Part shown: in pieces, positions 1 through 55,548 of the stretch
Position numbering within the stretch: the stretch's first letter is position 1
How the letters are laid out: each line of letters starts with the position of its first letter
Virus genome (UHGV): UHGV-0016284
Length of the DNA stretch: 55,548 bases
Origin: a virus
Reading direction: 5' to 3' (one strand)
Made by a program: the position numbers and the translations under genes
The notes under the pieces: generated by a model
Database searches by the model: none
What the model saw: only the letters and a program-made list of their open reading frames with translations
Told to the model about the DNA's origin: nothing

Positions 1-192
1 AAGGTAAAAACATCAGCAGAAAGCGCACAAGATAACACCATAACGAACAACACCTACACCAGCGTTGAAAACAAGGTGGGACAAGGCAGGCCAGTGCCAA
101 TCCTGTTGGGTGAGATGAAAATAGGTTCAAACGTCGGATCGTTAGGCATAGACACAAGCAATAACAAAGACGCCTTAGACGTTGTAAGTTAA
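1..192 (+). CDS. 3' end of upstream tail gene, probably tail assembly protein I-like (partial, start outside window)
   Basis: Open frame from base 1 to TAA at 190-192 (ends ...GEMKIGSNVGSLGIDTSNNKDALDVVS), immediately upstream of the J-like gene as in lambda I-J synteny. Confidence 0.35.
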   Translation, partial: KVKTSAESAQDNTITNNTYTSVENKVGQGRPVPILLGEMKIGSNVGSLGIDTSNNKDALDVVS

Positions 193-205
193 CAGGAGAA
201 AAGCC

Positions 206-3200
206 ATGAGTAGCGGCGGCGGCAAAGCCAAAACACCAACATTATTGAACGATAACCTGTATCATAAACAGTTTTATCGTGTCTTAGATATTCTCAGTGA
301 GGGGCCGATATATGGTCCGGTAAACCAGAAAGCACCACTGAATAACGTGATGCTTAATGACACGCCTGTTACTGACGCAAACGGGAATACATCAATACCG
401 GGGATTAGTATAGCCTGGCGAAACGGCACGGCTGACCAATCGCCGATTAATGGTTTTAATGCCATTGAGTCAACCGTTATTGTCAACGCAAAGGTAACTC
501 ACGACACGCCAATAATCAGGACTGTTTCAGATCCAAACGTTACCCGCGTCAGGTTGAATCTTGGTGTTGACGCTCTCGTTCAGTCAGACGACAAGGGCAA
601 TCAATACAATACATCCGTTATGTTGATGGTTGACGTTAAACCGTCATTATCTTCTACGTGGTCGCTGATTAAAGATATACACATTGGCCCCGGTAAACAA
701 AGCGGTGAATATCTGGAAGCTCACATTATCAAAGCGCCGGATGAAAAACCGTTTGATATTCGCATTCGTCGCATAACAGCAGACAGCAACAGCGATCTAT
801 TGCAGAATGATACGCGGTGGAGTAGTTACAGCGAAATCATAGACGATAATCTGTCTTATCCTCATACCGCTGTAGCTGGCGCTGTGATTGACCATGACCA
901 GTACACTGATACACCTACCCGCACCTATCATCTTCGCGGCCTGATTGTTGACGTGCCTGATAACTACAACACAGAAACGCGCACATATTCGGGCTTATGG
1001 CTTGGTGGATTCAAAAAAGCGTACACCAATAACCCTGCGTGGATTTTCCGGTATCTGGTTAAAAACGAGCGCTTCGGGCTTGCTCGACATGCTGGTTACA
1101 TTGATGTTGATGATGGCGCTTTGTACGTGCTCTCCCAATACTGCGATCAGTTGGTTGATGATGGCTATGGTGGCCTTGAACCTCGCATGACGCTTAACGC
1201 TTACATTACGGAGCAAATGAGCGCCCGCGACCTACTGGATAACATTGCAGGTATGTTCCGTGGTATCGCGTTATGGGACGGGCAACGCCTTACCGTGATG
1301 ATTGATGCGCCACAGGATCCAATTGCCACCATCACAAACGCAAGCGTCGTTGATGGCGCGTTTACTCGCTCAAGTCTTCCGCTTGCAGAGTGTTACAACG
1401 CCGTGATCGTATCATGGACTGACCCGGAAAACGGCTGGGAGCAATCAAAGGAATACGTGGCAGATGATGAACTAATCGCCCGCGATGGTTATAACGAAAC
1501 CACGTTGGAGGCGTTCGGGTGCACGTCACGCGGGCAAGCTCACCGCGCTGGGAAGTGGCTGATAGAAACAGCAAAACGCGAGCCGTCTAAATTCACGTTT
1601 AAAATGGCCCGTGACGCAATTCACTTCACCCCTGGTGATATTATCGAGATACTCGACAATAACCGTGCTGGCGCCCGTCTAGGCGGTCGTATCGTAGCAA
1701 ACAATGGCAGGGTTATCACTGTCGATAAGGTTGATTCTGAATATATCACCCCTGGCGACACCATTAGCCTGCTTGATAGTGACGGCAAATTTAAAAAACA
1801 CCAGATCACCGGAGTTAGCGGAAACAAAATTACCCTTGCATCCGCCCCGGCATGGATTCGTAACGGTACTGTATTTGCTGTATCAACTAACGCAGCAAAA
1901 CCCGTATTGTGTCGAATCACCAGCGTAGCAGAAACAGAAAATAACAGCGTGTACACCATAGAGGCTGCACAGCATGATCCGCACAAACAGGCTGTAGTAG
2001 ATAATGGCGCAATCTTTGAGGTCAACAACGATACGCTTAATCACTTCCGCGTGCCGAACATTGAAAACCTGAAGGTGTTAAACATTGGATCTGAAACAGT
2101 TCAATGCCGCGCAACATGGGAAACACTGACGACAACTCATCGCCTGACCTTTGAAATCCGCGTATACAATTCAGCGGGGGCCGTAGTTAAAAGCTACGAA
2201 ACTACTAATTACAGTTATGATTTTTATGGCATTGATGCGGGAACCTACTCATTAGGCATCCGTGGCAGAAATGACACGGGCATGAAGGGTGCTGAAAGCA
2301 TTGTGGATCTGGTTATTGGCGCACCGGCGGCCCCGGTAGGAGTTAACTGGGTTCCTGGTGTATTTCAGGCTACAGTTTACCCGATCAGCAGAACAACGCT
2401 TACCACTGACACTAGTTATGAGTTTTATTACTCAGGTGAAACACAAATCACCGATCCGGCATCAGTAACCACTAAGGCACAATATACCGGGCGTGGTCAT
2501 CAGTGGACGTTTGGCGGCATGAACACGGGCCACACCTATTACGTTTACGTGCGCACACGCAATGCTTTTGGCGTGTCTGACTTTGTAGAGGCGTCAGGTA
2601 AGCCGACAGAGAATTTTGATGAAATCAGTGACTACGTGATGAAGGATGTCATGGGGTCGGAACAGTTCAAGGAAATGATTGGTGACATCAAAGATCTAGG
2701 CGACCGCACCGATGTTATCGAAGGTGTTGCGGAAGAACTGAAAACAGCTACTGACAACCTCAAAACTACAACTGATAACCTTACGAACGTAACTGACGAT
2801 TTAAGGACTGAAACAGACAACCTTACCAGCATAACCGACGATTTGAGGACCGAAACAGACAACCTTACTAACATAACTGAAGATTTAAGGACTGACACTG
2901 ACAACCTGATCACAGAAACGGGAACAATAAAAGCTGACACCGATACACTTAAAAAAGAAACGGAAGATCTTTACAAAAAAGTTAAGGAAAACGCCGATGA
3001 TATTGGTCAGCATGAGTCCAGGATTGACCTATTAGAAGTGTCCAGCGAAAAAGTTGGCAGCGAACTGGCGCAAGCAAAAGCAAGCCTGCAAAACGCGTCA
3101 TTGGCGCTTATCAACAACTCGCTTGCACAGACAAACACGCGCGTTACCCTTACCGCCCAGTACAAAAAAGGCAGAACGGAAACGAAAGCGGAAATTGACC

Positions 3201-5950
3201 GTATTGACAACGTTATCGCTGAAGAGAAAAAAGCAACGGCTGAATCACTGAAAACCATCACGGCAGAAATGAACACGATGGATTCCAACCTTAAAGGTCA
3301 GATCTCCAGTGTGGAACGCGCAGTGGCTGACGAGGCTAGTGCCCGCGCTGAAGCTATTAACGGTGTGAACGCCTCAATAAGCAATCTCGACAAGAAAACG
3401 GATGCCAGCGTCAATAGGCTTGATCAGGCTATTGCAGATGAAACGAACGCCCGCACACAGGCGGTCAGTGACGTTAACGCAAGTATCTCGGTACTTGATA
3501 AGAAAACTGACGCCAGCGTTAAACGCCTGGATCAGGCAATCGCTGACGAAACCAGCGCAAGAACCGAAGCTATCAGTGGCGTGAACGCATCAATTTCAAC
3601 GCTTGATAGCAAAGTGGAAAGCAATATAACGCGCATAGATAAAGCTATTGCAGATGAAACGCAGGCGCGTACAGACGCAATAAGCGGCGTCAAAGCGAGC
3701 ATTAACACACTTGAAGGCAACACCAATTCAGAAGTTAAACGTCTGGATCAGGCAATCGCTGACGAGGCCAGTGCCCGCACACAGGCGGTCAGTGATGTAA
3801 AAGCATCAGTAAGCAACCTTGAAAGCAAAACTGACGCCAGCGTTAAACGCCTGGATAAAGCTATTGCAGACGAAACAAGCGCACGCAGCGAAGCTATTAG
3901 TGGGGTAAATGCCTCAGTATCAGCGCTCGACAAGAAAACCGATTCAAGCATAAGCCGCCTTGATAAAGCCATTGCGGATGAAACAAGCGCGAGAACCGAA
4001 GCCATCAACGGTGTGAATGCGTCAATTTCCACACTCGACGGCAAGGTTACAAGTAACGTTAGCCGCCTTGATAAAGCGATTGCAGACGAAACTAAGGCAC
4101 GCACTGACGCCATCAGCAGCGTTAATGCAAGTATCAGTACGCTTGAAAGCAACACTGAATCAGAAGTAAGTAGACTCGACCAGGCAATCGCTGACGAGGC
4201 CAGTGCCCGCGCACAGGCCGTTAGCGGCGTGAAGGCATCAATAGACAGCCTTGATAAGAAAACAGATGCCAGCGTTTCCCGCCTTGACAAAGCAATATCA
4301 GACGAAACGAAGGCAAGAAGCGACGCAATAACAGAGGTTAAAGCAGACTTAACAACGCTTGAGAACAGCACAAACGCCAGCGTTAAGCGTCTTGATCAGG
4401 CAATTGCCGATGAATCAAGCGCCCGCGCTCAGGCAATATCAGGCCTCAGCGCAAATCTTGGCACTGTTGAAAATAATGTTGGCAAAAACAGCGACGAAAT
4501 AAATCAGGCAAAAGCAAGCCTGCAAAACGCATCTATTGCACTTATCAATAACTCAATCGCTCAAACCAACACGCGTGTTACTCTTTCAGCCCAATACAAG
4601 AAAGGAATCAGAGAAACCAACGCGAAAATTGACCGTATTGACAACGTTATCGCTGAAGAGAAAAAAGCAACGGCTGAAGCCATTAGCGGTGTAAACGCAT
4701 CGATCACTAATCTTGATAAGAAGACTGAAGCAAGCGTAAACCGTCTTGATCAGGCAATTGCTGACGAAACAAGCGCCAGAGGACAAGCTATCAGCGAAGT
4801 TAGCGCAAGTGTCAGCACGCTTGATAATAAAGTGACAAGCAACGTCACCAGGATGGACAAAGCCATCGCCGACGAAAAAAAAGCACGCGCGGACGCAATA
4901 AGCGGCCTTAGCGCATCGCTTACCAGTACGATCAACTCAAAAGTATCTGAAGTGTCGACGGCGCTCTCTACGCATGAGGAATCAAGCGCGGAAAAATTTA
5001 GCCAGATCTCAGCGTCTTTCGAATCAGTAAACTCAAGTATTACAGAATGGTCGCAGACAATGGCTACGGCAGACGAGGCGTTGTCAACGAAAATTGATCA
5101 GCTAACAGTGACCGTTAACGGGAACAAGACGGCAATAGAGACGACATCTAAAGCGTTAACCGACTTTAGGGGTAATGTTGATGCGACATATTCAATCAAG
5201 CTCGCCACAGATAGCAATGGCGTAAAATACGCTACAGGTATGTCGCTTGGCCTTACTGGTGACGGCACTAACTTTCAGTCGCAGTGTATTTTCCTTGTTG
5301 ATCGCTTTATGTTAATGACGGCGGCAAACGGCGCATATACATCGCCCTTCTATGTCACTAACGGCGCAATGTATGTGAAAGAGGCATTTATTAAGGATGC
5401 ATCAATAGGGACAGCTAAAATTGCAGATGCCTCCATTACTATGGCTAAAATTGTCAATGAAATTAAATCAGCAAACTTCGTCCCCGGTTCCAATGGTTGG
5501 AGGATAACACAAAGCGGCGCATCAGAATTTAACAACGTTGTTGTAAGGGGTGAAATACATGCAGACAGCGGCAAGTTTACCGGTTCACTTGAGGCGAAAA
5601 CCTTTATCGGTGATGTTGCAAACATGTACACAGGTTCTGACGTTAGCACGTTAAGGGATGGTGAACTAGAAAAAGTAATAACATACAATGACACATCTGA
5701 CGCAGCGCATAGCCGACATATCTGCGTTATGGCTAACGTTAAGGGTTTTGGTGGTTGCACAATAACAATTGGCGGTTCATCAAAAGGTTTAGCACTGGAT
5801 GGCACGGAGCGCCTTGTTATGCATTCAGCAGCAGTAACCAGCAGGGGCGTTACAGTTAAAATTAAGGTATCTGCTCAAAATGACAAGGGGGCTTATATAA
5901 ATTCGCCGACAGTCATAGTGTCGCGCGGTTCTGGTTCATTCTCAGGATAA
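206..5950 (+). CDS. J: host-specificity / central tail fibre protein, lambda J-like, with inserted coiled-coil repeat stalk
   Basis: N-terminal ~800 aa align by eye with lambda J (TPTLLNDNLYHKQFYRVLDILSEGPIYGPV; FDIRIRRITADSNSDLLQNDTRWSSYSEIID; YCDQLVDDGYGGLEPRMTLNAY; FGCTSRGQAHRAGKWLIET). C-terminal ~350 aa also J-like. Between them lies a ~650-aa Ala/Asp/Glu-rich repeat region absent from lambda J. Confidence 0.9.
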   Translation: MSSGGGKAKTPTLLNDNLYHKQFYRVLDILSEGPIYGPVNQKAPLNNVMLNDTPVTDANGNTSIPGISIAWRNGTADQSPINGFNAIESTVIVNAKVTHDTPIIRTVSDPNVTRVRLNLGVDALVQSDDKGNQYNTSVMLMVDVKPSLSSTWSLIKDIHIGPGKQSGEYLEAHIIKAPDEKPFDIRIRRITADSNSDLLQNDTRWSSYSEIIDDNLSYPHTAVAGAVIDHDQYTDTPTRTYHLRGLIVDVPDNYNTETRTYSGLWLGGFKKAYTNNPAWIFRYLVKNERFGLARHAGYIDVDDGALYVLSQYCDQLVDDGYGGLEPRMTLNAYITEQMSARDLLDNIAGMFRGIALWDGQRLTVMIDAPQDPIATITNASVVDGAFTRSSLPLAECYNAVIVSWTDPENGWEQSKEYVADDELIARDGYNETTLEAFGCTSRGQAHRAGKWLIETAKREPSKFTFKMARDAIHFTPGDIIEILDNNRAGARLGGRIVANNGRVITVDKVDSEYITPGDTISLLDSDGKFKKHQITGVSGNKITLASAPAWIRNGTVFAVSTNAAKPVLCRITSVAETENNSVYTIEAAQHDPHKQAVVDNGAIFEVNNDTLNHFRVPNIENLKVLNIGSETVQCRATWETLTTTHRLTFEIRVYNSAGAVVKSYETTNYSYDFYGIDAGTYSLGIRGRNDTGMKGAESIVDLVIGAPAAPVGVNWVPGVFQATVYPISRTTLTTDTSYEFYYSGETQITDPASVTTKAQYTGRGHQWTFGGMNTGHTYYVYVRTRNAFGVSDFVEASGKPTENFDEISDYVMKDVMGSEQFKEMIGDIKDLGDRTDVIEGVAEELKTATDNLKTTTDNLTNVTDDLRTETDNLTSITDDLRTETDNLTNITEDLRTDTDNLITETGTIKADTDTLKKETEDLYKKVKENADDIGQHESRIDLLEVSSEKVGSELAQAKASLQNASLALINNSLAQTNTRVTLTAQYKKGRTETKAEIDRIDNVIAEEKKATAESLKTITAEMNTMDSNLKGQISSVERAVADEASARAEAINGVNASISNLDKKTDASVNRLDQAIADETNARTQAVSDVNASISVLDKKTDASVKRLDQAIADETSARTEAISGVNASISTLDSKVESNITRIDKAIADETQARTDAISGVKASINTLEGNTNSEVKRLDQAIADEASARTQAVSDVKASVSNLESKTDASVKRLDKAIADETSARSEAISGVNASVSALDKKTDSSISRLDKAIADETSARTEAINGVNASISTLDGKVTSNVSRLDKAIADETKARTDAISSVNASISTLESNTESEVSRLDQAIADEASARAQAVSGVKASIDSLDKKTDASVSRLDKAISDETKARSDAITEVKADLTTLENSTNASVKRLDQAIADESSARAQAISGLSANLGTVENNVGKNSDEINQAKASLQNASIALINNSIAQTNTRVTLSAQYKKGIRETNAKIDRIDNVIAEEKKATAEAISGVNASITNLDKKTEASVNRLDQAIADETSARGQAISEVSASVSTLDNKVTSNVTRMDKAIADEKKARADAISGLSASLTSTINSKVSEVSTALSTHEESSAEKFSQISASFESVNSSITEWSQTMATADEALSTKIDQLTVTVNGNKTAIETTSKALTDFRGNVDATYSIKLATDSNGVKYATGMSLGLTGDGTNFQSQCIFLVDRFMLMTAANGAYTSPFYVTNGAMYVKEAFIKDASIGTAKIADASITMAKIVNEIKSANFVPGSNGWRITQSGASEFNNVVVRGEIHADSGKFTGSLEAKTFIGDVANMYTGSDVSTLRDGELEKVITYNDTSDAAHSRHICVMANVKGFGGCTITIGGSSKGLALDGTERLVMHSAAVTSRGVTVKIKVSAQNDKGAYINSPTVIVSRGSGSFSG
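2745..2960 (+). repeat. short in-frame tandem repeats (about 30-40 bp units) encoding TDNLxxTTDDLRTETDNLT motifs inside J
   Basis: Repeated peptide TDDLRTETDNLT(S/N)IT and matching DNA units (actgacgatttaaggactgaaacagacaacctta...). The antisense ORF 2632..2940 is a by-product of this periodicity. Confidence 0.6.
3194..3244 (+). repeat. 51-bp perfect direct repeat, copy 1 (within J)
   Basis: attgaccgtattgacaacgttatcgctgaagagaaaaaagcaacggctgaa is identical at 3194-3244 and 4628-4678. An additional 23-bp identity (gcaaaagcaagcctgcaaaacgc) lies about 125 bp upstream of each copy. Confidence 0.85.
3310..4450 (+). repeat. about ten tandem 108-bp (36-aa) coding repeats, predicted coiled-coil stalk of J
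   Basis: Protein repeat KKTDASV(K/N)RLDQAIADETSARTEAISGVNASIS(T/N)LD recurs about 10 times with a 36-residue period. Boundaries approximate. Confidence 0.8.
4628..4678 (+). repeat. 51-bp perfect direct repeat, copy 2 (within J)
   Basis: Identical to 3194-3244. Spacing 1434 bp = 478 codons, so recombination between copies would be in frame. Confidence 0.85.
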
Positions 5951-5952
5951 AC

Positions 5953-5984
5953 AAAAACCCCGCTTCGCGCGGGGTTTTCTTTTA
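5953..5984. terminator. bidirectional rho-independent terminator between J and the antisense lipoprotein gene
   Basis: Hairpin ccccgc-ttcgc-gcgggg followed by ttttctttt on the plus strand and preceded by an A-run (T-run on the minus strand). Confidence 0.7.
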
Positions 5985-6230
5985 GTAGTTAGCTACACAG
6001 TTAGAAGGGCTACCGATGCGGCGCATGTTGTGATCGAGTTCATGACACCATTGACCAGTATAAGGCAGTTTTTCAGTGTCATAGACAAGATGACCTTCAC
6101 CATCATAGACAACATCTTGTGGAATTACTCCGCTATTCGGCAGGTTATGCAATGCGGCCTCTTTGTCAACAGCGCAACCAGTAAGAGCTACAGCCGCAGC
6201 GAACAAAACCACTTTGAACATGTTTTTCAT
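5982..6230 (-). CDS. small lipoprotein (signal peptide plus lipobox LTGC), antisense moron next to J
   Basis: MKNMFKVVLFAAAVALTGC...: hydrophobic signal peptide with L-T-G-C lipobox; 82 aa with two further Cys; AGGA ribosome-binding site 8 nt upstream. Confidence 0.65.
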   Translation of the reverse strand: MKNMFKVVLFAAAVALTGCAVDKEAALHNLPNSGVIPQDVVYDGEGHLVYDTEKLPYTGQWCHELDHNMRRIGSPSNCVANY

Positions 6231-6339
6231 TTTTAATCCTCATTCTCGTTCGTTCATCCGGTTCATCCGGTGGCTTAAATATCAGACAAAAGCACATTTC
6301 GTATATTGATATAAATCAACAAATACATTTTGTGTAAGC

Positions 6340-6373
6340 AGAAAATGCAACACAGATCACAAAATGGTAGAAT
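6340..6373 (+). promoter_or_regulatory. candidate extended -10 promoter for the side tail fibre gene
   Basis: TGgTAGAAT at 6365-6373 (TGn plus near-consensus -10); AT-rich upstream; GGAG ribosome-binding site before the ATG at 6407. Confidence 0.3.
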
Positions 6374-6406
6374 TATTCCGTTAATTAACAAAATGGAGTC
6401 ATCGAG

Positions 6407-9400
6407 ATGATTTACACAACTGGAACAATTGCCATCAATGGCAATACTGTTACAGGCACGGGCACAAACTTCTCCGCGCCGCTTTCTCTCATTCGTGTAG
6501 GCTGCACGCTCATTGCTGTTGGCAATCCGGTACAGATCTTTACCATCACAGAAATTAAAAGCGGCACTGAACTGTCAGTGACGCCAGCGGCTAACCCTGC
6601 AATCCCTGCCGGGACAAAATTCAGCATCCTGCTATCTGACTCGATCTCAGTTGATGGGCTTGCTCAGGACGTAGCTGAAACCCTGCGTTACTACCAGGGC
6701 AAGGAAACAGAGATCGCCGCCGCTGTCGAGTGGTGGGAAGATTTTGGCGGTGATGGTCAGGTGGATCAGCTTCTTGCCAACATTCGCGCAGAAACAGCGA
6801 AATCAACCGCTAACGCTCAAAAAACAGAATCTGACAAAAACGCAGCAGAAGCATCAAAAACAGCGGCTGCAAAATCTGCCACGGCAGCAAAAACATCAGA
6901 AACTAACGCAAAGAAAAGCGAGACAGCAGCAAAGACAAGCGAAACCAACGCCAAAACATCAGAGAACAGGGCGCAAGAATATCTGAATCAAATGGGAAGG
7001 CTTACCAGCCCAATGGTTCAATGCGATTGGCCCGTTACAACTGTTGCGACTGACGCTTACGTTAAGATAGCTAAAATTACCAACCCGGGTGGCACCCCCT
7101 GCCACATAACACTAATGATCACTAATGCCGGTAACTACGGGAAAAGTTACGGAAACATTGATTTTGTCGAGATCTCCGCTCGCAATTTTCCCAATGAACT
7201 GAACGCCGACAATGTATCTAGATACTTAAGTATCCGCCGCTTAGGTTCACCGAATCTGGCAACTGATAATCAGATGAGTTATGGGCTTGTTAAGGGCGAT
7301 AACTTTTTTGAGGTCTGGTGTTGTCAGCGAGCATTTACCACAAGCGCAAAGGTCGCTGTACTGGCACAGACTAATGAAAACGTGGAATTATACATTCCTG
7401 AAGGATTCGTTAGACAAGACAACGCACCATCAGGATTTATTGAAAGCCCAGCAGCAAGGATTTACGACCAGGTAAACAAGCCGACTAAAGCAGATTTAGG
7501 TCTTTCTAATGCTATGCTTACAGGCGCTTTCGGTCTTGGCGGTAGCGGTATACCATCAGACGGCAAGATGAGCGATGTAGAACTATTAAAAGCTCTTCGT
7601 GACAAAGGTGGTCATTTCTGGCGTGCTGATAAGCCAGCCGGAAGCACTGCGACCCATTATACCCACGGCGCTGGTATATTCTCTCGGTGTGGCGATACGT
7701 GGGCGGCGTTCAACGTCGAATACGGAACAGGTAGAGTCAAGGTTTACGCTGGTAACGATAATGGACTTAACCAGGGGAATTACTCCCTCAATGAACTATA
7801 CGGAACCCGAAATAAGCCGTCGAAATCGGATGTTGGACTCAGCAACGTAACTAACGATGCGCAGGTGAAAAAATCCGGCGATATTATGTTTGGCGACCTG
7901 GCGATCAAAAAAAGTATACCGTCAGTCTTTCTGCGGTCAGACGATGGAGCCGCCCATGTATGGTTCCAAAACGGGGATCAGTCCGAACGCGGCGTTATTT
8001 ATGCGCCTACAAATACTGATACGCTTGGCGAAGTTCACATCAGGGCTAAAACCGCAAAAGGTGAGACAAAAGGTGATTTTATTGTTCGCCACGACGGTAT
8101 GATTTCAGCCAAAGAGGCAAAAATAGCTTACAAAATCAGCGGAGCCACCGCAGAGCTTGCAAACGCATCAACTAACGTCGCTGATACTACGTTAAAAATC
8201 AGCGGCCCACAGCATACGCCTTTAGTTTTAACTCGCAGTGGAGCAATTAAAAACTTATCTATTGGGTTTAAGGTTGATGATGTTAACCAAAAATACTTGG
8301 GCGTAGCTGGTGACGGTGATTTGTATTTTGGTGATTCTTCTGACCACTCAAAAAACAGCAAAGTAATTACACAAGCAAAACTCGATAGCGGGGTAACGGT
8401 AGGCGGCAAAACAACCTTTTCCGACCTTGCCACATTTAACGCAGGTATGGCGGGATCTATCGAGCCGGAAGCCATTGACGGCCGGACTATTGATTTAAAC
8501 GACTTGATTATTGCTAATACAGAAGCTGGATCCGTTAAATACTATCAATGCAAAACTGTCGCAGGTGGTGCAAATATTACCAATAAGCCTGACGGCGTAA
8601 ACGGTAACTTTTTACTCCGTGTAGAGTCGACTCGTAAGACTACGGGTTCAGATTATGCAAACTTGCAAACGCTGATTGGCAGCGACACAAAACGCATATA
8701 CGTTCGCTTTGTTGTCAATGGAAGTTGGACAGTGTGGAGTCAGGTTGTTGTTTCAGGATGGAATCAGGATGTAACCGTCAGGTCGTTAGCCACACAAAAT
8801 GTTATTCTTGGTAATGTTACTCTTCGAGGGATAAACAAGGATGAAGGGGCGGGGATAGGTGTTGTTTTTGATGGTTCTAACTCTACCGAAAACACCTTCG
8901 GAATAGTTAATACTGGTGGTGGTTCGGCTGTTTTTCACAATTATGCTAAACCGGCTGATTCATCCGCTGTTAATACTGGCGTTCTGATAGGTGGTTATGG
9001 ATCAAGGCCGTGGACAGGCAGCACCTATACAGAGCACAGTAATGTATCTCAACACTTTCTCATGGATGGTGTAGCTTCTGCAACTAACCACGGTGGTTGG
9101 TTCCGTTTGTTAACCACACCATTAAATGCAACCATAGACAAACGTAGACAGACATTTGCTACGAGCAATAATGGCGACCTTTATATAGGTTACGATGTAC
9201 CTATGGGGCTGTACAAGCTAGATACTGCAAATTACAACGGTTTAGACATATTAAACGGTCGCGGCCTTAAGCAAGTAAATAACTCGGTTAATGAAATAGC
9301 CTTAATCACTCCACGAAATGGATCGGCAACCTCTTTAAATTTCAGAGGTGTTGCTTTTGATGGCACAATGACCGGGACTAAGGGTGCAACTCAGAAGGGC

Positions 9401-10066
9401 GATAACTTGTGGTTATCTTTTGCAGGCCACGATGGTGTAAAATTCACTGGGGCAGCAGCTGGTATCAGAATTCAGGCTTCAACTGGTTGGGGCACGACAT
9501 CAACTCAATGCGGGATAACATTTGCAACAACTGCTCAAGGGAGCACAACAAGAGTTGATAGATGGTCTATAACAAGTGATGGCACTCTATCACCTGCACA
9601 AGATAATACTTACGCAATTGGTAGCGCTGTTTCCCGTGCTACGTCAATCTTTGCTACTAATGGTGCAATACAGACGTCAGATGCAAGAATGAAAACAGAT
9701 GTCCGAAAAATGTCGGACGCGGAACTTTCAGCCGCTAAAGATATAGCCAGGGAGTTTGGCTTCTTCCAGTGGATTGAAAGAGTTAAAACGGAGGGTGAGT
9801 CAGCCAGGTGGCATACAGGTATAACGGCCCAGCGTGTTATTAGCATTATGGAATCACACGGATTAAACCCGATGGCGTATGGATTTGTTTGCTATGATTC
9901 CTGGGAAGAACAGGAGGTTGTATCTGTGGACCCAGATAATCAATCCAGGACTATCACAAAAATAGAAGCGGGGGATAGATATAGCTTAAGATATGAAGAA
10001 CTTAGCATTTTTATAGCCAGAGGGTTAGAACAGAGGATTTCGGAGCTGGAGGAAAAACTTTTGTAA
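6407..10066 (+). CDS. side tail fibre: Stf-like N-terminus, C-terminal S74-type intramolecular chaperone (autoproteolytic) domain
   Basis: N-terminal AAKTSETNAKKSETAAKTSETNAKTSE repeats as in lambda Stf-type fibres; Gly-rich beta region; C-terminus ...TSDARMKTDVRKMSDAELSAAKDIAREFGFFQW... resembles the Ser/Lys self-cleaving chaperone of endosialidase-type fibres. Confidence 0.8.
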   Translation: MIYTTGTIAINGNTVTGTGTNFSAPLSLIRVGCTLIAVGNPVQIFTITEIKSGTELSVTPAANPAIPAGTKFSILLSDSISVDGLAQDVAETLRYYQGKETEIAAAVEWWEDFGGDGQVDQLLANIRAETAKSTANAQKTESDKNAAEASKTAAAKSATAAKTSETNAKKSETAAKTSETNAKTSENRAQEYLNQMGRLTSPMVQCDWPVTTVATDAYVKIAKITNPGGTPCHITLMITNAGNYGKSYGNIDFVEISARNFPNELNADNVSRYLSIRRLGSPNLATDNQMSYGLVKGDNFFEVWCCQRAFTTSAKVAVLAQTNENVELYIPEGFVRQDNAPSGFIESPAARIYDQVNKPTKADLGLSNAMLTGAFGLGGSGIPSDGKMSDVELLKALRDKGGHFWRADKPAGSTATHYTHGAGIFSRCGDTWAAFNVEYGTGRVKVYAGNDNGLNQGNYSLNELYGTRNKPSKSDVGLSNVTNDAQVKKSGDIMFGDLAIKKSIPSVFLRSDDGAAHVWFQNGDQSERGVIYAPTNTDTLGEVHIRAKTAKGETKGDFIVRHDGMISAKEAKIAYKISGATAELANASTNVADTTLKISGPQHTPLVLTRSGAIKNLSIGFKVDDVNQKYLGVAGDGDLYFGDSSDHSKNSKVITQAKLDSGVTVGGKTTFSDLATFNAGMAGSIEPEAIDGRTIDLNDLIIANTEAGSVKYYQCKTVAGGANITNKPDGVNGNFLLRVESTRKTTGSDYANLQTLIGSDTKRIYVRFVVNGSWTVWSQVVVSGWNQDVTVRSLATQNVILGNVTLRGINKDEGAGIGVVFDGSNSTENTFGIVNTGGGSAVFHNYAKPADSSAVNTGVLIGGYGSRPWTGSTYTEHSNVSQHFLMDGVASATNHGGWFRLLTTPLNATIDKRRQTFATSNNGDLYIGYDVPMGLYKLDTANYNGLDILNGRGLKQVNNSVNEIALITPRNGSATSLNFRGVAFDGTMTGTKGATQKGDNLWLSFAGHDGVKFTGAAAGIRIQASTGWGTTSTQCGITFATTAQGSTTRVDRWSITSDGTLSPAQDNTYAIGSAVSRATSIFATNGAIQTSDARMKTDVRKMSDAELSAAKDIAREFGFFQWIERVKTEGESARWHTGITAQRVISIMESHGLNPMAYGFVCYDSWEEQEVVSVDPDNQSRTITKIEAGDRYSLRYEELSIFIARGLEQRISELEEKLL

Positions 10067-10169
10067 TATTGCCGCAATGGATGAGCGGATAGCAAAACTT
10101 GAAGCGCTTATCAGTCAGTTGACCGGAAGCGAAGAATAAGAGGTGATGTACGAAGAACATCGCCGCGCG

Positions 10170-10197
10170 AAACGAGGCTTACGCCTCGTTTCTTTTT
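10170..10197 (+). terminator. rho-independent terminator after the tail fibre gene
   Basis: Hairpin aacgaggc-ttac-gcctcgtt followed by tcttttt. Confidence 0.7.
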
Positions 10198-10451
10198 GTG
10201 TACCAAATCGTGACCAAATTGATAAATCAAAAACAAAAACAAATCATAAGATATTGAATGCAAACAGGTTTTTCGCTGAACTACCCATTCAAAAGATAAA
10301 CGGATAGTGCCATTTCTATAATTTCATATCGTGTCGCATCGTCACCGTTTCGCGTTGATTTAAAAAGAAATATTTATTCTATCGTGTCATATCGTTCCCT
10401 ATCGTGGTACTATCCATGCGTAAAATGTGTGTACCAAATAGTGACCAAATT
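10197..10451 (+). promoter_or_regulatory. putative attP / integrase regulatory region with 24-bp direct repeats and ATCGTG-type short repeats
   Basis: tgtgtaccaaatcgtgaccaaatt at 10197-10220 recurs (1 mismatch) at 10428-10451, directly abutting the int ATG; several tatcgtg/catcgtc repeats lie between; no tRNA-like sequence seen. Confidence 0.35.
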
Positions 10452-11651
10452 ATGCTTACAGATACCAAACTAAGAAACATCCACGGCAAGCCATACGACG
10501 GCCCGGAAGAAGTACCGGATGCGGGCGGATTGTCTGCCAGGATAAGCCCGCGCGGAGTTATATCTTTCCAGTATCGCTACCGATTCAACGGCAAGCCTCG
10601 ACGGATGAAGATCGGCACATACGGAGAAATAACACTTAAAGAAGCCCGCGCGGCGGTGGCTGAACATAAGGAAGTGTTAAACTCAGGACGAGATCCATCA
10701 ATCGTAAAAAGAATGCACTTTTCCCGCGTTACGACACGGGCAACGGTTGAGGATATTGTCAGGGAGTACATGGAATCACCACAGGCAAGAAACATGGTTA
10801 ACTATAAGCAGGTTGAAGCGATGTTGAATAAGCACGTCATCAGGCCATACGGTAGCTATATAGTCGATGATATGGACGCTATGATGTGGGAGGGTGTTTT
10901 TAGAAAGGTGGCTAATGGTGGTGCACCAGTTCAGGCGGGCATAGTTCTCAATAGAATGAAAGCGGTAATAAAATACGCCATGCGTCGCCGCCGCGTGGAT
11001 CGTGACGACATATCTTTACTACGCGTGAAAGACGTTGGTAAAAACCCGGCGCAAGGGAAGCGGGTTTTGTCAATACAGGAGATTCGCCATCTAATCAGCC
11101 TTATAGACAGTTCAAAAATGGCGCGTCTAAATCAGATATTGATGAAACTGATTATATTCACCGGATGCAGGACAAGCGAGCTAACAAACGCAAGGCGAGA
11201 ACATTTCGATCTTGATAACTGCGTGTGGACTGTGCCGGGTGCATTGAGTAAGAACAGAAACGAGTTTAAACGCGGTTTATCCGACGTTAGCGTCGATTTA
11301 TTGCGTGAGGCTATGGATCTGCATAGCTTTAATTTTGTCTTCGTTCCTGTGCTTTCTGGAAGGGATGAGGCGGTGGACAGAAGTGTACCGAAAACAGCGG
11401 CAAGGGATTTGATGTTAAGGATGGGCGGCGAGCCGTGGTCGTGTCACGATCTACGCCGCACTGTGAGAACGAACCTCTCTGCCATTGGCATTGCGCCTCA
11501 CGTTGCAGAAAAGGTTTTAGGTCATAAGCTGGCGGGGATGTTGGCTATATATGATCAGTATGACTACGTGAGGGAACAGACAGAGGCGATGAACATGCTT
11601 GCTGATTATTACATGAAGCCCATTGATTTACAAAATGAAATAACGTCCTGA
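10452..11651 (+). CDS. int: tyrosine integrase, P4-type
   Basis: N-terminus MLTDTKLRN...GLSARISPRGVISFQYRYRFNGKPRRMKIGTYGEITLKEARA is the characteristic P4-family start; C-terminal catalytic region with HDLRRT and LGH...Y-containing tail. The track start at 10404 is probably an upstream extension. Confidence 0.9.
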   Translation: MLTDTKLRNIHGKPYDGPEEVPDAGGLSARISPRGVISFQYRYRFNGKPRRMKIGTYGEITLKEARAAVAEHKEVLNSGRDPSIVKRMHFSRVTTRATVEDIVREYMESPQARNMVNYKQVEAMLNKHVIRPYGSYIVDDMDAMMWEGVFRKVANGGAPVQAGIVLNRMKAVIKYAMRRRRVDRDDISLLRVKDVGKNPAQGKRVLSIQEIRHLISLIDSSKMARLNQILMKLIIFTGCRTSELTNARREHFDLDNCVWTVPGALSKNRNEFKRGLSDVSVDLLREAMDLHSFNFVFVPVLSGRDEAVDRSVPKTAARDLMLRMGGEPWSCHDLRRTVRTNLSAIGIAPHVAEKVLGHKLAGMLAIYDQYDYVREQTEAMNMLADYYMKPIDLQNEITS

Positions 11652-11827
11652 TAACGGTAAAGAGATCCGCCGCGCTTTAACGCTGGCATTCCCTTAACGG
11701 GTTCAGGGAATGGAGTACCTGAATCCTTCCATTTTTTAACCAGCTTAAAAAATGCTGACTTACTTAGCCCGCCTAACATTTTTTGCACTTGCTCACGATT
11801 AATAAGAATTGCGCCGATCTTATCCAT
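11609..11827 (-). CDS. AlpA/Xis-like small DNA-binding protein (putative excisionase or regulator)
   Basis: 72 aa; pattern L.G.SKS.FFKLVKK...FP.PVK......W...DV resembles the AlpA/excisionase HTH family; convergent with and overlapping the int 3' end. Confidence 0.5.
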   Translation of the reverse strand: MDKIGAILINREQVQKMLGGLSKSAFFKLVKKWKDSGTPFPEPVKGMPALKRGGSLYRYQDVISFCKSMGFM

Positions 11828-12474
11828 TATCTTTTCCCCGTGTATTCAACGTGTCCGATACATCCATCAATAATAGCTTGCGCCATATTGCGATAATCGC
11901 ACGAAAAATCATTGTCGCGGTTAAAGTTAATCTCTTTTGCCGCGTCTTCACCAATCACCTTAGTAGCCAGCGCAAACGCAATTTGTGACAGTGCTTTTTC
12001 TTTTGGATCTATCCATCTGCGATATTTAAACGAATTCCATCTGGCTGTTTCTTCGTGTTTCCCATCCTTTCTAACAAAGATTCCTAACTCATCACCAGTA
12101 AAAATATATTTAGCTACGCAGTACATAGGGGCAAATTCCCCTGGGTAAAATTCGAGCCATACATCTAACGGCGGTCTTTCTCCTGGCTGCCATTCCTCGA
12201 CTTTCTGCTTATCGCAGTCACGGCGTTCGTCTTCGATTAATTCATCAATAACTTCACTTTCTTTATTCATGCCGTCATCATCCTTTTCAGGGAAGCGCAC
12301 AAAGCGCCACGTATTAGCCATCAACGTATAAGATTCGCCGCCAACCTTAGATCCTGCGTAATACTCCGTACCAAAATCGTAATAGCTAGAAAACGTTGTC
12401 ACTTCAAAAGGAGGAATATCAACGCGGAAGCGGTGAATCATTGTGCCTATTGCACGAGGTGTTTTATTTGCCAT
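11827..12474 (-). CDS. hypothetical protein (215 aa)
   Basis: Long ORF in operon context (start overlaps upstream stop); no motif recognised. Confidence 0.5.
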   Translation of the reverse strand: MANKTPRAIGTMIHRFRVDIPPFEVTTFSSYYDFGTEYYAGSKVGGESYTLMANTWRFVRFPEKDDDGMNKESEVIDELIEDERRDCDKQKVEEWQPGERPPLDVWLEFYPGEFAPMYCVAKYIFTGDELGIFVRKDGKHEETARWNSFKYRRWIDPKEKALSQIAFALATKVIGEDAAKEINFNRDNDFSCDYRNMAQAIIDGCIGHVEYTGKR

Positions 12475-12475
12475 A

Positions 12476-12637
12476 TTACGCCACCGTTACATTGTCAATT
12501 TTGATAAAATATTCAGGGTGATTTTCTATTTCGTGCTTAAAGTGCGCGTGACACAATCGCCAATCACGCGCCTGGTTGTGAAAGTAATAAACGTATTCGC
12601 CATCAATCTTATACAAAATGCCTGTAGGTTTAGCCAT
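12476..12637 (-). CDS. small hypothetical protein (53 aa, Cys/His-containing)
   Basis: ATG at 12637; MAKPTGILYKIDGEYVYYFHNQARDWRLCHAHFKHEIENHPEYFIKIDNVTVA; tightly packed between neighbours; below the ORF-track size cut-off. Confidence 0.3.
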   Translation of the reverse strand: MAKPTGILYKIDGEYVYYFHNQARDWRLCHAHFKHEIENHPEYFIKIDNVTVA

Positions 12638-13082
12638 GTAATAACGAACCATTATTGCCCCAGCGTTTTATAAATTCCTCGTTTAACTTCGTATCGCCAG
12701 ACCACTGAACACCATGTTCCGCACCGAACGAGTAGATCAGTTCGATTAATTCGCTAAACTCTGCTTTACTCATCCGGCTGGTTGACGTACCCAGCACAAC
12801 AAATCCTGATTTATCCAGGTTAGGGACAACGCCATATTTCTTAAGCCCGGCAGTAAATACCGCCTTCCAGTCTTCAGGTGACAACTTCTTGCCGTACCAA
12901 TTAACCTGATCGCTAACATCTGTCAGCAACGCCCAAAGCAACGCGTTTTGACTCAGTGAGCGTGTTTTTCCATGGATGGTAATTATCAGCGGGCTTTTGC
13001 TATCAGGCTGAATACCCCTTATCTGCCTGATAGCATTTTCTTTCACGGCGTCGTTTACTATTTCAAATCTAATTTGCCGCAT
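12630..13082 (-). CDS. ninB: NinB-type recombination protein
   Basis: Aligns by eye with lambda NinB: ...KSPLIITIHGKTRSLSQNALLWALLTDVSDQVNWYGKKLSPEDWKAVFTAGLKK..VVPNLDKSGFVVLGTSTSRMSKAEFSELIELIYSFGAEHGVQWS. Confidence 0.85.
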   Translation of the reverse strand: MRQIRFEIVNDAVKENAIRQIRGIQPDSKSPLIITIHGKTRSLSQNALLWALLTDVSDQVNWYGKKLSPEDWKAVFTAGLKKYGVVPNLDKSGFVVLGTSTSRMSKAEFSELIELIYSFGAEHGVQWSGDTKLNEEFIKRWGNNGSLLHG

Positions 13083-13296
13083 TATTTCTTTTTGCCTTAT
13101 TTTTCGCTTTATATTCCTGCCAACTTTCCCAGCGCGCTTTTATAATTGCATCAAGACTTACCAATCTTGAAGAAGTCATAAAAGCGCCTTTTAAATATTT
13201 CATATCAACCGTGACAGGCTTATCAGGATCGCCGCCGCGCATGTATTCCGCAATTGTGCTTAAGTCTTCCACGGTCAAATCTAATTCCCTATTCAT
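13069..13296 (-). CDS. hypothetical protein (75 aa)
   Basis: ORF in operon; no motif recognised. Confidence 0.45.
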   Translation of the reverse strand: MNRELDLTVEDLSTIAEYMRGGDPDKPVTVDMKYLKGAFMTSSRLVSLDAIIKARWESWQEYKAKNKAKRNNAAN

Positions 13297-13305
13297 GGTT
13301 GCCCC

Positions 13306-13512
13306 TTACACAATCCGCATTGTGTTTCGTAGTTCACCGCGCAACGCCAGCAACGCGTAACGAATTGGCACAAAAGCCCGATTAAATTTTACGTGCTTAT
13401 ACTTGCGCATTAGTGGCGGCGTATAAATCATCGTGCCGCAAGGATCGCATGTGAATTTAAAGTGAGATTCGTCAATAAACGTTTCAACTGAATAAAAAAT
13501 TACCCGTCTCAT
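13306..13512 (-). CDS. hypothetical protein (68 aa)
   Basis: ORF in operon; overlaps the upstream gene by 4 nt. Confidence 0.4.
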   Translation of the reverse strand: MRRVIFYSVETFIDESHFKFTCDPCGTMIYTPPLMRKYKHVKFNRAFVPIRYALLALRGELRNTMRIV

Positions 13513-14066
13513 AATTCCAACCCCGTTTCACCGTTAAGTTTTTCTATTTCAAATACTGGTTTATCCGGCAACAAGCCATTATTTTTCCGGTATTCGTTCA
13601 GGCGGCTATCAAAGTCAAACGCCAGATCATTGGCGTGACCGAATCGCCCAGGTTTAAACAGTGAGTAAAAGTTAACGCCGTGTCTATTTGGATCAACGCA
13701 AAGCGTTTCATCAATCACCATTAAACGCATAGTACGAGAAAGATAATTCCACGGTATTCCCGTTTCAGCGCTAATGTCGCGCATACGTTTTTTAACGCTG
13801 TAGTCACCAAATAACGACGCAACACGCTTACGACGTTCAGCATATAACTGTTTAATGCGATAACCCAGCAGGCGGCGGCGGCGTCCAAAACATGTATACA
13901 CGCGCTCGACGATGCCGTTTTTTATTAAGTGTTTAATTGTCTCAGGCATGATTCCATCCTTATCATACCAAGCCAATAACCCTGTTTTCTGGCGTAACTG
14001 GTGCATTGTTGCGATGCCATCAAGTTCAAGGATATTGATAATTTTTGTTTCAATTTCAGCGCTCAT
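13509..14066 (-). CDS. hypothetical protein (185 aa), downstream of the helicase gene
   Basis: ORF in operon; basic, possibly winged-helix-like; no firm motif. Confidence 0.5.
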   Translation of the reverse strand: MSAEIETKIINILELDGIATMHQLRQKTGLLAWYDKDGIMPETIKHLIKNGIVERVYTCFGRRRRLLGYRIKQLYAERRKRVASLFGDYSVKKRMRDISAETGIPWNYLSRTMRLMVIDETLCVDPNRHGVNFYSLFKPGRFGHANDLAFDFDSRLNEYRKNNGLLPDKPVFEIEKLNGETGLEL

Positions 14067-14142
14067 TTTTAGCCTCGTTTAAAACGCGATAACAGCCACC
14101 AGAAAGCGGTAAACTTTCCGGTAAGCCGTTTGCTCAGATTAA

Positions 14143-15558
14143 TTAAAAAGATGTGTTATTCTGATTGTTTCGTTGGTTAAAACGGCTTGTGCGATGATTC
14201 ATTGACTGAATACACGCGGCGGCTGCGCGAGCCTGGTCGCATGGCAAGATATTACCGTTGTCATCAAACCGCTGGTAAACAGTTCCAGACTTACCATGAC
14301 GGTTTTTGGACACAATGATTTCCATATATTCGCGGGCAACAGACTGTTCGTCGTAATACCCATCGCGGTAAACCATGATGATCCTGTCGGCATCTTGCTC
14401 AAGGTTGCCAGAATCACGAAGATCAGAATTGTTAGGGCGCTTGTTCGGTCGTTCCTCAACGCGGCGTGACAGTTGCGCCAGCGCCAACACTGGTACACGC
14501 AATTCTTTCGCCATCATCTTTAACGACCACGACAATTGCCCAACGGCGAGATCGTGACGTTCGGCCTTAGCCAGCTGCATTAAGCCGATATAGTCAATCA
14601 TTACCATACCCAAATTTGGGTGATCCTGTTTCATGCGTTCCGTTGTTGCGCGTATTTCCTCAACCGTTAACTGCGACGCGTCAACGATCCACACATCAAG
14701 GTTAGCAAGTGCGCTCATACCCTGGCCGACATGCGCCCACCCTTCATCATCAAGTTTTACCGGATTGCGCAGGCAGTCAGTTGATAAATTACCAGCGCCA
14801 GCGATAGCTCGCTCAGTCATCTGATCGAGTGACATTTCAAGAGTGAAGAACAAAACGCCAACCCGCTGATCTTTACTGCCAGGGTAAGGGCGTTCAGCGG
14901 CAGCGCGGGCAATTGTCAGCGCCAACGCAGATTTACCAGACCCAGGGCGTCCGGCGAGAAGTACCAAATCAGTAGCGTTAATGCCGCCTAACATTTCATC
15001 GAGCGGGTCAATACCTGTTTTGATGTTGTCAGAATTAACACCGCATTCCATGCGCTTGCTTAAAACATCCGTATATTCCTGTACCGCATCGCGCAACAAC
15101 ACCGGAATGATCTTGTCTTTCGTTACCTTTAATTTTGAATATCGGGAATCAAAATCCTTCATCGTCTCTTTGACGACCTCAAGCGTACCTGTTTCCAGCT
15201 TGTAACGCATATCGTCGATGAGTTCCAACATCTGCCGCCGCTGGTGCTCTTCACGTAGTAGCTGTGCGTATCCCTTCAGGTTGGCAGCAGACGGGCACGA
15301 TCGCGCCGTTTGCATTAGCGGTACAAAGTTTTCATTGCCAATCTCATCGCCAACCAATAACGCGTCGATAAGATTTCTGTTTCTGGCTTGCGCCCGGATA
15401 ACTTCAAACGCACGTTTATACAGCGGAATCGTGAACACTTCAGGATCAAGCGTGGCGAGAACATCTTGCGCGTTAGGAGTAAGGCCACCCAACAACAGCC
15501 CGCCGATAACTGACGCCTCACGTTCCTGCCGTAGTGAGTTTATTTGCTCAGTTACCAT
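14143..15558 (-). CDS. replicative DNA helicase, DnaB family
   Basis: Walker A GRPGSGKSALALTIA, DnaB-like N-terminal domain, RecA-fold C-terminal half (VMIDYIGLMQ; LAQLSRRVEERPNKRP). Confidence 0.85.
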   Translation of the reverse strand: MVTEQINSLRQEREASVIGGLLLGGLTPNAQDVLATLDPEVFTIPLYKRAFEVIRAQARNRNLIDALLVGDEIGNENFVPLMQTARSCPSAANLKGYAQLLREEHQRRQMLELIDDMRYKLETGTLEVVKETMKDFDSRYSKLKVTKDKIIPVLLRDAVQEYTDVLSKRMECGVNSDNIKTGIDPLDEMLGGINATDLVLLAGRPGSGKSALALTIARAAAERPYPGSKDQRVGVLFFTLEMSLDQMTERAIAGAGNLSTDCLRNPVKLDDEGWAHVGQGMSALANLDVWIVDASQLTVEEIRATTERMKQDHPNLGMVMIDYIGLMQLAKAERHDLAVGQLSWSLKMMAKELRVPVLALAQLSRRVEERPNKRPNNSDLRDSGNLEQDADRIIMVYRDGYYDEQSVAREYMEIIVSKNRHGKSGTVYQRFDDNGNILPCDQARAAAACIQSMNHRTSRFNQRNNQNNTSF

Positions 15559-15576
15559 TATGTTATTGCCTCCGGT

Positions 15577-16695
15577 TTACAAAATGGAATATTCAGGGTA
15601 ATAAACAAAGCGCCCTATCTCACCATGATCCGGGCTGTAAATAATCACCGCTGCCAGCCGACGCGACCGCCAGCCGCCATTAGTTGAATATGCGTCTTTG
15701 CCCGCTAACGTTCCGTGGTGTTCGACGATCCCCAATGATGTTTCAACGACAGATTGGTGGTGTAGGTGTCCAGTGTGAGCGTAAACAGCAACCGACTTGC
15801 CGAAATCCTCCCGCCAGTCAGATACGCAAGCCGACAATAAATTTTCTGGCTTTTTGATAGTGTGCCCGTGGTGGTAAGCAAGGAATGTTTTACCGTACTG
15901 CGTGTGGTGGACGATAGCAGGGGACACATCAACAGTTACGCGCGGTTCGTCTTCGTAAAAAGCTGCCAGCGCCGCACGTAGCCAAATCATGCCTGACTGA
16001 TCGTGATTGCCTGATAACACCTGGATTTCAACATCCTTATGATTTAACAACATTTTACCTACCGCCCGCCGGACCGACCGGATCGCCACATAAACAAGTT
16101 TTGCGTAGCGCGAATCACAATCTAGGACGTGATTGCTTGATGGTGTGACTGGTAATAGCCCGTCAGTGTGAAGTAGATCGCCACCGAGAAGCAATACAGC
16201 TTTTTCAGACATCGGCGCAGCGCCTACAGCGTAGTCGAAGAAGTCATTCAACACGCGCTCAGCGATCCCGGTGTCGTAGCTCTCTCCACATTCTGCTCTG
16301 TGAGCAAGCGCCCCGATATGCAGATCAAATACCGGATAAAGGGCCAGGCTTTTTTGGAAATCAATTTCAGGCACTGGCACAGCCTCCGCGCGTGGTATCT
16401 CATCCGTGAAAGCGTCGCGGGCCGCTTCCATTAGCTGTTCCATTTCGTCGCGGTCACGGGCTGTTTTAATCCAGCGCATGATCACATTGCCGTTCTTATC
16501 GACCAGTAACGACTCGCCATTGACGCCAAAACCAGGGGCGCGGCGCGTTGATAATAAACCGCGTTTCGCCAGCTTTGCGCCCAGCCGCTCGACGTTGCGT
16601 TTTGACATACCATATTTTTCAGCGATCTGCTTGTACGTTAAACCGTTGTTATATTCAGCGATCAATTGCTCATCGCTTATCTTTCTTTGTGACAT
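15577..16695 (-). CDS. fusion protein: N-terminal helix-turn-helix plus C-terminal calcineurin-like metallophosphoesterase
   Basis: N-terminus LTYKQIAEKYGMSKRNVERL (HTH). C-terminal half carries the ordered metallophosphoesterase motifs DLHIG, GGDLLHTDG, GNHD, HHGH, GHLHH. Confidence 0.6.
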   Translation of the reverse strand: MSQRKISDEQLIAEYNNGLTYKQIAEKYGMSKRNVERLGAKLAKRGLLSTRRAPGFGVNGESLLVDKNGNVIMRWIKTARDRDEMEQLMEAARDAFTDEIPRAEAVPVPEIDFQKSLALYPVFDLHIGALAHRAECGESYDTGIAERVLNDFFDYAVGAAPMSEKAVLLLGGDLLHTDGLLPVTPSSNHVLDCDSRYAKLVYVAIRSVRRAVGKMLLNHKDVEIQVLSGNHDQSGMIWLRAALAAFYEDEPRVTVDVSPAIVHHTQYGKTFLAYHHGHTIKKPENLLSACVSDWREDFGKSVAVYAHTGHLHHQSVVETSLGIVEHHGTLAGKDAYSTNGGWRSRRLAAVIIYSPDHGEIGRFVYYPEYSIL

Positions 16696-16729
16696 AGTGT
16701 CATTTCCTCACGAATAACAAATTGTATAC

Positions 16730-17398
16730 TTAGTTACAAGTTAAAAGCTCAGTGATCCATACTTGTCCTTTAGCAGTGAATACAGCCTGCTCATATCCAT
16801 CGTGAGTTACCCTCATTTCACCGTAGCCCTCATCAATAAACCACTGACTAAATACACGGCGGCGACAGCGAAGATCGTAAACACCAACAGCCGAAAGTTT
16901 TCTGTTTAATTTTACGGCTGACATTCCCAGCGGTTTAGCAACCTCTGAAGCCGTTCGGTGCATATCGTTTTTGACTATCGCGTCACATACAGCCGCTTTT
17001 GGCGCAAGTTCCTTATTAACCAGTGCAAGCCGTTCTTTTTCCTCAGCAAGATCGGCAGCAAGGCGCAACGCTTCGCTTAATGTTTGAGGAATTGCAGGGG
17101 CGTTTTGCTGTACCCGTTTTTCAAGTTCCTGCCAGCGGTCGATGATGCGAGCACGTAACTCAACGCTATAGCCAGATACAACCAGCAAAGAGTCACGCTT
17201 AGTTAAAAGCCATTCCCTCTGTGTTTGATTGTTGTATCCTTTGTAAGTTACTGATTTGCTTGATTCCCCCAAATTTGGGGCAATGACGTCAATGTCTCTC
17301 AATATGTGATCGTGCCGTTTACCAGTTAGCTTGGCGATCTCACGAGAAGACATTGTTAATACTTCGTTCGCCCCATTAAGCGCCATTAATTCAGACAT
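16730..17398 (-). CDS. Rha-family phage regulatory protein / antirepressor-like
   Basis: N-terminus ...TMSSREIAKLTGKRHDHILRDI is the Rha-family signature; C-terminal coiled-coil/KilA-C-like region. Confidence 0.6.
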   Translation of the reverse strand: MSELMALNGANEVLTMSSREIAKLTGKRHDHILRDIDVIAPNLGESSKSVTYKGYNNQTQREWLLTKRDSLLVVSGYSVELRARIIDRWQELEKRVQQNAPAIPQTLSEALRLAADLAEEKERLALVNKELAPKAAVCDAIVKNDMHRTASEVAKPLGMSAVKLNRKLSAVGVYDLRCRRRVFSQWFIDEGYGEMRVTHDGYEQAVFTAKGQVWITELLTCN

Positions 17399-17479
17399 TT
17401 TATTTTCTCCGGTTTACTGAATATATATTCACAAAGAAAATTGACATCACCCGCCATAAATGACGTGGTTCTAATGCTT

Positions 17480-19297
17480 TCAATGGTGAAATAAACCTTT
17501 AACCTTGCTAAAGAATCCGTCTTCTGGCTTTTTATCGAGCCGGTACAGTAATTCTTTTACTTTGTCTTGCAATGCCATTATCAGCTTACGATAACGTTCA
17601 TGATTGCGCTGTTGACGCTGTTTCAGGTCGCCCATGTACCGTTTTTGTGCTGCCCGGCGTTGCATGTTGCGAGCAATCAGTTTGTTATATCTGTCTGATA
17701 GTTGGTTATAGCCAGATTGTAAGATGTTCACATTATTTTGCAGTTCCAGTTTATCATCCTCAAGTTCTGCCACTTTAAGCTGATAGCCCTTGATAACTAG
17801 AGCCTTGTTGCCTGCCTCCTGTTGTTGCACTTTGATTATTTCCTTCGCTTCTGTCAGATCTGCACGAAGGTCGTTGATTGTTTGTTTGTCTGCCGCAGCT
17901 TTCGCTTTTGCGTCTTCGTCATTTGCAGCGTTGAGTTTTTGGCGTAGTTCGCAATTAGTTTTTACCAGGTTGTCGCGCTCACTTTCCAGCTTCTGGCGTT
18001 TACCCTGTTCGTCACCAAATGCCTTATTCGCCTCGCTGTATTGGTGTTTCCAGTAGTCAACGCGTTGCTGATAGTTGTCGCGATCTTCTCTCGCTATGTT
18101 GAGCACTCCATGTAATTCCTTGATTTGTCCTTCCAGCGTTTTTACCTGGCATTTAAGATCTCCCACCTGTTTGCTATCTGTTTGCTGCGCAATAGCCGCG
18201 CTGATATGGTTGTCTTTAAATTTGCGAAAGGCCACCGATAAATCAACCCGATCCTTTTCCGCCCCTATACGTGCAACTATCATCCCTGCTATCTCAAACG
18301 GCGCATAGCCTTTTTTGATCTGCATGTCACAGTGTTCAGTGCAATAGATGTAACCAGGAAGTTTATTCAGGCTTTCGATGCGGTGGCGCAATTCGTCATC
18401 GTCAACACCATAAGCCGAAGCAATGTCCATCAGATTGATTTCATCTGTGTCATTAACGCGAACATCGTAACCGTGGAATTTAAACGCTCTAGGTAACTTC
18501 TGTTCCGGCGGTTCAGTGTTAATTTCTATTTGCTTCATTTCTTCACCTTCATAATAACGCTGTTTAATGTGTTCCGCTTCCTCTGGTGAGATATAATCAG
18601 GGAAGTTATTTATTTGTTTGCCGAAATACTTGATCTCACCCTGGATGCGCGCCTTTATTGCGTCGTTGATGTTGTTGAAACAACCAAGATTGTGAGTCAT
18701 TCCATCAGCTGAAATATACGCCCTCCATTTATTAGTCACTTTGTCCAAATAAATACCTTTGATTCCGCTATCTCCAAAAGGCTGACGTTTTACGTTAATC
18801 TCACTGAGTGTGATTAATTTCAGGTTTTCAATTTTCACGCATGAGTCATCAGCGTTTTCTATTACATAACCATCAGGAATAGGGCCGTTAAACATTTCCC
18901 ACACAATGCGATGCAAGTAATATTGGGCGTGATTTATTTTCAACCTAAATTTTTTAGCTACTTTTGCTCTGTCTTCACTCCCGCGAATAATATCGCCAGG
19001 TTTGATACGATTTTTCCCCACTCCCCGCGCCACCTTACTGACCAGATAACCATCAGGATGATAATCAAATAATTCAGGCCAGTTTTCCGCACACTGGCTG
19101 CAATCAGCGTACTGAATATCGCCAGCTTCCACCGCTGTTATTTCCTTCCAATAGCCACCGGCCACCATGCGTACAAACTCGCTTTCTTTACCCCAATGAT
19201 TCCACGTTTGATATTTACGCTTCCGCATAAACACCATTCCTTCATCAATTTTTGCAAACAATTTACTTCCTCTTATCGATATAAAATATCTAGACAT
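17480..19297 (-). CDS. multidomain HNH endonuclease (HNH + AP2-like + Bro-N/KilA-N-like) with long C-terminal coiled coil
   Basis: YLHRIVWEMFNGPIPDGYVIEN.DD..VKIENLKLIT (HNH_3-like); IKGIYLDKVTNKWRAYISADGMTHNLGCFNNINDAIKAR (AP2-like); FKFHGYDVRV..EINLMDIASAYGV (Bro-N-like); about 230 aa heptad-rich tail. Start set to ATG at 19297 (GAGG ribosome-binding site); track start 19345 is TTG. Confidence 0.6.
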   Translation of the reverse strand: MSRYFISIRGSKLFAKIDEGMVFMRKRKYQTWNHWGKESEFVRMVAGGYWKEITAVEAGDIQYADCSQCAENWPELFDYHPDGYLVSKVARGVGKNRIKPGDIIRGSEDRAKVAKKFRLKINHAQYYLHRIVWEMFNGPIPDGYVIENADDSCVKIENLKLITLSEINVKRQPFGDSGIKGIYLDKVTNKWRAYISADGMTHNLGCFNNINDAIKARIQGEIKYFGKQINNFPDYISPEEAEHIKQRYYEGEEMKQIEINTEPPEQKLPRAFKFHGYDVRVNDTDEINLMDIASAYGVDDDELRHRIESLNKLPGYIYCTEHCDMQIKKGYAPFEIAGMIVARIGAEKDRVDLSVAFRKFKDNHISAAIAQQTDSKQVGDLKCQVKTLEGQIKELHGVLNIAREDRDNYQQRVDYWKHQYSEANKAFGDEQGKRQKLESERDNLVKTNCELRQKLNAANDEDAKAKAAADKQTINDLRADLTEAKEIIKVQQQEAGNKALVIKGYQLKVAELEDDKLELQNNVNILQSGYNQLSDRYNKLIARNMQRRAAQKRYMGDLKQRQQRNHERYRKLIMALQDKVKELLYRLDKKPEDGFFSKVKGLFHH

Positions 19298-19464
19298 TAT
19301 TAATACCTCGCATTTAGTAATTTGCTTTTGCATGGATACAATCAATAAAACGCGCTACAACGCAAAAATCCCACCGCGTAACCCATTTGCACAGGTTGCA
19401 GTGTCTTATTGCGTCAGAGGCGCTTTCAGGTGGCTAATTTTTGATTTACAGACTGGTATGAAGG

Positions 19465-19566
19465 TTATGGATTGACCAGAAGGAACAAACCGCCGAACAA
19501 AGCGACGTTAACAGCGATTGCCGCAGCGATGGCAAAAGCCAGGGCGAAAACGTGTTTACCGTCCAT
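19465..19566 (-). CDS. hydrophobic minipeptide (33 aa, one predicted TM helix)
   Basis: MDGKHVFALAFAIAAAIAVNVALFGGLFLLVNP; GAGAGG ribosome-binding site upstream; intergenic location between the HNH and initiator genes. Confidence 0.3.
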   Translation of the reverse strand: MDGKHVFALAFAIAAAIAVNVALFGGLFLLVNP

Positions 19567-19703
19567 TTTAAAATCCTCTCTGTAACGCTCTATAACGAGC
19601 TAATCGCAAAAAGGTAAGCAAGTGTAGCACCATATGCGATTTAGCTCGCTGGTGAGCTTGTTTTGTGGGTGATTTTGGATTTTTGGTAATGCCGAATGGT
19701 TGT

Positions 19704-20750
19704 TTATGGGAAATTCCGTGTCTTGCGGAGCGTTTCGGGCTTCAGCAGAAAATCTATATCAGCCCGCCAGCCAGTGTTGTTGTTGCCAAAGTAGAAGTCG
19801 GGGGCATGCTTGTTGAAGTACTCGAAGTAGTTGATGAATGCTGTGATGTTTTTCTCCTTCATGCTGTCAGCCAGTCTATGTATCTTTCTCTCCAGATCGC
19901 GATCAAGCTCTGCATACGGCAGTGAGTCGCCGAATGTGTTGTTGTAGGCTTCTACTACCTCAGCAGCATCAATAACCGCGCCTTTTTGTTTCCATTGATT
20001 TGCCTTATCAAGTTTCTCAGCAAACAGCGTCTTCCTGCATATATTGAGTGGCGACAACTCGCCAGGTTCTTTCCTCCACACGCTCGCCACCCAATCAATG
20101 ACCAGTTTGATATCGTCAGGTGTAAAGCCGTTTGCTAGCAGCGTAACGAAAGGGCGGCTATCCCTGCTTTTCCCGCCGAGTCTGTCGCGGAAGTAGCTAA
20201 GCATATCCATTGCCTTAATCTGGTTTTGCGAAAGACCATTATCAACCACACTTTCCCCCTGTAGGGGGATTATAGGGGGTATATCTTTTTCTTTTTTTAC
20301 CTTGTTATTATTTATATCTACCTTGTTAGAGTCCCCCTCTAGGGACTTTGACTTGGCAAATGAAAGTCCCCCTCTAGGGACTTTGACTTCTTCTGCGGGG
20401 ATGGGTAAAAGTCCCCCTCTAGGGACTTTGACTTCTTCTGCGAGAATGAAGTCTTCAATGCTCATATCTTCGTTTTTTTGTACGACCTCCTTAAACTTTT
20501 CACTGAACCTGTAGATGTTCGAGGTGTTATATCTTCTTTTTCTGGATAGTACCCCGTATCTTTCCAGGACTTTTATTGCTGCAATGACGGAATCCCTTTT
20601 TATGTGACACCTTCTGGCTAGCGTGTCTATGCTCGGGTAGCATTGGTTTTTATCGTGGTCAGCATACCAGGCCAAAGTAATGAGGACGTAACTTACATTG
20701 CGATCATCAATAAGAAGCCTGAACGCGCGATCCTGTAGTTCGTATGCCAT
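19704..20750 (-). CDS. replication initiator (lambda O-like organisation, origin iterons inside the gene)
   Basis: N-terminal HTH-like domain (PSIDTLARRCHIKRDSVIAAIKVLERYGVL); central linker EEVKVPRGGLLPIPAEEVKVPRGGL encoded by DNA iterons; first long gene of the leftward early operon. Confidence 0.6.
   Translation of the reverse strand: MAYELQDRAFRLLIDDRNVSYVLITLAWYADHDKNQCYPSIDTLARRCHIKRDSVIAAIKVLERYGVLSRKRRYNTSNIYRFSEKFKEVVQKNEDMSIEDFILAEEVKVPRGGLLPIPAEEVKVPRGGLSFAKSKSLEGDSNKVDINNNKVKKEKDIPPIIPLQGESVVDNGLSQNQIKAMDMLSYFRDRLGGKSRDSRPFVTLLANGFTPDDIKLVIDWVASVWRKEPGELSPLNICRKTLFAEKLDKANQWKQKGAVIDAAEVVEAYNNTFGDSLPYAELDRDLERKIHRLADSMKEKNITAFINYFEYFNKHAPDFYFGNNNTGWRADIDFLLKPETLRKTRNFP
20285..20440. 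repeat. origin-like iterons (3 copies of a 25-bp unit) with adjacent AT-rich tract
   Basis: agtccccctctagggactttgactt at 20330-20354, 20365-20389 and 20410-20434, each with an internal inverted repeat (agtccc/gggact); AT-rich ctttttctttttttaccttgttattatttatatc upstream. Confidence 0.55.
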
Positions 20751-20758
20751 ACATCACC

Positions 20759-21163
20759 TCAAAACGGCGCTGTTCTCTGTTGGAATTTATCCAGAAAATC
20801 ATCGCTACCATCAAGTTCTAATGCGTAAAACATATCGCAATCACCCTTGCCTGGCTTATCATGCTTGATGGCTATGATGTCCTTAATTTCTTTGTCTTTT
20901 ATGTCCTTATATGGCCCGCAAAATACAGGGTGATACGGGAAAACACCTTCGCGTAGTTTTTGGTATAAGTCAGATCTCGTTATTCCGGCCCACCAGGCTA
21001 ATCTAAACAGATTGTCTTCGCGGAACACCACATAGTAAGTGTTGTGGTATTGGCAATCGGCAAGATACATGGCGATCAGCCTGTCTTCCGCTTTCCAGTA
21101 ATAAGTCTTATCGATGATATCCCTTGCTGTAGCAGCAAGATTGATTGAGTCATCGTTAATCAT
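20759..21163 (-). CDS. hypothetical protein (134 aa), first gene of the leftward operon
   Basis: ATG at 21163 preceded by AGGAGA; track version starts at TTG 21241. Not Cro-like in size or sequence. Confidence 0.5.
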   Translation of the reverse strand: MINDDSINLAATARDIIDKTYYWKAEDRLIAMYLADCQYHNTYYVVFREDNLFRLAWWAGITRSDLYQKLREGVFPYHPVFCGPYKDIKDKEIKDIIAIKHDKPGKGDCDMFYALELDGSDDFLDKFQQRTAPF

Positions 21164-21380
21164 TCTTGTGTCTCCTATGGTTAGAGTGAACGCGCGGGCG
21201 GGCATCCCATTAGCATTAGATAGCAGTGACTGACCGCTCAACAGATCCCGCCGTTGCGTGATATTTGTTTTTCGCTTCGCAGCGACACCGGATTTTTAAA
21301 GAGCTTAAGTGGTTGGCCTTTTGTGCTTTCCGTTATCTTTTTTCTTGCATCATTGCAACTATGGCCTTACCTTGTTTGCA

Positions 21381-21425
21381 AGTTTACAGAATGGCGTTGA
21401 CAGGTCAAGGCTTTAAAAATACGTT
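21381..21425. promoter_or_regulatory. divergent overlapping promoters with palindromic -35 region (immunity-region control)
   Basis: Plus strand: TTGACA (21397-21402), 17-bp spacer, TACGTT. Minus strand: TTGACC (complement of 21403-21408), 16-bp spacer, TAAACT (complement of 21381-21386). The two -35 elements form the palindrome TTGACAGGTCAA. Confidence 0.4.
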
Positions 21426-21467
21426 TTGTGACTTGTATCAAACTTTTTTAGGTTATAGGGTAGCGAC

Positions 21468-22115
21468 ATGAAAACAAAATGGTATGACTTAGCAAAACAA
21501 CTCATGCGGGCGCAGGGCATGAGCCAGGATTCATTGGCTGATCTCATGGGGATAACCAAAGGTGGCCTTTCGCACTGGCTGAACGGTCGCCGTGAGCCAA
21601 ATCTTGAAGATATTGCGCGGATTATGCGGGCGCTTGGGCGTCGGCAGTTTACTGTCACACATGACGGGATGGTTATCGATGATTCTGTTTCTAACACTTT
21701 ACCGGGAGCGCCACCGCGTGATTTAGGCAGTTACCCGGTTGTTGACTGGAAGGATGTAGCAAACAATATGGAAGGCATACGCCGATCAACATTGCCACAT
21801 GTTACTACTAACGTTATTTGTTCGGATGATAGTTATTGGCTGGTAGCTAAAGGTGAATCAATGAACGCACCGCAGGGGTTAAGCATCCCTGCCGGTACTA
21901 TGATACTTATTGACCCGCACGCGCCAGCTATTGATGGTAAACTGGTTATAGCTCAACTCGAAGAAGGGCAAATACCGACGTTTAAACAATTGATTATTGA
22001 TGGAGGCCGAAAACTTTTGCGTTCACTGAATCCGTTGTATCCGCCGATCCCTATGAATCCAGAATCAAAAATCATTGGCGTGGTTGTTGATGCGAAGATC
22101 GTAAACCTGCCATAA
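21468..22115 (+). CDS. cI-like repressor (HTH_XRE N-terminus, LexA/S24 autopeptidase C-terminus)
   Basis: N-terminal HTH (MSQDSLADLMGITKGGLSHWLNGRREP); C-terminal S24 fold with GESM (Ser nucleophile) and downstream Lys (TFKQL). Confidence 0.8.
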   Translation: MKTKWYDLAKQLMRAQGMSQDSLADLMGITKGGLSHWLNGRREPNLEDIARIMRALGRRQFTVTHDGMVIDDSVSNTLPGAPPRDLGSYPVVDWKDVANNMEGIRRSTLPHVTTNVICSDDSYWLVAKGESMNAPQGLSIPAGTMILIDPHAPAIDGKLVIAQLEEGQIPTFKQLIIDGGRKLLRSLNPLYPPIPMNPESKIIGVVVDAKIVNLP

Positions 22116-22120
22116 ACATT

Positions 22121-22148
22121 AGCCGCCTGGTGGCGGCTTTTCTTTGTT
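22121..22148 (+). terminator. rho-independent terminator after the repressor gene
   Basis: Hairpin agccgcc-tggt-ggcggct followed by tttctttgtt. Confidence 0.65.
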
Positions 22149-22239
22149 CGAAAAAACACCAAAACGTAAACAGAAAACGCTATTTATTGTTTAAATATCA
22201 ATAGTATATAAAATATTTTAAAAAAGTATACAAAATGGA

Positions 22240-22268
22240 TTGACTCGGTGTTTTACGGGGCGTATATT
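22240..22268 (+). promoter_or_regulatory. strong sigma70-type promoter for the rightward operon
   Basis: TTGACT (22240-22245), 17-bp spacer, TATATT (22263-22268). Confidence 0.55.
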
Positions 22269-22312
22269 GCGAGTCAAAGGAGGTAGCAAGGCAGGGAAAG
22301 GGAAGGTTATTT

Positions 22313-22349
22313 GCTCTTTAACAATCTGGTCAGCCGCTGGAAGTGCGGC
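22313..22349 (+). promoter_or_regulatory. nut-like site: boxA-like sequence plus boxB-like hairpin
   Basis: GCTCTTTAA (22313-22321) resembles boxA (CGCTCTTA); hairpin GCCGC-tggaagt-GCGGC at 22333-22349 resembles boxB. Confidence 0.35.
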
Positions 22350-22406
22350 AATTAACGAAGATGATTTTTTTATTAAGTATCATCAAGGATATACGGAGAT
22401 CAGATT

Positions 22407-22697
22407 ATGAGCGTTACAATCATGTATGGCAAATGTGACAGTAAACTGAATGCCAGGGAACGCAGAAAAATAAAAAGAGAAAACGAAAGAAAATCATCAC
22501 CTGCAATTAATAAAACAGACAATGTGGATAAAGCTATTCGATTTGCAAACGAGGAAAGGTGCAAACCAAATAGCATTAAAGAACGTCGCAAAGGATCAGT
22601 AAAATGGTATATGGAAAATGAAAGCGGCAGCTACTACCACGCAACGCAACCACGCCATTTAGGGGAAAAACCCCTGGATAAAGTCCGCTATCATTAA
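22407..22697 (+). CDS. basic protein with arginine-rich motif, candidate N-like antiterminator
   Basis: First gene after the promoter and nut-like site; KLNARERRKIKRENERK near the N-terminus resembles an arginine-rich RNA-binding motif. Weak assignment. Confidence 0.35.
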   Translation: MSVTIMYGKCDSKLNARERRKIKRENERKSSPAINKTDNVDKAIRFANEERCKPNSIKERRKGSVKWYMENESGSYYHATQPRHLGEKPLDKVRYH

Positions 22698-22727
22698 TAC
22701 AAAATGTAAACATTCGGAGGTGACATT

Positions 22728-22850
22728 ATGGTTATTCAGGCGCTTCAATTCAAACTGGCAGTAGCGGAAATGCTTCATGATGCCGAAATGTGGAGCGCCG
22801 CGAATAAAGCCTTATACGTAGTGTTAACAGCGAAGGAGATTAAAGAGTGA
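22728..22850 (+). CDS. small hypothetical protein (40 aa)
   Basis: ATG at 22728; stop overlaps the erf start (GTGA); below the track cut-off. Confidence 0.25.
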   Translation: MVIQALQFKLAVAEMLHDAEMWSAANKALYVVLTAKEIKE

Positions 22851-23500
22851 AAACAGAGTTACACAAAAAACTGTGGACGATTCAGCAAACGCTGAACGCG
22901 CCGAAAAATCAGCGTAATAATTTTGGTGGATATAATTACAGGTCGGCGGAGGATATTTTAGAGGCGGTTAAACCACTGCTTCAAAATATCACGCTGACTG
23001 TTAGTGATGAAATTGTCCTGATCGGCAATCGCTATTATGTGAAAGCAACGGCTACACTAAGCGACGGCGAGGATGAAATTGCGGTAACTGCTTACGCCAG
23101 GGAAGAAGAAAGCAAGAAGGGCATGGATTGTTCACAGCTAACTGGCGCGACATCAAGTTATGCGCGTAAATACGCGTTGAACGGATTGTTCTGTATTGAT
23201 GATGCGCGAGATCCTGATACTGACGCATACGCTAAGCAGACAGGCCAGCAGCCTCGCCAACAGAAAAACCCACCAAAACAACAAACTAATCAGAAACCAC
23301 AGCAGCAGAAAGCGCCGCCAAATCCTGATGAAGTGTTAGCGCGTTTCTGTGATGCGGCAGCGAAAGCGCCGGACGCTAATAAGTTGCGCGAGATATTCGG
23401 GAAGTGCTGGAAGCTACTTCCTAAAGATTCAGAGCAGCAACAGAAAGCAAAAGACTGTTATGACATTCGCTTAAAAGAGCTTAAAGGGGAGATCAGTTAA
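22847..23500 (+). CDS. erf: Erf-family single-strand annealing recombinase
   Basis: Aligns by eye with P22 Erf: LNAPKNQ.N.FG.Y.YRS.EDILE.VKPLL......SDEIVLIG.RYYVKATAT..DGE......A.AREEE.KKGMD..Q.TGATSSYARKY.LNGLF.IDDA.D.DT. Confidence 0.8.
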   Translation: MKTELHKKLWTIQQTLNAPKNQRNNFGGYNYRSAEDILEAVKPLLQNITLTVSDEIVLIGNRYYVKATATLSDGEDEIAVTAYAREEESKKGMDCSQLTGATSSYARKYALNGLFCIDDARDPDTDAYAKQTGQQPRQQKNPPKQQTNQKPQQQKAPPNPDEVLARFCDAAAKAPDANKLREIFGKCWKLLPKDSEQQQKAKDCYDIRLKELKGEIS

Positions 23501-23919
23501 TGAGCTTAAATTCAATCACGCTGGGCGGTAATATCGGGAATGATATGGAGGTTCGCTACACGCAAAACGGTAAAGCTATTGGTAGCTTTCCGTTGGCTGT
23601 AACGAATGGCTACGGTGATAATAAACGGACTATGTGGATCACTTGCCTGGTATTTGGCGAGCGTGCGGAAAAATTAGCGCCACATATTCGTAAGGGTGGA
23701 AAAATAGTGGTAAGCGGTCGCCTGGATGTTCGGCAATATGACCGGAACGACGGCACGAAGGGAACTGCGGTAGAAGTGGCGGTTAATGAGTTCGAATTCA
23801 TGAACATTAACCAGCAAGGCCAGCAGCAAGGCCAGCAGCATAAAGCGCCTCCGCAGCAGCAGAATAATAACGGGAATAATCCGCCTCCGATGGACTTCGA
23901 TGACGATATTCCTTTTTAG
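23500..23919 (+). CDS. ssb: single-stranded DNA-binding protein (SSB)
   Basis: OB-fold N-terminus (MSLNSITLGGNIGNDMEVRYTQNGKAIGSFPLAV...), Gln/Gly/Pro-rich linker, acidic C-terminal tail DFDDDIPF. Confidence 0.85.
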   Translation: MSLNSITLGGNIGNDMEVRYTQNGKAIGSFPLAVTNGYGDNKRTMWITCLVFGERAEKLAPHIRKGGKIVVSGRLDVRQYDRNDGTKGTAVEVAVNEFEFMNINQQGQQQGQQHKAPPQQQNNNGNNPPPMDFDDDIPF

Positions 23920-23935
23920 AATCAATGTGTTAGCG

Positions 23936-24214
23936 ATGAGTGATTATCTAAAAACGCCACCGCCACCGCGAACAAAAGAGCAAGTTTTAAAAGAAGCCCG
24001 TGATCATATCGATCATGGGCTTTTTTTATGCGGCACGGCAGCGGAACGGATGGCAAAAAGATTTAGTGACCTGTACGCAAAACAAATATGGTTCGACAAC
24101 TGGCAGGCAAGTTTTTATCCGCTGCAAAGAAAACCGGATATGCATTGGCCTGAATATGTCGATCCACGTATGCGCAAATATCGCGGGCGTATGGGCCAGG
24201 TTATTAACGATTAA
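23936..24214 (+). CDS. hypothetical protein (92 aa)
   Basis: ORF in operon; start set to the internal ATG after the SSB stop. Confidence 0.4.
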   Translation: MSDYLKTPPPPRTKEQVLKEARDHIDHGLFLCGTAAERMAKRFSDLYAKQIWFDNWQASFYPLQRKPDMHWPEYVDPRMRKYRGRMGQVIND

Positions 24215-24228
24215 TGAGGTATCAAATC

Positions 24229-24453
24229 ATGATCGAAGAAAAGGAAATTGATAAAGAAATGCCTGATGGTCGTGATGAGCTTATTTGTTTTGATGGCGGC
24301 CTGTATGAGTTCGATACGTCGGCTGGGTGGACGGATAAGTGGCCGCAATTAACAAAACAGGAGCTTTTAAGCAGAAACAGTTTTGGTAATGACAAAGAAC
24401 GGCTGGCTAATAACAAATGGCTTGATAAGTTAATTGCGGAGGGTGGCAAATGA
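24229..24453 (+). CDS. hypothetical protein (74 aa)
   Basis: GAGG ribosome-binding site before ATG 24229. Confidence 0.4.
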   Translation: MIEEKEIDKEMPDGRDELICFDGGLYEFDTSAGWTDKWPQLTKQELLSRNSFGNDKERLANNKWLDKLIAEGGK

Positions 24454-24563
24454 GCTTTGCAAAAATTGCCGCATTGCTTGCGGCTTTATCTATCGCTGTG
24501 CTGTATCTCAGCGTATCTCTTTATATCACGGTAGCGATTATTAAACTCATTACTAACATGTGA
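24450..24563 (+). CDS. hydrophobic minipeptide (37 aa)
   Basis: MSFAKIAALLAALSIAVLYLSVSLYITVAIIKLITNM; ATGA overlap with the upstream stop. Confidence 0.35.
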   Translation: MSFAKIAALLAALSIAVLYLSVSLYITVAIIKLITNM

Positions 24564-24571
24564 GGCCAATC

Positions 24572-24691
24572 ATGAAAGTCGGTAAGGACATTGTGACTGT
24601 CGCGTTTTGCATTATTTGCTTCCTGTTTGTGGTTGTTTTTTGTGGCGCATTTGCCGCGCTGGTTAGCCTTATTTTCAGGGGGTTACTGTGA
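24572..24691 (+). CDS. hydrophobic minipeptide (39 aa)
   Basis: MKVGKDIVTVAFCIICFLFVVVFCGAFAALVSLIFRGLL; GAGG ribosome-binding site upstream; stop overlaps the next start. Confidence 0.35.
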   Translation: MKVGKDIVTVAFCIICFLFVVVFCGAFAALVSLIFRGLL

Positions 24692-24963
24692 TGAAAACAT
24701 GGGATGCAAAGGCTGGTGATCTTGTCGTGTTGCCTGAATATCGTGATGACCCTGGCCTGGTTGTACTGAATAAGATGTGTAACGATCTCGAACGTCCATT
24801 ACTGGTTAAATACCTGGACGGAACAATCATAGAGCCGCGTTTCTTTGATGATATTGAACTGAAGGCCCGCAATGTTCGCGTTAAGCCGTTCCGGGCTTAT
24901 GTTGAAAACCACTGGCGGAAATTGTTTGCCGGACTGAATGGGATGTTTGGCGTATGGCTATAA
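24691..24963 (+). CDS. hypothetical protein (90 aa)
   Basis: ORF in operon (alternative GTG start at 24688). Confidence 0.4.
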   Translation: MKTWDAKAGDLVVLPEYRDDPGLVVLNKMCNDLERPLLVKYLDGTIIEPRFFDDIELKARNVRVKPFRAYVENHWRKLFAGLNGMFGVWL

Positions 24964-25145
24964 AATTAGTGAAAGTTAAAGACCTGAAAGGCGGCGAAAA
25001 GATCCGCACATGGTATGGCTATAAATTTATTGTCGCTGCCTTTTCTTTCGGGCCAGGGGGTCAAGTAACATTATTTGATGAAGAAGACGACGAGGTGGGT
25101 AAATGGCATCTTGAACAATATGTTGAGGTGTTAAATGAAAATTAA
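24954..25145 (+). CDS. hypothetical protein (63 aa)
   Basis: ORF in operon, overlapping neighbours. Confidence 0.35.
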   Translation: MAIKLVKVKDLKGGEKIRTWYGYKFIVAAFSFGPGGQVTLFDEEDDEVGKWHLEQYVEVLNEN

Positions 25146-25467
25146 ATTACATAAGGCCTATGATAGCGAAACAAATAAGCTATCACTATTTATTGTGTTC
25201 GAACGCCGGATCGTGTGTGTACCGTGGGCGCGTCGCTTTAATGATGCAGCAGGGCGGCGGCAGTTCGCGTTAGACATGTTGTTACGCGGTTGCGGCCTTA
25301 TGCGCCCACTATCTGATTTAAAACGGATGATGCCTGGATCGTTCGGTCAGATTGATGAAATCGAAGTAAGCCAGGACGAGCTAAAACGGGCGCGTGATTT
25401 GTTCCTTTCAAGCGAAGGAAACCCGTTTAATTCAGAAACTGAAATGAAATGGCATCACCCACTATAA
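25135..25467 (+). CDS. hypothetical protein (110 aa)
   Basis: ORF in operon. Confidence 0.4.
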   Translation: MKIKLHKAYDSETNKLSLFIVFERRIVCVPWARRFNDAAGRRQFALDMLLRGCGLMRPLSDLKRMMPGSFGQIDEIEVSQDELKRARDLFLSSEGNPFNSETEMKWHHPL

Positions 25468-25480
25468 AAGGATAAATATC

Positions 25481-26101
25481 ATGAACGACATCAAAACAGC
25501 TTATTCACTTGGCAGCAATGGCATGTTAATCACTCGCTACACTGAAGATGCAAGTTTTCATGAAGTGGAAACGAAGGATTATCACGAAGTATTAAAAGAT
25601 ATGGAAGCTGGCGCGTATGACGCTGATTTAAACCTGGCTATGCAGATTGTTGATATTATGATGGACGCGTCGATCCGCGATTATGTGTCTTTAAACGCTG
25701 AAGAAAAAACTGCCGTAGCTCGTTATGTCTTCTGCCTTGCTTTCGTAAAACGCATGGAAGAAGAATTTGGACGAGTACCAGTGCCGGAAGAAATTGACCC
25801 ACTGGCGTTCGGAAGTGCTGTTATTTTCCCGTTAGATGAAAATCATACGGGTAGCGTTGCGCTGTATTCTGTGCGCGGCGTAATGAAAAAAGTATTCGAG
25901 GCTAAAGCGTTACAGAAGTGTATTGATGAAGGGCACAAAGAGGAAGAAGTAAAGGCGATCATGCCATTATTTTACGGCGAAATGGTTGGCAATAATATGC
26001 GCGCAAATGATTTAGGTGTACAGGCAGCTATAGCTGTGCTTAATGACGCGCGGAAAGACGCACAGCTAGTGCCTGAACCTGAAAAACGCGTACTTCATTA
26101 A
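25481..26101 (+). CDS. hypothetical protein (206 aa)
   Basis: ORF in operon; no motif recognised. Confidence 0.5.
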   Translation: MNDIKTAYSLGSNGMLITRYTEDASFHEVETKDYHEVLKDMEAGAYDADLNLAMQIVDIMMDASIRDYVSLNAEEKTAVARYVFCLAFVKRMEEEFGRVPVPEEIDPLAFGSAVIFPLDENHTGSVALYSVRGVMKKVFEAKALQKCIDEGHKEEEVKAIMPLFYGEMVGNNMRANDLGVQAAIAVLNDARKDAQLVPEPEKRVLH

Positions 26102-26104
26102 CAT

Positions 26105-26120
26105 TGTGATTGCGATCACA
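26105..26120. promoter_or_regulatory. perfect CRP-consensus-type palindrome TGTGA-N6-TCACA
   Basis: tgtgattgcgatcaca at 26105-26120 in a 100-bp intergenic gap; further TGTGA half-sites just downstream (tgtgatcgca, ttttgtgaact). Confidence 0.4.
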
Positions 26121-26200
26121 TAAATATACATTTTGTTTTGTGATCGCATGTCCGTTTTGTGAACTGAAATCAAAAGGTTTACGGCGCGGAGGAAAACAAG

Positions 26201-26419
26201 ATGGCCCGCGAATTAATGCTTTATTGCGTTGAGGGTGGCGTAGGCCATGATGCCTATGTCGCAGGGAAAAGCTATCCAGCCGATGAAGTACTTTCTAACA
26301 TGCACTTCCGGGAAAATGAAAGCCGGGTGTCTGTGTGGAAACGGTGCATTGATGGTATTGAAGTTGTAAGTATCGAACGGTATTTAGGCACATTTGATTA
26401 CGGTGTTATTGAGGCTTAA
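26201..26419 (+). CDS. hypothetical protein (72 aa)
   Basis: Strong GGAGGA ribosome-binding site before the ATG. Confidence 0.45.
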   Translation: MARELMLYCVEGGVGHDAYVAGKSYPADEVLSNMHFRENESRVSVWKRCIDGIEVVSIERYLGTFDYGVIEA

Positions 26420-26421
26420 TT

Positions 26422-26514
26422 ATGGACGACACATTGTTTTATATGTGCTGTTGCTGGGGTTTTATTGCCTTATGCCTGTTTATCAGGTGGTTTATTGAAT
26501 ACCATATGAGGTGA
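26422..26514 (+). CDS. hydrophobic Cys-rich minipeptide (30 aa)
   Basis: MDDTLFYMCCCWGFIALCLFIRWFIEYHMR; GAGG ribosome-binding site; packed between two ORFs. Confidence 0.3.
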   Translation: MDDTLFYMCCCWGFIALCLFIRWFIEYHMR

Positions 26515-26517
26515 TAT

Positions 26518-26712
26518 ATGGAACAAAAAACTGATTATAGAATACCTGATAACCTAATATTAGTTGGCATTGGTTTTGGGTGTAGATTTGTATCTGACAC
26601 AAAAGGGGAAATTTATTTAGTGCGCATCATTGATGGCGTTCAGCATATAAGAAGGCTAGGACTTTACATCAAAGCATTCAGAAGAGGTTATTTAAAAGCT
26701 CATGAAATTTAA
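26518..26712 (+). CDS. hypothetical protein (64 aa)
   Basis: ORF with GAGGTGA ribosome-binding site. Confidence 0.4.
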   Translation: MEQKTDYRIPDNLILVGIGFGCRFVSDTKGEIYLVRIIDGVQHIRRLGLYIKAFRRGYLKAHEI

Positions 26713-26905
26713 ACACTATAGGGAATGGAAAATTCCAGAATCAGCAACAAAGGCAGCGCCAGGTAATGTTTCTGGCGTTTATTTTTATATGGATGGCAAA
26801 TGGTATTTCGGCAGCAGGCCGGATCATTTCTATCTCGAGTTATGCAAGCCGCACACATGGGATATTAAAGAGCGCGTGAAAGATGGGGTAATTGATGAGG
26901 TTTAA
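26702..26905 (+). CDS. hypothetical protein (67 aa)
   Basis: ORF in operon. Confidence 0.4.
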   Translation: MKFKHYREWKIPESATKAAPGNVSGVYFYMDGKWYFGSRPDHFYLELCKPHTWDIKERVKDGVIDEV

Positions 26906-26910
26906 ATCCT

Positions 26911-27144
26911 ATGGCTTTATTCAATATGTCAGAGCCGCAATTTAACGCCGTAAAAATTGCCGCCCGCGCCGCGCTTTCGGCCTGCAAAGCGGAGGTAGAA
27001 AAGAACGGCTACAGCGATAAAGCCACGCGGCTGATACTCGACAAGCATTATCGCAAGGTCGCCCCGCTAATCAGTATTGAGCGTTTTGTGTGGTTGGTGG
27101 GGTATCTGAATAACCGCTGGGGAACAGATCAGGATTATTTCTAA
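26911..27144 (+). CDS. hypothetical protein (77 aa)
   Basis: ORF in operon. Confidence 0.4.
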   Translation: MALFNMSEPQFNAVKIAARAALSACKAEVEKNGYSDKATRLILDKHYRKVAPLISIERFVWLVGYLNNRWGTDQDYF

Positions 27145-27153
27145 GGGGGCGTA

Positions 27154-27693
27154 ATGAAAAATGATTACGGCGGCAGCCATACGCCGAAAGAAATAAAAGA
27201 CTTATGGCAAACGCCAAAACCCGTTTTTAGAGGAATGGATCGCGAGTTCGAGTTTGTCGCAGATGTGGCAGCAAACGAAGCAAACGCATTAATACCGCGA
27301 TATATAACCGAAGAAATGGACACGCTCCATTATCCGTGGGGAGCGGTGGCAATGCCTGGTGAGTATGTCTGGATGAATCCGCCATATTCTAATCCGGGGC
27401 CATTCGTTGATAAGGCGGCGATAGAACATCAACGAAATCACATTGGCTGTGTAATGTTATTGCCCGCTGACATTTCTGTTAGCTGGTTTATGAACGGCGT
27501 GGAGACGGCAAACGAATGCCGATTAATCACGCGCGGGCGGCTGGCGTTTATCAATGCTGCAACAGGTAAACCAGCAAGTGGAAACAATAAAGGGAGCTTG
27601 TTCTTGATCTGGCATCCACGATGCAGACATGAATGTATTTTCACGCAGATAACACGTAAAGAGCTATATGCAAGAGGTGCAGAAAATGAATAA
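27154..27693 (+). CDS. DNA N6-adenine methyltransferase (phage Dam-like, orphan)
   Basis: Catalytic NPPY motif (VWMNPPYSNPGPF); size and context typical of lambdoid nin-region Dam methyltransferases. Confidence 0.75.
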   Translation: MKNDYGGSHTPKEIKDLWQTPKPVFRGMDREFEFVADVAANEANALIPRYITEEMDTLHYPWGAVAMPGEYVWMNPPYSNPGPFVDKAAIEHQRNHIGCVMLLPADISVSWFMNGVETANECRLITRGRLAFINAATGKPASGNNKGSLFLIWHPRCRHECIFTQITRKELYARGAENE

Positions 27694-28177
27694 AGCGGCT
27701 GAATTGCTGAGACTTGCGGCTGAAACTATCGAGGCAAGAGGAGAACAAAACGGATACGATCGAAAAGAAGAAAAATCAGCGCCAAAAATAGCCACTATTT
27801 ACAACGCTAAGAAGGGGACAAGTTTAACCCCGCTTGATGTATGGGATCTAATGATTTGCCTCAAGGAGGCGCGATTAGAGGCCATTTTAAGCAATGGAAG
27901 CGATCCGCTCGACACTCTCATAGACCTTATTGCTTACAACGCGCTAAAAGCGGAGCAAATATTAGCGGAGCGGGAGGAAGAGCAAAAGAAAAAACAGGGT
28001 GATTTTGATATGTCGTTAAATTGCCGCTGTAAGAAAACCTCAATACCAGGCGACCTAATCGCTAGTGGTGAAGTAATAATGAATGGTAGCTTCCAGCTTG
28101 GTAACGGCTGGCGGTTTAATAAAGAGGCTTTATTGTATACACCGAAGGATCATAAAAATGGAAAGGGTGACGATTGA
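27686..28177 (+). CDS. hypothetical protein (163 aa)
   Basis: GAGGTG ribosome-binding site before ATG 27686 (track start 27668). Confidence 0.45.
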   Translation: MNKAAELLRLAAETIEARGEQNGYDRKEEKSAPKIATIYNAKKGTSLTPLDVWDLMICLKEARLEAILSNGSDPLDTLIDLIAYNALKAEQILAEREEEQKKKQGDFDMSLNCRCKKTSIPGDLIASGEVIMNGSFQLGNGWRFNKEALLYTPKDHKNGKGDD

Positions 28178-28661
28178 CAGGTTATTAGCCTGCGTTTATG
28201 TCGCCGTTTTTGTGATCATCAACCTTATTGTTAACCACTGCGGCCCGTGGGTAATTCCGATCACCACGGTAGCCGCCGTGTGTGTCAATATGATGATCCG
28301 CGACTTTCTGTTATATGACGGCGGCCTGAAATGGTCGGCTACAACATGCGCCGTCGCTGGCGCAATCACGGTGCTAATAAATTACGATGCAGGAATGGTG
28401 GCAATAGCGTCATTCGTCGCGGTTGTTTCAGGTGCGCTTATATCTGGCGGTGTTTACCGGGTTTTGCCTGGTGATTTCGATTCGAAGCGCTGGCCTGCAA
28501 ATATAGCTTCAGCCATCGGGGATGCGTTAATTTTCCCGACGCTATCGTTTATGGCGTTTATGCCGGAAATATCAGCAATGCAGTTTATCTCAAAAATGGC
28601 AGCGGTAACGGTGATCACTATCATCATGCGCCGCTATTTCACGTTTGAGGGTAGGAAATGA
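28158..28661 (+). CDS. integral membrane protein (4-5 predicted TM helices); possible DUF165/VUT-type transporter
   Basis: Hydrophobic throughout; loose similarity by eye to YhhQ-family transporters (ASAIGDALIFPTLSFMAF versus YhhQ ASTLFGNVSDTLAFFFIAF). Family assignment is tentative. Confidence 0.5.
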   Translation: MERVTIDRLLACVYVAVFVIINLIVNHCGPWVIPITTVAAVCVNMMIRDFLLYDGGLKWSATTCAVAGAITVLINYDAGMVAIASFVAVVSGALISGGVYRVLPGDFDSKRWPANIASAIGDALIFPTLSFMAFMPEISAMQFISKMAAVTVITIIMRRYFTFEGRK

Positions 28662-29185
28662 ATTGGGATGATTATTTTATATACAATCCAGATACAGGTA
28701 AGTTGTACTGGAAATATAGAAATGACATAGAAGAATCAAGGCGTAAACAATGGAATGCGTGTAATGCTGGTCATGAAGTTGGACATATTGGCGGTAGCGG
28801 TGGGTATCTTAATACAGCGCTTACCGTTGGTGGAAAGCGTTATAATTTAAAAGTTCACAGAATATGTTATGAGATGTACTATGGCCCAATACCTGAAGGA
28901 AAGGAGGTTGATCATATAAATCACATTAAAACAGATAACAGAGCAGTAAATCTTGGATTAAAGGACCATAAAGATAATATGCGCAACATGTCTTTGATGG
29001 TAAACAATACCAGTGGATGTACTGGCGTACATAAAAACAAACATGGGAAATGGGTTGTTAGAATAGGAGGAGGCAAAAGAGGCAATAGGATTTATATAGG
29101 TTGTTTTTCTGATATTAATGACGCAATAAAAGCGCGGCGCGACGCTGAAAAAGAGTATGGATATCACGAAAACCACGGCAAATAG
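28658..29185 (+). CDS. HNH endonuclease with AP2-like DNA-binding domain (homing-endonuclease-like)
   Basis: YNLKVHRICYEMYYGPIPEGKEVDHINHIKTDNRAVNL (HNH_3-like); CTGVHKNKHGKWVVRIG....IYIGCFSDINDAIKARR (AP2-like). Confidence 0.65.
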   Translation: MNWDDYFIYNPDTGKLYWKYRNDIEESRRKQWNACNAGHEVGHIGGSGGYLNTALTVGGKRYNLKVHRICYEMYYGPIPEGKEVDHINHIKTDNRAVNLGLKDHKDNMRNMSLMVNNTSGCTGVHKNKHGKWVVRIGGGKRGNRIYIGCFSDINDAIKARRDAEKEYGYHENHGK

Positions 29186-29286
29186 AACAAGCCACCGCCG
29201 CGCGGCTTCGCCCGTGCTGTATTCCTGGCTAACGACCGGGCCATCACGCGGACTACGCTTAACCGCGTTTTACCGGACTAAAGTTT

Positions 29287-29359
29287 ACAAAATGGCGTCA
29301 TTGCGTGATATGGATCACATAATGGCGCTTTTCGCCTTGTTCTGGTGTATCCATTTTGT
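29287..29359. promoter_or_regulatory. nested inverted repeats (TTTACAAAATGG ... GTGATatggATCAC ... CCATTTTGTA)
   Basis: ACAAAATGG at 29287-29295 and its reverse complement at 29351-29359 flank the palindrome gtgatatggatcac; intergenic between the HNH gene and the next ORFs. Confidence 0.3.
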
Positions 29360-29440
29360 ATACTTCAAGCAAACAAAATGCTCTTTAAAAATCCGGCAGC
29401 GCTGAAATGCGTAGAAATCACCTGAAAATGAGAGGGCATT

Positions 29441-29617
29441 ATGTCTTTTGATAATTACCAATGGCATGACGACTATGAACGAGAGAGCGTCATGCGTGCA
29501 ATGTGCAATGTATGCAGCACGAAGAAAGGAGGCTGTAACGAGTGCAACGAATGCTTAGAACATTGGCTAAGGGCCGGACACGCCGAAAGGCTGAACGAAA
29601 CAGAGAATCAAAAATAA
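29441..29617 (+). CDS. small Cys-rich protein (58 aa, CxxC...CxxC, zinc-ribbon-like)
   Basis: MSFDNYQWHDDYERESVMRAMCNVCSTKKGGCNECNECLEHW...; GAGGG ribosome-binding site; below the track cut-off. Confidence 0.35.
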   Translation: MSFDNYQWHDDYERESVMRAMCNVCSTKKGGCNECNECLEHWLRAGHAERLNETENQK

Positions 29618-29631
29618 TCGGGGTGGTTTTT

Positions 29632-30237
29632 ATGCAAAACCCTAAAAAACCCATAAGACGCCGTTGCAAATGCTGCGGCGTTTTTTTTGAGCCTAAATAC
29701 CATAATCAAACGTGGTGCAGCGATGAATGTCTGGAAGAACTGAAATTTGATCAGCTATGCCGCGACCGTGAGAAGGCTATGAAGGCTATGGAACGGAAGA
29801 AACGCCGTGATAGCCAGCGTGATGAACGCAACCGAAAGCGGAAGCAGTTAAATCCGCGTAGCTATTGGTTAAAGCAGGCGCAAGCGGTATTTAATGCCTA
29901 TATCCGCGAGCGTGACGCGAGTTTGCCGTGTATATCCTGCGGGACTTATTACGGTGAGCAATGCGGATACGATGCGGGCCATTATAGGACTGTAGCCGCC
30001 GCCGGACACCTTCGCTTCAATGAAGATAACGTCCACAAGCAATGTAGGCACTGCAACCAGACACTAGACGGCAACATCGGAGGGTATCGCCCGGCGCTGA
30101 TTCGAAAAATTGGCCTCGCCAGGGTGGTGGCGCTGGAGAACAACAACGAAACTCACAAATGGACGATAGAAGAATGTAAGGAGATCATAAAAGTCTATCA
30201 GGCTAAGTTAAACGCCTTAAGGAGGAAGGCGGCATGA
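29632..30237 (+). CDS. ninG: NinG/Rap-type recombination protein
   Basis: N-terminal CKCCGVFFEPKYHNQTWCSDECLEE zinc motif and C-terminal Cys/His cluster typical of lambda NinG. Start set to ATG 29632 (track start 29542). Confidence 0.7.
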   Translation: MQNPKKPIRRRCKCCGVFFEPKYHNQTWCSDECLEELKFDQLCRDREKAMKAMERKKRRDSQRDERNRKRKQLNPRSYWLKQAQAVFNAYIRERDASLPCISCGTYYGEQCGYDAGHYRTVAAAGHLRFNEDNVHKQCRHCNQTLDGNIGGYRPALIRKIGLARVVALENNNETHKWTIEECKEIIKVYQAKLNALRRKAA

Positions 30238-30635
30238 ACGAGTATACATTTAGCCTACCATACCCGCCATCGAACAACCGCTATTACCGGCATTCACGCG
30301 GTTTTCACTATATCAGCAAGGTTGGGAAAGAATACCGGGAGCAAGTAAAAGACATCATCGAACTATTAAATTTAAACATCAACCTATCTTGCCGACTGGC
30401 AATAGCCATTTATGCCGCGCCGCCGGATAACCGAACCAGGGATCTTGATAATATCCCTAAATGCCTTTTTGACAGCCTTACTTATGCCGGATTCTGGAAG
30501 GATGACGGGCAAATTGACTCAATAAAAATTGTTCGCTGCCGGAAGGTAAAAGGCGGGCGATTGTTTATTAAGGTACGCGAACGCGGCGACCTGTTACCGG
30601 ATATTGGTGAATACGAAACTAATATGTGGGGGTGA
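30234..30635 (+). CDS. rusA: RusA Holliday-junction resolvase
   Basis: N-terminus FSLPYPPSNNRYY and catalytic acidic cluster DLDNIPKCLFDSL. Confidence 0.8.
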   Translation: MNEYTFSLPYPPSNNRYYRHSRGFHYISKVGKEYREQVKDIIELLNLNINLSCRLAIAIYAAPPDNRTRDLDNIPKCLFDSLTYAGFWKDDGQIDSIKIVRCRKVKGGRLFIKVRERGDLLPDIGEYETNMWG

Positions 30636-30638
30636 CAA

Positions 30639-30821
30639 ATGAAAAACGAAATTAAAGATCTGCAAATAGATATTCAGCGCGATGAGCATGATTTAGAGAC
30701 TGTGCGACAAATACAGGCTTTCCACATGCGAGAATTGCTTGCGCTTAAAGAGCTTGAAAGAAAGTTGGTGCAGGCAATATCTGATCGCAAGAAACTTGTT
30801 GCGCGTTACGGGGGCAAATAA
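30639..30821 (+). CDS. hypothetical coiled-coil protein (60 aa)
   Basis: ORF in operon. Confidence 0.4.
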   Translation: MKNEIKDLQIDIQRDEHDLETVRQIQAFHMRELLALKELERKLVQAISDRKKLVARYGGK

Positions 30822-31543
30822 TGAATTTGGAATCAATTCTCAAATTCCACTTCCCAAAATCACCGCGTTTATCAGATGAAAGTCGGGGCACGTCCCCGGA
30901 TGCGTTTAATACTACGGATGCACTAACTGCCGCAGGTATGGCGCAATCGCGCGTAGAGCTTGGTTATAGCGCTTTTTTAGGGAAGATGGAACTATCACAA
31001 GCCGAAAAACATAAGGCCGTAGTTTTGCTTACAGAGCGTTTAAGGGCTATGGCAAAAGATTATGAATACGTTATGGAACTGGACGAGGCCAAACGCAATG
31101 ATCTCATTATTCTTGTTGCCGTTTTCGCGTTTCGGGATTATTGCCAAAGCGCCGCGACGGAAAAAACTTGTATGGAGTGCGGCGGATATAAATTTACGTT
31201 TGACGAATACGGAGAAAAACACCTTTGCAAAAAATGCAAGGGGCATGGGACAGTTCGCAATCATTGTAAACAATGCAAGGGTCGTGGCGAGATACCGGAT
31301 AAAACAGCCAGCGAAGCGGCGGAAATGCCAGTATTCAAAACGTGCCAGCACTGCGGCGGGCGCGGGTACTCGCGTTTCCCTGTAGATCTTGTCCGGCAGG
31401 CGGTTAATCAGCTTGTTTTTCCGGTAAGCCGATCAACATGGTGGAAGAAGTACCGCGCTTTCTATGAAGACGCCATTGCCGAATTGTTCAAAGAAGAGGC
31501 GCGGGCTGACAACGAAATCAAACGAGTGACACGGGGTGAATGA
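30821..31543 (+). CDS. Q: late-gene antiterminator Q (lambda Q-like)
   Basis: Aligns by eye with lambda Q from the N-terminus (MNLESILKFHFPKSPRLSDESRGTSPDAF...TAAGMAQSRVELGYSAFLGKMELSQAEKHKAV) through the Cys-rich zinc region. Confidence 0.85.
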   Translation: MNLESILKFHFPKSPRLSDESRGTSPDAFNTTDALTAAGMAQSRVELGYSAFLGKMELSQAEKHKAVVLLTERLRAMAKDYEYVMELDEAKRNDLIILVAVFAFRDYCQSAATEKTCMECGGYKFTFDEYGEKHLCKKCKGHGTVRNHCKQCKGRGEIPDKTASEAAEMPVFKTCQHCGGRGYSRFPVDLVRQAVNQLVFPVSRSTWWKKYRAFYEDAIAELFKEEARADNEIKRVTRGE

Positions 31544-31743
31544 TGGATAAGCTGGAAATAAACGATCAGTTTGCTGTTATCTTGTTCGAAGATAAAACGG
31601 GCGGTGCATGGTGCAAGAAAGTTACCGGTGCTGAAGCGCGTTTAATATTGGGCATGGCAAGCGCATTAAACGAAGGTGAATTACCAGCCGTGCCAATTGA
31701 GCCTGTTCATATTTACGGACGGAGAAACGACAATGAAGCCTAA
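31540..31743 (+). CDS. hypothetical protein (67 aa)
   Basis: ATGA overlap with the Q stop. Confidence 0.4.
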   Translation: MMDKLEINDQFAVILFEDKTGGAWCKKVTGAEARLILGMASALNEGELPAVPIEPVHIYGRRNDNEA

Positions 31744-32002
31744 ATTAAAGGATCATGAATTTAGGGAGCTTATAAACGGAATAACTGACAAAGCAAGGAC
31801 GTACTCAAATGCACAACAATTAAGGGCGGTAATAGTTACTGAATTGCGGAAATATATAGACTTAACAGATCCGGTTGATGCTATGACTATGGACAAGGCC
31901 ATCAAGCGCCGTTCGGCTGATTGGTCAGTTAGCAACACTGGATTAACCGGATACATCGAAGGCTATAACGACTGTTTACAGGATCATAGCAATGAAAAGT
32001 AA
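31733..32002 (+). CDS. hypothetical protein (89 aa)
   Basis: GGAGA ribosome-binding site before ATG 31733. Confidence 0.4.
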   Translation: MKPKLKDHEFRELINGITDKARTYSNAQQLRAVIVTELRKYIDLTDPVDAMTMDKAIKRRSADWSVSNTGLTGYIEGYNDCLQDHSNEK

Positions 32003-32204
32003 CCGTAAGCGCCTTGTAAGGGCATATGACAAAGCATTAAAGGCTTTTGATGATTTGCGTCGCAATAAGCGCCAGCGCCGTAAATGGGCGCGAATGCTTG
32101 TAAGAGAATGGCATAGCGAGGACTATTTCCTTGATGCCAAGCACATGACGCAGGATGTAGCCGACATGTTAGCTGATGAGAACGTTTATTATATGATGTG
32201 GTGA
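31992..32204 (+). CDS. hypothetical basic protein (70 aa)
   Basis: ORF in operon. Confidence 0.35.
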   Translation: MKSNRKRLVRAYDKALKAFDDLRRNKRQRRKWARMLVREWHSEDYFLDAKHMTQDVADMLADENVYYMMW

Positions 32205-32208
32205 TAAT

Positions 32209-32574
32209 ATGCAAATAATTATTGATTATCTTTGTCATGCTGTGAATACGCTTTTTGGTTTTTATCAACAACCATTCCTAAAAGAATGGGATGAAATGCT
32301 TAATGACATCATTGATAAAGGGTTAATAGTTGAAGTAGGCGAGCTAACGATAAAATTCAATTACGAAGGAAAAGAATATGATATATGGGTAGGTAACAGA
32401 TGGTACGCATACGGGCATATTTATTCAATTGGCGGCAAATACATTAAACGCAGCCAGGAGTTCAGGCCACGATTCCGCACAATGCGCCGCCTGCGTGACC
32501 TGCATATGAATATATTGGAAAATCAGGAAGCGTGTGAACTATTCAAGATCTACGGAGATAAATCATGGAGCTAA
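32209..32574 (+). CDS. hypothetical protein (121 aa)
   Basis: GGTGA ribosome-binding site before the ATG. Confidence 0.45.
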   Translation: MQIIIDYLCHAVNTLFGFYQQPFLKEWDEMLNDIIDKGLIVEVGELTIKFNYEGKEYDIWVGNRWYAYGHIYSIGGKYIKRSQEFRPRFRTMRRLRDLHMNILENQEACELFKIYGDKSWS

Positions 32575-32795
32575 AAATCTGGCAGGCTATCGACGTAGTT
32601 GATAATGAATTATCTATGTTTGCCACTGACGGAAAGCGCGTGGTGATCGCTACATGGACGCGCAACCATGATGATATTTCTTTTCGTCGCAGAACGGCGG
32701 AGTGGTTTTTCTCTGAAGGCGGCTACACGATGAACATCGCACAGCTTGCCAGAATGAAAGATGAAAAGCTGGTGGACAGCTACACAACTGCTTAA
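32565..32795 (+). CDS. hypothetical protein (76 aa)
   Basis: ORF overlapping upstream gene. Confidence 0.4.
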   Translation: MELKIWQAIDVVDNELSMFATDGKRVVIATWTRNHDDISFRRRTAEWFFSEGGYTMNIAQLARMKDEKLVDSYTTA

Positions 32796-32805
32796 CGGGG
32801 TGAAT

Positions 32806-33039
32806 ATGCGTATCTATGAACACAAGCGGGATAAAACCCGCTTTTTTGTCCGTGCTGGCGTGGCGTACTGGTATCACGAATGCGGATACATTGAAGCTGT
32901 TGCTTACGATTTGGATTTTGAACAGGAAAAAGAATGGTTCGACTTCAAGATCTACCGGAAGCGCAAACCAACGCGCGACGAACGCCACGCCATCCGGGAC
33001 TTTTTAATCAGCATTGAGCGTTGGGGGACAGAAGAGTGA
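32806..33039 (+). CDS. hypothetical protein (77 aa)
   Basis: GGGGTGA ribosome-binding site before ATG 32806. Confidence 0.4.
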   Translation: MRIYEHKRDKTRFFVRAGVAYWYHECGYIEAVAYDLDFEQEKEWFDFKIYRKRKPTRDERHAIRDFLISIERWGTEE

Positions 33040-33263
33040 AAGTTAAATTCTTGCACGATCACGGTTATCCGTCATTGAAACAGGTTGTTGGTAAGGTCGT
33101 TAATGTCGTTCATAGCGATGATGTCACTTGCATGATTAACGGTGCTGATTTAATCGCCGCTGGCGCTGATGACCATTACATAAATCCGGCATGGTCGTAT
33201 ACGTTCAGCCTGGGCGACTTCGTTGGCGATAAGGGGCGCGGGCTGGAAGTAGTCGAGGGTTAA
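33036..33263 (+). CDS. hypothetical protein (75 aa, GTG start)
   Basis: GTG at 33036 preceded by GGGGGA. Confidence 0.35.
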   Translation: MKVKFLHDHGYPSLKQVVGKVVNVVHSDDVTCMINGADLIAAGADDHYINPAWSYTFSLGDFVGDKGRGLEVVEG

Positions 33264-33267
33264 CATC

Positions 33268-33516
33268 ATGGACGTTTACGAAGATGTTTACCTGGCCCCT
33301 TCATTCTGTAGCTTTTACTTTCTGATCAACGATAAGACTTACAGGTGCGATTCTGATGGGGTTAGGGAAGAAAAGCTGTTTTGCACCAGGGGGCACCTGG
33401 ACGATTTGGTTTTTGCTGGCATATTCCGTAAACGTCCTGCCAACCTGGAAGAAGAAATGTTGATTGAGGTTATTAAAAATGAAAATCAGGGTAAGTTATT
33501 TCCGGGCAAAAGATAA
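33268..33516 (+). CDS. hypothetical protein (82 aa)
   Basis: GAGGG ribosome-binding site. Confidence 0.4.
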   Translation: MDVYEDVYLAPSFCSFYFLINDKTYRCDSDGVREEKLFCTRGHLDDLVFAGIFRKRPANLEEEMLIEVIKNENQGKLFPGKR

Positions 33517-33532
33517 GGCAACAGGAAAGCAG

Positions 33533-33730
33533 ATGGCGATCCTGGTTAACGAGGCTGGATACATGTTTGTGCTTCAGTCGTGGTGTGTTGTAGATCTTAA
33601 CGACAACTGTCGCCGCCACGCTGCGCGAAGTGCTGTTGGTATGAAAGGCTGGCAACCGCGCGACATGGAAAACTACTGTGACTGGAAATTAGTAGCAAAA
33701 TACACGGTAGATTATAAAGGGGTTTTCTGA
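33533..33730 (+). CDS. hypothetical Cys-containing protein (65 aa)
   Basis: AGGAAA ribosome-binding site before ATG 33533 (track start 33464). Confidence 0.35.
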   Translation: MAILVNEAGYMFVLQSWCVVDLNDNCRRHAARSAVGMKGWQPRDMENYCDWKLVAKYTVDYKGVF

Positions 33731-33748
33731 TAGTGGTGAGGTGGTGTT

Positions 33749-33955
33749 ATGCAGGTTAAATGTGTCGAATCAAATAGCAACATTTTTGTAGTCGATAAGA
33801 TTTATCACGTCTATCAGGTTTTGGGCGTTGACTGCGATGAAAGAGATCAAGTGCTAATTGATGAAGATGGCGACCCGTGGAAATTCCTATATCGCTACGC
33901 CAGCGGCGGCGATGTTATTGGTATTCACATTCGTGCAAAATTTGAACTATGTTAA
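33749..33955 (+). CDS. hypothetical protein (68 aa)
   Basis: GGTGAGG ribosome-binding site. Confidence 0.4.
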   Translation: MQVKCVESNSNIFVVDKIYHVYQVLGVDCDERDQVLIDEDGDPWKFLYRYASGGDVIGIHIRAKFELC

Positions 33956-33964
33956 GGTTTAATC

Positions 33965-34264
33965 ATGAAAAGCGACAAATTCATTGCGTGCTGTTTTGTT
34001 GAAGTTCCTAAAGGTGATGTTTTCTGCAATTATGAATTTAAAGACAGCTTAGGCAGATCTCATGTTGTTGTTGGTAAGCGCGGCGACTGGTTATATATCA
34101 CTGATGGAGACAGGATCTTCACTAAAAACCAGTTGTTAAGAATAAAGGCAGAAAATAATGAAATACCGGTTGGTAATATGGGGATTATGAATTATCACGC
34201 TGGTTTATCGTTAAAACACGATGCGGTAAATAAAGCGCGTAGCTTACCTGGTGCAGAATTTTAA
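33965..34264 (+). CDS. hypothetical protein (99 aa)
   Basis: ORF in operon. Confidence 0.4.
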   Translation: MKSDKFIACCFVEVPKGDVFCNYEFKDSLGRSHVVVGKRGDWLYITDGDRIFTKNQLLRIKAENNEIPVGNMGIMNYHAGLSLKHDAVNKARSLPGAEF

Positions 34265-34287
34265 TTTATTACGAAGGAGAATAACAA

Positions 34288-34611
34288 ATGTCTAAATTTG
34301 TCAGTGTTAAAGTTTTTCGTGGTACTTTTCCGAACGAAGAAAGATTGGGACAATTCGCCGGACAATCTGGCGCATGTTTCCGCGTGGCAACTGACGACGA
34401 AGCTAACGTCAAGTGCTTCCATGTAGCTGAACCGCCTTTTAATGCAGACCATCTTGAAGACCTGAATAGAATTAAAAGCCTTATTTTTGCTTATCTGGCG
34501 TTCCCTGGTATTGGTGATGCTGATGTCGAATTACTTGGCGCTGAACTGTTTGCGGAATACAAAATGACTGAAGGGGTAGAAGGGGGAATTGAAATTGAGC
34601 GCATCAAGTAA
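34288..34611 (+). CDS. hypothetical protein (107 aa)
   Basis: GAAGGAGA ribosome-binding site. Confidence 0.45.
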   Translation: MSKFVSVKVFRGTFPNEERLGQFAGQSGACFRVATDDEANVKCFHVAEPPFNADHLEDLNRIKSLIFAYLAFPGIGDADVELLGAELFAEYKMTEGVEGGIEIERIK

Positions 34612-34849
34612 GCTATACAAGATCAGGTGCAAAGGCGAATACCCTGGCTTTACTACTGGATGCGAATACCTGGGCCATATTGGGTATGGCCCTTTCGGTG
34701 AGTTAGGGATGAATACGATGGACGACGACGGCGACAGCAGGACGCTTGATCTTGATTCTGATGATTTCGAATACATCCCGCCGATAACTTACCGCGACGT
34801 TGATGATTTCATGGCCGAACATGACGACGAGGACGATGATGATGATTGA
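34589..34849 (+). CDS. small highly acidic protein (Asp-rich, C-terminal poly-D/E tail)
   Basis: Track ORF starts at a non-ATG codon; a likelier start is ATG 34709 (46 aa, MNTMDDDGDSRTLDLDSDDFEYIPPITYRDVDDFMAEHDDEDDDDD). Confidence 0.35.
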   Translation: MKLSASSKLYKIRCKGEYPGFTTGCEYLGHIGYGPFGELGMNTMDDDGDSRTLDLDSDDFEYIPPITYRDVDDFMAEHDDEDDDDD

Positions 34850-35036
34850 GTGCCTTATTGCTGTTATTGTTTTGCTTTATATCGCTGGCGCTATCCTGAT
34901 GTCATGTTTTATTAAGGTTAGCGAGGCTGACCGTTGCGGATTTGAGATCCCTTTCTGGCCTGTATTGGTTTTTCTCGCTTTCTTTGATGCTACGGTAGTG
35001 CAGATCAAGCGAGCTATTAAGGAGCGCGAGAAATGA
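34842..35036 (+). CDS. small membrane protein (64 aa, two hydrophobic segments)
   Basis: MIECLIAVIVLLYIAGAILMSCFIKV...FWPVLVFLAFFDATVV; ATG overlaps the upstream stop. Confidence 0.4.
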   Translation: MIECLIAVIVLLYIAGAILMSCFIKVSEADRCGFEIPFWPVLVFLAFFDATVVQIKRAIKEREK

Positions 35037-35203
35037 TTGAAGACGGTATCTATTTGCACAAGTTATTTACCTTCGCTTACTTGGTTAAAGGTGATAGGGT
35101 GTTGATACAAAGCGCGGGCAATAAATATTGGGAATCAAGCGGTATGGATCGCGAACACATGCAAACATTGCTTGATAACGGCCTGATATACAGAACTGCA
35201 TAA
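35033..35203 (+). CDS. small hypothetical protein (56 aa)
   Basis: ATGA overlap with the upstream stop; followed by a terminator. Confidence 0.35.
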   Translation: MIEDGIYLHKLFTFAYLVKGDRVLIQSAGNKYWESSGMDREHMQTLLDNGLIYRTA

Positions 35204-35228
35204 AGCCGTATTTGTAGAGCGCAAACAG

Positions 35229-35252
35229 GACCCGCTTCGGCGGGTTTTATTT
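35229..35252 (+). terminator. rho-independent terminator upstream of the cargo gene
   Basis: Hairpin cccgc-ttcg-gcggg followed by ttttattt. Confidence 0.65.
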
Positions 35253-35264
35253 ATTGGGGGCAAT

Positions 35265-35963
35265 ATGGAAGAAATGGTTTTATTGTCATCAATATGGCAT
35301 AAATTCGGAAGCGAGAAAGGTTATTCCCCAGCTTGCTGGTTGAATAGCAAAAGCGGTGAGGAATATCAAGATAAGTGTGAGTTGCGACGGATAGGGAAAA
35401 AAGGGAGCGCTGCTCGCGGGTATTTTGCTCCGCAATATGTGGCAAATGAGTATGGCGGCTGGTTGGCCAGGTCATTGACTAAAGTATCGTCACTTGTCTG
35501 CCTTACAGATATATGGAGGAATCACGATGCGCCCGAGTCGCGTCGTCCTTATCTTTGGTTGCAACGTCGTGGGTGGATATACAAAGACAGCACAAAAGTT
35601 ATAGGCAGTAAGACTTACGCAACAAAAGATGTGGCCGCTGCTTATGATGCGTGGTTGTGTGGTATTGAGAATAATAGACCTTACGGCAATGAGGCGTTTG
35701 CCAGAATTGAGCACGGCGCTTTATGCATGTATGAACAATTGGTTGGTGTTAAGCTAATTAGACAATATAAGGTATTGGAATACCGGATAGATGGTTATGA
35801 TCCGGTAAATAATATCGCCGTAGAAATTGACGAAGGGCATCATAAAAGCCAGGAGGCATCTGACGCTATACGTCAGCGCCGTATTGAAGAGGAGTTGGGA
35901 TGTTCATTTTTTCGGTGTCGCATATTTGACACGGAAACTGCGCAATATTGCAATGAAAAATAA
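35265..35963 (+). CDS. cargo protein with C-terminal Vsr/DUF559-like (PD-(D/E)xK-type) nuclease domain
   Basis: C-terminus YRIDGYDPVNNIAVEIDEGHH.......DAIRQRRIEEELGCSFFR matches the DUF559/Vsr-like pattern (..VDF..P...L.IE.DG..H......D..R...L...G..V.RF) by eye. N-terminal ~140 aa unassigned. Confidence 0.5.
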   Translation: MEEMVLLSSIWHKFGSEKGYSPACWLNSKSGEEYQDKCELRRIGKKGSAARGYFAPQYVANEYGGWLARSLTKVSSLVCLTDIWRNHDAPESRRPYLWLQRRGWIYKDSTKVIGSKTYATKDVAAAYDAWLCGIENNRPYGNEAFARIEHGALCMYEQLVGVKLIRQYKVLEYRIDGYDPVNNIAVEIDEGHHKSQEASDAIRQRRIEEELGCSFFRCRIFDTETAQYCNEK

Positions 35964-36003
35964 AAAAGATTAGCATATTTACAACAATGCGAAACTGTAA
36001 CTA

Positions 36004-36030
36004 CCCGGCCCCGCGCCGGGTTTTTGCTTT
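36004..36030 (+). terminator. rho-independent terminator immediately upstream of the holin gene (tR'-like position)
   Basis: Hairpin cccggc-cccgc-gccggg followed by ttttt; GGAGGA ribosome-binding site and holin ATG follow. Confidence 0.65.
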
Positions 36031-36045
36031 GTTGGAGGAAAATCT

Positions 36046-36246
36046 ATGTTCGACAGAATACGGGAGGCGTGTGCGTATGTGACTGGGGCCGTAACTGCTT
36101 TTTTCGGCGCGATAACCATCAATGACGTCGCTGTTTTCGTTGGTATCTTATCAACCGTAGGCACATTTGCCGTTAATTATTACTTCAAATCACAGGAGAA
36201 CAAGCGGGCGCAAGAGGAACACGACGCGCGAATGGGGAATAAGTAA
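36046..36246 (+). CDS. holin (small two-TM type, pinholin-like)
   Basis: 66 aa, two hydrophobic segments, charged C-terminus (KSQENKRAQEEHDARMGNK); directly precedes the endolysin. Confidence 0.6.
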   Translation: MFDRIREACAYVTGAVTAFFGAITINDVAVFVGILSTVGTFAVNYYFKSQENKRAQEEHDARMGNK

Positions 36247-36738
36247 ATGATTAGCCAATCGCTGAAAAACAAGATTGTTGCGGCGGCGGCTGGTGGGGCG
36301 ATCGCTATTGCGGGGGCGATGATAAAAGATCTTGAAGGCGTTGAGTATAAGCCATACAGAGATGTCATCGGTGTTTACACGATATGTTATGGACACGTCG
36401 GAAAAGACATCATGCTTGGTAAGACTTACACGCAATCAGAATGCGATGCTTTGTTAAATAAAGATCTACACAAGACCGCAAAAGCGATTGACCCATATAT
36501 CAAAGTCGAAGTATCAGATTTTACCCGCGCTGCACTTTATTCCTTCGCCTATAACGTAGGCGCAACCAACTTCAAAACATCAACCTTATTAAAGCTACTC
36601 AATGACGGCAAGAAATCGGAAGCGTGCGCACAGCTTAAGCGCTGGGTATACGCTGGCGGTAAGAAGTGGCAAGGCCTGGTTAACCGCCGCGATGTTGAAT
36701 ATGCCGTTTGCGAATGGGGTGAGAAATGGACAAGGTGA
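36247..36738 (+). CDS. SAR endolysin (lysozyme, GH24 / T4-lysozyme-like)
   Basis: Catalytic E-x8-D-x5-T triad in [22 protein letters not shown]; N-terminal weakly hydrophobic Gly/Ala-rich signal-anchor-release segment ([17 protein letters not shown]). Confidence 0.8.
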
Positions 36739-37196
36739 AGACGTTAATCATCGCCGTTGTTGTTTGCATTATTGCCAGCCTTACCGCCGTAACGTGTTAT
36801 TACCAGGGTGAGGCAGCAAGGTTACAGGAAGAAGTCACGGTAACGAAAGGCGCACTGAAAACGGCAAGTAACACTATTCAGCAGATGAAGGAGCGAAACG
36901 CCGAACTGTCAAAACTTGATAAGAGGTATCACGATGAGATTAAAGCTATCAGATCTGACATTGCTGATCTGCGCACTGGTATTGACAATGGCACTATCAA
37001 GCTGCGCGTCAACGCCGTGCCAATGCGAACGGACAGTAATACCGGAGCCGCCAGCCGCATTGATGGAGCCTCCTGTAGACTCACTCCCGACGCTGAATCG
37101 GCTTATCTATCCCTCAGAGAACAACTAAAAACGAAAGACGCTCAGATCACTGGGTTACAGGACTACATAAAAACGCAGTGCTTACGCAAAGAATAA
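36726..37196 (+). CDS. Rz-like inner-membrane spanin
   Basis: N-terminal TM helix ([16 protein letters not shown]), coiled-coil periplasmic domain; overlaps the endolysin stop. Confidence 0.7.
36934..37128 (+). CDS. Rz1-like outer-membrane lipoprotein spanin, embedded in the +1 frame of Rz
   Basis: [26 protein letters not shown]: lipobox LSSC; Pro-rich mature peptide; fully nested inside the Rz gene. Confidence 0.6.
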   Translation: MRLKLSDLTLLICALVLTMALSSCASTPCQCERTVIPEPPAALMEPPVDSLPTLNRLIYPSENN

Positions 37197-37533
37197 CAGC
37201 GCGTGGACGTGTCGCCGTTTCCGCCAGCCAGCCATAACCGGGCCAATCCTTCCCGCGAGCGACGGCGGAAATTCAAAAACACGTAATACCGGATCAACAG
37301 TCCCATTAACAGGTCCGGCGCTACCTGGGTAGAAGAAAGCGCCATTTACTCACCTGCCATGCGTAGGACGAGCGCCCGGATCTGTTTATCAGAGATGTTA
37401 AGCAGGTCCAGTTTTATAAAATTCTGCAAACGGTACTCATGCAGTGCCGTTTTTAGTGTTTTATAGCTGTTTTCACTCCCTGCGGTGTCCAGTTTTGCGG
37501 GGGTTATACTTTTCAGGATAGAGGAATATTCTG

Positions 37534-38118
37534 ATGGCTAAGGCTAAAGGCATCAAGTTGCCTCAATTCAAAGTTCCGCTCTTTGAGCATACAATAGTTT
37601 TCTTCTGCCCGACCCGCGACATGTTTTATGAATTTTGCGAAAGGGCTGGAATACCAATTGAACCTGATTTCGAACTGGCAGGAGGGTTGACGCTTACTTG
37701 CACTGGTGAGAAAGGCGGTAACTTCTACGTGATCGCAGTATTCGATAATGAGCTTGGTACGCTGGTCCATGAAGCGGCGCATACGACATTCCACGTTCTA
37801 AGCGATGTAGGTGTCGTGGCAACCACTGATCCAACTCATCCGGCGAACGAGACTTATGCTTACATGGTAGGCCGCATCTTTGACGCATTCTTCCCAATCC
37901 TGGCTGAGTCAAACGAAGCACAGATTGCAGCTATGCAGGCCGCTGAAGTCGTAGAGAAGGCATTAGATCAGGCGGAAAAGGCGACCGATGCAGCAGAACA
38001 GGCAGTGGAACAGGTAGAGGAGCCGAAAGAAGAGAAAAAGCCAGTTAAGAAAGGCAAACGTAAGCCTAAAGCAAAAGAAGCGCTTGTACCGCGTGTTATG
38101 AGCTTTAAACGGGGGTGA
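37534..38118 (+). CDS. hypothetical protein with HExxH motif and Lys/Glu/Ala-rich C-terminal tail
   Basis: LVHEAAHTTFHVL (HEAAH...H) in a ~110-aa N-terminal domain; C-terminal low-complexity basic tail (EEPKEEKKPVKKGKRKPKAKE). Confidence 0.5.
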   Translation: MAKAKGIKLPQFKVPLFEHTIVFFCPTRDMFYEFCERAGIPIEPDFELAGGLTLTCTGEKGGNFYVIAVFDNELGTLVHEAAHTTFHVLSDVGVVATTDPTHPANETYAYMVGRIFDAFFPILAESNEAQIAAMQAAEVVEKALDQAEKATDAAEQAVEQVEEPKEEKKPVKKGKRKPKAKEALVPRVMSFKRG

Positions 38119-38120
38119 TT

Positions 38121-38189
38121 ATGGTTACTTTCCTGTTAGGTTTATTTATCGGAATGGCTGCGGCTGTAATATTGCTGGTTGGTGAATAA
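38121..38189 (+). CDS. minipeptide 1 of tandem array (22 aa, single TM helix)
   Basis: MVTFLLGLFIGMAAAVILLVGE; GGGGGTGA ribosome-binding site; starts 2 nt after the upstream stop. Confidence 0.4.
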   Translation: MVTFLLGLFIGMAAAVILLVGE

Positions 38190-38193
38190 TGTT

Positions 38194-38310
38194 ATGGATG
38201 ATTATATCATTGCCGGATTGATCGGCATTTCTGTATATCTGGTGGGTTTTATTGCAGTTGCACTAATAAACGCAAAGATCAAGCACTGGGGGGGGGGAGG
38301 GGCAAGATGA
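38194..38310 (+). CDS. minipeptide 2 of tandem array (38 aa); contains a G10 homopolymer
   Basis: MDDYIIAGLIGISVYLVGFIAVALINAKIKHWGGGGAR; GGTGA ribosome-binding site; the G10 tract at 38288-38297 encodes WGGGG. Confidence 0.4.
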   Translation: MDDYIIAGLIGISVYLVGFIAVALINAKIKHWGGGGAR

Positions 38311-38381
38311 TTGACCCGCTCATTATCCTTTCTGCCTGCGTCGCTGTATGGCTGGCTATCATGATATTCATTGAAAGCTAA
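38307..38381 (+). CDS. minipeptide 3 of tandem array (24 aa)
   Basis: MIDPLIILSACVAVWLAIMIFIES; ATGA overlap with peptide 2; GGAGGGG ribosome-binding site. Confidence 0.4.
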   Translation: MIDPLIILSACVAVWLAIMIFIES

Positions 38382-38392
38382 AGGTTCTCATC

Positions 38393-38467
38393 ATGAATAT
38401 TTACGATCTAATCTGGTGGTCGTTGGTCGCCGTCATTATCTATTTCTGGTGGAAGAATGTTGTATAG
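38393..38467 (+). CDS. minipeptide 4 of tandem array (24 aa)
   Basis: MNIYDLIWWSLVAVIIYFWWKNVV. Confidence 0.35.
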   Translation: MNIYDLIWWSLVAVIIYFWWKNVV

Positions 38468-38475
38468 GTGAAAGC

Positions 38476-38556
38476 ATGAACGCATACGAAATGCTATTGC
38501 TGGTGGCTGTTATTACAGTTATTGCCGTTGATTTCTATAGAGGGTTAAAAAGATGA
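38476..38556 (+). CDS. minipeptide 5 of tandem array (26 aa)
   Basis: MNAYEMLLLVAVITVIAVDFYRGLKR; AGGTGA ribosome-binding site. The track ORF 38371..38556 is a probable over-extension from a non-ATG start. Confidence 0.4.
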   Translation: MNAYEMLLLVAVITVIAVDFYRGLKR

Positions 38557-38639
38557 GAGAAGCAGACTTCTTTTGCATAATTATAGTGATCGTCATCGTT
38601 GCGGTGCTTTTAAGCGTTAACGGAATCGCAGGGGGTTGA
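38553..38639 (+). CDS. minipeptide 6 of tandem array (28 aa)
   Basis: MREADFFCIIIVIVIVAVLLSVNGIAGG; ATGA overlap with peptide 5. Confidence 0.4.
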   Translation: MREADFFCIIIVIVIVAVLLSVNGIAGG

Positions 38640-38641
38640 AA

Positions 38642-38710
38642 ATGAAATGGCTTGATTTCTTTTTCCTGATTGTCGCGATTGTTCTAACCATGACCGCGCT
38701 GACTCAATAG
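38642..38710 (+). CDS. minipeptide 7 of tandem array (22 aa)
   Basis: MKWLDFFFLIVAIVLTMTALTQ; GGGGG ribosome-binding site; starts 2 nt after the peptide 6 stop. Confidence 0.4.
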   Translation: MKWLDFFFLIVAIVLTMTALTQ

Positions 38711-38778
38711 GTTGTGGCTTGGACGCGCATTTTATGCGCTTCCTAAATTCAGCAAGTCAAATAAAGTGGACGGCAACA

Positions 38779-38862
38779 ATGAAAGAGCTATTCGACTGGT
38801 TGGAAGTATTAACATACTGCGCAAGTTTTGTGGCTTGCGTATATATCATCAACAAATATTAA
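38779..38862 (+). CDS. minipeptide 8 (27 aa)
   Basis: MKELFDWLEVLTYCASFVACVYIINKY; same architecture as peptides 4-7 (M-x-x-acidic, then hydrophobic helix); weak ribosome-binding site. Confidence 0.3.
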   Translation: MKELFDWLEVLTYCASFVACVYIINKY

Positions 38863-39017
38863 TGGGTGACGCGATGAATAATGAAGAACTAAAAATTGCT
38901 GATGAAGTCAGAAAGGCACTTGACGCGGCAGAAAACAATAAAACTATCTATCTTTCCGAGCGGGAAGTAGAAAAGATGATGGATGAATTTAAATTAAAAT
39001 TTGAAAAAGATAATTGA
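38862..39017 (+). CDS. small acidic helical protein (51 aa)
   Basis: MGDAMNNEELKIADEVRKALDAAENNKTIYLSEREVEKMMDEFKLKFEKDN; start overlaps the peptide 8 stop; lies just before terminase. Confidence 0.35.
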   Translation: MGDAMNNEELKIADEVRKALDAAENNKTIYLSEREVEKMMDEFKLKFEKDN

Positions 39018-39027
39018 GAGGTGAATT

Positions 39028-39513
39028 ATGGCCCGCACTAAAAAGGCAAAGGCTGACGATAAAAAGCCAGCGGCTAAAAAGGTGGGCCGTCCGCATGGTT
39101 ATACCGAAGAAAAGGCATTAGAGATCTGTGAGCTGGTGGCGGACGGTCAGAGTATTAACAAGATTTCGAAGATGCCTGATATGCCTGCGCGTTCAACAAT
39201 CCTTAAATGGTTCAGAGACGTGCCGGAATTCTCGGACATGTACATGCGCGCGAAGGAAATCGGCTTCGAGGTATTAGCTGATGAGATCATCGATATAGCC
39301 GATGCGGCGGAGAATATCGATAAAGACGAATGCCGCCGCCATCAACTGATGATTGAAACCCGTAAATGGCTATTGGCAAAACTGCAACCGCGTAAGTATG
39401 GTGAACGCGTTACACAGGAGATCGTCGGCAACAGGGAAGAAGCGCCCGTACAGGTAGAAGTCACAAAAGAAGAGATCGCCCGCATCGTTCAGGAAGTAGA
39501 AGATGAGGTGTGA
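39028..39513 (+). CDS. terminase small subunit
   Basis: GRPHGYTEEKALEICELVADGQSINKISKMPDMPARSTILKWFRDVPEFSDMYMRAKEIGFEVLADEIIDIADAA matches the common phage small-terminase HTH family; directly precedes the large subunit. Confidence 0.8.
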   Translation: MARTKKAKADDKKPAAKKVGRPHGYTEEKALEICELVADGQSINKISKMPDMPARSTILKWFRDVPEFSDMYMRAKEIGFEVLADEIIDIADAAENIDKDECRRHQLMIETRKWLLAKLQPRKYGERVTQEIVGNREEAPVQVEVTKEEIARIVQEVEDEV

Positions 39514-39515
39514 TT

Positions 39516-40994
39516 ATGTTGACAATCAAAGAACGAGTTATTCAGTCCAAATGTGAAAACGATGGCCTGTTTTTCAATCGCTACTTTTACAAGCAAGCGA
39601 ACGGAACGAAGATGTTAATCTCAGGCCATCATTTAGCTATCCGCGACGCACTGCAACACGTTGTCAATGGTGAGATAACCCGACTCATCATTAACATTCC
39701 CCCAGGGTACGGCAAAACCATGATCGCTACTATCAACATGATGGCGCGGTCCCTCGCAATAAATCCCCGCACAAGATTCCTTCACGTTTCCTATTCCAAC
39801 AACCTGGCGCTACTCAACTCCTCGACCGTAAGAAACATGATTTGTACGCCTGAATATCAGGCAATGTGGCCCATGAGGATCCGCAACGATGCAAACTCAA
39901 AATCGATGTGGTGGACTGAATACGGTGGCGGCGTGTATGCAACGTCATCGCTGGGCCAGGTAACTGGGTTCCGTGCTGGGTATATGGAACCGGGATTCAA
40001 CGGTGCGTTAATCATCGACGACCCATTAAAACCCGCTGACGCTTACTCAGACGTGGTGAGAAAGCAGGTTAACACTAACTATAACGACACGCTTGCTTCA
40101 CGTCTGGCAGTGCAAACGACGCCTGTTATCGTCATTATGCAGCGCATCCACTACGATGATTTGTCCGGCTACCTGCTACGCGGTGGGAGCGGTGAAAAAT
40201 GGTATCACCTTAACCTGCCAGTGAAGATCGACAACAGCGTTGACTATCGGGATTTGTACCCTGAAAACGAGTTCGCCATCCCTATTGCTCACAACCTGCC
40301 AGATGGCTGGCTGTGGCCTAAAAAGCACAATGACGCCCATGAAGCTGGATTGAAGGCACACAGACGGTCATTTGAGGCCCAGTACATGCAGCGCCCGCGT
40401 AAATTCGACGAAGAGGGTGCATTGTGGACTGAAGCGATGATAACCGCAGCGCACCGGATGCAGATAACGCAGGACAAGATCCGCACGGTGATAGCCATTG
40501 ACCCAGCGACAACGTCATCTGATGAGTCTGACGAAACGGGGATCGTGGCGTGTTCCGCATATGGTGGCGGCAAGAATGCTCAGTATTCTGTTGATGGTGA
40601 CTATTCAGGCCGCATGTCGCCTAACGACTGGGCGCAAGCATCAATGAACGCCTACAACATCCATGAAGCTGACGCGATGGTTATCGAAACCAACCAGGGT
40701 GGGGAAATGGCAGAGGCCACACTACGCAATGCAGGATTTAAGGGCCGCATTGTTAAGGTGCACGCAAGTAAAGGTAAATTCGCCCGCGCCGAACCAATAT
40801 CAGCACTATATGCCCAGGGCAGAGTAGCCCACACTGGCAGCCTGTACACGCTGGAAAATCAAATGATGGAATACGTGCCAGCTACCGCTAAAAAATCCCC
40901 TGACCGTATGGATGCGATGGTATGGGGCATCACTGAATTAAGCCAACCACAGGCAATGGGCCTCATGTTACCCAAGCGCCTACGCGGATTTTAA
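39516..40994 (+). CDS. terminase large subunit
   Basis: Walker A-like PPGYGKT; ATPase plus nuclease-size architecture (493 aa); GAGGTG ribosome-binding site before ATG 39516. Confidence 0.85.
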   Translation: MLTIKERVIQSKCENDGLFFNRYFYKQANGTKMLISGHHLAIRDALQHVVNGEITRLIINIPPGYGKTMIATINMMARSLAINPRTRFLHVSYSNNLALLNSSTVRNMICTPEYQAMWPMRIRNDANSKSMWWTEYGGGVYATSSLGQVTGFRAGYMEPGFNGALIIDDPLKPADAYSDVVRKQVNTNYNDTLASRLAVQTTPVIVIMQRIHYDDLSGYLLRGGSGEKWYHLNLPVKIDNSVDYRDLYPENEFAIPIAHNLPDGWLWPKKHNDAHEAGLKAHRRSFEAQYMQRPRKFDEEGALWTEAMITAAHRMQITQDKIRTVIAIDPATTSSDESDETGIVACSAYGGGKNAQYSVDGDYSGRMSPNDWAQASMNAYNIHEADAMVIETNQGGEMAEATLRNAGFKGRIVKVHASKGKFARAEPISALYAQGRVAHTGSLYTLENQMMEYVPATAKKSPDRMDAMVWGITELSQPQAMGLMLPKRLRGF

Positions 40995-41072
40995 AATCTG
41001 CCTCACAATCCCCCACAAGTTTTTCTATTTTTCGCGTAGCAACGCGTAAACATGTATTCAGGAGTAAACATT

Positions 41073-42443
41073 ATGCCATCAAATTTAGATTTGGCGGTTA
41101 ATGCTGCCTTGTCACAACGTCAGGCGGCCTATGCCCGCTATGCAGCCGCCAACCCATTCACTATGGGGATAGATGCCAAACGTGATTCTGCATGGAGTGA
41201 ATACGGATTCAAAGAAGAGATCACATATAGCGACCTATACAAATTGTATCGACGTGGCGGTATCGCTCATGGTGCTGTAGAAAAGATTATTACAACTTGC
41301 TGGCGCACAATGCCAATGATGATCGAGGGAACAGAAGACGAGAAAGCGGAAACGGAAACACCCTGGGAAAGAGAAATCAAGAAACGGTTTGATAACAGGT
41401 TCTGGCGCATCATTGCCGAATGTGACCGCCGCCGCCTCATTGGTCGTTATGCTGGCCTGTTGATTCATGTCAGAGATAACCAGCCGTGGGATCAGCCAGT
41501 GACAAAAGGCGTAGGCATTGCCAAATTTACCCCGGTATGGGCTGGCGCTCTTACACCGAAGGACTTCGAAGAAAACCCTGATAATGAAAACTATGGCCTA
41601 CCTACATGGTGGGAATACAAGGAACGCATTAACAATAAGACCATTGCAAGAAAGATCCACCCTGACCGCATATTTATCTTTGGTGACTATTCTGATGATG
41701 CTATCGCCTTCCTTGAACCGTCATATAACGCCTTTGTGTCACTGGAGAAAGTGGAGGGGGGTAGCGGTGAATCATTCCTGAAAAACGCCGCCCGTCAGCT
41801 TGCTATCTCATTCGATAAGGAAATCGACTTCCGTTCCCTGGCTGCAACATACGATTGCGACGTTACAGAGCTACGCGAAAGATTCAATGAGGCTGCGGCT
41901 GAAATGAACAAGGGTAACGATGTGATGATGGCATTACAAGGGGCGACAGTAAGCCCGCTGGTGACTGCCGTATCTGACCCGTCAGCAACCTATGACGTCA
42001 ACCTGCAAACCGCCGCCGCTGGTATTGATATTCCAACCCGCATCCTGATTGGGAACCAGCAGGGGGAACGCGCATCAACTGAAGACCTCCGCTATTTCAA
42101 CAGTCGCTGCATGACACGCAGGGAGGAAATCGGGGGTGAGCTTGAAGATCTGTTTCGCAAGATGGCAGATCTCCGCCTTATCAGTATGCCAGTCGATGTA
42201 TCAGTCTTATGGGACGACCTAAACGCCATGACCAAAGCCGAACTACTGGAAGCGGCATACAAAATGGCACAAATCAATCAGGCTTGTTTGGCTACTGGTG
42301 AAGAAATATTTAGCGGTGATGAGATCCGCGAGGCTGCCGGATACGAAGGCCCAGCCAGTGAGGTAGAAACGGAAGAGGAGGACGATGATGAAGGTGAAAA
42401 AGATAATCAGGCGAATACCTCCAGCCGCGATAATGCCATCTAA
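41073..42443 (+). CDS. portal protein (by position and size; family not resolved)
   Basis: 456-aa protein directly after terminase; acidic C-terminal tail (ETEEEDDDEGEKD); AGGAG ribosome-binding site before ATG 41073. Confidence 0.6.
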   Translation: MPSNLDLAVNAALSQRQAAYARYAAANPFTMGIDAKRDSAWSEYGFKEEITYSDLYKLYRRGGIAHGAVEKIITTCWRTMPMMIEGTEDEKAETETPWEREIKKRFDNRFWRIIAECDRRRLIGRYAGLLIHVRDNQPWDQPVTKGVGIAKFTPVWAGALTPKDFEENPDNENYGLPTWWEYKERINNKTIARKIHPDRIFIFGDYSDDAIAFLEPSYNAFVSLEKVEGGSGESFLKNAARQLAISFDKEIDFRSLAATYDCDVTELRERFNEAAAEMNKGNDVMMALQGATVSPLVTAVSDPSATYDVNLQTAAAGIDIPTRILIGNQQGERASTEDLRYFNSRCMTRREEIGGELEDLFRKMADLRLISMPVDVSVLWDDLNAMTKAELLEAAYKMAQINQACLATGEEIFSGDEIREAAGYEGPASEVETEEEDDDEGEKDNQANTSSRDNAI

Positions 42444-43329
42444 CACCGAAGACCCGACCATGACAGGGAAGTTAAGGTCTGGTGCTATCAAGCGTTTTAA
42501 AGCCTGCCTGAAGAAAGTAGCCGATCCGTATATTGCCATACTGGACAGAATACAATATACCCTGGCTGTTAATAAAAAATACACCTTCCAGATCTACATC
42601 GACGAATTACATGATTTGCTGGAAGACGCCAGCGACATGATTGATGAAATATTCGAGTTAACCGACCCGGAAGACTTCTGGTTCTGGCAGGAATACGTGA
42701 AGGTGGCGTATCAGCGTGGCACTTCCCAAGAGTACGCTAACCTCGCCAATCAGTCAGTTACATATTCCAGGGCTTACCCCGAAGTGTCAGCGGTATTAAC
42801 CAGCCAGACCTATCGCACGCGCCTTGCCCTGGTTCGTACCCGTGTATTTGAAGAGATGCGCGGGCTGACCGCGCAGATCAAGAAGGATATGGCCCGCCGA
42901 TTAACTGAAGGTATGGCCCGTGGCTTAAACCCACTTGAAATAGCGCGCACATTGCAGCAGGAAACGCAATTGCCGCTATACAGGTGCAAGCGTATTGCCC
43001 GTACTGAAATATGTACAGCGTTGCGCACAGCGCGTATGGATGAGGCAGAAGCAGCTTCAGAAGAGCTTAACTTGCGCACTATGCAAATGCACATTTCGGC
43101 ATTGTCACCGACTACCAGGCTATCACACGCACAGCGACACGGGAAAACATACACCATAGAAGAGCAGCGCGAATGGTGGAGCAGATCACCAAACTCGATA
43201 AATTGCAAATGTGTATGTATTACCGTATTAGTTGACGAAGACGGTAATATATTAAACAAACGAATATTAGATCGGGCGCAAGAAAACTATAAGGTTGCGC
43301 ACGCTAAATATGGCGAAGATTGGGAGTAA
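42385..43329 (+). CDS. head morphogenesis protein (Mu F / SPP1 gp7-like minor capsid protein)
   Basis: Position after portal; conserved-looking central region (RIARTEICTALRTARMD...SHAQRHGKTYT); GGAGGA ribosome-binding site before ATG 42385; overlaps the portal 3' end in another frame. Confidence 0.55.
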   Translation: MMKVKKIIRRIPPAAIMPSNTEDPTMTGKLRSGAIKRFKACLKKVADPYIAILDRIQYTLAVNKKYTFQIYIDELHDLLEDASDMIDEIFELTDPEDFWFWQEYVKVAYQRGTSQEYANLANQSVTYSRAYPEVSAVLTSQTYRTRLALVRTRVFEEMRGLTAQIKKDMARRLTEGMARGLNPLEIARTLQQETQLPLYRCKRIARTEICTALRTARMDEAEAASEELNLRTMQMHISALSPTTRLSHAQRHGKTYTIEEQREWWSRSPNSINCKCVCITVLVDEDGNILNKRILDRAQENYKVAHAKYGEDWE

Positions 43330-43334
43330 AAATC

Positions 43335-44603
43335 GTGAGTAAAGAACTGATTCAGGTTAATACCAAATTAACCGCTAATACCATCCGCCGGGAAACATAT
43401 AACGGGCGTGAACACATTGTAGTCCCGTCGTATACGTTGCCCTTCAATATCGTTATGAATCGTGAATATTACCCGGAAGCCGAAATCATTGCTAATTATC
43501 AGTCACTGGAAGGCACACTCGCACCGCTGGGCCATCCTACGGTTGACGGTGAATTTGTTTCCGCATTTAGCCCGGAAGGTCTGAATATTGGCTTTTGTGG
43601 AGCGTGGAACAGAAATGTTGAATTACGCGGCAACCGTGTTTATGTGGAAAAATGGGTGGATGTTGAAACCGCCAGCCATTCAGAACAAGGCCGCGAATTA
43701 TTAAGCCGACTGGAAGCACTGGAAAAAGGCGAAAGCAAAGATCCGATCTGGTCATCTGTTGCCGTATATCGTCAGCGTATGCCAGCTACTGAAGAAATGA
43801 AAGCCCAGGGCGCTGACAGCGTTGTCAAAATCATGTCGATTGACCATGACGCCATCTTACTGCATGAACCGCCAGCCGCATCGCCTGAACAGGGCGTTGG
43901 CCTGATGGTTAACACTGACCAGGCGAAGCCGTTAATGGCGGTGGCAATGAAAGAAAACAGCTATCGCACGCTTGAAAGACAACTTGAGGAAGCGGCGCGT
44001 AAACTGTTCCCCGATGCAGATTATGTCTATGTCGTGGACTTCACTGATAAAGAAGTGACGATTGCTACTAACGCTGAAAATGCTCAAGTTTGCACGTATG
44101 AAAAACAGGCTGATAAAATAATTCTCAATAATGGCGAGCTTGCAACCAATGAGGAAAGTAAATCATGGTTCGCTCAGTTCGCTGAACACCTATCCAATCT
44201 TTTCTCACTGAATGAAAAAATTAAGGCCAATAAATCGGAGGACGATCCCATGCCTTTGACCAAAGAAGAACGCGCCGAACTGGTAAAAGAAATTAACGAA
44301 GGCTTAGCCGCTAATATCGCCAATGCAGTAGCAGAGGCATTAAAACCAGTGCAGGCAAGCGTTGAAGAATTACAGACCAATCAGAAAGCGATTAAAGAAG
44401 AGATCGCAGCAAACGCAAATAAAGAAGTAGCAGAAAAACGCGCCGCAGTTGCGAAAGTACACGGCGAAATTGTTGCTAACGCATTAAGCGGTGAAGCGTT
44501 AGAAGCAATGTTTAAATCCCTGGGCAAAGCCGCGCCGATGGCAACCAACGCAGCAAGCGAAGGTAAAAAAGGCGAAGTACCAGACTTTAACACTTATTTC
44601 TAA
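43335..44603 (+). CDS. putative prohead scaffolding / protease-like protein
   Basis: Precedes the capsid gene; C-terminal half is Ala/Glu/Lys-rich coiled coil typical of scaffolds. GTG start with GGAG ribosome-binding site (track start 43320 is TTG). Confidence 0.45.
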   Translation: MSKELIQVNTKLTANTIRRETYNGREHIVVPSYTLPFNIVMNREYYPEAEIIANYQSLEGTLAPLGHPTVDGEFVSAFSPEGLNIGFCGAWNRNVELRGNRVYVEKWVDVETASHSEQGRELLSRLEALEKGESKDPIWSSVAVYRQRMPATEEMKAQGADSVVKIMSIDHDAILLHEPPAASPEQGVGLMVNTDQAKPLMAVAMKENSYRTLERQLEEAARKLFPDADYVYVVDFTDKEVTIATNAENAQVCTYEKQADKIILNNGELATNEESKSWFAQFAEHLSNLFSLNEKIKANKSEDDPMPLTKEERAELVKEINEGLAANIANAVAEALKPVQASVEELQTNQKAIKEEIAANANKEVAEKRAAVAKVHGEIVANALSGEALEAMFKSLGKAAPMATNAASEGKKGEVPDFNTYF

Positions 44604-44619
44604 TTAAAAGGGGATCACA

Positions 44620-45045
44620 ATGTTTCGTTTTCGTCGTGTAAATATTGATGGTAAGTCAATTACCGAAACCTATGCAGCCAATGAGGCGGTGAAGCCTGGT
44701 GAACTGGTTAAACTGGCTGAAGGTAAATTCGCTAAAGCAGCCCTTGCAGATGTTGGCAAGGCCCAACTTTTCATCGTTAACCCGGCATTCCATGAAGGCA
44801 AAACCATTGCTGATGAAATTGCTAAAGACGCAACCGTTGTTGCTGATTATGTGGAACAGGGTCGTGAGTTTGCTCTCCGTGTTCCTGCTGGAGAATACAA
44901 AAAAGGGGCAGCTATCGCTCTTTCGGCTACTGGCGTGAAACTGTTTGCCGCACCGGAAAGTGGTGCCGCAGACCCAATCATTGCGTACTGCCAGGAAGAC
45001 GTAACCCTGGAAGGCGTTGACTTCATCCGCGTTCGCGTCGCTTAA
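44620..45045 (+). CDS. putative head decoration / minor capsid protein
   Basis: 141-aa protein between scaffold-like and major capsid genes. Confidence 0.4.
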   Translation: MFRFRRVNIDGKSITETYAANEAVKPGELVKLAEGKFAKAALADVGKAQLFIVNPAFHEGKTIADEIAKDATVVADYVEQGREFALRVPAGEYKKGAAIALSATGVKLFAAPESGAADPIIAYCQEDVTLEGVDFIRVRVA

Positions 45046-45062
45046 TTTAAAAGGGGAAAAAC

Positions 45063-46127
45063 ATGTACTTTACAAAAGAAAACCTTGCCACCAACGCCCG
45101 TATGCAGGGCCATTGGAAAGAACTGTGGGCGCAACGCAATATCTTCAACGAGCAGCACAACGCCATGATTGCAGCAAATCAGGCAAATATGACCGCTGAA
45201 ATGTTGACCTGTAACGCCGTCGGCGGCTTCGCAAAAGAATTCTGGAAAGAAATCGATAACCAGATTATCGAACTGAACACCGAAGAAATCGGTATTGAGA
45301 TCGTAAACGACCTGATGGGTGTGCAAACCGTACTGCCAATCGGTAAAACGTTGAAAATGTACAACGTATCCGGTGACATCAACGACGAAGTCGTAATGTC
45401 TATGGATGGTCAAGCGCCACACGGCTTTGATCACACCGAATACGGCAGCGATGGCGACCCGATCCCGATGTTCGCAGCGGGTTACGGTGTTAACTGGCGT
45501 TTAGCTCAGGGCTTAAATACCGTGGGTATCGATCTTGCACTGGATAGCCAACGCCTGAAACTGAAAAAATTCAATAAAGCCCGCGTTCAGTTCTATCTGA
45601 ATGGTAACGACCGTATCGTGGTTGATGGTCATAAAGCAATGGGTATTAAAAACCACAAAAACACCCAGCAACTTAAACTGAAAACTGTCGCTAAAATCGA
45701 CCTTACCACTGCGGCTTTCGATAAGATTATTGAATTCTTTACCACTGGTGAGTTCGGGAAACTGGCCCGCGCCAACTTCGTAGCTAAATACGATGTAATG
45801 TGGGTATCGCCAGAAATTATGGCTAACCTGGCACGTCCGCACATCGTTAACGGCGCTATTGTTGGTAGTGTGCTGGATGTTGTTAAACCGTTCATCCCGG
45901 TTGGCGATGTTCGCCAGACCTATGCGCTGTCCGGCAACGAATTTATCGCTTATCAGCGTAGTCGCAGCGTCATCACCCCGCTGATTGGTATGACCACTGG
46001 CGTAGTTCCGTTACCGCGCATGATGCCGACTGATAACTACAACTTCCGCATTATGTCCGCCGAGGGTCTACAGATCACCTGTGACATGAAAGGTCGTTCT
46101 GGTGTTGTTTACGGCAGCAACACCTGA
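45063..46127 (+). CDS. major capsid protein
   Basis: 354-aa protein in the canonical position, followed by a strong terminator as is typical for major capsid genes. Confidence 0.7.
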   Translation: MYFTKENLATNARMQGHWKELWAQRNIFNEQHNAMIAANQANMTAEMLTCNAVGGFAKEFWKEIDNQIIELNTEEIGIEIVNDLMGVQTVLPIGKTLKMYNVSGDINDEVVMSMDGQAPHGFDHTEYGSDGDPIPMFAAGYGVNWRLAQGLNTVGIDLALDSQRLKLKKFNKARVQFYLNGNDRIVVDGHKAMGIKNHKNTQQLKLKTVAKIDLTTAAFDKIIEFFTTGEFGKLARANFVAKYDVMWVSPEIMANLARPHIVNGAIVGSVLDVVKPFIPVGDVRQTYALSGNEFIAYQRSRSVITPLIGMTTGVVPLPRMMPTDNYNFRIMSAEGLQITCDMKGRSGVVYGSNT

Positions 46128-46147
46128 TTGATATATTCTCTGTAACT

Positions 46148-46176
46148 CCCCGGCGCGATGCCGGGGATTTTTTTTG
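46148..46176 (+). terminator. rho-independent terminator after the major capsid gene
   Basis: Hairpin ccccggc-gcgat-gccgggg followed by attttttttt. Confidence 0.75.
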
Positions 46177-46193
46177 TATGTGGAGCAAACAAA

Positions 46194-46580
46194 ATGGTCA
46201 CTACAGAACAGGCGCGGGAATATCTTGAAAGCCAGGGTATTGACCTGCCAGACATTATCTTATCCTTGCTGGTGGAGCAGGCAAACAGCGTTAATGAATG
46301 CCTTGATGCCAACTATCCGGCCTCCACTGCAACATTGATTCAACTTTATCTGATTGGCCTGTTAGGACTCACTCAGGCCAACAAGTACGTTTCCTCGCAA
46401 ACTGGTCCGAACGGTGCAAGCCAGTCATACCGCTATGTCGATTTTAATAAAAAATGGAAGGCGGCCTATTCGTTGCTTTATTCCCTGGACAAACATAACT
46501 GTACAGCAGAACTAATTCCACCAGATCCAGAAAACACAGCACACGCCGGGCTGTGGATAGGTAAAAGCGGGAGGATGTGA
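46194..46580 (+). CDS. putative head-tail connector / head completion protein
   Basis: Position between capsid and tail genes; start set to ATG 46194. Confidence 0.4.
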   Translation: MVTTEQAREYLESQGIDLPDIILSLLVEQANSVNECLDANYPASTATLIQLYLIGLLGLTQANKYVSSQTGPNGASQSYRYVDFNKKWKAAYSLLYSLDKHNCTAELIPPDPENTAHAGLWIGKSGRM

Positions 46581-46768
46581 CGATGTGGAACGACCTTACA
46601 TTACCGGACCCGTTATTACCGAAACTGTTTACCCGCGTGTGGGTGAAAACTGACGCCGGGCGACAGGTGGCGGCCTATCTTAATGACGCTGGCGAATGGG
46701 TAATTCTTTGCCCGCGCGTGGCGAAAACCCATCCGAAAATTGTTAAATGGAGCTATGGCTATGAGTAA
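46577..46768 (+). CDS. hypothetical structural protein (63 aa)
   Basis: ATGA overlap with the upstream stop. Confidence 0.4.
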   Translation: MTMWNDLTLPDPLLPKLFTRVWVKTDAGRQVAAYLNDAGEWVILCPRVAKTHPKIVKWSYGYE

Positions 46769-47129
46769 GATTGCCAGATTCAGCTATAAGGCATTAGCCA
46801 CCATTTACCCCGTAACGCGTGACGACTGGACAAACTCCGACGTATACGGTGCGCCATACCTGGTAGATTGTGCATGGGAGCGTACTGACGGAACCGCAAC
46901 AGACGCAAACGGGAATGAGGTTAGCAACACGATAACCGTATATACCGAACTGCTTCACAAGATGCAGCCAGTGCAGCGCCCGGAAAAAGGGTGGATGATT
47001 GCCACTGGCGACACTGCCGCTATTGCCGACCCGCTGGCGGCAGGTGCGAACGTTATAACCGGAATCGTTGAATGGGATATGAGCATGTTTAACGACACGC
47101 CGGATTATAAGATCGTGACAGGGGGTTAA
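46761..47129 (+). CDS. putative head-tail joining protein (122 aa)
   Basis: Position; overlapping start. Confidence 0.4.
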   Translation: MSKIARFSYKALATIYPVTRDDWTNSDVYGAPYLVDCAWERTDGTATDANGNEVSNTITVYTELLHKMQPVQRPEKGWMIATGDTAAIADPLAAGANVITGIVEWDMSMFNDTPDYKIVTGG

Positions 47130-47131
47130 TC

Positions 47132-47572
47132 ATGCCTATCAAGGGTGTTAAACGTGTCAGGGAGCGATTAAAGCAGGAGCTAAAGGAAATCACAGATAAG
47201 AAAACTCATGAGGTGTTATGGCGAGTAGGGATGCTGGCTGGTGGCTTCGCGGCGAACATGACCCCCGTTGATACGGGTTTTTTAATTAACAGCCAATTTC
47301 AGTATATAGGTAGCACGGCGGAGGGCATGCAGTTACGGCTGGGATATACGGCCCGGTATGCTGAATGGGTGCACAATATGCCAGGTAAATTAAAAGGACA
47401 GCCGCGCGAACATTTCGGCAAGACTAGCGAAGGGGTTGAATTCGGCGGCGGTACTGGAAAAGGTAAATATTGGGACCCAAACGCGGAGCCGGAATTTTTG
47501 CGCAAGGCATTCGAAGATCCAAACAACGCTGACGATATTTATAAAGAGATTGTAGAAGGTTACAAAACATGA
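47132..47572 (+). CDS. putative tail completion protein (HK97 gp10-like)
   Basis: Size and position; loose resemblance to the HK97 gp10 family. Confidence 0.4.
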   Translation: MPIKGVKRVRERLKQELKEITDKKTHEVLWRVGMLAGGFAANMTPVDTGFLINSQFQYIGSTAEGMQLRLGYTARYAEWVHNMPGKLKGQPREHFGKTSEGVEFGGGTGKGKYWDPNAEPEFLRKAFEDPNNADDIYKEIVEGYKT

Positions 47573-47955
47573 AACGCAGCGAAGTATACGACGAAATAAG
47601 GGATTGGATTAAATCCCACGGGTACGATGAAGGCTATATTTTGCAGGCCCGTTTCTGGAATGAGCGATCCAATTCTAATAAAGACAGATACATTGTCATA
47701 CAGCAAAACGGCGGAGCGGCGGGAGAAGAGGCGATAACCCGCGACTATTTCCGCATCCTGGTTATTTCGGCGCGTAATGACGCAAATATCAGTGAAGTGG
47801 AAGATCTCGCCGACGCTATACGGCAAAGTATGATAACAGAGTATAAAACTGATAAAATTACACACATGAAGCCAGTAGGCGCTATTCCTGCAATGCAGAC
47901 AAAAGAAGGGCGCTTTATTTTTACCGTAGCTTTTCAAACTATCATATCTAGATAA
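47569..47955 (+). CDS. putative tail terminator / tail completion protein
   Basis: Position immediately upstream of the major tail gene; ATGA overlap. Confidence 0.4.
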   Translation: MKRSEVYDEIRDWIKSHGYDEGYILQARFWNERSNSNKDRYIVIQQNGGAAGEEAITRDYFRILVISARNDANISEVEDLADAIRQSMITEYKTDKITHMKPVGAIPAMQTKEGRFIFTVAFQTIISR

Positions 47956-47968
47956 GAGGTAACAAACC

Positions 47969-48445
47969 ATGTCTCAGACTTGCGAAAATGGCTCATTTAC
48001 AGGCCGTGACGTTGCTGTATTCTTTGCTATCGCTTGCCCTAATGCGAAACCTAGTAAAGAAGCATATAAAGCGTTAGGCATGATGCGCGGCAAAACGCTT
48101 TCCGTAGAATGGGAAACCGCAGACGCCACCGCTGATAAATCCGCCGACTATACCAAAGAATCCCTGGTCACTTACAAATCTGTTTCTTTCTCCGGCGACG
48201 GCGTATCACGTAGTGATGCTCTACACAACCAGAAAGAACTAAAGCGTCATGTAATGTCACCGGGCACTGCTACCGGAAATCAGCCATACGTGTGGCTAAA
48301 AATCGTCACCCCCACCGATGTGACTGAGGGTCCATTCCTTTGCACGTCTTTCGAAGAAGAAGCGCCGCACGATGATGTGACAACCTGGTCCATTGAGTGC
48401 GAAAGCGCGGGCCAGGTAACTGTAACCGATCCGGTTGCTGCATAA
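47969..48445 (+). CDS. major tail (tube) protein
   Basis: 158-aa protein directly upstream of the tail chaperone and tape measure; followed by a hairpin. Confidence 0.6.
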   Translation: MSQTCENGSFTGRDVAVFFAIACPNAKPSKEAYKALGMMRGKTLSVEWETADATADKSADYTKESLVTYKSVSFSGDGVSRSDALHNQKELKRHVMSPGTATGNQPYVWLKIVTPTDVTEGPFLCTSFEEEAPHDDVTTWSIECESAGQVTVTDPVAA

Positions 48446-48452
48446 ACAATAA

Positions 48453-48476
48453 AGGGGCTGTCTAGCCCCTTCCTTT
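48453..48476 (+). terminator. hairpin (attenuator/terminator) after the major tail gene
   Basis: ggggct-gtct-agcccc followed by ttccttttagg; the T-run is weak. Confidence 0.45.
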
Positions 48477-48489
48477 TAGGGTGAATACT

Positions 48490-49170
48490 ATGATCCATGT
48501 TCGTACAGGACAATTTGCGGCTGTGGTGAACGGTAAGCGCTATGAATTTAATCCTTGCTTTGCTGCGATGGCTAAAATCGGCAACGATAGTGAGCTTGTC
48601 GAATATTTCGCACTTATCCACGGCAGCAAATACCCTTCACGATTACCTACAGATCCAGACCTCCGCAATCGCATTATGGCGCGGTGTTATGGTGAGATAG
48701 TGCAAACGTCTATACACATCCTGAAATGTTGCTCAGACGACGAAACAGGCCCGTTATTGGGCGAATGCTGGTTTACTCCTTCAGGTAAATTAAGGTTAAG
48801 GCCCGGAATAATGCCAGTTGATGATGTTATTACGCTGGCGCAACACTGCATGTACCACGGTTTAATTGGTGACGGCCCTGAAGAGGTCGCAAGCGAGAGG
48901 CGGGAAGGTGAATACAAACCAACGTTCGACATACTGGAGTTTGTTTATTCTGCCGTTGCTCACCTGGGGTTATCAGAATCAGAAGCGTGGAATATGACAA
49001 TGACCGGATATAGGGCCGCTGTGCGTGCTAAAACGCCGCCAGAAGCAAGAAACAAACAAAAACGACCAGATGTATTACTGGATAAAAAGGCTTATGACGA
49101 TGGAATGAGGGAGGCTATGGAGATACTAAAAAGAATGGAAAATAGCGAGCAAGAAAAAGCCCGGGATTAG
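48490..49170 (+). CDS. tail assembly chaperone
   Basis: Position between major tail and tape measure; AGGGTGA ribosome-binding site before ATG 48490. No frameshift site could be assessed. Confidence 0.55.
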   Translation: MIHVRTGQFAAVVNGKRYEFNPCFAAMAKIGNDSELVEYFALIHGSKYPSRLPTDPDLRNRIMARCYGEIVQTSIHILKCCSDDETGPLLGECWFTPSGKLRLRPGIMPVDDVITLAQHCMYHGLIGDGPEEVASERREGEYKPTFDILEFVYSAVAHLGLSESEAWNMTMTGYRAAVRAKTPPEARNKQKRPDVLLDKKAYDDGMREAMEILKRMENSEQEKARD

Positions 49171-49191
49171 CCGGGCCTCTAAAATTCTGTG

Positions 49192-49551
49192 TTAGTTGAA
49201 ATACGCATCAACTCTGTGGGCCACGTTTACACCATAAGACTCGCCATCATTAAACGCATTTAGTGACGCTTTATTGTTTTTTGCCGCCTCTTTTAATCCA
49301 TTGTACTTGCTATTAAGATCTTTCCATTCAGCGGTTTTTTCTAATACTGGCTTCATTGCGTAATGAATACAGCCAACGTTAAATGGCATTTCCAGATCAC
49401 CATTACCGTCACCATGCTTTATATCGTACAACTGAGCATTATGCGCACATTCACGAAGTATGTATTTTGCGGACGGAGAGTGCTCAGCATTAGCATTAAG
49501 CGCAACTCCTGCAAGTACCGCCACGATTAAGATTTTTGCCAGACTTTTCAT
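49192..49551 (-). CDS. secreted/periplasmic protein (Sec signal peptide), antisense moron
   Basis: MKSLAKILIVAVLAGVALNANA then EHSP...: classic signal peptide with AxA cleavage site; mature ~97 aa with 2 Cys; GGGGTGA ribosome-binding site. Confidence 0.6.
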   Translation of the reverse strand: MKSLAKILIVAVLAGVALNANAEHSPSAKYILRECAHNAQLYDIKHGDGNGDLEMPFNVGCIHYAMKPVLEKTAEWKDLNSKYNGLKEAAKNNKASLNAFNDGESYGVNVAHRVDAYFN

Positions 49552-49563
49552 ATTTCACCCCGC

Positions 49564-49653
49564 TTAGTTTTTGTTTTTCAGCGCTTTTAACATTTGCTCG
49601 ATAAAGTCAGCATAGCGCTCATGTTCGTTGGGGTGGTAGTTTACGTTTTTCAT
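49564..49653 (-). CDS. small protein (29 aa) upstream of the secreted protein in the same antisense moron
   Basis: MKNVNYHPNEHERYADFIEQMLKALKNKN; AAGAGGA ribosome-binding site; 12 nt before the next start. Confidence 0.35.
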   Translation of the reverse strand: MKNVNYHPNEHERYADFIEQMLKALKNKN

Positions 49654-49729
49654 TTTCTTATCCTCTTTTGCTTCCTCCGGTCAATCCGGCCTTTTAAGTC
49701 CCTTCGCTCTATCCCTTTCCTTTGGCTTC

Positions 49730-49800
49730 TTTATACAAAATGTGTTCACTGAAGTAAATCCATTTTGTATAAAATAGAGGCATAGATCACATTTTGTATG
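49730..49800. promoter_or_regulatory. inverted/direct repeat cluster and candidate minus-strand promoter upstream of the moron (and of the tape measure gene)
   Basis: ATACAAAATGT (49733-49743), CCATTTTGTAT (49760-49770), ACATTTTGTAT (49788-49798). Minus-strand TTTACT-17-TATAAA promoter (complement of 49753-49758 and 49730-49735). Confidence 0.4.
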
Positions 49801-49810
49801 AGGTTAAATC

Positions 49811-52800
49811 ATGTCAACAAATTTAGGCACAATTTATTACGAGGTTGATGCAAAAACGGGTCAGCTTCTGACTGTTCAGCGCGAGGTAGATCGCGCAACT
49901 GGCAAAATGGAAAAGGATTTGGAGCGCGTGGATAGTGCCGCCACTCAGGCAAGTAAGTCACTGTCAAAGCTATCCTCGATTGCCAGTGCCCTGGGTGCTG
50001 CAATGGCAGCAAAAAAAATCATTGAGTATGCAAACGCCTGGCAGGAGGTGAATAACAGGCTAATCAATAGCGTTCGTGCTGGTGAATCACTGGCAGACGT
50101 TAATCAGCGTGTATTTCAGATCGCGCAAAATTCACGAAGCGATCTTGATGCTACAGCAGATCTTTACGGTAAATTAGAGCGCTCGACGCGCGACGCTGGT
50201 TTATCGACGAAAGCACTTGGTGATATGGTTGAAACCATTAACAAAACATTCCGCATTTCTGGCGCTTCTGCCGCTGAAGCAGAAGGCGGGATCCGTCAGT
50301 TGGGTCAATCCCTCGCCAAAGGTGTTTTGAATGGCGATGAATTTAACTCCGTTACAGAAAACGCCACCAGGCTGTCAGAGGGTTTGGCTAAATCACTGGG
50401 CGTATCGTCAGCGGAAATGCGCAAGATGGCAGCAGAAGGGAAAATCACCCGTGAAGCTATCATTAAAGCCCTTAAGGAAATGAAAGCGGAGGTTGATGCT
50501 GAGTTTTCTAAACTCACCCCAACTATGCAGGAGGCTTTCACTGTTGCAGGCAACAACGCAGCTAAATTTTTCGGCAGCAATTCGTCAATTATGGGCGGGA
50601 TTGGTGCTTTTAATTCGGCAGTTGTAACCCTGTCAGAAAACCTTAACGAAATAGCTACTGCATTTATTGGCATTGCCACTGTGATGGGTGGCAGAGTGGT
50701 AAATAAATTCGTAGCTGCAACAGCAGAGGTATTAACTAACGCTCAGGCGACCAGGGCACAAACGGCAGCGGCACGGCAGGCCGCTCAGAGTGAATTGGCG
50801 CTAGCTAACGCTCAGGTGGTATCAGCACGGCAATCAGTAGCGGCGGCGGCGGCAAGGTTGAGAGAGGCGCAGGCTTATGCTGCGGCAAATGCCGGAACAA
50901 AATTCGAAGTTCAGACACTGAAAGAATTGGCTGTAGCCAAAGCACAGAACACAGCGGCATCAAACGCCCTTACTGCGGCAGAGCAGCGCCTTGCTGCGGC
51001 CCACACTGCGGCGGCGGCTAATGCAGGGCTACTAAAAACAGCGTTTAGCGCTACTCTGGGTGCGATTGGTGGTATCCCTGGCGCGTTAATGCTTGCTGTT
51101 TACGGGTTGACAGCATATGTAGATCACGTAGATCAAACGGCAGAGGCAAACCGCAACCTTGCCGATTCAGTGGACGTTAGTACCGAATCACTGGAACGAA
51201 TGAGTAAGGCGGCTAAGCTGGCTGGTGCAGATAAACTACAAATATCAATGGGTCAGTTAGAGGAAGACGTTGCCAGTCTCAACAAACAGATTGACCAGGA
51301 CACGCAGGCGCTGGAACTGAATAAACAGGCACTGGAGAAAGCAGAGGAGGGGTCACGCGCTTACGCCAACCTATCGAAAGCTAATCAGGAAATCACAGCC
51401 CGCCTGACCAGGGAAGAGGCGCAGCGTGAGGATATTCTCGACCGCCTTAATCAAATGCAGCGCAAATATATTCTGCTTATGCAGGATACAGATCCGCTAA
51501 TGAAGACCGTTGCCACTTCATTGGGGTTGGTAGCGGATGCATACGGAAGAATCACCACAGAAGCAGAACGCGCAGCAGCAGCAACGCAACACGCTTCAGC
51601 AGCACTTAACGCAGATCAGCAAGAATTAATGAATCTGGCAAACCGCCGCCTGGAGCTGGCAAAACTCGACTCCAAAACAGCCAGCAGGGAAAAGGCGATT
51701 GATGGGTTTAAGCGTGAGGCTGAGAAAGCAAACCTGACCGGGGAAGCGTATGAAAAATACATGGCTACAATGACCAAAGCATACGACACCGAGCAGAAAC
51801 GCGCCGAAGCTGAAAGAAAGGCCAGTCATGGGAAAAAAACTGGCGAAAGCGAGGAGAAAAAACATCTAAAAGAGGCTGAACGCCTGCGCAAAGAGCTTGA
51901 GAAACGGGGCCAGAATGTTGCAGATAAATACAATGTAGAAGCCGCCGCGCAACGGAAATTAAAAGAGGATCAGGATGCGCTAAATGCAGCATTAAAAAGC
52001 GGCAAAATAAGCGCGGAACAATATAATAAGGCATGGAAAGAATTAATTGGAACCGAGGAACAACGCAAACGTCAGGCTAGCTGGGATAATCTGGTAAACA
52101 AAGAGCTACAACTACGCGGGCAACTAGACCCAATTCAGCAGGCGATGAATGAATGGGCGGTTCGCAAGCAGATGCTCACAGATTTAGGCGCTACAGAGCA
52201 ATATATGAGGGAGCAAGAAAAAGCGCATGAGAGGGAAATGCTATCACTTCAGTGGGAGAGGTATAAGGCGCAGTCATTGACCAACCAACTGTTAGGCGAT
52301 GCTGTTGATGCAATGAGCGGATCCGCAACTAACGCGCTTGTCGGCCTGATTAACGGTACTCAAAATTGGCAACAGGCGATCGCTAACATTGGCAATACAA
52401 TCCTTTCCTCCGTGATTGGTACGATTGTTCAAATGGGTACTGAGTGGGTCAAGCAGCAATTGATTGGTGATACAGCAAGAACTATGGCAACAGCTAAAGC
52501 AATGGGCGAGGCGGTGGCGTTAAGTTCTGCATGGTCAACCCCAGCCTACCTGGCAAGCGTGGCAACAATGGGCGGCGCAGCGACGGCGGGGTCAGCGGCG
52601 ATAGCAACCGGATTGGCTGGAGCAAAAGCGCTTGGCCTGGCTGGCGCTCGTTATAACGGCGGTGCGGTTAATGGTGGTAGCCTGTATCGCGTAGGGGAAC
52701 ACGGTAAGCCAGAGATCTTCCAATCTCGAAACGGTGAACAGTATATGATTCCTGGTGACAACGGCAGGGTAATACCAAATCGCGACATTGGTGGTGCGGG

Positions 52801-52966
52801 TGGTGGTAACGTTAGTATAAACGCACCGATTAGCGTTTACCCACAAAATGGATGGAGTGATGAGGACGCCAAAAAACTACAGCAGGATATGGAAAAGATC
52901 TGCATGGGCCTGATACACCGCGAATCATCCAGACCGGGCGGAATGCTGCAACCGCGCCGCAAATAA
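49811..52966 (+). CDS. tail tape measure protein
   Basis: 1051 aa, long Ala/Gln/Glu-rich coiled coil, Gly-rich C-terminal region; canonical position. Confidence 0.85.
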   Translation: MSTNLGTIYYEVDAKTGQLLTVQREVDRATGKMEKDLERVDSAATQASKSLSKLSSIASALGAAMAAKKIIEYANAWQEVNNRLINSVRAGESLADVNQRVFQIAQNSRSDLDATADLYGKLERSTRDAGLSTKALGDMVETINKTFRISGASAAEAEGGIRQLGQSLAKGVLNGDEFNSVTENATRLSEGLAKSLGVSSAEMRKMAAEGKITREAIIKALKEMKAEVDAEFSKLTPTMQEAFTVAGNNAAKFFGSNSSIMGGIGAFNSAVVTLSENLNEIATAFIGIATVMGGRVVNKFVAATAEVLTNAQATRAQTAAARQAAQSELALANAQVVSARQSVAAAAARLREAQAYAAANAGTKFEVQTLKELAVAKAQNTAASNALTAAEQRLAAAHTAAAANAGLLKTAFSATLGAIGGIPGALMLAVYGLTAYVDHVDQTAEANRNLADSVDVSTESLERMSKAAKLAGADKLQISMGQLEEDVASLNKQIDQDTQALELNKQALEKAEEGSRAYANLSKANQEITARLTREEAQREDILDRLNQMQRKYILLMQDTDPLMKTVATSLGLVADAYGRITTEAERAAAATQHASAALNADQQELMNLANRRLELAKLDSKTASREKAIDGFKREAEKANLTGEAYEKYMATMTKAYDTEQKRAEAERKASHGKKTGESEEKKHLKEAERLRKELEKRGQNVADKYNVEAAAQRKLKEDQDALNAALKSGKISAEQYNKAWKELIGTEEQRKRQASWDNLVNKELQLRGQLDPIQQAMNEWAVRKQMLTDLGATEQYMREQEKAHEREMLSLQWERYKAQSLTNQLLGDAVDAMSGSATNALVGLINGTQNWQQAIANIGNTILSSVIGTIVQMGTEWVKQQLIGDTARTMATAKAMGEAVALSSAWSTPAYLASVATMGGAATAGSAAIATGLAGAKALGLAGARYNGGAVNGGSLYRVGEHGKPEIFQSRNGEQYMIPGDNGRVIPNRDIGGAGGGNVSINAPISVYPQNGWSDEDAKKLQQDMEKICMGLIHRESSRPGGMLQPRRK

Positions 52967-52972
52967 TCAAAA

Positions 52973-53000
52973 CCCCGGCGCAATGCCGGGGTTATTTTTA
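52973..53000. terminator. rho-independent terminator after tape measure (probably bidirectional)
   Basis: Hairpin ccccggc-gcaat-gccgggg followed by ttattttta; same stem as the terminator at 46148. Confidence 0.7.
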
Positions 53001-53177
53001 TTCAATTTCATCATTTTTAAATTCGCCGTTTGCATAAAGCTGTAATGCGCTTATCAGTTCGTCAGCTTGCTTTTTGTCTATTACAATCATCTCGCAGTCG
53101 CTAACGATCCATAATCTTCCATCATCTTCAACACTAAGATCAATCCTTCTACATTCTTCAGTCTCGTGAATAATCAT
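52998..53177 (-). CDS. small protein (59 aa), antisense cassette gene 4
   Basis: MIIHETEECRRIDLSVEDDGRLWIVSDCEMIVIDKKQADELISALQLYANGEFKNDEIE; GAAGG ribosome-binding site. Confidence 0.4.
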   Translation of the reverse strand: MIIHETEECRRIDLSVEDDGRLWIVSDCEMIVIDKKQADELISALQLYANGEFKNDEIE

Positions 53178-53215
53178 TATAAACCTTCATCATGTTATTG
53201 ATTTCGTGAATAAAT

Positions 53216-53386
53216 TTACTCAAATCTTGTATATCCTCTTTCAATTTTCCCTCCGTGTACACTTCTGGCAAATACCGCGTCAGTATACCTGAAAAATGGG
53301 CATGTATATGTATCCCCTTTGCTATCCATATATTTTAGCACCCACGCTATGCGTTTTACGTTGCTTTTATTTGCCGGGTTTTTCAT
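53216..53386 (-). CDS. small protein (56 aa), antisense cassette gene 3
   Basis: MKNPANKSNVKRIAWVLKYMDSKGDTYTCPFFRYTDAVFARSVHGGKIERGYTRFE; GGAGGA ribosome-binding site before ATG 53386. Confidence 0.4.
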   Translation of the reverse strand: MKNPANKSNVKRIAWVLKYMDSKGDTYTCPFFRYTDAVFARSVHGGKIERGYTRFE

Positions 53387-53417
53387 TTTGTTTTCCTCCG
53401 CAACATTCAAATCCGTG

Positions 53418-53672
53418 TCACTTGTGAGCGCCTTTCACCCCACAGTGCCTGTTATATTCCAGGTGGTCAATAATTAACCACATCTTTAAATCTTCGCTGA
53501 ATAACCGCCAATCGGGGTTAATATCAAATTTATAACCGTAGCCATCGCGTAATTTTTTGGGGGTGGCCTCTTTTCTCAGGAAAGCATTTAATAAAGCCTT
53601 GCCCTTTTTGATGATCCGGTCCTGTGCGTTTTTCTGTGCTTTCAGATTTTTACCAATCGCTACCAATTTCAT
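53418..53672 (-). CDS. small protein (84 aa) with weak RelE/YafQ-like toxin resemblance, antisense cassette gene 2
   Basis: ...KKLRDGYGYKFDINPDWRLFSEDLKMWLIIDHLEYNRH: PDW-containing segment resembles YafQ (KGYRDAHVEPDWILIYKL). Unverified. Confidence 0.4.
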   Translation of the reverse strand: MKLVAIGKNLKAQKNAQDRIIKKGKALLNAFLRKEATPKKLRDGYGYKFDINPDWRLFSEDLKMWLIIDHLEYNRHCGVKGAHK

Positions 53673-53690
53673 AACACACCCCACAATCCA

Positions 53691-53846
53691 TTAGTTGACC
53701 ACTTTCAGGAAGAAATCACGGTATTCATCTTCTTTTGCATTCATCATGAATTGACCGTATTTGAATGCGTCATCAAAGCCTTTAACTATCGCCACTTCCA
53801 CCTGTTCGAATGCGTTGTTCAGCATCACAACCACATAGCGTTCCAT
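53691..53846 (-). CDS. small protein (51 aa), antisense cassette gene 1
   Basis: MERYVVVMLNNAFEQVEVAIVKGFDDAFKYGQFMMNAKEDEYRDFFLKVVN; GGGGGGAGGGG ribosome-binding site before ATG 53846. Confidence 0.4.
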   Translation of the reverse strand: MERYVVVMLNNAFEQVEVAIVKGFDDAFKYGQFMMNAKEDEYRDFFLKVVN

Positions 53847-54019
53847 ATTGCCCCTCCCCCCTTGTCGGTACTGCTTTTTCTTCTTGCTTACTATATACAT
53901 CTTGTCACGCCTTATGTGAAGCCATTTTGTAAACTGGTTATAATTCTTGTGATGAATTTCTCATTTTTCGCGTAGAAGCGCGTAAAGATGTATGCAATAT
54001 GTAACTTATAGGGGGAATC

Positions 54020-54373
54020 ATGCCAGAAGTTTTCAGATGGACGCCGCAAAGAAGCTACAGCGTGACCAGGGAACCAAATGTGTCTGTCGTTAAACTTGGT
54101 GATGGTTATGAACAGCGCCAGGCGAAAGGGATTAACACGTTGCTTGATAGTTATACCCTGGTTTTCAAAGGCAGTAGCGCGGGATGTGGTGATGGTGGAA
54201 ACGTGGCGATCCAGGCTGAAGCATTTTTGAGGGCGCGCGGCGCTGTCGATGCTTTCTACTGGACGCCTTCGATGGATGGGGTGCAAAGGCTTTTCGTTTG
54301 CCGTAGCTGGAGCATGACCAAAGACGGGCCTGTGTACACGCTAAACGCAACGTTTGAACAAGTTGTTGGCTAA
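54020..54373 (+). CDS. M: minor tail protein M (lambda M-like)
   Basis: Aligns by eye with lambda M along its length (FRWTPQ.....V.....V.KL.GDGYEQRQAKGIN..L.SYTLVF........EAFL...G....FYWTP.......F.C..WS.........ATFEQVV). Confidence 0.8.
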   Translation: MPEVFRWTPQRSYSVTREPNVSVVKLGDGYEQRQAKGINTLLDSYTLVFKGSSAGCGDGGNVAIQAEAFLRARGAVDAFYWTPSMDGVQRLFVCRSWSMTKDGPVYTLNATFEQVVG

Positions 54374-54570
54374 TGGGGGTTGTTATGTACGGGACTTGTG
54401 TAGTTGACAAAACTTACGCTTTTACATTGTTTGACGACTATGAGATCAACGACCTTACTGTAAAAGCTGACAACGGCGATATATGGTATCTTCACGACGT
54501 TGGTGATGGGTACGTGGGGTGTAGATCCCGGGAAGGGAAGGAGGTTTTATTTTTGGTTGATGGCGTATAA
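54373..54570 (+). CDS. small hypothetical protein (61-65 aa) after M
   Basis: ORF overlapping the M stop; likelier start is ATG 54385 (GGGGG ribosome-binding site). Not L-like. Confidence 0.4.
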   Translation: MGVVMYGTCVVDKTYAFTLFDDYEINDLTVKADNGDIWYLHDVGDGYVGCRSREGKEVLFLVDGV

Positions 54571-54575
54571 ACACG

Positions 54576-54604
54576 ACCCCGCGCGAAGCGGGGTTATTAT
54601 TATT
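54576..54604. terminator. bidirectional hairpin terminator
   Basis: ccccgc-gcgaa-gcgggg followed by ttattattatt; the stem is the reverse complement of the one at 5958. Confidence 0.6.
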
Positions 54605-54716
54605 CCATTTCCATTAATGCTATATTTTCTGCTATCGTTTTCCAGTCCAGATCTACAGCATGAACGCCAAATACTATCAATCCCATTATTATTAGCGCCA
54701 AAACTTCTATTTTCAT
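54600..54716 (-). CDS. hydrophobic minipeptide (38 aa)
   Basis: MKIEVLALIIMGLIVFGVHAVDLDWKTIAENIALMEME; GGTGA ribosome-binding site. Confidence 0.35.
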   Translation of the reverse strand: MKIEVLALIIMGLIVFGVHAVDLDWKTIAENIALMEME

Positions 54717-54726
54717 AATCTGTCAC

Positions 54727-54975
54727 CTATAAGTTATCACGCAGATAATTAACGCCCTTATCAGTGACGAATGAATGGTTAACCTGGTTTTCATCCGTCA
54801 TGATGATGAATAACTTTTCCTGTAGGTATTTCGCTTTCGGGTACAGCGTTAAACAGACCTGGTACAGTATCCCGCGCTCAATCAGCAAATCAATAAATTC
54901 GTGCTCATGATAACCGACGAGGCGGGCGGCCTGTTTCAACGTGTACACATAGTCACCGTGATTGCTCCGCCCCAT
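54727..54975 (-). CDS. hypothetical protein (82 aa), possible DNA-binding
   Basis: YTLKQAARLVGYHEHEFIDLLIERGIL looks HTH-like. Tentative. Confidence 0.4.
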   Translation of the reverse strand: MGRSNHGDYVYTLKQAARLVGYHEHEFIDLLIERGILYQVCLTLYPKAKYLQEKLFIIMTDENQVNHSFVTDKGVNYLRDNL

Positions 54976-54984
54976 ATTACCGCC

Positions 54985-55335
54985 TTATTTATCGAAGGCT
55001 GAAAGATTATCAATACAGAAGTCTTTAGCCGCTTTTTCGTATTCGCGTTTTGCTTCTGGATCGTCAGCCGGGAAACCTTTTGCGTGTATTTCACCAGGGC
55101 AAGACTGATCCATAGAGTCTGCAAATTCAACATTGACGTTAAAGTTAATATCTTTCGGGTTCATCTCTTCCACCTTATCCGGTACTTGGACCGGAGTAAT
55201 GTCAAATTCACGAGCGCTAGACCAACAGCGCAGTAATTCACGACCTTCATCACGCGCGGCGTTGTATGTATCGAATAACCCCATGCGCTCCCATTCGCAT
55301 TTATCAGTGAACACTTCTAAGCTGTATTTTTGCAT
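54985..55335 (-). CDS. hypothetical protein (116 aa)
   Basis: Antisense ORF overlapping the upstream gene end. Confidence 0.45.
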   Translation of the reverse strand: MQKYSLEVFTDKCEWERMGLFDTYNAARDEGRELLRCWSSAREFDITPVQVPDKVEEMNPKDINFNVNVEFADSMDQSCPGEIHAKGFPADDPEAKREYEKAAKDFCIDNLSAFDK

Positions 55336-55507
55336 TTTTTGTTATAACCTCCCATTTGGCAGGTTCGATCCTGTATCCCAAAACGCGGTCATCTTCAGCA
55401 AGTAAAAGCGCGTCAGTTAGTGCCTCGCCTTCGTCTTTATACAGAGCTACAGTCATTTCCCTGCCGCCTGACAGGAATACCGTCAACCTCCACACCTTAT
55501 CAGCCAT
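55304..55507 (-). CDS. hypothetical protein (67 aa)
   Basis: GGAGGTG ribosome-binding site before ATG 55507 (track start 55525); the cassette may continue beyond the window end. Confidence 0.4.
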   Translation of the reverse strand: MADKVWRLTVFLSGGREMTVALYKDEGEALTDALLLAEDDRVLGYRIEPAKWEVITKNAKIQLRSVH

Positions 55508-55548
55508 CTCACACCTCCGCGCCATTTTGTTAACCCTGCTTCCTTTTG

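What the first reader, a model, noticed from the sequence alone, without database searches (positions are those of the whole stretch)
15577..16695. HTH-metallophosphoesterase fusion protein immediately upstream of the DnaB-type helicase
The gene that sits where a helicase loader (lambda P or DnaC-like) would be expected encodes an N-terminal helix-turn-helix fused to a calcineurin-like metallophosphoesterase carrying the ordered motifs DLHIG, GDLLHTDG, GNHD and GHLHH. It is not the NinI/PP-lambda type (it lacks GDLVDRG and GNHE). A DNA-binding phosphoesterase coupled to the replicative helicase is not a standard lambdoid replication component. It could be a nuclease-type initiation factor, or an enzyme that degrades a nucleotide signal or modifies host proteins.
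Basis: partly seen in the sequence, partly recalled or inferred. Interest (0 to 1): 0.6.

Follow-up and report, generated by a model that had tools for sequence, protein, structure and literature searches.

The report
Phage HTH-metallophosphoesterase of the T1 gp16 family
The gene is real and encodes a DNA-binding-type domain fused to an Mre11-like metal-dependent phosphoesterase, but it belongs to a large, already catalogued and untested phage family (phage T1 ORF16), and it sits next to the helicase only in this one phage lineage.

Summary
The ORF at 15577-16695 (-) encodes 372 aa with an N-terminal helix-turn-helix and an intact metallophosphoesterase (MPE) motif set. It ends 18 nt before a P22-gp12-type DnaB helicase gene.

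The protein is not a new kind. It matches phrog_704 ("DNA repair exonuclease") end to end. Homologues occur in 2038 phage records, including T1 ORF16, and in about 5500 protein clusters at 50% identity. None has been characterised that I could find.

The helicase adjacency is lineage-specific. All 41 mEpimmI-group contigs have it. None of 39 T1-like or ST44-like contigs does, and contexts elsewhere vary. P22's homologous helicase gene sits directly after the gene-18 initiator gene, so no "loader slot" is implied.

The gene is under strong purifying selection (dN/dS 0.01-0.08).

Best reading: a Rad50-independent, DNA-targeted nuclease or phosphodiesterase serving phage DNA metabolism. The best-studied parallel is T5 A1, a predicted metallophosphatase that drives host DNA degradation.

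Interest is modest.

The parts
15577..16695 (-). Complete CDS of the HTH-metallophosphoesterase (372 aa; stop codon TAA at 15577-15579)
   Evidence: ORF list. phrog_704 match E=2.6e-139 over aa 4-368. 95.7% identical to mEp554_11. dN/dS 0.01-0.08.
16528..16695 (-). N-terminal helix-turn-helix domain (aa 1-56)
   Evidence: Sub-threshold Pfam HTH hits at aa 10-64. 27 of 32 relatives hit Sigma70_r4_2, best E 2.4e-6. The family profile hits the GerE HTH in PDB at E=0.017. Model helices at 8-16, 21-28 and 32-44.
16381..16527 (-). Beta-hairpin plus linker helix (aa 57-105), with family-conserved G69 and W75
   Evidence: Model strands 58-65 and 71-78, helix 79-97. G69 and W75 are conserved in at least 90% of 136 diverse family members. 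The hairpin is retained in Campylobacter phage homologues that lack the HTH: the match starts at aa 58.
15580..16380 (-). Metallophosphoesterase catalytic domain (aa 106-372)
16312..16326 (-). MPE motif I, DLHIG (aa 124-128)
   Evidence: Read directly from the sequence. D124 and H126 are invariant.
16159..16182 (-). MPE motif II, GDLLHTDG (aa 172-179); Mre11-like GDxxH form
   Evidence: It aligns with GDLLHS of T. maritima Mre11 in the profile-versus-PDB search.
16000..16011 (-). MPE motif III, GNHD (aa 229-232)
   Evidence: Read directly from the sequence. N230 and H231 are invariant.
15862..15876 (-).
   Evidence: H276 is invariant and G277 is conserved in at least 90% of members.
15757..15771 (-). 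MPE motif V, GHLHH (aa 309-313)
   Evidence: H312 is invariant; G309 and H310 are conserved in at least 90% of members.
14143..15558 (-). Downstream gene: DnaB-family replicative helicase of the P22 gp12 type (context, same operon)
   Evidence: PF03796 E=1.1e-75. 57% identical to P22 gene 12. 18-nt gap with GGAGG at 15569-15573. No terminator-like site in the gap between the two genes.
16730..17398 (-). Upstream gene: Rha/KilAC antirepressor-like protein (variable accessory slot)
   Evidence: PF09669 and PF03374. Replaced or divergent (39-99% identity, or absent) in related contigs.
19704..20750 (-). O-like replication initiator gene. It contains three palindromic iterons (20328-20448) and an AT-rich stretch (20274-20328), which together look like the replication origin.
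   Evidence: HTH_36 and phrog_428. Repeats found.

Best explanation
The gene encodes a stand-alone, Rad50/SbcC-independent member of the metallophosphoesterase superfamily, closest in fold to the Mre11/SbcD and PolD-DP1 nuclease branch. A small N-terminal HTH and beta-hairpin module precedes the catalytic domain.

Proposed mechanism: the HTH module brings the enzyme to DNA, or to a DNA-bound partner. The two-metal centre (D124, H126, D173, N230, H276, H310 and H312 as ligands; H176 and H231 as Mre11-like catalytic histidines) then hydrolyses phosphodiester bonds in nucleic acid. It probably acts on DNA ends, nicks or structured intermediates, serving phage DNA metabolism such as recombination-dependent replication, processing of intermediates, or attack on host DNA.

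In this phage lineage it is co-transcribed with the P22-type helicase from the early rightward operon. It is not a helicase loader, and the link to the helicase is genomic, not mechanistic.

Shown here: the gene is real, the catalytic motifs are intact and conserved, the fold is MPE, selection is purifying, the family is large, and its genomic context is variable.

Inferred: a nucleic-acid substrate, a DNA-targeting role for the HTH, and the biological process served.
For: - Sequence: a profile of 136 diverse members finds, as its best MPE sequence hits in PDB, T. maritima Mre11/SbcD chains (E 0.13-0.25, weak). Motifs I and II align in register, including GDLLHS against GDxLHxD.
- Conservation: all metal ligands and both Mre11-type histidines are invariant or at least 95% conserved across representatives with a median 33% identity to the query.
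- Selection: dN/dS 0.01-0.08 in both domains.
- HTH.
- DNA-metabolism contexts in independent lineages:
  - here, between the O-like initiator and DnaB
  - Salmonella phage ST44, between a DUF3987 protein and primase, near an SNF2-type helicase, a RecE-like nuclease and Erf
  - T1 and JLBYU01, at the end of the primase/helicase/VRR-NUC/Dam block
  - KpVB3, downstream of primase
  - Campylobacter phage NCTC12673, directly after DNA ligase and near RusA
  - a Ruegeria N4-like phage, after dCMP deaminase and thymidylate synthase
- Precedent: T5 A1 is a predicted metallophosphatase said to share structural features with double-strand-break repair nucleases and polymerase proofreading subunits. It is necessary and sufficient for host DNA degradation in vivo (bioRxiv 10.64898/2026.04.02.716235). 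It carries the MPE motif series in its C-terminal half, and several of its relatives have Pfam HTH hits.
- Its MPE domain gives the strongest, though weak, profile signal to this family. hhalign gives Prob 40%, E 3e-4, against 6.8% for SbcD. Reciprocal hmmsearch gives 11.8 and 18.3 bits, against 4.4 and 5.3 bits for SbcD.
Against: - No biochemical or genetic data exist for any member that I could find.
- Pfam PF00149 is not reached at the curated cut-off.
- The model has no Mre11 capping domain.
- No Rad50/SbcC partner is found next to the gene or among the large ORFs scanned, and none is annotated in T1.
- A potent non-specific DNase in the early operon of a temperate phage would harm cells on the way to lysogeny. 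The T5-A1-like "host DNA destroyer" role is therefore unlikely for this particular member.
- Several conserved loops (aa 133-138, 179-194, 332-344) are modelled with pLDDT below 50.
Confidence: 0.5

Rival explanations
1. It is a small-molecule nucleotide phosphodiesterase. It might degrade a defence second messenger (cyclic oligonucleotides, cNMPs, ADPR-derived signals) or act in nucleotide salvage. The HTH would then serve autoregulation or localisation.
Against: The gene is a near-universal, vertically conserved member of several virulent phage groups rather than sporadic (2038 records). Motif II has the Mre11-type GDxxH, not the GDxxxxG of cNMP phosphodiesterases (plus general knowledge of the subfamilies). 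A fused HTH is more easily explained by a nucleic-acid substrate. There are no PADLOC hits. No known anti-defence phosphodiesterase has this fold (general knowledge).
Confidence: 0.2
2. It is a replication-initiation or helicase-loading factor specific to the DnaB-type helicase. The HTH would bind at or near the origin, and the MPE domain would nick or remodel DNA, or recruit the helicase.
Against: Orthologues with a homologous N-terminal domain (49-66% identity) occur in phages with no DnaB homologue within 6 kb (0 of 39 contigs) or none annotated at all (T1). The helicase's closest characterised relative, P22 gp12 (57% identity), is encoded directly after gene 18 with no third gene and is known to work without a loader (established knowledge). 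The O-like gene carries its own iterons and AT-rich region. There is no similarity to lambda P, DnaC/DnaI, DciA or G39P. Adjacency at 80-99% DNA identity can reflect common descent alone.
Confidence: 0.07
3. It is primarily a transcription regulator, for example of middle or late genes or of its own operon. Its HTH would bind operators, and the MPE domain would act as a sensor or accessory enzyme.
For: The HTH resembles sigma-70 region 4 and LuxR/GerE-type HTHs. Some records name homologues as LysR-family, LuxR-type or Rrf2-family regulators or simply "transcriptional regulator". In several virulent phages the gene lies at the boundary before lysis or packaging genes.
Against: Those names are automatic annotations. 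The catalytic residues are more strongly conserved than the HTH: the HTH is the least conserved part and is absent or replaced in the Campylobacter and Rhizobium 16-3 homologues. Purifying selection on the MPE domain is as strong as on the HTH.
Confidence: 0.08
4. It is a protein phosphatase acting on host or phage proteins, like lambda NinI.
For: It has the MPE fold. Some GenBank records call homologues "serine/threonine protein phosphatase".
Confidence: 0.05

Closest known systems
PHROG 704 / phage T1 ORF16 (ST16) family, annotated "DNA repair exonuclease" or "putative phosphoesterase"
   Same: Full-length homologue: E=2.6e-139 over aa 4-368 of 372, and T1 ORF16 hits the same PHROG at 7.2e-155. 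Same HTH plus MPE architecture, same invariant residues, 61-68% identity to the T1-like contig orthologues.
   Different: Here the gene sits in the early replication operon of a temperate mEpimmI-group phage, just before a DnaB helicase. In T1 it lies in its own terminator-flanked unit before the lysis genes. The family has no experimentally established function that I could find.
Mre11 / SbcD nucleases (COG0420)
   Different: No capping domain. No Rad50/SbcC partner next to the gene, among the large ORFs scanned, or annotated in T1. Sequence similarity is not significant: E 0.13-0.25, and hhalign Prob 6.8% against SbcD. It has an N-terminal HTH instead.
Phage T5 A1 (predicted metallophosphatase; host DNA degradation and second-step transfer)
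   Same: A phage protein whose C-terminal half holds the MPE motif series GDIH / HDVHD / SNHD / HGH / GHTH. It has a long N-terminal region, which another paper calls a DNA-binding domain, and several relatives have Pfam HTH hits. The T5 authors name DSB-repair nucleases and polymerase proofreading subunits as its structural relatives. It gives the strongest, though weak, profile-profile signal to this family: Prob 40%, E 3e-4, and 11.8 and 18.3 bits in reciprocal hmmsearch.
   Different: Different PHROG (1745 versus 704). It is 556 aa, with a roughly 290-aa N-terminal region. Homology beyond superfamily level is unproven, since only motifs III-V align. A1 is a pre-early, toxic, essential gene of a virulent phage. 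The present gene is in a temperate phage's early operon, where wholesale host DNA destruction is implausible.
Archaeal PolD small subunit DP1 and eukaryotic polymerase B-subunits
   Different: The model shows an HTH and hairpin, not an OB-fold. No partner polymerase gene was identified. Sequence similarity is undetectable.
Lambda NinI (PP-lambda) Ser/Thr phosphatase
   Same: A phage-encoded MPE-superfamily enzyme located in the replication/nin region of temperate coliphages.
   Different: NinI is PPP-type (GDxVDRG, GNHE). Those motifs are absent here, PPP structures rank low, and NinI has no HTH. Phage 16-3 encodes both types.

Membership tests
Calcineurin-like metallophosphoesterase superfamily | Ordered motifs DxH / GDxx(D/H) / GNH(D/E) / H / GHxH that supply the two-metal site | tested here: met
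   DLHIG, GDLLHTDG, GNHD, HHGH and GHLHH are present in order. D124, H126, D173, N230, H231, H276 and H312 are invariant in 136 diverse relatives.
Calcineurin-like metallophosphoesterase superfamily | Beta-sandwich MPE fold | tested here: met
Calcineurin-like metallophosphoesterase superfamily | Pfam PF00149 or PF12850 match at the curated cut-off | tested here: not met
   The window protein has no Metallophos hit even at E up to 1. 15 of 32 relatives hit only below threshold, best E 4.4e-4. T1 ORF16 scores 18.8 bits against a 21.5-bit cut-off. The family is a divergent clade.
PHROG 704 (T1 ORF16-like) | Full-length profile match | tested here: met
   E=2.6e-139, aa 4-368 aligned to profile positions 2-387 of 390.
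Mre11/SbcD nucleases | Mre11-type active site (GDxxH motif II histidine, GNHD) | tested here: met
   H176 is 97% conserved and H231 is invariant. Motifs I and II align in register with T. maritima Mre11.
Mre11/SbcD nucleases | C-terminal capping domain following the MPE core | tested here: not met
Mre11/SbcD nucleases | Partner Rad50/SbcC SMC-like ATPase encoded with it | tested here: not met
   The neighbours are a Rha/KilAC protein and DnaB. None of the large ORFs scanned has an AAA_23 or SMC-type domain, though smaller ORFs were not scanned. None is annotated in T1.
Mre11/SbcD nucleases | Significant sequence-profile similarity | tested here: inconclusive
   hmmsearch of the family profile against PDB sequences: TmMre11/SbcD at E 0.13-0.25. 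hhalign against an enterobacterial SbcD alignment: Prob 6.8%. That SbcD alignment had low diversity.
Mre11/SbcD nucleases | Mn2+-dependent exo- and endonuclease activity | not testable with these tools
   Needs biochemistry.
PPP Ser/Thr phosphatases (lambda NinI type) | GDxVDRG and GNHE motifs | tested here: not met
Replicative helicase loaders (lambda P, DnaC/DnaI, DciA, SPP1 G39P) | Sequence or fold similarity to a known loader family | tested here: not met
   Pfam, PHROG and NCBIfam searches list no loader family for this protein. The structural neighbours are all MPEs.
Replicative helicase loaders (lambda P, DnaC/DnaI, DciA, SPP1 G39P) | Conserved genomic pairing with a DnaB-type helicase across the protein family | tested here: not met
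   Paired in 41 of 41 mEpimmI-group contigs but in 0 of 39 other contigs. Not seen in the annotated genomes of T1, JLBYU01, AG11, slur05, 16-3, the Vibrio, Yersinia and Campylobacter phages, KpVB3, Pan3 or the Ruegeria phage.
Replicative helicase loaders (lambda P, DnaC/DnaI, DciA, SPP1 G39P) | Physical interaction with, and loading of, the helicase | not testable with these tools
   No complex prediction or experiment was available.
T5 A1 family (PHROG 1745) | Profile membership or demonstrable homology | tested here: inconclusive
   A1 hits only phrog_1745. hhalign of the MPE domains gives Prob 40%, E 3e-4, aligning motifs III-V only. Reciprocal hmmsearch gives 11.8 and 18.3 bits.

The most novel reading that the evidence does not exclude
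The T1-ORF16 family of HTH-MPE proteins (about 5500 protein clusters) could be a distant branch of the T5 A1 lineage: Rad50-independent, DNA-targeted phage nucleases. In temperate mEpimmI phages this enzyme would have been drawn into the replication operon, where its lineage-specific N-terminal module (kept at 88-90% identity even when the catalytic domain is swapped) ties it to the origin or to the P22-type helicase. It would then be a real, previously unrecognised replication or fork-processing component. In T1-like phages the same family could be the so far unassigned host-DNA-degradation function.
Probability: 0.12. Interest if true: 0.6.

Novelty: new member of a known kind. Interest (0 to 1): 0.3.

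Why it matters
The finding does not reveal a new replication mechanism. It does point to a very large, strongly conserved phage enzyme family, which includes classical phage T1, is present in over 2000 sequenced phages, and has no tested function.

If these proteins are DNA nucleases acting without a Rad50 partner, as the T5 A1 parallel suggests, they would matter in several ways:
- for understanding how phages lacking their own polymerase process replication and recombination intermediates or attack host DNA
- for interpreting triggers of nuclease-sensing defence systems such as retrons
- for annotation, since current database names range from "Rrf2-family regulator" to "DNA polymerase II small subunit"

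The temperate mEpimmI phages, which grow on E. coli K-12, would be a convenient genetic system for testing this.

Tried and rejected
- **Conserved small partner ORF.** Several phages have a 70-80 aa ORF overlapping the stop codon of the MPE gene. An alignment of these and of the upstream small ORFs showed no homology, so I dropped the idea.
- **Ksap1 link.** Ksap1 is reported to lie between a methyltransferase gene and a "phosphatase" gene in SECphi18 (PMC11564622). Dhillonvirus loci instead show lysozyme - small ORF - MPE - small ORF - small terminase, with no adjacent methyltransferase annotated. The supplement is not held. The link is unresolved and I did not use it.
- **hhalign of the family profile against single sequences.** E. 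coli SbcD gave Prob 2.7% and T5 A1 gave Prob 16%, each aligning only the GNHD segment. This was uninformative, so I repeated it with alignments restricted to the MPE domain.
- **PADLOC defence models.** No hit.
- **Literature.** Searches for a characterised homologue and for T1 "gene 2.5", the host-DNA-degradation gene, found nothing. Papers on Metis/MisA, bNACHT and the Viral Compendium mention MPE domains, but not this family.
- **PDB sequence search.** With the single protein and with the close alignment A1, only weak HTH matches and two unrelated enzymes came up, all at E above 0.1, and no MPE.
Full report
**What is there.** The ORF is exactly as described: 15577..16695 on the minus strand, ATG start, 372 codons. 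It carries DLHIG (aa 124-128), GDLLHTDG (172-179), GNHD (229-232) and GHLHH (309-313). I confirmed the coordinates of DLHIG and GNHD on the DNA. The gene lies 34 nt downstream of a Rha/KilAC antirepressor-like gene (16730-17398). It ends 18 nt before the start of a DnaB-family helicase gene (14143-15558; PF03796 E=1.1e-75), with a GGAGG ribosome-binding site between them. No convincing promoter or terminator separates these genes. They belong to one rightward early operon that begins with an O-like initiator gene (19704-20750; HTH_36, phrog_428).

**Which phage this is.** The window is a circularly permuted genome of the mEpimmI group of Nus-dependent coliphages. Only seven phage records match it at the DNA level: mEp554, mEp021, mEp010, mEp013, mEp044, mEp515 and MagusPhagus (PMC11893012). 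mEp554 has the same order, O - small ORFs - hypothetical - this gene - helicase.

**Is it a metallophosphoesterase with an HTH?** Sequence libraries alone are lukewarm.
- Pfam gives only sub-threshold HTH hits at aa 10-64 and no Metallophos hit for this protein.
- Among 32 relatives, 27 hit Sigma70_r4_2 (best E 2.4e-6) and 15 hit Metallophos below threshold (best E 4.4e-4).

Structure settles the question.
- An AlphaFold2 model built on 32 homologues has mean pLDDT 75.8, with most of the catalytic core at 84-96. It shows a three-helix N-terminal bundle, a beta-hairpin and linker helix, then an alpha/beta sandwich.
- The ten best Foldseek PDB hits are all archaeal Mre11 (E 1.3e-7 to 3.5e-6), followed by a small YfcE-like phosphoesterase (3ck2), Rv0805, more Mre11 chains, PolD DP1 and YfcE.
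- A profile of 136 diverse family members finds the GerE HTH for the N-terminus (E 0.017). As its best MPE sequence hits it finds T. maritima Mre11/SbcD chains (E 0.13-0.25), with motifs I and II in register, including GDLLHS against GDxLHxD. P. putida Nuclease MPE appears more weakly (E 0.89).

The enzyme is nearer to the nuclease branch, although the ranking among MPE subfamilies is too flat to fix the substrate.

**How large and how constrained is the family?**
- The protein matches phrog_704 ("DNA repair exonuclease") end to end (E=2.6e-139).
- tblastn finds homologues in 2038 of 50,697 phage records. These include Drexlerviridae (T1-like phages and Webervirus), Dhillonvirus and Jerseyvirus. 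They also include Vibrio phages, Rhizobium phage 16-3, Campylobacter Fletchervirus and Roseobacter-group phages.
- T1's copy is ORF16.
- An exhaustive HMM search finds 5523 clusters (at 50% identity) at E up to 1e-3 and 1414 at E up to 1e-30. Most are 370-420 aa, and the matches usually extend well into the N-terminal region.
- Across 136 representatives with a median 33% identity to the query, D124, H126, D173, N230, H231, H276 and H312 are invariant. H176, H310 and a family-specific set (G69, W75, D178, T184, L191, D192, D194, R196, R252, D334) are conserved in at least 90%.
- Within the mEpimmI group, dN/dS is 0.01-0.08 in both domains at dS 0.4-0.7.

This is a functional, catalytically intact enzyme and a member of an already catalogued family. 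I found no experimental study of any member.

**Is it coupled to the helicase?** Only within this lineage.
- In 80 IMG/VR contigs recovered with the family patterns, all 41 with at least 91% identity have the DnaB gene 21 nt downstream. In three of them an HNH homing-endonuclease gene is inserted between the two.
- None of the 39 contigs with 61-73% identical orthologues has a DnaB homologue within 6 kb.
- 35 of 5426 complete E. coli genomes carry DNA matching the cassette as a prophage, with a variable upstream gene: BRO, KilAC, Rha or zinc-ribbon.

Elsewhere the context differs:
- T1 and JLBYU01: at the end of the primase/helicase/VRR-NUC/Dam block, before the lysis genes. In T1 it is flanked by terminators.
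- Dhillonvirus: between lysozyme and small terminase.
- Jerseyvirus: a three-gene island on the opposite strand inside the tail genes.
- Salmonella phage ST44: between a DUF3987 protein and primase, near an SNF2-type helicase, a RecE-like nuclease and Erf.
- KpVB3: downstream of primase.
- Campylobacter phage NCTC12673: directly after DNA ligase.
- A Ruegeria N4-like phage: after dCMP deaminase and thymidylate synthase.
- Other positions in Vibrio, Yersinia, Rhizobium and cyanobacterial phages.

The helicase here is 57% identical to P22 gp12, whose gene directly follows gene 18 with no third gene. From established knowledge, gp12 works without a DnaC-like loader. The O-like gene carries three palindromic iterons and an AT-rich stretch, a lambda-like origin. 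Initiator, origin and helicase are therefore all accounted for, and no loader slot needs filling. Nothing in the protein resembles a loader.

Two observations keep a small door open.
- The mosaic joint in this phage group lies upstream of the MPE gene. The O-like gene is only 31-51% identical between contigs, while the MPE, DnaB and NinB genes are above 90%.
- In prophages that share this gene arrangement, the N-terminal 105 aa stay 88-90% identical while the catalytic domain has been replaced by one only 47-48% identical. This hints that the N-terminal module is adapted to its local context.

**Mechanism.** The most economical reading is a DNA-targeted, two-metal phosphodiesterase of the Mre11/SbcD class that works without a Rad50-like partner.
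- No SbcC/Rad50-like protein is encoded next to it or among the large ORFs scanned, and none is annotated in T1.
- It also has no capping domain, so I do not file it as an Mre11/SbcD family member.

A useful parallel is T5 A1.
- A 2026 preprint describes A1 as a predicted metallophosphatase that shares structural features with DSB-repair nucleases and polymerase proofreading subunits. These are the same neighbours found here.
- The preprint shows that A1 is necessary and sufficient for host chromosome degradation in vivo. In vitro nuclease activity is still untested.
- A1's C-terminal half contains GDIH / HDVHD / SNHD / HGH / GHTH. Several of its relatives have Pfam HTH hits. Another paper refers to its N-terminal DNA-binding domain and C-terminal endonuclease domain.
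- Domain-restricted profile comparison gives Prob 40%, E 3e-4 for A1 against 6.8% for SbcD. Reciprocal hmmsearch gives 11.8 and 18.3 bits against 4.4 and 5.3 bits.
- These signals are consistent but weak, so homology beyond the superfamily level remains unproven.

Because this phage is temperate and the gene sits in the early operon, wholesale host DNA destruction is unlikely here. A structure-specific or end-specific role in replication or recombination fits better. This phage group also encodes an Erf recombinase.

The rival readings cannot be excluded computationally, because MPE chemistry is promiscuous (for example MisA). They are a small-molecule phosphodiesterase, a transcription regulator, a protein phosphatase and a helicase-associated factor.

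**Verdict.** The fold assignment and the "nuclease-like, not NinI-like" inference are supported. The helicase-loader or helicase-coupling idea and the implied novelty are not. The protein is a new member of a known but functionally untested phage family. Interest is modest (0.3). The value of the finding lies in flagging a very widespread conserved enzyme whose role could be tested easily in mEp phages or T1.

Noticed in passing
window 20274-20448 (inside the O-like gene, 19704-20750, minus strand): There are three copies of a palindromic iteron, A(A/G)AGTCCCCCTCTAGGGACTTTGACTT, at 20328, 20363 and 20408, next to an AT-rich stretch (20274-20328). This is the likely lambda-type replication origin embedded in the initiator gene. 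Two of the copies encode the duplicated peptide AEEVKVPRGGL.
   Followed up: partly
window 17480-19345 (minus strand): A 621-aa ORF with a TTG start has an HNH_3 homing-endonuclease domain (aa 142-182) and what appears from the sequence to be a long coiled-coil C-terminal half. It is inserted between the O-like gene and the Rha/KilAC gene. No comparable ORF is annotated at that position in mEp554.
   Followed up: partly
window 16700-20750 versus loci L019-L057, L085, L093: There is a mosaic joint just upstream of the MPE gene. The O-like initiator is only 31-51% identical to those of 41 related contigs, and the Rha/KilAC slot is variable or empty. The MPE, DnaB and NinB genes are mostly above 90% identical.
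   Followed up: partly
L009 6118-6645, L010, L011, L049, L051, L056: In some relatives an HNH_3 homing-endonuclease ORF of about 175 aa is inserted precisely between the MPE gene and the DnaB gene, overlapping the end of the MPE gene in L009-L011.
   Followed up: no
proteins P0098 and P0107 (locus L009 5001-6122): The MPE gene shows domain-level mosaicism. The N-terminal 105 aa are 88-90% identical to the window protein, but the catalytic domain is only 47-48% identical, with all catalytic residues kept. Conversely, the window's catalytic domain is 68-70% identical to those of the T1-like relatives compared.
   Followed up: yes
window 13509-14066 (minus strand): A MarR-like or Ren-position gene downstream of the helicase (phrog_1687) occurs as two allele classes among relatives: 78-99% or 37-42% identity.
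   Followed up: no
L100 1706-3376 (phage T5 A1): The C-terminal half of T5 A1 contains a complete MPE motif series (GDIH, HDVHD, SNHD, HGH, GHTH), yet it gets no Pfam hit at E up to 0.1. Several A1 relatives of about 530 aa carry Pfam HTH domains.
   Followed up: partly
window 206-5950 and 6407-10066 (plus strand): There is a very long J-like tail-tip protein (1914 aa, with FNIII-A_GpJ, Ig_J and Phage_Tail_Tip domains). It is followed by a 1219-aa protein with a C-terminal Peptidase_S74 intramolecular chaperone domain, typical of tail fibres or spikes.
   Followed up: no
database names of homologues: Annotation of this family is inconsistent. Names include "hypothetical protein", "Rrf2 family transcriptional regulator", "LysR family transcriptional regulator", "HTH luxR-type domain-containing protein" and "serine/threonine protein phosphatase". 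Others are "DNA polymerase II small subunit", "DNA repair exonuclease" and "metallophosphoesterase".
   Followed up: no

What the first reader, a model, noticed from the sequence alone, without database searches (positions are those of the whole stretch)
17480..19297. Two HNH-AP2 endonuclease genes, one a 605-aa fusion with a Bro-N-like domain and long coiled coil
The replication module is interrupted by an HNH + AP2 + Bro-N-like + about 230-aa coiled-coil protein (17480-19297), and a second compact HNH-AP2 endonuclease lies at 28658-29185 next to NinG. HNH-AP2 proteins are typical homing endonucleases; the extra domains in the large one are unusual and suggest an added regulatory or antirepressor-like role. 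Their positions may mark recent mobile insertions.
Basis: partly seen in the sequence, partly recalled or inferred. Interest (0 to 1): 0.4.

Follow-up and report, generated by a model that had tools for sequence, protein, structure and literature searches.

The report
Nuclease-dead HNH-AP2 fusion gene cassette
The large gene is a real, conserved fusion protein built from a homing-endonuclease DNA-binding module that has lost its cutting residues, joined to a second DNA-binding-type domain and a long coiled coil, so it is most likely a domesticated DNA-binding accessory protein, whereas the small second gene looks like a genuine mobile endonuclease.

Summary
Both ORFs exist as described, in an mEp021-like (mEpimmI) E. 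coli temperate phage. The 605-aa protein (17480-19297, minus strand) matches Pfam HNH_3. It has an AP2-like domain, a middle domain with a KilA-N/APSES-type fold (found by structure only) and about 210 aa of coiled coil.

It is probably not an active homing endonuclease. The catalytic histidine (I-HmuI H75) is Asn in all 29 aligned relatives, and the metal-ligand positions are not conserved. Every domain is still under purifying selection (dN/dS 0.06-0.49).

The gene sits in a clean 1,934-bp cassette (17412-19345) that four relatives lack at the identical junction, with no target-site duplication. About 50 relatives are known, all from E. coli. Six of the seven contexts I examined, counting this window, are this same slot; the seventh is a different integrated element.

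My best reading is a domesticated, nuclease-dead DNA-binding early protein. Its function is unknown.

The 175-aa HNH (28658-29185) keeps all catalytic residues. It has replaced most of a cytosine-methyltransferase gene, leaving a 3' remnant. It also occurs at about 75% identity beside homologous methyltransferase genes in unrelated T1-like phages, so it looks like a real mobile homing endonuclease gene.

Overall this is a new variant of a known kind, of moderate interest.

The parts
17412..19345 (-). 1,934-bp cassette carrying only the 605-aa gene. It is absent at exactly this junction in prophages of E. coli 2-331 and N1286 and in phages mEp554 and mEp515.
   Evidence: The empty site reads ...GCGCGTTTTA|CGGAGAAAATAAAATG(ant). 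The window has 1,934 bp between the two halves, with no target-site duplication.
17480..19297 (-). CDS of the 605-aa fusion protein (stop codon 17480-17482).
19112..19297 (-). aa 1-62: small beta-rich N-terminal domain of unknown fold family. It comes in about three sequence variants within the family.
   Evidence: pLDDT 65-78; no Pfam hit.
18923..19111 (-). aa 63-125: CxxC motif (C66, C69), invariant H80, and the strands that precede the HNH core. Residues 90-125 are hypervariable.
   Evidence: Alignment to the N-terminal strands of compact HNH proteins.
18788..18922 (-). aa 126-170: degenerate HNH_3 (beta-beta-alpha-Me) core. E147 and N148 replace I-HmuI D74 and H75.
18854..18856 (-). Codon AAC = N148, at the position of the catalytic general-base histidine. 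It is Asn in 29 of 29 relatives.
18608..18787 (-). aa 171-230: AP2-like DNA-binding domain (three strands plus a helix).
   Evidence: E=0.028; 13 of 29 members; TEM1 AP2.
18494..18607 (-). aa 231-268: conserved acidic linker. It contains an internal ATG (M254, 18536-18538) preceded by the SD-like sequence AAGGTG.
18212..18493 (-). aa 269-362: domain with a KilA-N/APSES-type fold. It has no sequence relatives outside the family.
17534..18169 (-). aa 377-588: two long helices, modelled as an antiparallel coiled-coil hairpin.
17483..17533 (-). aa 589-605: KKPE-G linker followed by a conserved amphipathic tail, GFFSKVKGLFHH.
19346..19685 (-). Conserved 340-bp flank (91-93% identical in the relatives with a collinear flank: mEp554, mEp515, L004 and L005). 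It holds a 33-aa hydrophobic ORF (19465-19566) and forms the upstream boundary of the cassette.
16730..17398 (-). Downstream neighbour: a Rha plus KilAC (ANT) antirepressor-type gene. Its ribosome-binding site abuts the cassette.
28658..29185 (+). Compact 175-aa HNH(-AP2-like) endonuclease gene with its catalytic residues intact.
29196..29281 (+). 3' remnant (last ~29 codons) of the DNA cytosine methyltransferase gene that fills this slot in relatives.

Best explanation
The 605-aa gene encodes a domesticated, nuclease-dead derivative of an HNH-AP2 homing endonuclease.

Shown:
- The HNH_3 scaffold and the AP2-like domain are retained.
- The general-base histidine is Asn in every relative, and the two metal-ligand positions are not conserved.
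- This module is fused through a conserved acidic linker to a KilA-N/APSES-type domain, a coiled coil of about 210 aa and a short amphipathic tail.
- All domains are under purifying selection.
- The gene is an optional 1.9-kb cassette in the variable slot between the replication-initiator region and the antirepressor gene of mEp021-like phages. It lies in the same orientation as the early replication genes.

Inferred:
- The protein binds specific DNA through the dead-HNH/AP2 module, and possibly through the KilA-N-like domain.
- It oligomerises through the coiled coil.
- It acts early in lytic growth as a regulator or as an exclusion/competition factor, not as a nuclease.
- Because it cannot cut, the cassette spreads by ordinary recombination between its conserved flanks, not by self-catalysed homing.

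The 175-aa gene, by contrast, is a catalytically intact free-standing HNH homing endonuclease gene. It travels together with the 5' part of a dcm-like methyltransferase gene.
For: Loss of the active site. Alignments to I-HmuI (1U3E) and to four intact HNH proteins put E147 and N148 at D74 and H75. Across 29 relatives (51-88% identical to the window protein) the H75 position is Asn 29/29. The D74 position is E21, K6, I1, N1. The N96 position is Asn in only 13/29. The structural N87 position is kept in 27/29. In His-Me finger nucleases the histidine is the general base, and groups that lack it are inactive or use a substitute residue (PMC5714182).

Not a decaying relic. About 50 full-length clusters of 600-690 aa exist. 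Nei-Gojobori dN/dS is 0.06-0.49 in every domain against three alleles.

Cassette. Exact junction with four empty sites. Five other alleles sit in the same slot. Flanks are 90-93% identical in nucleotides while the gene is 75-88% identical, with mosaic dS.

Precedents. HEG-derived DNA-binding proteins are known, for example CapR and plant AP2 factors (PMC8096241, PMC10448857).

Small gene. D/H/N/N are all conserved. It is present in 5 of 35 complete genomes that have the slot. Homologues of about 75% aa identity lie beside cytosine-methyltransferase genes in T1-like phages. The HNH plus 5'-methyltransferase unit is 74.5% nt identical between prophage RM9245 and phage Kalemo. The RM9245 methyltransferase is 71% identical to Kalemo's but only 53% identical to the resident mEp554 allele.
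Against: - No biochemical test was possible. A substitute catalytic residue, as with the tyrosine of PacI, cannot be excluded from sequence alone.
- DNA binding, oligomerisation and any regulatory or exclusion role are inferred from domain identity only.
- The clean, duplication-free insertion next to a conserved sequence is also what an active free-standing HEG would leave.
- One relative lies in a different element (L013), so some lateral movement has occurred by an unknown route.
- The full-length model is of modest confidence (pLDDT 66).
- AP2 is below Pfam's threshold in the window protein itself.
Confidence: 0.62

Rival explanations
1. The 605-aa protein is an active free-standing HNH-AP2 homing endonuclease with extra domains. 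It inserted itself at this intergenic site.
For: HNH_3 and AP2 homology. A clean 1,934-bp insertion without target duplication. Presence/absence polymorphism among relatives. One copy in another element.
Against: Asn replaces the general-base His in 29 of 29 relatives, and the metal-ligand positions are variable. Six of seven contexts are the same slot. There is no copy in 50,697 phage records or in 5,426 complete E. coli genomes, which is unlike a spreading HEG.
Confidence: 0.1
2. It is an antirepressor-type or lysis-lysogeny regulator. The KilA-N-like domain and the coiled coil would bind a repressor or another protein, and the HEG-derived part would target it to DNA.
For: It lies immediately upstream of a Rha plus KilAC antirepressor-type gene in the early operon. 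The KilA-N/Bro-N-type fold is common in phage antirepressors and regulators.
Against: There is no ANT/KilAC domain and no sequence similarity to any antirepressor family. The adjacency reflects a general cassette hot spot: other relatives carry zinc-ribbon genes there.
Confidence: 0.15
3. It is a conflict gene, for superinfection exclusion, anti-satellite action or anti-homing. A dead endonuclease would occupy the recognition sites of competing elements, with recognition surfaces that diversify in an arms race.
For: The gene is more diverged than its flanks, and its alleles are mosaic. The stretches before the HNH core and in the AP2 strands are the most variable parts of the N-terminal half. 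It is optional and rare. HEG domestication in phage-satellite conflicts has precedents.
Against: dN/dS is below 1 everywhere, with no sign of positive selection at this resolution. There is no PADLOC match other than 'homing endonuclease'. No target is known.
Confidence: 0.13

Closest known systems
I-HmuI / Pfam HNH_3 free-standing HNH(-AP2) homing endonucleases (His-Me finger group 2; the HNH-AP2 HEG family of Magnani et al. 2004, as cited in PMC10448857)
   Same: The N-terminal strands, the beta-beta-alpha scaffold with its structural Asn, and a C-terminal AP2-type domain. It is a free-standing gene in an intergenic phage site. The 175-aa gene is an ordinary member.
   Different: The 605-aa protein lacks the general-base His and has no conserved metal ligands. 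It carries about 60 extra N-terminal residues and about 370 extra C-terminal residues (a KilA-N-like domain and a coiled coil).
CapR of the Vibrio cholerae PLE satellite, and plant AP2/ERF factors (domesticated HEG DNA-binding modules; PMC8096241, PMC10448857)
   Same: A homing-endonuclease-derived DNA-binding module retained without nuclease function in a mobile-element setting.
   Different: CapR derives from T5orf172/GIY-YIG-type HEGs and is small. Here the dead HNH scaffold itself is kept and fused to a long coiled coil. No DNA target or regulatory effect is known.
KilA-N / Bro-N / APSES DNA-binding domains (P1 KilA, baculovirus BRO, poxvirus N1R/p28, yeast Mbp1)
   Different: No sequence-profile match to any of these families. 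The partner domains (dead HNH-AP2 and a coiled-coil hairpin) are not the usual KilA-C, ANT, RING or T5orf172 partners.
Smad MH1 domain (a His-Me finger that lost catalysis but still binds DNA; PMC5714182)
   Same: A His-Me finger scaffold kept as a non-catalytic DNA-binding unit.
   Different: Unrelated lineage and context. This is an analogy only.

Membership tests
HNH_3 / I-HmuI-type homing endonuclease (605-aa protein) | Match to the HNH_3 beta-beta-alpha-Me profile | tested here: met
   Pfam E=4.3e-11; 29 of 29 relatives.
HNH_3 / I-HmuI-type homing endonuclease (605-aa protein) | General-base histidine (I-HmuI H75) | tested here: not met
   N148 in the window protein, and Asn in 29 of 29 relatives.
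HNH_3 / I-HmuI-type homing endonuclease (605-aa protein) | Metal-ligand Asp/Asn (I-HmuI D74, N96) | tested here: not met
   Position 147 is E21/K6/I1/N1. Position 168 is Asn in only 13 of 29.
HNH_3 / I-HmuI-type homing endonuclease (605-aa protein) | Attached DNA-binding module (AP2) | tested here: met
   AP2 E=0.028 in the window protein; 13 of 29 relatives at or below 0.01; Foldseek TEM1 AP2, probability 0.99.
HNH_3 / I-HmuI-type homing endonuclease (605-aa protein) | Self-promoted mobility (homing): sporadic distribution and spread to cognate empty sites | tested here: inconclusive
   Clean presence/absence at one junction. However, six of seven contexts are the same slot, with one other element. 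Absent from phage isolates and from complete E. coli genomes.
HNH_3 / I-HmuI-type homing endonuclease (605-aa protein) | Site-specific DNA cleavage | not testable with these tools
   Needs an in-vitro assay.
KilA-N / Bro-N / APSES domain (aa 269-362) | Sequence-profile match (Pfam KilA-N or Bro-N) | tested here: not met
   No Pfam or NCBIfam hit at E up to 10 or up to 1. No outside homologue among 1.84 billion representatives.
KilA-N / Bro-N / APSES domain (aa 269-362) | Fold | tested here: met
Phage antirepressor (Ant: Bro-N/Rha plus ANT/KilAC) | ANT/KilAC C-terminal domain | tested here: not met
   Absent from the 605-aa protein. Present in the neighbouring gene 16730-17398.
Phage antirepressor (Ant: Bro-N/Rha plus ANT/KilAC) | Binds and inactivates the phage repressor | not testable with these tools
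   Needs interaction and induction assays.
Free-standing HNH homing endonuclease (175-aa protein) | HNH_3 profile with catalytic D/H, structural N and metal-ligand N | tested here: met
   E=2.9e-16. The alignment to 1U3E keeps D74, H75, N87 and N96.
Free-standing HNH homing endonuclease (175-aa protein) | AP2 DNA-binding domain | tested here: inconclusive
   No direct Pfam AP2 hit. The C-terminal half aligns with the AP2-like region of the 605-aa protein and with mEp021_10, whose AP2 hit has E=5.6e-5.
Free-standing HNH homing endonuclease (175-aa protein) | Sporadic distribution, linkage to a conserved target gene across unrelated genomes, and co-conversion of flanks | tested here: met
   5 of 35 genomes with the slot. 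About 75% aa homologues lie beside dcm-like methyltransferase genes in T1-like phages. The HNH plus 5'-methyltransferase unit was co-transferred.

The most novel reading that the evidence does not exclude
The family would be a previously undescribed class of domesticated homing-endonuclease proteins. A nuclease-dead HNH-AP2 reader with diversifying specificity is coupled to a KilA-N-like domain, a long coiled coil and a membrane- or partner-docking tail. It would act as an allele-specific DNA-occupancy or tethering factor in competition between related temperate phages or satellites, for example by blocking homing sites, origins or promoters of rivals.
Probability: 0.15. Interest if true: 0.6.

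Novelty: new variant of a known kind. Interest (0 to 1): 0.4.

Why it matters
The evidence here says the large one is a pseudo-nuclease that selection maintains. That would add a temperate-coliphage example to the short list of domesticated homing-endonuclease modules (CapR, Odn, plant AP2 factors). It also offers a tractable system, since E. coli K-12 is a host of the mEpimmI phages, for asking what a dead HNH-AP2 reader fused to a KilA-N-like domain and a coiled coil does. In addition, the locus provides matched filled and empty sites for two different HNH genes in one phage group. This allows direct tests of homing against passive cassette exchange.

Tried and rejected
- Stand-alone ancestor of the C-terminal half. 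P0050 (430 aa) starts exactly at M254, but it is 88% identical to the full-length P0028 and belongs to the same closed set of about 50 clusters. It is therefore a truncated gene call, not an independent lineage. Its contig could not be retrieved.
- Sequence searches for the middle domain. Pfam, NCBIfam, PHROGs, PDB sequences and 1.84 billion representatives gave nothing outside the family. The single outside hit, P0051 (E=2.5e-5), was a short repeated stretch and was not pursued.
- Defence-system models (PADLOC) gave only 'homing endonuclease'.
- Fold search with the full-length model was dominated by coiled-coil hits and said little about the globular domains apart from AP2.
- The afdb50 library was unavailable.
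- Similarity between the 605-aa protein and the genes that fill the slot in mEp021 or mEp554 (zinc-ribbon protein, 247-aa protein): none beyond the unrelated HNH gene.
- Pseudogene or relic reading: rejected because ORFs are intact in all relatives and dN/dS is below 0.5.
- Promoter and terminator scans around the cassette were not above chance for promoters (3 found against 8 expected).
- The mEpimmI paper does not discuss these genes.

Full report
**Identity of the window**

The region 14000-22000 is about 91% identical, over about half its length, to the Nus-dependent non-lambdoid coliphages mEp021, mEp010, mEp013, mEp044, mEp515, mEp554 and MagusPhagus. This is the mEpimmI group of PMC11893012.

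Gene order on the minus strand is as follows:
- MarR-like gene
- replication initiator (19704-20750)
- 33-aa hydrophobic ORF
- the 605-aa gene
- Rha plus KilAC antirepressor-type gene (16730-17398)
- 372-aa exonuclease-like gene
- DnaB helicase

**Check of the observation**

Both ORFs are real. The 605-aa reading (ATG at 19297, with GAGGT 7 nt upstream) is supported and by the shared M[SA]RYF start of all relatives.

HNH_3 is significant in both proteins: E=4.3e-11 and E=2.9e-16. PHROG 99 is also hit.

AP2 is sub-threshold in the window protein (E=0.028). It is found in 13 of 29 relatives, and the model matches the TEM1 AP2 domain.

The coiled coil is confirmed. AF2 predicts helices 377-459 and 471-588, modelled as a hairpin. 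The region also hits SMC arm profiles and structures.

The 'Bro-N-like' domain has no sequence relatives at all outside the family. A confident domain model (pLDDT 89.9, pTM 0.81) nevertheless has the KilA-N/APSES fold:
- weak but consistent BFVD hits to KilA, KilA-N, N1R/p28 and BRO-like proteins

**The large protein has lost the HNH active site**

The compact 175-aa protein aligns to I-HmuI (1U3E) with D74, H75, N87 and N96 all conserved.

In the 605-aa protein the same columns read E147, N148, N158 and N168. Across 29 relatives that are 51-88% identical to the window protein:
- the H75 column is Asn in 29 of 29
- the D74 column is E21, K6, I1, N1
- the N96 column is Asn in only 13 of 29
- the structural N87 column is kept in 27 of 29

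The histidine is the general base of His-Me finger nucleases. Groups that lack it are inactive or use a substitute residue (PMC5714182).

The family therefore keeps the scaffold but not the chemistry. A substitute catalytic residue cannot be excluded without an assay.

C66, C69, H80 and C153 are invariant. They may form a structural metal site; this was not tested.

**It is not a decaying relic**

Two independent searches of 5.8 billion proteins returned the same closed set of about 50 clusters (at 90% identity). All are from E. coli, and most are 600-690 aa.

Nei-Gojobori dN/dS against three alleles is 0.06-0.49 in every domain, including the dead HNH core.

dS varies from 0.03 to above 1 along the gene. 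The alleles are therefore mosaics.

The middle domain exists in two versions that are only about 25% identical. The N-terminal domain comes in about three versions.

**Cassette anatomy**

Prophages in E. coli 2-331 and N1286, and phages mEp554 and mEp515, read ...GCGTTGTAGCGCGTTTTA|CGGAGAAAATAAAATG, where the ATG is the ant start. The window has exactly 1,934 bp (17412-19345) between the two halves, with no target-site duplication.

Five other alleles (P0003, P0022, P0043, P0024, P0032) lie in the same slot of mEp021-like prophages. In one of these, a 380-aa zinc-ribbon gene is stacked at the same junction.

One allele (P0049) lies in an unrelated integrated element beside eutB.

The gene is absent from 50,697 phage records as a full-length protein. 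It is also absent at the DNA level from 5,426 complete E. coli genomes, although 33 of those genomes carry the flanking sequence.

Flanks are 90-93% identical between alleles, whereas the gene is 75-88% identical.

The picture is an old, rare and diverse optional cassette at a recombination hot spot. This is compatible with passive exchange through the conserved flanks. It does not fit a currently spreading endonuclease.

**Interpretation**

Shown:
- a selected, nuclease-dead HNH-AP2 module
- fused to a KilA-N-type domain, a long coiled coil and a conserved amphipathic tail
- encoded in the same orientation as the early genes

Inferred:
- sequence-specific DNA binding
- coiled-coil oligomerisation
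- a regulatory or competitive role

Domesticated HEG modules have precedents: CapR, Odn and plant AP2 factors (PMC8096241, PMC10448857).

An antirepressor role is not supported by any domain. ANT/KilAC is in the neighbouring gene, not in this one.

**The small gene**

In most relatives the slot after the membrane-protein gene holds a DNA cytosine methyltransferase.

In the window, 28662-29195 replaces all but the last ~29 codons of that gene. The remnant survives at 29196-29281.

Prophage RM9245 has the HNH gene followed by a full methyltransferase gene.

The slot shows three states, and 5 of the 35 complete genomes that have the slot carry the HNH:
- methyltransferase only
- HNH plus methyltransferase
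- HNH plus a deleted methyltransferase

Homologues of about 75% aa identity lie directly upstream of dcm-like methyltransferase genes in unrelated T1-like phages.

The HNH plus 5'-methyltransferase unit is 74.5% nt identical between RM9245 and phage Kalemo. The RM9245 methyltransferase is 71% identical to Kalemo's, but only 53% identical to the resident mEp554 allele.

Flanking target-gene sequence has thus travelled with the endonuclease gene. This is the expected footprint of a real homing endonuclease gene at a boundary of genetic exchange (PMC10448857).

**Verdict**

The small gene is an ordinary mobile HNH homing endonuclease gene. The large one is a new variant: a domesticated, catalytically dead HNH-AP2 fusion of unknown function. 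Interest is moderate.

Noticed in passing
window 29186-29281: The reading frame after the compact HNH gene still encodes the last ~29 residues (PPRGFARAVFLANDRAITRTTLNRVLPD*) of the cytosine methyltransferase that fills this slot in relatives. About 630 bp of the methyltransferase gene are missing compared with the HNH plus methyltransferase arrangement in E. coli RM9245.
   Followed up: yes
window 18870-18913: A 44-nt stretch encoding HRIVWEMFNGPIPDG is 93% identical to the otherwise distant HNH gene mEp021_10 / mEp515_11 (36% aa identity overall). This could be a gene-conversion patch or very strong local constraint.
   Followed up: partly
window 15559-15601: A third HNH slot is empty here. 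mEp021, mEp515 and locus L016 carry a 167-aa HNH-AP2 gene (about 511 bp) between the helicase and exonuclease-like genes. In the window these two genes are 18 bp apart, and the two alignment blocks overlap by about 10 bp (15592-15601).
   Followed up: partly
window 19465-19566 (minus strand): A 33-aa hydrophobic ORF (MDGKHVFALAFAIAAAIAVNVALFGGLFLLVNP) lies inside the conserved 340-bp flank. It is annotated or called in relatives (mEp554_13; L006 4572-4673; L016 4697-4798).
   Followed up: no
window 20363-20384 and 20408-20429: Two identical 22-bp palindromes (AAAGTCCCCCTCTAGGGACTTT), 45 bp apart, lie inside the replication-initiator gene. They encode a repeated EEVKVPRGGL peptide and are probably iterons of an origin inside the gene.
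   Followed up: no
window 18536-18555 (minus strand): An internal ATG (M254) at the start of the conserved MKQIEINTEP segment is preceded by the SD-like AAGGTG with a 5-nt spacer. Met is present in 28 of 29 relatives. A shorter isoform (KilA-N-like domain plus coiled coil) is possible.
   Followed up: partly
window 17483-17533 (aa 589-605): A conserved C-terminal tail, KKPE-G-GFFSKVKGLFHH, is set off from the coiled coil. Its hydrophobic moment is 0.39-0.43, similar to the value I computed for the MinD membrane-targeting helix (sequence taken from memory). It may be a membrane- or partner-docking peptide.
   Followed up: partly
L013 5001-7049 (Logan ERR3053470 contig): Family member P0049 (52% identical, with the second type of middle domain) lies in a different integrated element next to eutB/eutC. 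That element has its own integrase and replication-initiator-like genes, so the family is not confined to mEp021-like phages.
   Followed up: partly
L006 4827-5969: A 380-aa zinc-ribbon-type gene (faint DUF723, CapR and DUF4379 hits) is stacked between the conserved flank and the 635-aa homologue. The TTTTA| junction therefore accepts several different cassettes. mEp021 carries a 495-aa zinc-ribbon gene in place of ant.
   Followed up: no
window 19058-19102 and 18839-18841: C66, C69, H80 and C153 are invariant in all 29 relatives and absent from the compact HNH proteins. They could form a structural zinc site linking the N-terminal extension to the HNH hairpin.
   Followed up: no

Follow-up and report, generated by a model that had tools for sequence, protein, structure and literature searches.

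Five conserved short hydrophobic reading frames, putative accessory membrane-peptide genes, in an mEp021-group phage

Known small membrane proteins and the phage under study

Peptides of fewer than 60 residues with one transmembrane helix form an established class, whose members regulate or perturb targets in the membrane (PMC12648545). The small membrane proteins AcrZ, MgrB, MgtS, CydX, and YohP, at most 50 residues long, have one predicted transmembrane helix and very short soluble ends; such proteins are routinely missed by annotation pipelines and are expected to bind larger membrane proteins (PMC12648545). The type I toxins (Hok/Gef, TisB, Ldr, Ibs, ShoB, DinQ, and ZorO) have a similar length and single-helix hydrophobic architecture, and some of these membrane toxins are carried on prophages (PMC12648545). 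Phages also encode membrane-located exclusion and takeover proteins that are accessory rather than essential, such as T4 Imm and Sp, HK97 gp15, P22 SieA, and the mEpimmI phages' own Lpp lipoproteins. Finally, lambda Kil and Rac KilR are small non-essential products of N-antiterminated early operons, encoded next to recombination and anti-RecBCD genes.

Here we analysed five short ORFs, A to E, that share features with these proteins in a viral genome of 55,548 nucleotides (UHGV-0016284, hereafter the window). By sequence, the window belongs to the mEp021 / "mEpimmI" group of temperate E. coli phages and shares 85-91% nucleotide identity with mEp010, mEp554, mEp013, mEp044, mEp515, mEp021, and MagusPhagus. 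The first gene of its rightward early operon encodes the N-like antiterminator Gp17; this operon, subject to Gp17/nut antitermination, contains terminators that Gp17 overrides (PMC11893012). ORFs B, C, and D lie inside it, with an abc2 anti-RecBCD homologue immediately upstream. Our preferred explanation, with a probability of about 0.6, is that A to E are genuine protein-coding genes, unrelated to each other, each encoding approximately one hydrophobic α-helix of 30-45 residues. A to D are conserved in nearly all members of the group and E in most.

Five short reading frames under purifying selection

The original prediction of five small ORFs with ribosome-binding sites, each encoding a single hydrophobic helix, proved accurate in coordinates and strands: all five have an ATG start and a Shine-Dalgarno site, A to D lie in early regions, and E lies in a late-region moron. 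In a six-frame census of ATG-initiated ORFs 25-60 aa long that contain a hydrophobic window of 17 residues, 14 ORFs passed, and the seven with a Shine-Dalgarno site were A to E plus one ORF at 38194-38310 and another at 38553-38639. Each of these seven falls outside every ORF of at least 75 aa, whereas none of the six census ORFs embedded in larger ORFs carries such a site (Fisher P = 0.0047). The pattern of A to E with their Shine-Dalgarno sites is thus more than chance.

ORF A (19465-19566, minus strand; 33 aa, MDGKHVFALAFAIAAAIAVNVALFGGLFLLVNP; Shine-Dalgarno site GAGAGGA at 19574-19580) encodes one hydrophobic helix, in which N20 and G25-G26 are invariant. Located downstream of the replication-initiator gene (19704-20750) within a 350-nt intergenic region, A is the final conserved ORF ahead of a variable cassette and would be translated from the leftward replication transcript. 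It neither overlaps its neighbours nor is coupled to any downstream gene. All aligned loci (18/18) keep the frame intact, and 30 additional IMG/VR contigs encode residues 1-32/33. Variable columns number 8/6/24 at codon positions 1/2/3 (P = 1.6e-4), and pN/pS is 0.13 in frame versus 2.0-2.1 in the shifted frames. Counting against our explanation, conservation in the non-coding DNA beside A is roughly equal to that of the ORF. On the plus strand, a weak hairpin and its T-run (19643-19658) lie antisense to and upstream of A.

ORF B (24450-24563, plus strand; 37 aa, MSFAKIAALLAALSIAVLYLSVSLYITVAIIKLITNM; Shine-Dalgarno site GGAGGG at 24438-24443) encodes one Ala/Leu-rich helix, and its start codon shares an ATGA with the stop codon of the gene upstream (24214-24453). 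It is intact in 58/58 loci and 25/25 metagenome contigs (83/83), with 23 protein alleles among the first 58 loci and identities down to 49%; pN/pS is 0.30 in frame versus 1.0-1.5 in the control frames. ORF C (24572-24691, plus strand; 39 aa, MKVGKDIVTVAFCIICFLFVVVFCGAFAALVSLIFRGLL) has the Shine-Dalgarno site GAGG at 24562-24565, overlapping the B stop, and encodes one Phe/Cys/Val-rich helix. Its TGA shares one base with the ATG of a downstream 90-aa gene (24691-24963), as TGATG; in mEp013 and mEp044, where C is 40 aa long, the overlap is four bases. C is intact in 58/58 loci and 26/26 metagenome contigs (84/84), with 29 alleles among the first 58 loci, identities down to 45%, and a pN/pS of 0.40 in frame versus 0.8-1.4 in the control frames. 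Residues F12, C13, G25, A26, A28, and A29 are invariant in an alignment of seven alleles (alignment A1). AlphaFold2 (AF2) models both peptides as one continuous helix, spanning residues 3-35 of B (pLDDT 95) and 4-38 of C (pLDDT 91).

ORF D (26422-26514, plus strand; 30 aa with four Cys, MDDTLFYMCCCWGFIALCLFIRWFIEYHMR; Shine-Dalgarno site GAGG at 26411-26414) is hydrophobic and rich in Cys and aromatic residues, acidic at its N-terminus and basic at its C-terminus (RWFIEYHMR). The ORF exactly occupies the 98-nt gap between the genes at 26201-26419 and 26518-26712, with 2-3 nt spacers on either side. D is present in 55/56 aligned loci, including one truncated 22-aa allele, and is missing from the STEC308 prophage; its pN/pS is 0.18 in frame versus 0.9-2.4 in the control frames. 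The claim that several of the ORFs overlap their neighbours by ATGA therefore holds only in part: B has ATGA, C has TGATG, D has spacers, and A and E have no overlap.

ORF E (54600-54716, minus strand; 38 aa, MKIEVLALIIMGLIVFGVHAVDLDWKTIAENIALMEME; Shine-Dalgarno site AGGTGA overlapping the upstream stop) comes last in a moron cluster on the minus strand (54600-55525) that is flanked by tail genes; E overlaps no neighbouring gene and has no coupled downstream gene. An N-terminal hydrophobic segment up to VHA, resembling a signal peptide or membrane anchor, is followed by an acidic amphipathic tail. Directly 3′ of E, the GC-rich minus-strand hairpin CCCCGC-ttcgc-GCGGGG (54577-54593) forms a bidirectional intrinsic terminator closing the cluster; the annotations of mEp010, mEp013, mEp554, and mEp021 record it as a Rho-independent terminator. 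E would be translated from this terminator-bounded moron. Forms of 38 and 45 aa each recur among 25 IMG/VR contigs, and pN/pS is 0.22 in frame versus 0.73-0.92 in the control frames, with a third-position excess (P = 0.0013). E is found in most relatives, but its absence from MagusPhagus and the change of its start codon from ATG to ATA in four contigs of one lineage make its support weaker than that for A to D.

ORFs of like size stand at the same positions in the seven named phages (E excepted in MagusPhagus), and likewise in 12 E. coli prophages, 40, 30, and 25 IMG/VR contigs, and 26 metagenome contigs. In all five ORFs, substitutions cluster at the third position of codons, in-frame pN/pS (0.13-0.40) lies below that of shifted frames (0.7-2.4), and the maximal 17-residue Kyte-Doolittle score is at least 2.14 in every allele. 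The depth of this selection test is modest (pS 0.26-0.52), since the ORFs are restricted to a single group of closely related phages. Unconserved frames had been named as the outcome that would speak against the prediction; the frames are instead kept and under purifying selection. With Shine-Dalgarno-bearing ORFs, in-frame purifying selection as an indirect sign of translation, and a predicted helix, A to E fit the generic class of small membrane proteins (at most 50 aa, single transmembrane helix), as far as sequence can tell.

Could the peptides themselves be functionless, translated merely as relays that retain ribosomes on the mRNA and link the translation of flanking genes, or as filler? 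B and C do stand in an unbroken chain of stop/start overlaps, they evolve far faster than the neighbouring 90-aa protein, and no homologue with known function was found in Pfam, PHROGs, NCBIfam, or PADLOC. However, a relay would not explain in-frame pN/pS values so far below the approximately 1 or more of the shifted frames, nor why every allele, even those only 45-49% identical, keeps its length and hydrophobicity. Invariant polar or small residues (N20, G25, and G26 in A; C13 and G25 in C) and the lack of any coupled gene downstream of A and E also argue against it, and we consider this explanation unlikely.

The B-C pair and the hairpin within B

A terminator-like hairpin, GCCGCATTGCTTGCGGC followed by TTTATCT, lies inside B on the plus strand (24468-24484) and corresponds to "TERM_2" of the mEp021 GenBank record MH706966. 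This annotated GC-rich hairpin with its T-run, in an operon with known terminators overridden by Gp17 (PMC11893012), could suggest that the conserved element is an RNA signal and the ORF incidental. Yet hairpin and T-tract occur in just 20/59 loci (9/32 nucleotide alleles), whereas the B ORF is intact in all of them; the hairpin is therefore allele-specific and not the conserved feature. As B substitutions also show codon periodicity, we regard the RNA-signal reading as highly improbable. B may nevertheless serve as both gene and terminator in some alleles.

B and C co-occur invariably (58/58 loci and 25/25 metagenome contigs), and both are kept in one prophage where a KilA-N gene is inserted between them. 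The most divergent allele types of B and C (MKKIAML-/MRVDKNT- and MSMVK-/MKVCKN-) are found together; within the main type, alleles of the two ORFs occur in mixed combinations. The two peptides diverge to 45-49% identity, whereas identity in the 90-aa protein next to them is never below 83%. One can speculate that B and C form an obligate two-peptide membrane module, core to a newly described phage family: a hetero-oligomeric pore or toxin/immunity-like pair that would reset host membrane energetics or block DNA entry early in infection, with approximately one-third of B alleles also forming a terminator, so that B translation and Gp17 antitermination would jointly gate the downstream early genes. 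We hold this elaborate scheme to be improbable, and the co-occurrence, allele pairing, and survival of the insertion may reflect simple linkage.

Candidate roles and comparison with described systems

If A to E are genes, as we favour, B and C would be expressed through a chain of translational coupling, from the upstream gene via ATGA to B, via the Shine-Dalgarno site in the B stop to C, and via TGATG to the next gene, while D would be expressed from the same early operon with its neighbours 2-3 nt away. The peptides probably insert into the E. coli inner membrane as single-pass helices; E could alternatively be exported, its signal-like segment being cleaved after VHA. There they might bind or perturb parts of the host envelope: transporters, the routes by which phage DNA enters, the machinery of division or of energy supply, or the membrane potential. 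Their most likely role would be that of accessory peptides, made early, that target the host envelope from the inner membrane. Their assignment to host takeover or exclusion, rather than to structural, replication, or lysis proteins, is tentative.

The original prediction also compared these peptides to Kil and Hok, and here the evidence did not follow: no family matched at E <= 1, the window holds no Rfam antisense RNA, and B, C, and D are operon-internal. No peptide matched the Pfam HOK_GEF or NCBIfam Hok models at E <= 1. Hok/Gef proteins, of approximately 50 aa, have an N-terminal transmembrane segment and a longer periplasmic tail of approximately 25 residues containing functional Cys, which A to D lack; A to D have 30-39 aa and C-terminal tails of 2-9 residues, and E alone has a tail of 18-25 residues, free of Cys in most alleles. 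Kil proteins are soluble inhibitors of FtsZ and division rather than hydrophobic helices. B to D share their setting in an N-antiterminated early operon, but the peptides are almost wholly hydrophobic and matched no PHROG or Pfam Kil/KilR family.

A broader possibility is that at least one ORF encodes a type I toxin of the Hok/TisB/Ldr kind, with the stand-alone A and E as the most plausible candidates; such a toxin would depolarise the membrane under antisense RNA control, for prophage addiction or abortive infection. By hydropathy, and by the AF2 models for B and C, A to E are predicted to have the size and single helix of such toxins (fewer than 60 aa), and their very short tails agree with how such toxins are generally described (PMC12648545). 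The intergenic location of A, its highly conserved non-coding flanks, and the weak antisense hairpin and T-run upstream also agree. Conversely, no Pfam or NCBIfam toxin model matched, no promoter-like site was found around A on either strand at the scan threshold, and no Rfam antitoxin RNA occurs in the window, although a novel small RNA could be present. B, C, and D are internal cistrons tightly packed in a long polycistronic early operon, unlike type I toxin mRNAs, and hence not stand-alone, tightly repressed modules. We therefore judge a type I toxin distinctly unlikely, while toxicity or exclusion of some kind may be exerted by A to E.

Holins and antiholins are likewise small membrane proteins, and the two further tiny hydrophobic ORFs with Shine-Dalgarno sites (within 38194-38639) lie between the lysis region and the terminase gene. 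This might place A to E among lysis-timing components (holin, antiholin, pinholin-like, or lysis inhibition peptides) outside the lysis cassette. However, the endolysin (36247-36738) and Rz-like spanin (36726-37196) genes are 10-17 kb from A to D, which lie in early operons, and E is among tail genes. With a single helix, almost no soluble tail, and no match to a PHROG holin family, such a role is very unlikely.

Like the phage exclusion and takeover proteins, A to E would be membrane-located and accessory, and the HK97 gp15 gene also sits in a tail-region moron, as E does. Those proteins are larger or lipoproteins and are prophage-expressed, whereas A to D lie in lytic early operons; none of A to E shows sequence similarity to them. 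A lipoprotein of the Cor/Llp or mEpimmI Lpp type was rejected on inspection, as the lipobox [LVI][ASTVI][GAS]C behind a signal sequence, in the form used in PMC11893012, is absent: Cys follows A-F or V-F in C and Y-M or F-M in D, and A, B, and E (window allele) are Cys-free. The AcrZ class is similar in form, but its genes are chromosomal and stress-regulated, each with a defined partner, whereas A to E are phage-encoded, without sequence similarity to that class or a known partner.

At E <= 1, A to E had no match in Pfam, PHROGs, NCBIfam, or PADLOC, nor any in Rfam. Searches of GTDB species genomes and of 1.84 billion representative proteins gave no match, D included. The mEp021 reference record lacks A to E, as do most prophage annotations made with PGAP, which we count against our explanation. 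The records of mEp010, mEp013, mEp044, mEp515, mEp554, and MagusPhagus already list the ORFs as hypothetical proteins, from PHANOTATE or Pharokka calls that came with no analysis. A to E are a common, mostly ignored kind of phage gene and no new kind of system. The direct orthologues mEp010_14, _29, _30, _37, and _107 and their counterparts in sister phages share 76-100% identity at the same positions.

Small hydrophobic ORFs and their genomic setting

Five small ORFs, each predicted to encode one hydrophobic helix behind a ribosome-binding site, are all present: ORF A (19465-19566, minus strand, 33 aa), ORF B (24450-24563, 37 aa), ORF C (24572-24691, 39 aa), the Cys-rich ORF D (26422-26514, 30 aa) and ORF E (54600-54716, minus strand, 38 aa). 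Each begins with ATG and carries a Shine-Dalgarno site 5-9 nt upstream. The original prediction also had several of them overlapping their neighbors by ATGA, which holds for B, where the ATG shares bases with the TGA of the preceding gene, but not elsewhere. The Shine-Dalgarno site of C contains the stop codon of B, 8 nt ahead of the ATG of C, and the TGA of C runs into the start codon of the gene that follows (TGATG). D fills a 98-nt gap with spacers of 2-3 nt, and A stands alone in an interval of about 350 nt after a replication gene. E comes last in a minus-strand gene cluster (54600-55525) flanked by the tail genes M and L, which ends in a hairpin annotated as a bidirectional intrinsic terminator in sister records.

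A six-frame census of the window returned 14 hydrophobic ATG-initiated ORFs of 25-60 aa. Seven have a Shine-Dalgarno site, namely, A-E and the ORFs at 38194-38310 and 38553-38639. All seven lie outside larger ORFs, and none of the six census ORFs embedded in larger ORFs has such a site (Fisher P = 0.0047), a distribution that supports more than chance. At least seven genes of this genome encode peptides of 28-45 aa with one hydrophobic helix each. An alternative-frame ORF overlapping B (24434-24544, beginning MRRVANELCKNCR) was rejected, as its length varies and it is absent in some relatives.

Besides A-E, three tiny hydrophobic ORFs, which make up the array at 38121 named in the original prediction, occupy 38179-38639, just upstream of the gene for the terminase small subunit (39028-39513). 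Two have Shine-Dalgarno sites (38194-38310, MDDYIIAGLIGISVYLVGFIAVALINAKIKHWGGGGAR; 38553-38639, MREADFFCIIIVIVIVAVLLSVNGIAGG) and one starts at an internal ATG within 38371-38556 (MNAYEMLLLVAVITVIAVDFYRGLKR). They gave no family matches and are not paralogous to A-E; among all eight tiny hydrophobic peptides, no paralogy was detected (all z < 2.6).

Over 19000-27000, the nucleotide identity to six Mexican E. coli phages (mEp010, mEp013, mEp021, mEp044, mEp515, and mEp554) and to MagusPhagus is 85-91%. These phages make up the Nus-dependent, non-lambdoid mEpimmI group, which reportedly equals lambdoid phages in frequency in human gut samples (PMC11893012). An HTH gene shares a leftward operon with the replication-initiator gene (19704-20750, a match to PHROG replication initiation). 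The rightward genes start with a cI-like repressor (21468-22115), and the N-like antiterminator Gp17 (22407-22697) opens a long early operon that continues with erf, ssb, an abc2 anti-RecBCD homolog, and many genes annotated without a function. Through nutR1, nutR2, and nutL, Gp17 lets transcription pass several terminators of the operon (PMC11893012).

Conservation of the reading frames

The B-C locus occurs in 35 of 5,426 complete E. coli genomes, and twelve diverse prophages were chosen among these; the other relatives came from seven phage genomes, sets of 40, 30, and 25 IMG/VR contigs, and 26 metagenome contigs. Protein alleles were counted before the metagenome contigs were added, and selection statistics were calculated on unique nucleotide sequences. 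ORF A is intact in 18/18 loci, and its residues 1-32/33 are found on 30 IMG/VR contigs; it has 11 protein alleles and a pN/pS of 0.13 in frame vs 2.14 and 1.97 in the shifted frames, with an excess of third-position changes (P = 1.6e-4). ORF B is intact in 58/58 loci and 25/25 metagenome contigs, with 23 protein alleles down to 49% identity (pN/pS 0.30 vs 1.00 and 1.47; third-position excess P = 0.018), and ORF C in 58/58 and 26/26, with 29 protein alleles down to 45% identity (0.40 vs 0.78 and 1.38; P = 0.022). For ORF D, intact in 55 of 56 loci with 16 protein alleles, the values are 0.18 vs 0.87 and 2.39 (P = 0.011); for ORF E, which 25 IMG/VR contigs carry in versions of 38 or 45 aa and which has 19 protein alleles, they are 0.22 vs 0.73 and 0.92 (P = 0.0013).

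There are exceptions. D has one truncated allele of 22 aa and is missing, together with its upstream 72-aa gene, from the STEC308 prophage, where an inserted KilA-N domain gene (L016, 6358-7071) sits precisely between B and C, both of which are kept. MagusPhagus lacks E, and four IMG/VR contigs of one lineage (L104-L107, near position 1501) have ATA in place of its ATG, the ORF being otherwise intact; either the gene was recently inactivated or a non-canonical start codon is used. The frame of A extends further upstream in some E. coli prophages, leading to NCBI/JGI calls of 79-86 aa (P0004-P0006); conservation is poor in the N-terminal parts of these proteins and holds only for the final 33 residues, which correspond to A.

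The original prediction would have lost ground had the frames shown no conservation. As they stay intact in relatives with low in-frame pN/pS, A-E are bona fide conserved genes, and we put the probability that they are translated at about 90%. The reading of these frames as pure translational relays is the weaker one.

At B, a second reading had to be weighed. The GenBank record of mEp021 leaves B unannotated and predicts a terminator, TERM_2, formed by a hairpin (GCCGCATTGCTTGCGGC) and a T-run, which falls inside the ORF (24468-24484; 6127-6143 in the relative's locus L002). Of the 59 loci, only 20 keep the hairpin with its T-tract (9 of 32 nucleotide alleles), whereas all 59 have an intact ORF; coding is therefore the conserved feature, and the view of B as a terminator only is the weaker explanation. 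The predicted terminator may nevertheless be functional within some B alleles. The experimentally verified terminators of the system, from the work of Valencia-Toxqui on Gp17 antitermination (Arch Virol, 2023), are reportedly t1, t2, and t5.

All alleles of the peptides retain a strongly hydrophobic 17-residue window (Kyte-Doolittle score of at least 2.14). Invariant residues include N20, G25, and G26 in A and, in an alignment of seven alleles, F12, C13, G25, A26, A28, and A29 in C. B and C are far more divergent than the neighboring 90-aa protein, which keeps at least 83% identity, a pattern that would be expected of helices whose main constraint is hydrophobicity, with a few packing positions such as these. 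From single sequences, AlphaFold2 predicted one continuous helix each for B (pLDDT 95) and C (pLDDT 91).

Family searches and distribution

No Pfam, PHROGs, NCBIfam, or PADLOC model matched A-E at E <= 1; hence, they are not members of Hok/Gef, Ldr, TisB, Ibs, Kil, or known defense effectors. Inspection of the five sequences found no lipobox. A search of Rfam over the whole window found no RNA family, which leaves it without a known type I antitoxin RNA; type I toxin modules are the weaker explanation. The Kil-like or Hok-like character proposed in the original prediction gained no support from any membership test and stays a guess at function. The 90-aa gene directly downstream of C (24691-24963) is called a toxin-antitoxin system toxin subunit by PGAP in several prophages, and mEp021 gp23 bears a similar name. 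No Pfam or NCBIfam model stands behind this label, which seems unsupported and was set aside, and the protein matches only PHROG 28396, of unknown function.

An exhaustive HMMER search of 1.84 billion representative proteins gave 0 matches for D, and neither D nor the 90-aa protein had relatives in GTDB species genomes. Searches of a phage collection by tblastn with B and C returned the same six phages only or, owing to the low-complexity filter, nothing. With concatenated B+C and A+D+E protein queries, the only matches were calls at the same loci with a frameshift or an extended N terminus, indicating that ORFs this small are missing from large protein databases. All IMG/VR and metagenome matches share synteny or sit on contigs of about 50-57 kb, and the peptides are confined to this phage group.

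A-E are already on record in sister genomes, where PHANOTATE and Pharokka list all five as hypothetical proteins; PGAP annotates only C, and only now and then (WP_263906574.1, WP_000868625.1). They belong to the known and abundant class of small single-helix phage membrane peptides of unknown function and do not constitute a new kind of system. A-D persist in almost every member of the group that was sampled, yet the reference annotation, PHROGs, large protein databases and, apart from the occasional call of C, PGAP prophage annotations lack them, and A-E illustrate how systematically such small genes are missed. With purifying selection shown, what were possible ORFs become a defined set of candidate host-envelope effectors, inexpensive to test, from a prevalent gut phage group.

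Proposed role and surroundings of ORF A

In the proposed scheme, the operon antiterminated by Gp17 would supply B, C, and D soon after infection or induction, together with recombination and anti-RecBCD functions. A would be produced with the replication genes, and E would come from its terminator-bounded moron and possibly be expressed in lysogens too. A-D have 26-30 hydrophobic residues with tails of only 2-9 residues, which would leave them few options other than to span the inner membrane once as a helix. E combines a signal-peptide-like segment ending in VHA with an acidic amphipathic tail and could be anchored or exported. Insertion of the peptides into the membrane is quite probable. 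Once there, they could oligomerize or dock onto host membrane proteins, an idea that fits the invariant Asn and Gly-Gly of A and the small-residue motifs of B and C. Judging from bacterial small membrane proteins and type I toxins (PMC12648545), the outcome might be an altered activity of a transporter, a receptor, or a division or respiratory complex, or else a mild depolarization, either of which could serve host takeover or superinfection exclusion; we hold a function of this category only tentatively. Remote lysis-timing factors are a weaker explanation, as the endolysin (36247-36738) and spanin (36726-37196) genes lie 10-17 kb from A-D.

To the left of ORF A, nucleotide conservation drops away at about 19340, and the adjoining slot (17480-19345; L008-L019 in relatives) is a variable cassette that holds, depending on the relative, genes for a zinc-ribbon protein, BRO, a KilAC antirepressor, Ant, Rha, or DUF559. 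The replication-initiator gene itself contains an exact 22-nt direct repeat (AAAGTCCCCCTCTAGGGACTTT, at 20363-20384 and 20408-20429), each copy of which is palindromic. The repeat, which codes for the repeated peptide EEVKVPRGGL, looks like iterons or an origin within the initiator gene, by comparison with lambda O.

Follow-up and report, generated by a model that had tools for sequence, protein, structure and literature searches.

The mEpimmI phages are Nus-dependent, non-lambdoid coliphages (mEp021, mEp010, mEp013, mEp044, mEp515, and mEp554; Negrete-Mendez et al. 2025, PMC11893012). They reportedly turn up among human faecal isolates as often as lambdoid phages, with which they do not recombine (PMC11893012). 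Their repressor, Rep, carries a Cro/C1 HTH and an S24 domain, is ∼96% similar across the group, and lacks the Ala-Gly cleavage site; the lysogens are not UV-inducible, and in experiments Rep021 blocked infection by six mEpimmI phages (PMC11893012). For mEp021, functions have been published for Rep021, for Gp17, and for three nut sites: nutL upstream of rep, nutR1 upstream of gp17, and nutR2 far downstream (PMC11893012). In Gp17, residues R17, R19, R20, and R24 are conserved, and R21 is found in 45/48 members; neither Cro nor the gene that occupies its position is discussed in that work (PMC11893012). Another point of reference is provided by the Cluster A mycobacteriophages (L5, Bxb1), which have a single repressor, no Cro analogue, and dispersed 13-14-bp asymmetric sites (PMC6550527).

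The DNA analysed here, referred to as the window, is a viral genome sequence of 55,548 nucleotides (UHGV-0016284). In similarity searches, the region described below matches only mEp phages and similar E. coli prophages, at 90-96% identity. Because of these matches, and because its repressor and N-like proteins are 96% and 93% identical to Rep and Gp17 of mEp021, the region is, by its sequence, the module for immunity and early control in a temperate coliphage of the mEpimmI group (mEp021-like). The principal features are as follows.

21468-22115, + strand: immunity repressor (Rep, cI-like), 215 aa, with HTH_3 (E 4.6e-13) and Peptidase_S24 (E 4e-18) domains and a match to phrog_4 (Pfam, PHROG, identity)
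21433-21461, + strand: candidate repressor maintenance promoter, TTGTAT-17-TAGGGT, followed by 6 nt and the ATG (putative, from conservation only)
22121-22146, + strand: intrinsic terminator after the repressor gene, hairpin and T-run (hairpin scan, conservation)
22240-22268, + strand: rightward early promoter, TTGACT-17-TATATT (scan 10/12, conservation)
22313-22349, + strand: nutR1, with boxA GCTCTTTAACAA at 22313-22324 and boxB hairpin GCCGCUGGAAGUGCGGC at 22333-22349 (sequence, published position)
22407-22697, + strand: Gp17-type N-like antiterminator, 96 aa, basic (phrog_271, E 8.7e-12)
21381-21408, - strand: leftward early promoter, TTGACC-16-TAAACT (consensus scan 9/12, conservation)
21272-21304, - strand: nutL, with boxA GCTCTTTAAAAA at 21304-21293 and boxB hairpin UCGCUGCGAAGCGA at 21285-21272 (conservation, fold)
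19704-20750, - strand: replication initiator, 348 aa, HTH_36 N-terminal domain (HTH_36 E 3.6e-13, phrog_428 E 1.2e-32)
14143-15558, - strand: DnaB helicase (Pfam/PHROG)

Residues 1-97 of Rep are identical to those of the mEp021 protein. Since the DNA-binding domain is thus identical and the control regions are ∼90-96% identical, the window phage is expected to be homoimmune with mEp021.

On one side of the module lie, in order, the repressor, terminator, promoter, nut site, N, kil, erf, and ssb; on the other, the divergent promoter, nut site, a gene in the position of cro (hereafter the slot gene), initiator, and helicase. Judged from gene order, this is the topology of lambda mirrored (cI-PL-nutL-N and PR-nutR-cro-O-P) and not a new circuit. 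As in lambda, an S24-type repressor diverges from an early operon for replication, whose initiator gene contains the origin (a probable one in the window); the repressor gene is co-oriented with the N-like antiterminator operon; boxA/boxB nut sites are present in both early leaders; and kil-like and recombination genes follow N. A preliminary description of this sequence had listed a rightward cI-like repressor, a terminator, a strong promoter, a boxA/boxB-like site, a basic arginine-rich protein, and replication genes on the leftward transcript, and all of these are confirmed, the nut site and the antiterminator being already published for mEp021 (PMC11893012). Its conclusion that the switch is wired differently from that of lambda or P22 was, however, overstated.

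The module truly departs from lambda in three respects: it has neither cro nor cII, it has a third nut site, and the group's repressor has no Ala-Gly cleavage site. The last two are already published for the mEp021 group (PMC11893012). No tripartite palindromic operators common to the window's two control regions were found, possibly a further difference from lambda. With respect to the mEp021 group, gene order is the same on both sides, and nutL, nutR1, nutR2, the terminator, and the promoters are at matching positions. The differences are the first leftward gene, which encodes a 134-aa orphan instead of an 81-aa (gp14) or 84-aa winged-helix protein; the lack of an insert of ∼212 bp upstream of nutR1; a TTGACA peculiar to the window; and lysine for arginine at position 21 of the Gp17 arginine-rich motif, in which R17, R19, R20, and R24 are present. 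Gp17 of the mEpimmI group is reportedly dealt with by Valencia-Toxqui et al. 2023 (Arch Virol 168:92).

Taken together, the reading that we prefer, with a probability of roughly 60%, is that of a mirrored-lambda mEpimmI module without Cro and CII, in which the slot protein would serve replication and Rep would act at copies of an asymmetric motif, AGTWTACAAAATGG.

How secure are the control elements? Five promoter-like matches were observed in the region and 5.5 were expected from shuffles; such matches are therefore no commoner than in shuffled sequence, and the accepted promoters rest on conservation, not on their match to the consensus. The leftward promoter has its -10 TAAACT and its 16-nt spacer in 50/50 related loci and its -35, as TTGA(C/T)C, in 49/50, while TTGACT and TATATT of the rightward promoter are both invariant (45/45 loci). 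The candidate repressor promoter is below the calling level of the consensus scan, being too weak; its TAGGGT and its TTG(C/T)(A/G)T are each found in all 50 loci, and the 17-nt spacer in 49. It would yield a leaderless mRNA. Lambda PRM is leaderless, and the candidate shares its geometry of a -10, 6 nt, and the ATG. Alternatively, TAGGGT may serve as a weak Shine-Dalgarno sequence. The terminator keeps its stem in relatives, with changes limited to the loop, and the mEp021 and mEp010 records annotate a terminator at the corresponding place.

As for the nut sites, the boxA of nutL is present in 50/50 loci and its boxB in 47/50; the boxB hairpin appears in the fold, and the site is nearly identical to nutR2. 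The location of nutR1 agrees with the one published for mEp021 (PMC11893012). On sequence evidence, then, three nut sites lie at syntenic positions: 21304-21272 (-), 22313-22349 (+), and 29381 onward (+). The leftward leader RNA is not more stable than shuffles (z = +0.33), and the rightward one is modestly more stable (z = -2.2). A search for known RNA families returned nothing near threshold in 20600-22900 or in the extra insert of mEp021.

Where could Rep bind? The best operator candidate in the sequence is the asymmetric motif AGTWTACAAAATGG. Derived from the immunity region itself, AT-rich, not palindromic, and with copies in mixed orientations, it occurs 24 times against 4.8 expected, a count reached by 0/100 shuffles; 12/22 copies fall in the non-coding 7% of the sequence (p = 5e-9). 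Four copies belong to the module, all conserved in relatives.

21380-21394, + strand: copy A, AAGTTTACAGAATGG, overlapping the -10 of the leftward promoter
21418-21432, - strand: copy B, GTCACAAAACGTATT, centred ∼-43 from the candidate repressor start
21471-21484, + strand: copy C, AAAACAAAATGGTA, in repressor codons 2-6
22222-22238, + strand: copy D, AAAAGTATACAAAATGG, abutting the -35 of the gp17-operon promoter

Copy A is conserved as AAGTTTACA(A/G/T)AATG(G/T) in 50/50 loci. Copy B is conserved too, with a C/T variation that preserves the motif. Copy C is invariant in 50/50 loci, yet it is coding sequence; copy D is found in 40/45 loci, with an ...ATGT variant in the other 5/45. Between the window's two control regions no common palindromic family was detected, and only the asymmetric ACARAAYGK is shared. 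A CRP-like site, TGTGA-N6-TCAAA, was spotted by eye at 21427-21442, where it overlaps copy B.

Some support for the motif is provided by L054 (IMGVR_UViG_2852055501_000007), a distant relative whose repressor is 37% identical to that of the window and shares with it the N-terminus MKTKWYDLAK, the domains, and a similar recognition helix; an HTH_36 initiator is encoded downstream in both. Between its repressor and cro genes L054 carries three AGTATACAT repeats, which have the AGTATACA core in common with the window's motif. Clusters of the motif are also found next to accessory genes inserted among the tail genes (a lipoprotein gene and a 119-aa ORF), places at which Rep would not be expected to repress, so that the motif could instead mark a promoter element or be bound by another factor. 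The clusters distant from the immunity region lie at 6325-6396, 26128-26160, 29287-29359, and 49735-49797; sigma-70 promoter scans at the other clusters of the motif called nothing. The dispersed sites include one upstream of nutR2 as well as those of the tail-cluster accessory genes.

Besides the motif, the leftward leader contains a second conserved element.

21344-21359, no strand assigned: 16-bp palindrome CTTGCA-TCAT-TGCAAC, at ∼+15 to +30 of the leftward leader (sole good match in the window)

Its arms are kept in all relatives, whatever the slot gene, and the minimum-free-energy fold shows it as a 5-bp hairpin. Both a DNA site and a 5′ RNA hairpin are conceivable. As a shared operator, CTTGCA-N4-TGCAAG was rejected: it is present as a single copy, with none in the rightward control region.

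The next question concerns what occupies the position of cro.

21172-21176, - strand: AGGAG, conserved ribosome-binding site of the slot gene, where the immunity module ends (comparison with relatives)
20759-21163, - strand: slot gene, 134-aa orphan with a probable winged-helix core (residues ∼25-85) and a C-terminal alpha/beta extension (structure model)
20328-20448: three palindromic iteron-like repeats inside the initiator gene, probable origin (sequence)

The gene starts at the ATG at 21163, behind the conserved AGGAG; an alternative 160-aa reading from a TTG was discarded, as the AGGAG and this ATG are common to loci with other genes. The first leftward gene had been described as unlike Cro, and indeed the protein belongs to no Pfam or PHROG family: with Pfam extended to E = 1 the sole match is Phage_AlpA at E 0.12, below the cut-off, with no HTH_3. 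A search for remote homologues returns only three representative clusters. Its AF2 model has a pLDDT of 80, and its Foldseek matches in the viral library, none better than E 0.037, are to a "replication protein O" and to phage "HTH domain" proteins; hhalign comparison with the other slot proteins and with initiator N-domains gives a probability of 3%, that is, no detectable homology. The GC content of the gene shows no anomaly. The protein is a rare orphan with, probably, a winged-helix DNA-binding fold.

Similarity to every relative begins at ∼21171 and does not extend past the ribosome-binding site into the slot gene; the leader up to the AGGAG is common to loci with four different downstream genes. 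Across 51 loci the slot holds an 84/85-aa winged-helix protein in 38, an 81-aa protein in 6, the 134-aa protein in 4, and no small gene in 3, these last being metagenomic or prophage contigs. The type of slot protein tracks the N-domain of the initiator without exception: 81-aa with HTH_36a, 84/85-aa with Lin1244, and 134-aa with HTH_36b. The window's initiator, separated from the slot gene by only 8 nt, is 35-41% identical to the common type of the group. Within the 134-aa type, slot protein (down to 40% identity) and initiator diverge together while Rep stays at least 90% identical. Because the immunity module stops at the ribosome-binding site and slot type follows initiator type, the slot gene probably belongs to the replication module, as an exchangeable cassette. 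The association could also reflect physical linkage alone, with both genes lying between conserved flanks where recombination would occur.

Could the 134-aa protein nevertheless be a non-homologous replacement for Cro, which binds the palindrome at 21344-21359 or the motif copies and lowers the activity of the repressor promoter first and of its own operon afterwards? Its gene sits where lambda has cro, directly after the promoter-nut leader; the product would be the first made from the leftward early promoter, with a probable DNA-binding fold according to the model; most relatives have a small winged-helix protein in the slot; and the conserved leader palindrome is otherwise unexplained. Against this, the operator region and Rep are ∼90-98% conserved, while the slot is either empty or filled by one of three proteins with little or no relation to one another (33% identity or no similarity), and changes in the leader palindrome do not follow the slot allele. 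Phages that are experimentally homoimmune also differ in this allele: mEp515 carries the 84-aa type, against the 81-aa type in the other five. In lambdoid phages, cro, cI, and the operators co-vary as a single immunity unit. A Cro replacement in the slot is thus unlikely, and a role in replication is preferred for this protein.

Another candidate for opposing the repressor lies further along the leftward operon.

16730-17398, - strand: Rha/Ant-type protein, possible antirepressor (Pfam: Phage_pRha E 6.4e-17, ANT E 2e-11)

Once early transcription has started, this protein, and not a Cro, might throw the switch by inactivating Rep non-covalently. In addition to the two domains, such a role would suit a group whose repressor lacks the cleavage site and whose lysogens are not UV-inducible (PMC11893012). 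The gene is accessory: homologues occupy the corresponding place in several relatives, but it is not universal, and the mEp021 and mEp010 records annotate no such gene in the corresponding stretch, which excludes it as a mechanism common to the whole group. Moreover, it lies inside the operon that Rep represses, so it could strengthen a decision already taken but could not itself set off induction. As the explanation of the switch, an antirepressor is distinctly improbable, and the Cro-less module stays the preferred reading.

That no recognisable Cro is encoded in the region, as first noted from the sequence, holds for the entire window. When Cro (HTH_3; from L054, lambda, P22, and 434) and CII were used as phmmer queries against its 451 ORFs of at least 35 aa (55.5 kb), the repressor alone was returned; no ORF in the window matches the Phage_CP76 CII of L054, and Pfam/PHROG scans of the neighbouring early ORFs revealed no Cro or CII family. 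The situation in L054 is different: a 105-bp intergenic region is followed, at the corresponding place, by a canonical 74-aa HTH_3 Cro (E 2e-14) and a Phage_CP76 CII, and no nut-containing leader is evident. The absence of both proteins is therefore specific to the lineage of the window.

A regulator of the Cro type too small or too divergent to be recognised, encoded by a micro-ORF in a leader or elsewhere in the early operons, is very unlikely. The many small early ORFs after ssb have no assigned function, and 35/45 relatives do carry, in the interval from the rightward promoter to nutR1, the conserved ∼212-bp insert with its annotated 37-aa ORF (mEp021 gp16), but both are missing from the window and from nine other relatives. 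No small ORF is conserved in the intergenic region or in either leader, and none resembles Cro or CII. A 68-aa ORF on the + strand (21265-21471), annotated as a gene in mEp010, was excluded, as it is broken in 33/50 relatives.

The weakest proposal, that of the preliminary description, was that divergent promoters share a palindromic -35, TTGACAGGTCAA, at which polymerase or repressor chooses between them.

21397-21402, + strand: window-specific TTGACA, the rightward half of the "palindrome" (1/50 related loci)

It can be dismissed: TTGACAGGTCAA is present at 21397-21408, as a 5+2+5 inverted repeat and not a perfect palindrome, and its leftward half is the -35 of the conserved leftward promoter, but the rightward TTGACA occurs in 1/50 related loci, the window itself (the others have TTTTAA, TTAACA, TTTTTA, and similar), lies in the 16-nt spacer of that promoter, the least conserved intergenic stretch, and has no acceptable -10 (the best, TACGTT at 16 nt, is uncalled by the scan), and the conserved candidate repressor promoter is found 36 bp further right. 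An element present at a single locus cannot be the basis of the switch.

For the preferred reading of a mirrored-lambda module without Cro and CII, the following mechanism can be proposed. Rep would be transcribed rightward from a weak, probably leaderless promoter, with transcription ending at the terminator. The rightward promoter at 22240-22268 would drive nutR1, Gp17, kil, erf, and ssb, and the leftward promoter at 21408-21381 would drive nutL, the slot gene, the initiator, an HNH protein, Rha/Ant, an exonuclease, and DnaB. In the lysogen, Rep would shut both early promoters, in keeping with the immunity shown for Rep021, by acting at the AGTWTACAAAATGG copies at the leftward -10, at the -35 of the gp17 promoter, and at ∼-43 of its own promoter. 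After infection, Gp17 and host Nus factors would carry transcription through terminators from the nut sites, as shown for mEp021. The slot protein would not be a Cro competing for operators; instead, it would work with the replication module, through the origin repeats or the expression of the initiator. Lytic commitment would then rely on the Rep promoter being weak as long as there is no Rep, and in some members, including the window phage, Rha/Ant may add to it.

A bolder version of this proposal is possible but doubtful: a lambda-shaped, N-dependent switch without any Cro-type counter-repressor, where Rep acts at AGTWTACAAAATGG sites in at least seven non-coding regions and the slot gene encodes a partner of the initiator. 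The similarity to Cluster A mycobacteriophages is then evident, with one repressor, no recognisable Cro, and an asymmetric 14-bp motif in many non-coding regions. There are also clear differences. Those phages are without divergent transcription of the cI/cro type, whereas the window's repressor is a cI/LexA-type protein (HTH_3 and S24) with a divergent early promoter, and antitermination in the window is predicted to be N/Nus-dependent. Furthermore, the dispersed copies of the motif, to which binding of Rep is putative, are in mixed orientation relative to transcription, and not in the orientation typical of stoperators.

These results have some practical consequences for annotation: the first gene after nutL is not to be called cro, and the TTGACA "palindrome" is not to be treated as a regulatory element. 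A new class of proteins that assist phage replication initiators could come to light through the exchangeable slot gene.

Thus far, only the repressor and the N-like antiterminator have been studied in mEpimmI phages. If true, the Cro-less reading with a single repressor would make this module a hybrid of control by lambda-style antitermination and immunity in the style of Cluster A mycobacteriophages. If the module is truly without Cro, it would offer, in E. coli K-12, a natural test of whether an N-dependent switch of the cI type can show bistability and go over to lysis with no counter-repressor.

The immunity region of the window belongs to a known group of phages. By megablast, positions 20700-22750 match only the coliphages mEp010, mEp044, mEp515, mEp013, mEp554, and mEp021, together with MagusPhagus, at 90-96% identity, and among 5,426 complete E. 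coli genomes, 35 carry the segment in a prophage. The mEp phages, isolated in Mexico, make up the mEpimmI group, whose members are temperate, Nus-dependent, non-lambdoid coliphages, all of one immunity group (PMC11893012). The cI-like repressor of the window, Rep, is 96% identical to that of mEp021, with an identical DNA-binding domain, and the basic protein of 96 aa shares 93% identity with Gp17. In these relatives, Rep has been shown to maintain immunity, and all six isolates are blocked by plasmid-expressed Rep021; the catalytic residues of the repressor are retained and its Ala-Gly cleavage site is missing, the lysogens show no UV induction, and Gp17 is an N-like early antiterminator that acts with Nus factors from nutL, nutR1, and nutR2 (PMC11893012). 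The window is a further member of this group, with a rare allele of the slot gene, i.e., the first leftward gene after nutL, in the position of lambda cro.

The promoters, terminator, nut sites, and gene order read as the lambda early circuit in mirror image:

Features of the early control region
21163, minus: ATG of the slot gene (134-aa ORF), after a conserved AGGAG
nutL boxA, minus: GCTCTTTAAAAA, present in 50/50 relatives
nutL boxB hairpin, minus: UCGCUGCGAAGCGA, present in 47/50 relatives
21344-21359: 16-bp palindrome CTTGCA-N4-TGCAA(C/G), about +15 to +30 of the leftward transcript
21408-21381, minus: leftward promoter TTGACC-16-TAAACT, called by the promoter scan, -10 invariant in 50/50 relatives
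21433-21438: conserved -35 of the candidate repressor promoter, TTG(C/T)(A/G)T, 17-nt spacer in 49/50
21456-21461: candidate -10, TAGGGT, in 50/50 loci, then 6 nt and ATG
21468-22115, plus: repressor, HTH_3 and Peptidase_S24 domains
22121-22146: terminator, hairpin and T-run
22240-22268: rightward promoter TTGACT-17-TATATT, invariant in 45/45 relatives
22313-22324: nutR1 boxA, upstream of the gp17 homologue
22333-22349: nutR1 boxB hairpin, upstream of the gp17 homologue

The preliminary description of this DNA had the switch seemingly wired differently from lambda or P22; the overall layout is lambda-like, only mirrored, and the departures are the Cro/CII gap, the third nut site, and the missing Ala-Gly cleavage site. 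Its observation was otherwise largely right: the terminator behind the repressor, the rightward promoter after it, and the boxA/boxB site with a basic N-like protein are all in place. The product of the gp17 homologue matches phrog_271 'N-like', and downstream lie a weak Kil match, an ERF recombinase, and an SSB-sized ORF where relatives carry SSB. Between the gp17-operon promoter and nutR1, an insert of ~212 bp, conserved and GC-rich, is present in 35 of 45 relatives; in mEp021 (locus L001, about 4600-4920) it holds the annotated 37-aa gp16, and it is missing from the window (22290-22305) and nine other relatives; it matches no Rfam family (best E 0.055, far below the gathering score). A perfect 8-bp inverted repeat, TTGACTCG ... 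CGAGTCAA (22240-22247 and 22271-22278), flanks this promoter from -35 to about +1; it is probably non-functional because its right arm varies (CGAATC) in many relatives.

The claim that the divergent promoters have a palindromic -35 in common does not survive comparison. The element, TTGACAGGTCAA at 21397-21408, is a 5+2+5 inverted repeat. In a 50-locus alignment (43 of the 47 IMG/VR loci recovered with the repressor query, plus phage, prophage, and Logan-assembly loci), its rightward hexamer is TTGACA in the window alone; the same position reads TTTTAA in 27 loci, TTAACA and TTTTTA in 5 each, and differs in other ways in the remainder. It sits in the spacer of the leftward promoter, the least conserved intergenic stretch, and the promoter scan found no acceptable -10 for it. 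For these reasons, the rightward TTGACA, and with it the palindrome, is a chance feature of this genome. The candidate for the repressor promoter is TTG(C/T)(A/G)T-17-TAGGGT, whose -10, 6 nt from the ATG, has the geometry of the leaderless lambda PRM transcript; TAGGGT could instead be a weak ribosome-binding site. As for the palindrome at 21344-21359, the sole good match to its pattern in the window, its arms are kept in all 50 relatives irrespective of the slot gene, and it may serve as a protein site or form a hairpin in the 5' RNA.

Is Cro really missing, or has it been overlooked? The queries were four Cro proteins (that of L054, a distant relative, and those of lambda, P22, and 434), the small slot proteins of relatives, and one CII. 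Against all 451 window ORFs of at least 35 aa, the repressor was the sole match, and comparison among relatives revealed no conserved ORF in either leader. A 68-aa plus-strand ORF, annotated in mEp010, was rejected as a gene, being interrupted in 33 of 50 relatives. In L054 (IMGVR_UViG_2852055501_000007, 3170-3500), the repressor is 37% identical, with the same MKTKWYDLAK start, and leftward of it are genes for a Cro of 74 aa (HTH_3, E 2e-14), a CII (Phage_CP76), and an initiator of the HTH_36 type; the intergenic region, only 105 bp long, has three AGTATACAT repeats. L054 retains a canonical Cro and CII, whereas neither is recognisable in the window. Given the negative searches here and the presence of both genes there, the absence of a recognisable Cro, as first described, and of a recognisable CII is real and a feature of the mEpimmI lineage.

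The 134-aa protein is indeed unlike Cro: it matches no Cro query and no Pfam or PHROG family, and its sole match is a sub-threshold AlpA-type HTH (residues 60-76, E 0.12). It is rare: a search of 5.8 billion proteins gave five clusters, and one of 1.8 billion gave three representatives; it is absent from the 43 IMG/VR loci with a readable slot gene, and the 35 complete E. coli genomes bearing the immunity region all lack its DNA. Divergent homologues (57% and 40% identity) are found in the slot position only, where the adjoining repressor keeps 90% identity or more (computed for locus L058) and the initiator has co-diverged.

The similarity of the window to every relative stops at about 21171, the ribosome-binding site, and behind the same leader 51 loci were surveyed:

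Slot contents and paired initiators
38/51 loci: 84/85-aa winged-helix protein; initiator 'MKWFKHDSDAN...' (Lin1244-type)
6/51 loci: 81-aa winged-helix protein (mEp021 gp14); initiator 'MSMRLMVEVFH...' (HTH_36)
4/51 loci, the window and three fetched with the 134-aa protein as query: 134-aa protein; initiator 'MAYELQDRAF...' (second HTH_36 type)
3/51 loci (L019, L021, L047): no small gene, initiator directly next

Slot type pairs with the type of initiator N-terminal domain with zero exceptions. The 81-aa and 84-aa proteins are just 33% identical, and the latter is 37% identical to the N-terminal domain of one initiator type (E 1.7e-16). Homoimmune mEp515 has the 84-aa allele and a Lin1244-type initiator; the other five isolates have the 81-aa allele. 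Because similarity ends at its ribosome-binding site, contents vary, and homoimmune isolates differ in allele, the slot gene lies outside the immunity-specificity unit, unlike lambdoid cro, which to our knowledge always lies within it. We infer, as the simplest reading, that the slot gene belongs to the replication module, and put it no more strongly because mere physical linkage between two conserved flanks could give the same pattern.

The replication genes are on the leftward transcript, as described: a 348-aa initiator (HTH_36/phrog_428) begins 8 nt after the 134-aa ORF, and DnaB lies further along the same strand. Within the initiator gene, three iteron-like repeats A(A/G)AGTCCCCCTCTAGGGACTTTGACTT (20328-20448), each internally palindromic, encode a repeated EEVKVPRGGL peptide and are probably origin iterons, like those of lambda O. 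Between the initiator and a Rha/Ant gene lies a 621-aa ORF (17480-19345) that combines an HNH_3 endonuclease domain with a long, coiled-coil-like C-terminal region; mEp021 holds a 495-aa 'zinc-ribbon' protein there, so this position is another variable slot of the leftward operon. The annotations of mEp021 and mEp010 show no Rha/Ant gene in the equivalent stretch, so this gene is accessory.

Where would Rep bind? No palindromic family is common to the two control regions; an asymmetric motif, ACARAAYGK (extended consensus AGTWTACAAAATGG), is, and its four copies there are all conserved in relatives:

Copies of the asymmetric motif
21380-21394: copy A, over the leftward -10
21418-21432: copy B, opposite strand to copy A, centre about -43 from the candidate repressor start
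21471-21484: copy C, in the first codons of the repressor gene
22222-22238: copy D, abutting the -35 of the gp17 promoter
6325-6396: cluster between a leftward lipoprotein gene (phrog_12984, 5982-6230) and the tail-fibre gene
26128-26160: cluster
29287-29359: cluster (copies 29287, 29351) flanking the region just upstream of nutR2
49735-49797: cluster between a leftward 119-aa ORF (49192-49551) and the tape-measure gene
15579, 22699, 53922: further sites; these and the clusters above are in non-coding DNA distant from the immunity region and have the form (AGTWT)ACAAAATG(G/T)

The 9-mer, defined after viewing the data, has 24 occurrences in the window where 4.8 are expected, and 0 of 100 shuffles reached this number. 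Of the 22 copies within 1-53000, 12 sit in non-coding sequence, which makes up 7% of that stretch (p = 5e-9). Rep is favoured as its binder because the motif and the three L054 repeats between repressor and cro have a AGTATACA core in common. However, the motif is post hoc, AT-rich, non-palindromic, and of mixed orientations, and its sites adjoin genes likely expressed in lysogens. Cluster A mycobacteriophages also combine a Cro-less system with dispersed asymmetric repressor sites (PMC6550527). The window is not of that kind, because those sites are oriented with transcription and divergent transcription is missing there, whereas the window copies are mixed in orientation.

The leftward genes beside the clusters at 6325-6396 and 49735-49797 are accessory insertions among the tail genes; sigma-70 scans of these two clusters and of 29287-29359 yielded no consensus promoter. 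At nutR2 (29381-29420), almost identical to nutL, a boxA GCTCTTTAAAAATCCGG precedes a CGCUGAAAUGCG hairpin. The stretch between a motif copy and this boxA resembles the beginning of the leftward leader. This likeness, together with a boxA that nutL has in identical form, points to duplication of a promoter-nut unit.

How, then, might the switch work? Rep would act at copy A to repress the leftward promoter and at copy D to repress the rightward one; from copy B, it may also activate its own promoter, which is weak. Without Cro, lytic commitment would rest on low basal activity of the repressor promoter, to which, in this genome, the Rha/Ant protein (16730-17398) may add. The 134-aa protein would act together with the replication initiator.

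The N/nut part of this picture is already published for mEp021. The Cro gap is not discussed in PMC11893012, which makes no mention of a Cro for mEpimmI phages, and it is sharpened here: the cro position is an exchangeable slot tied to the replication initiator. L054 offers a useful outgroup for tracing the loss of cro and cII, and the gain of a nut-containing leader, in the mEpimmI lineage.
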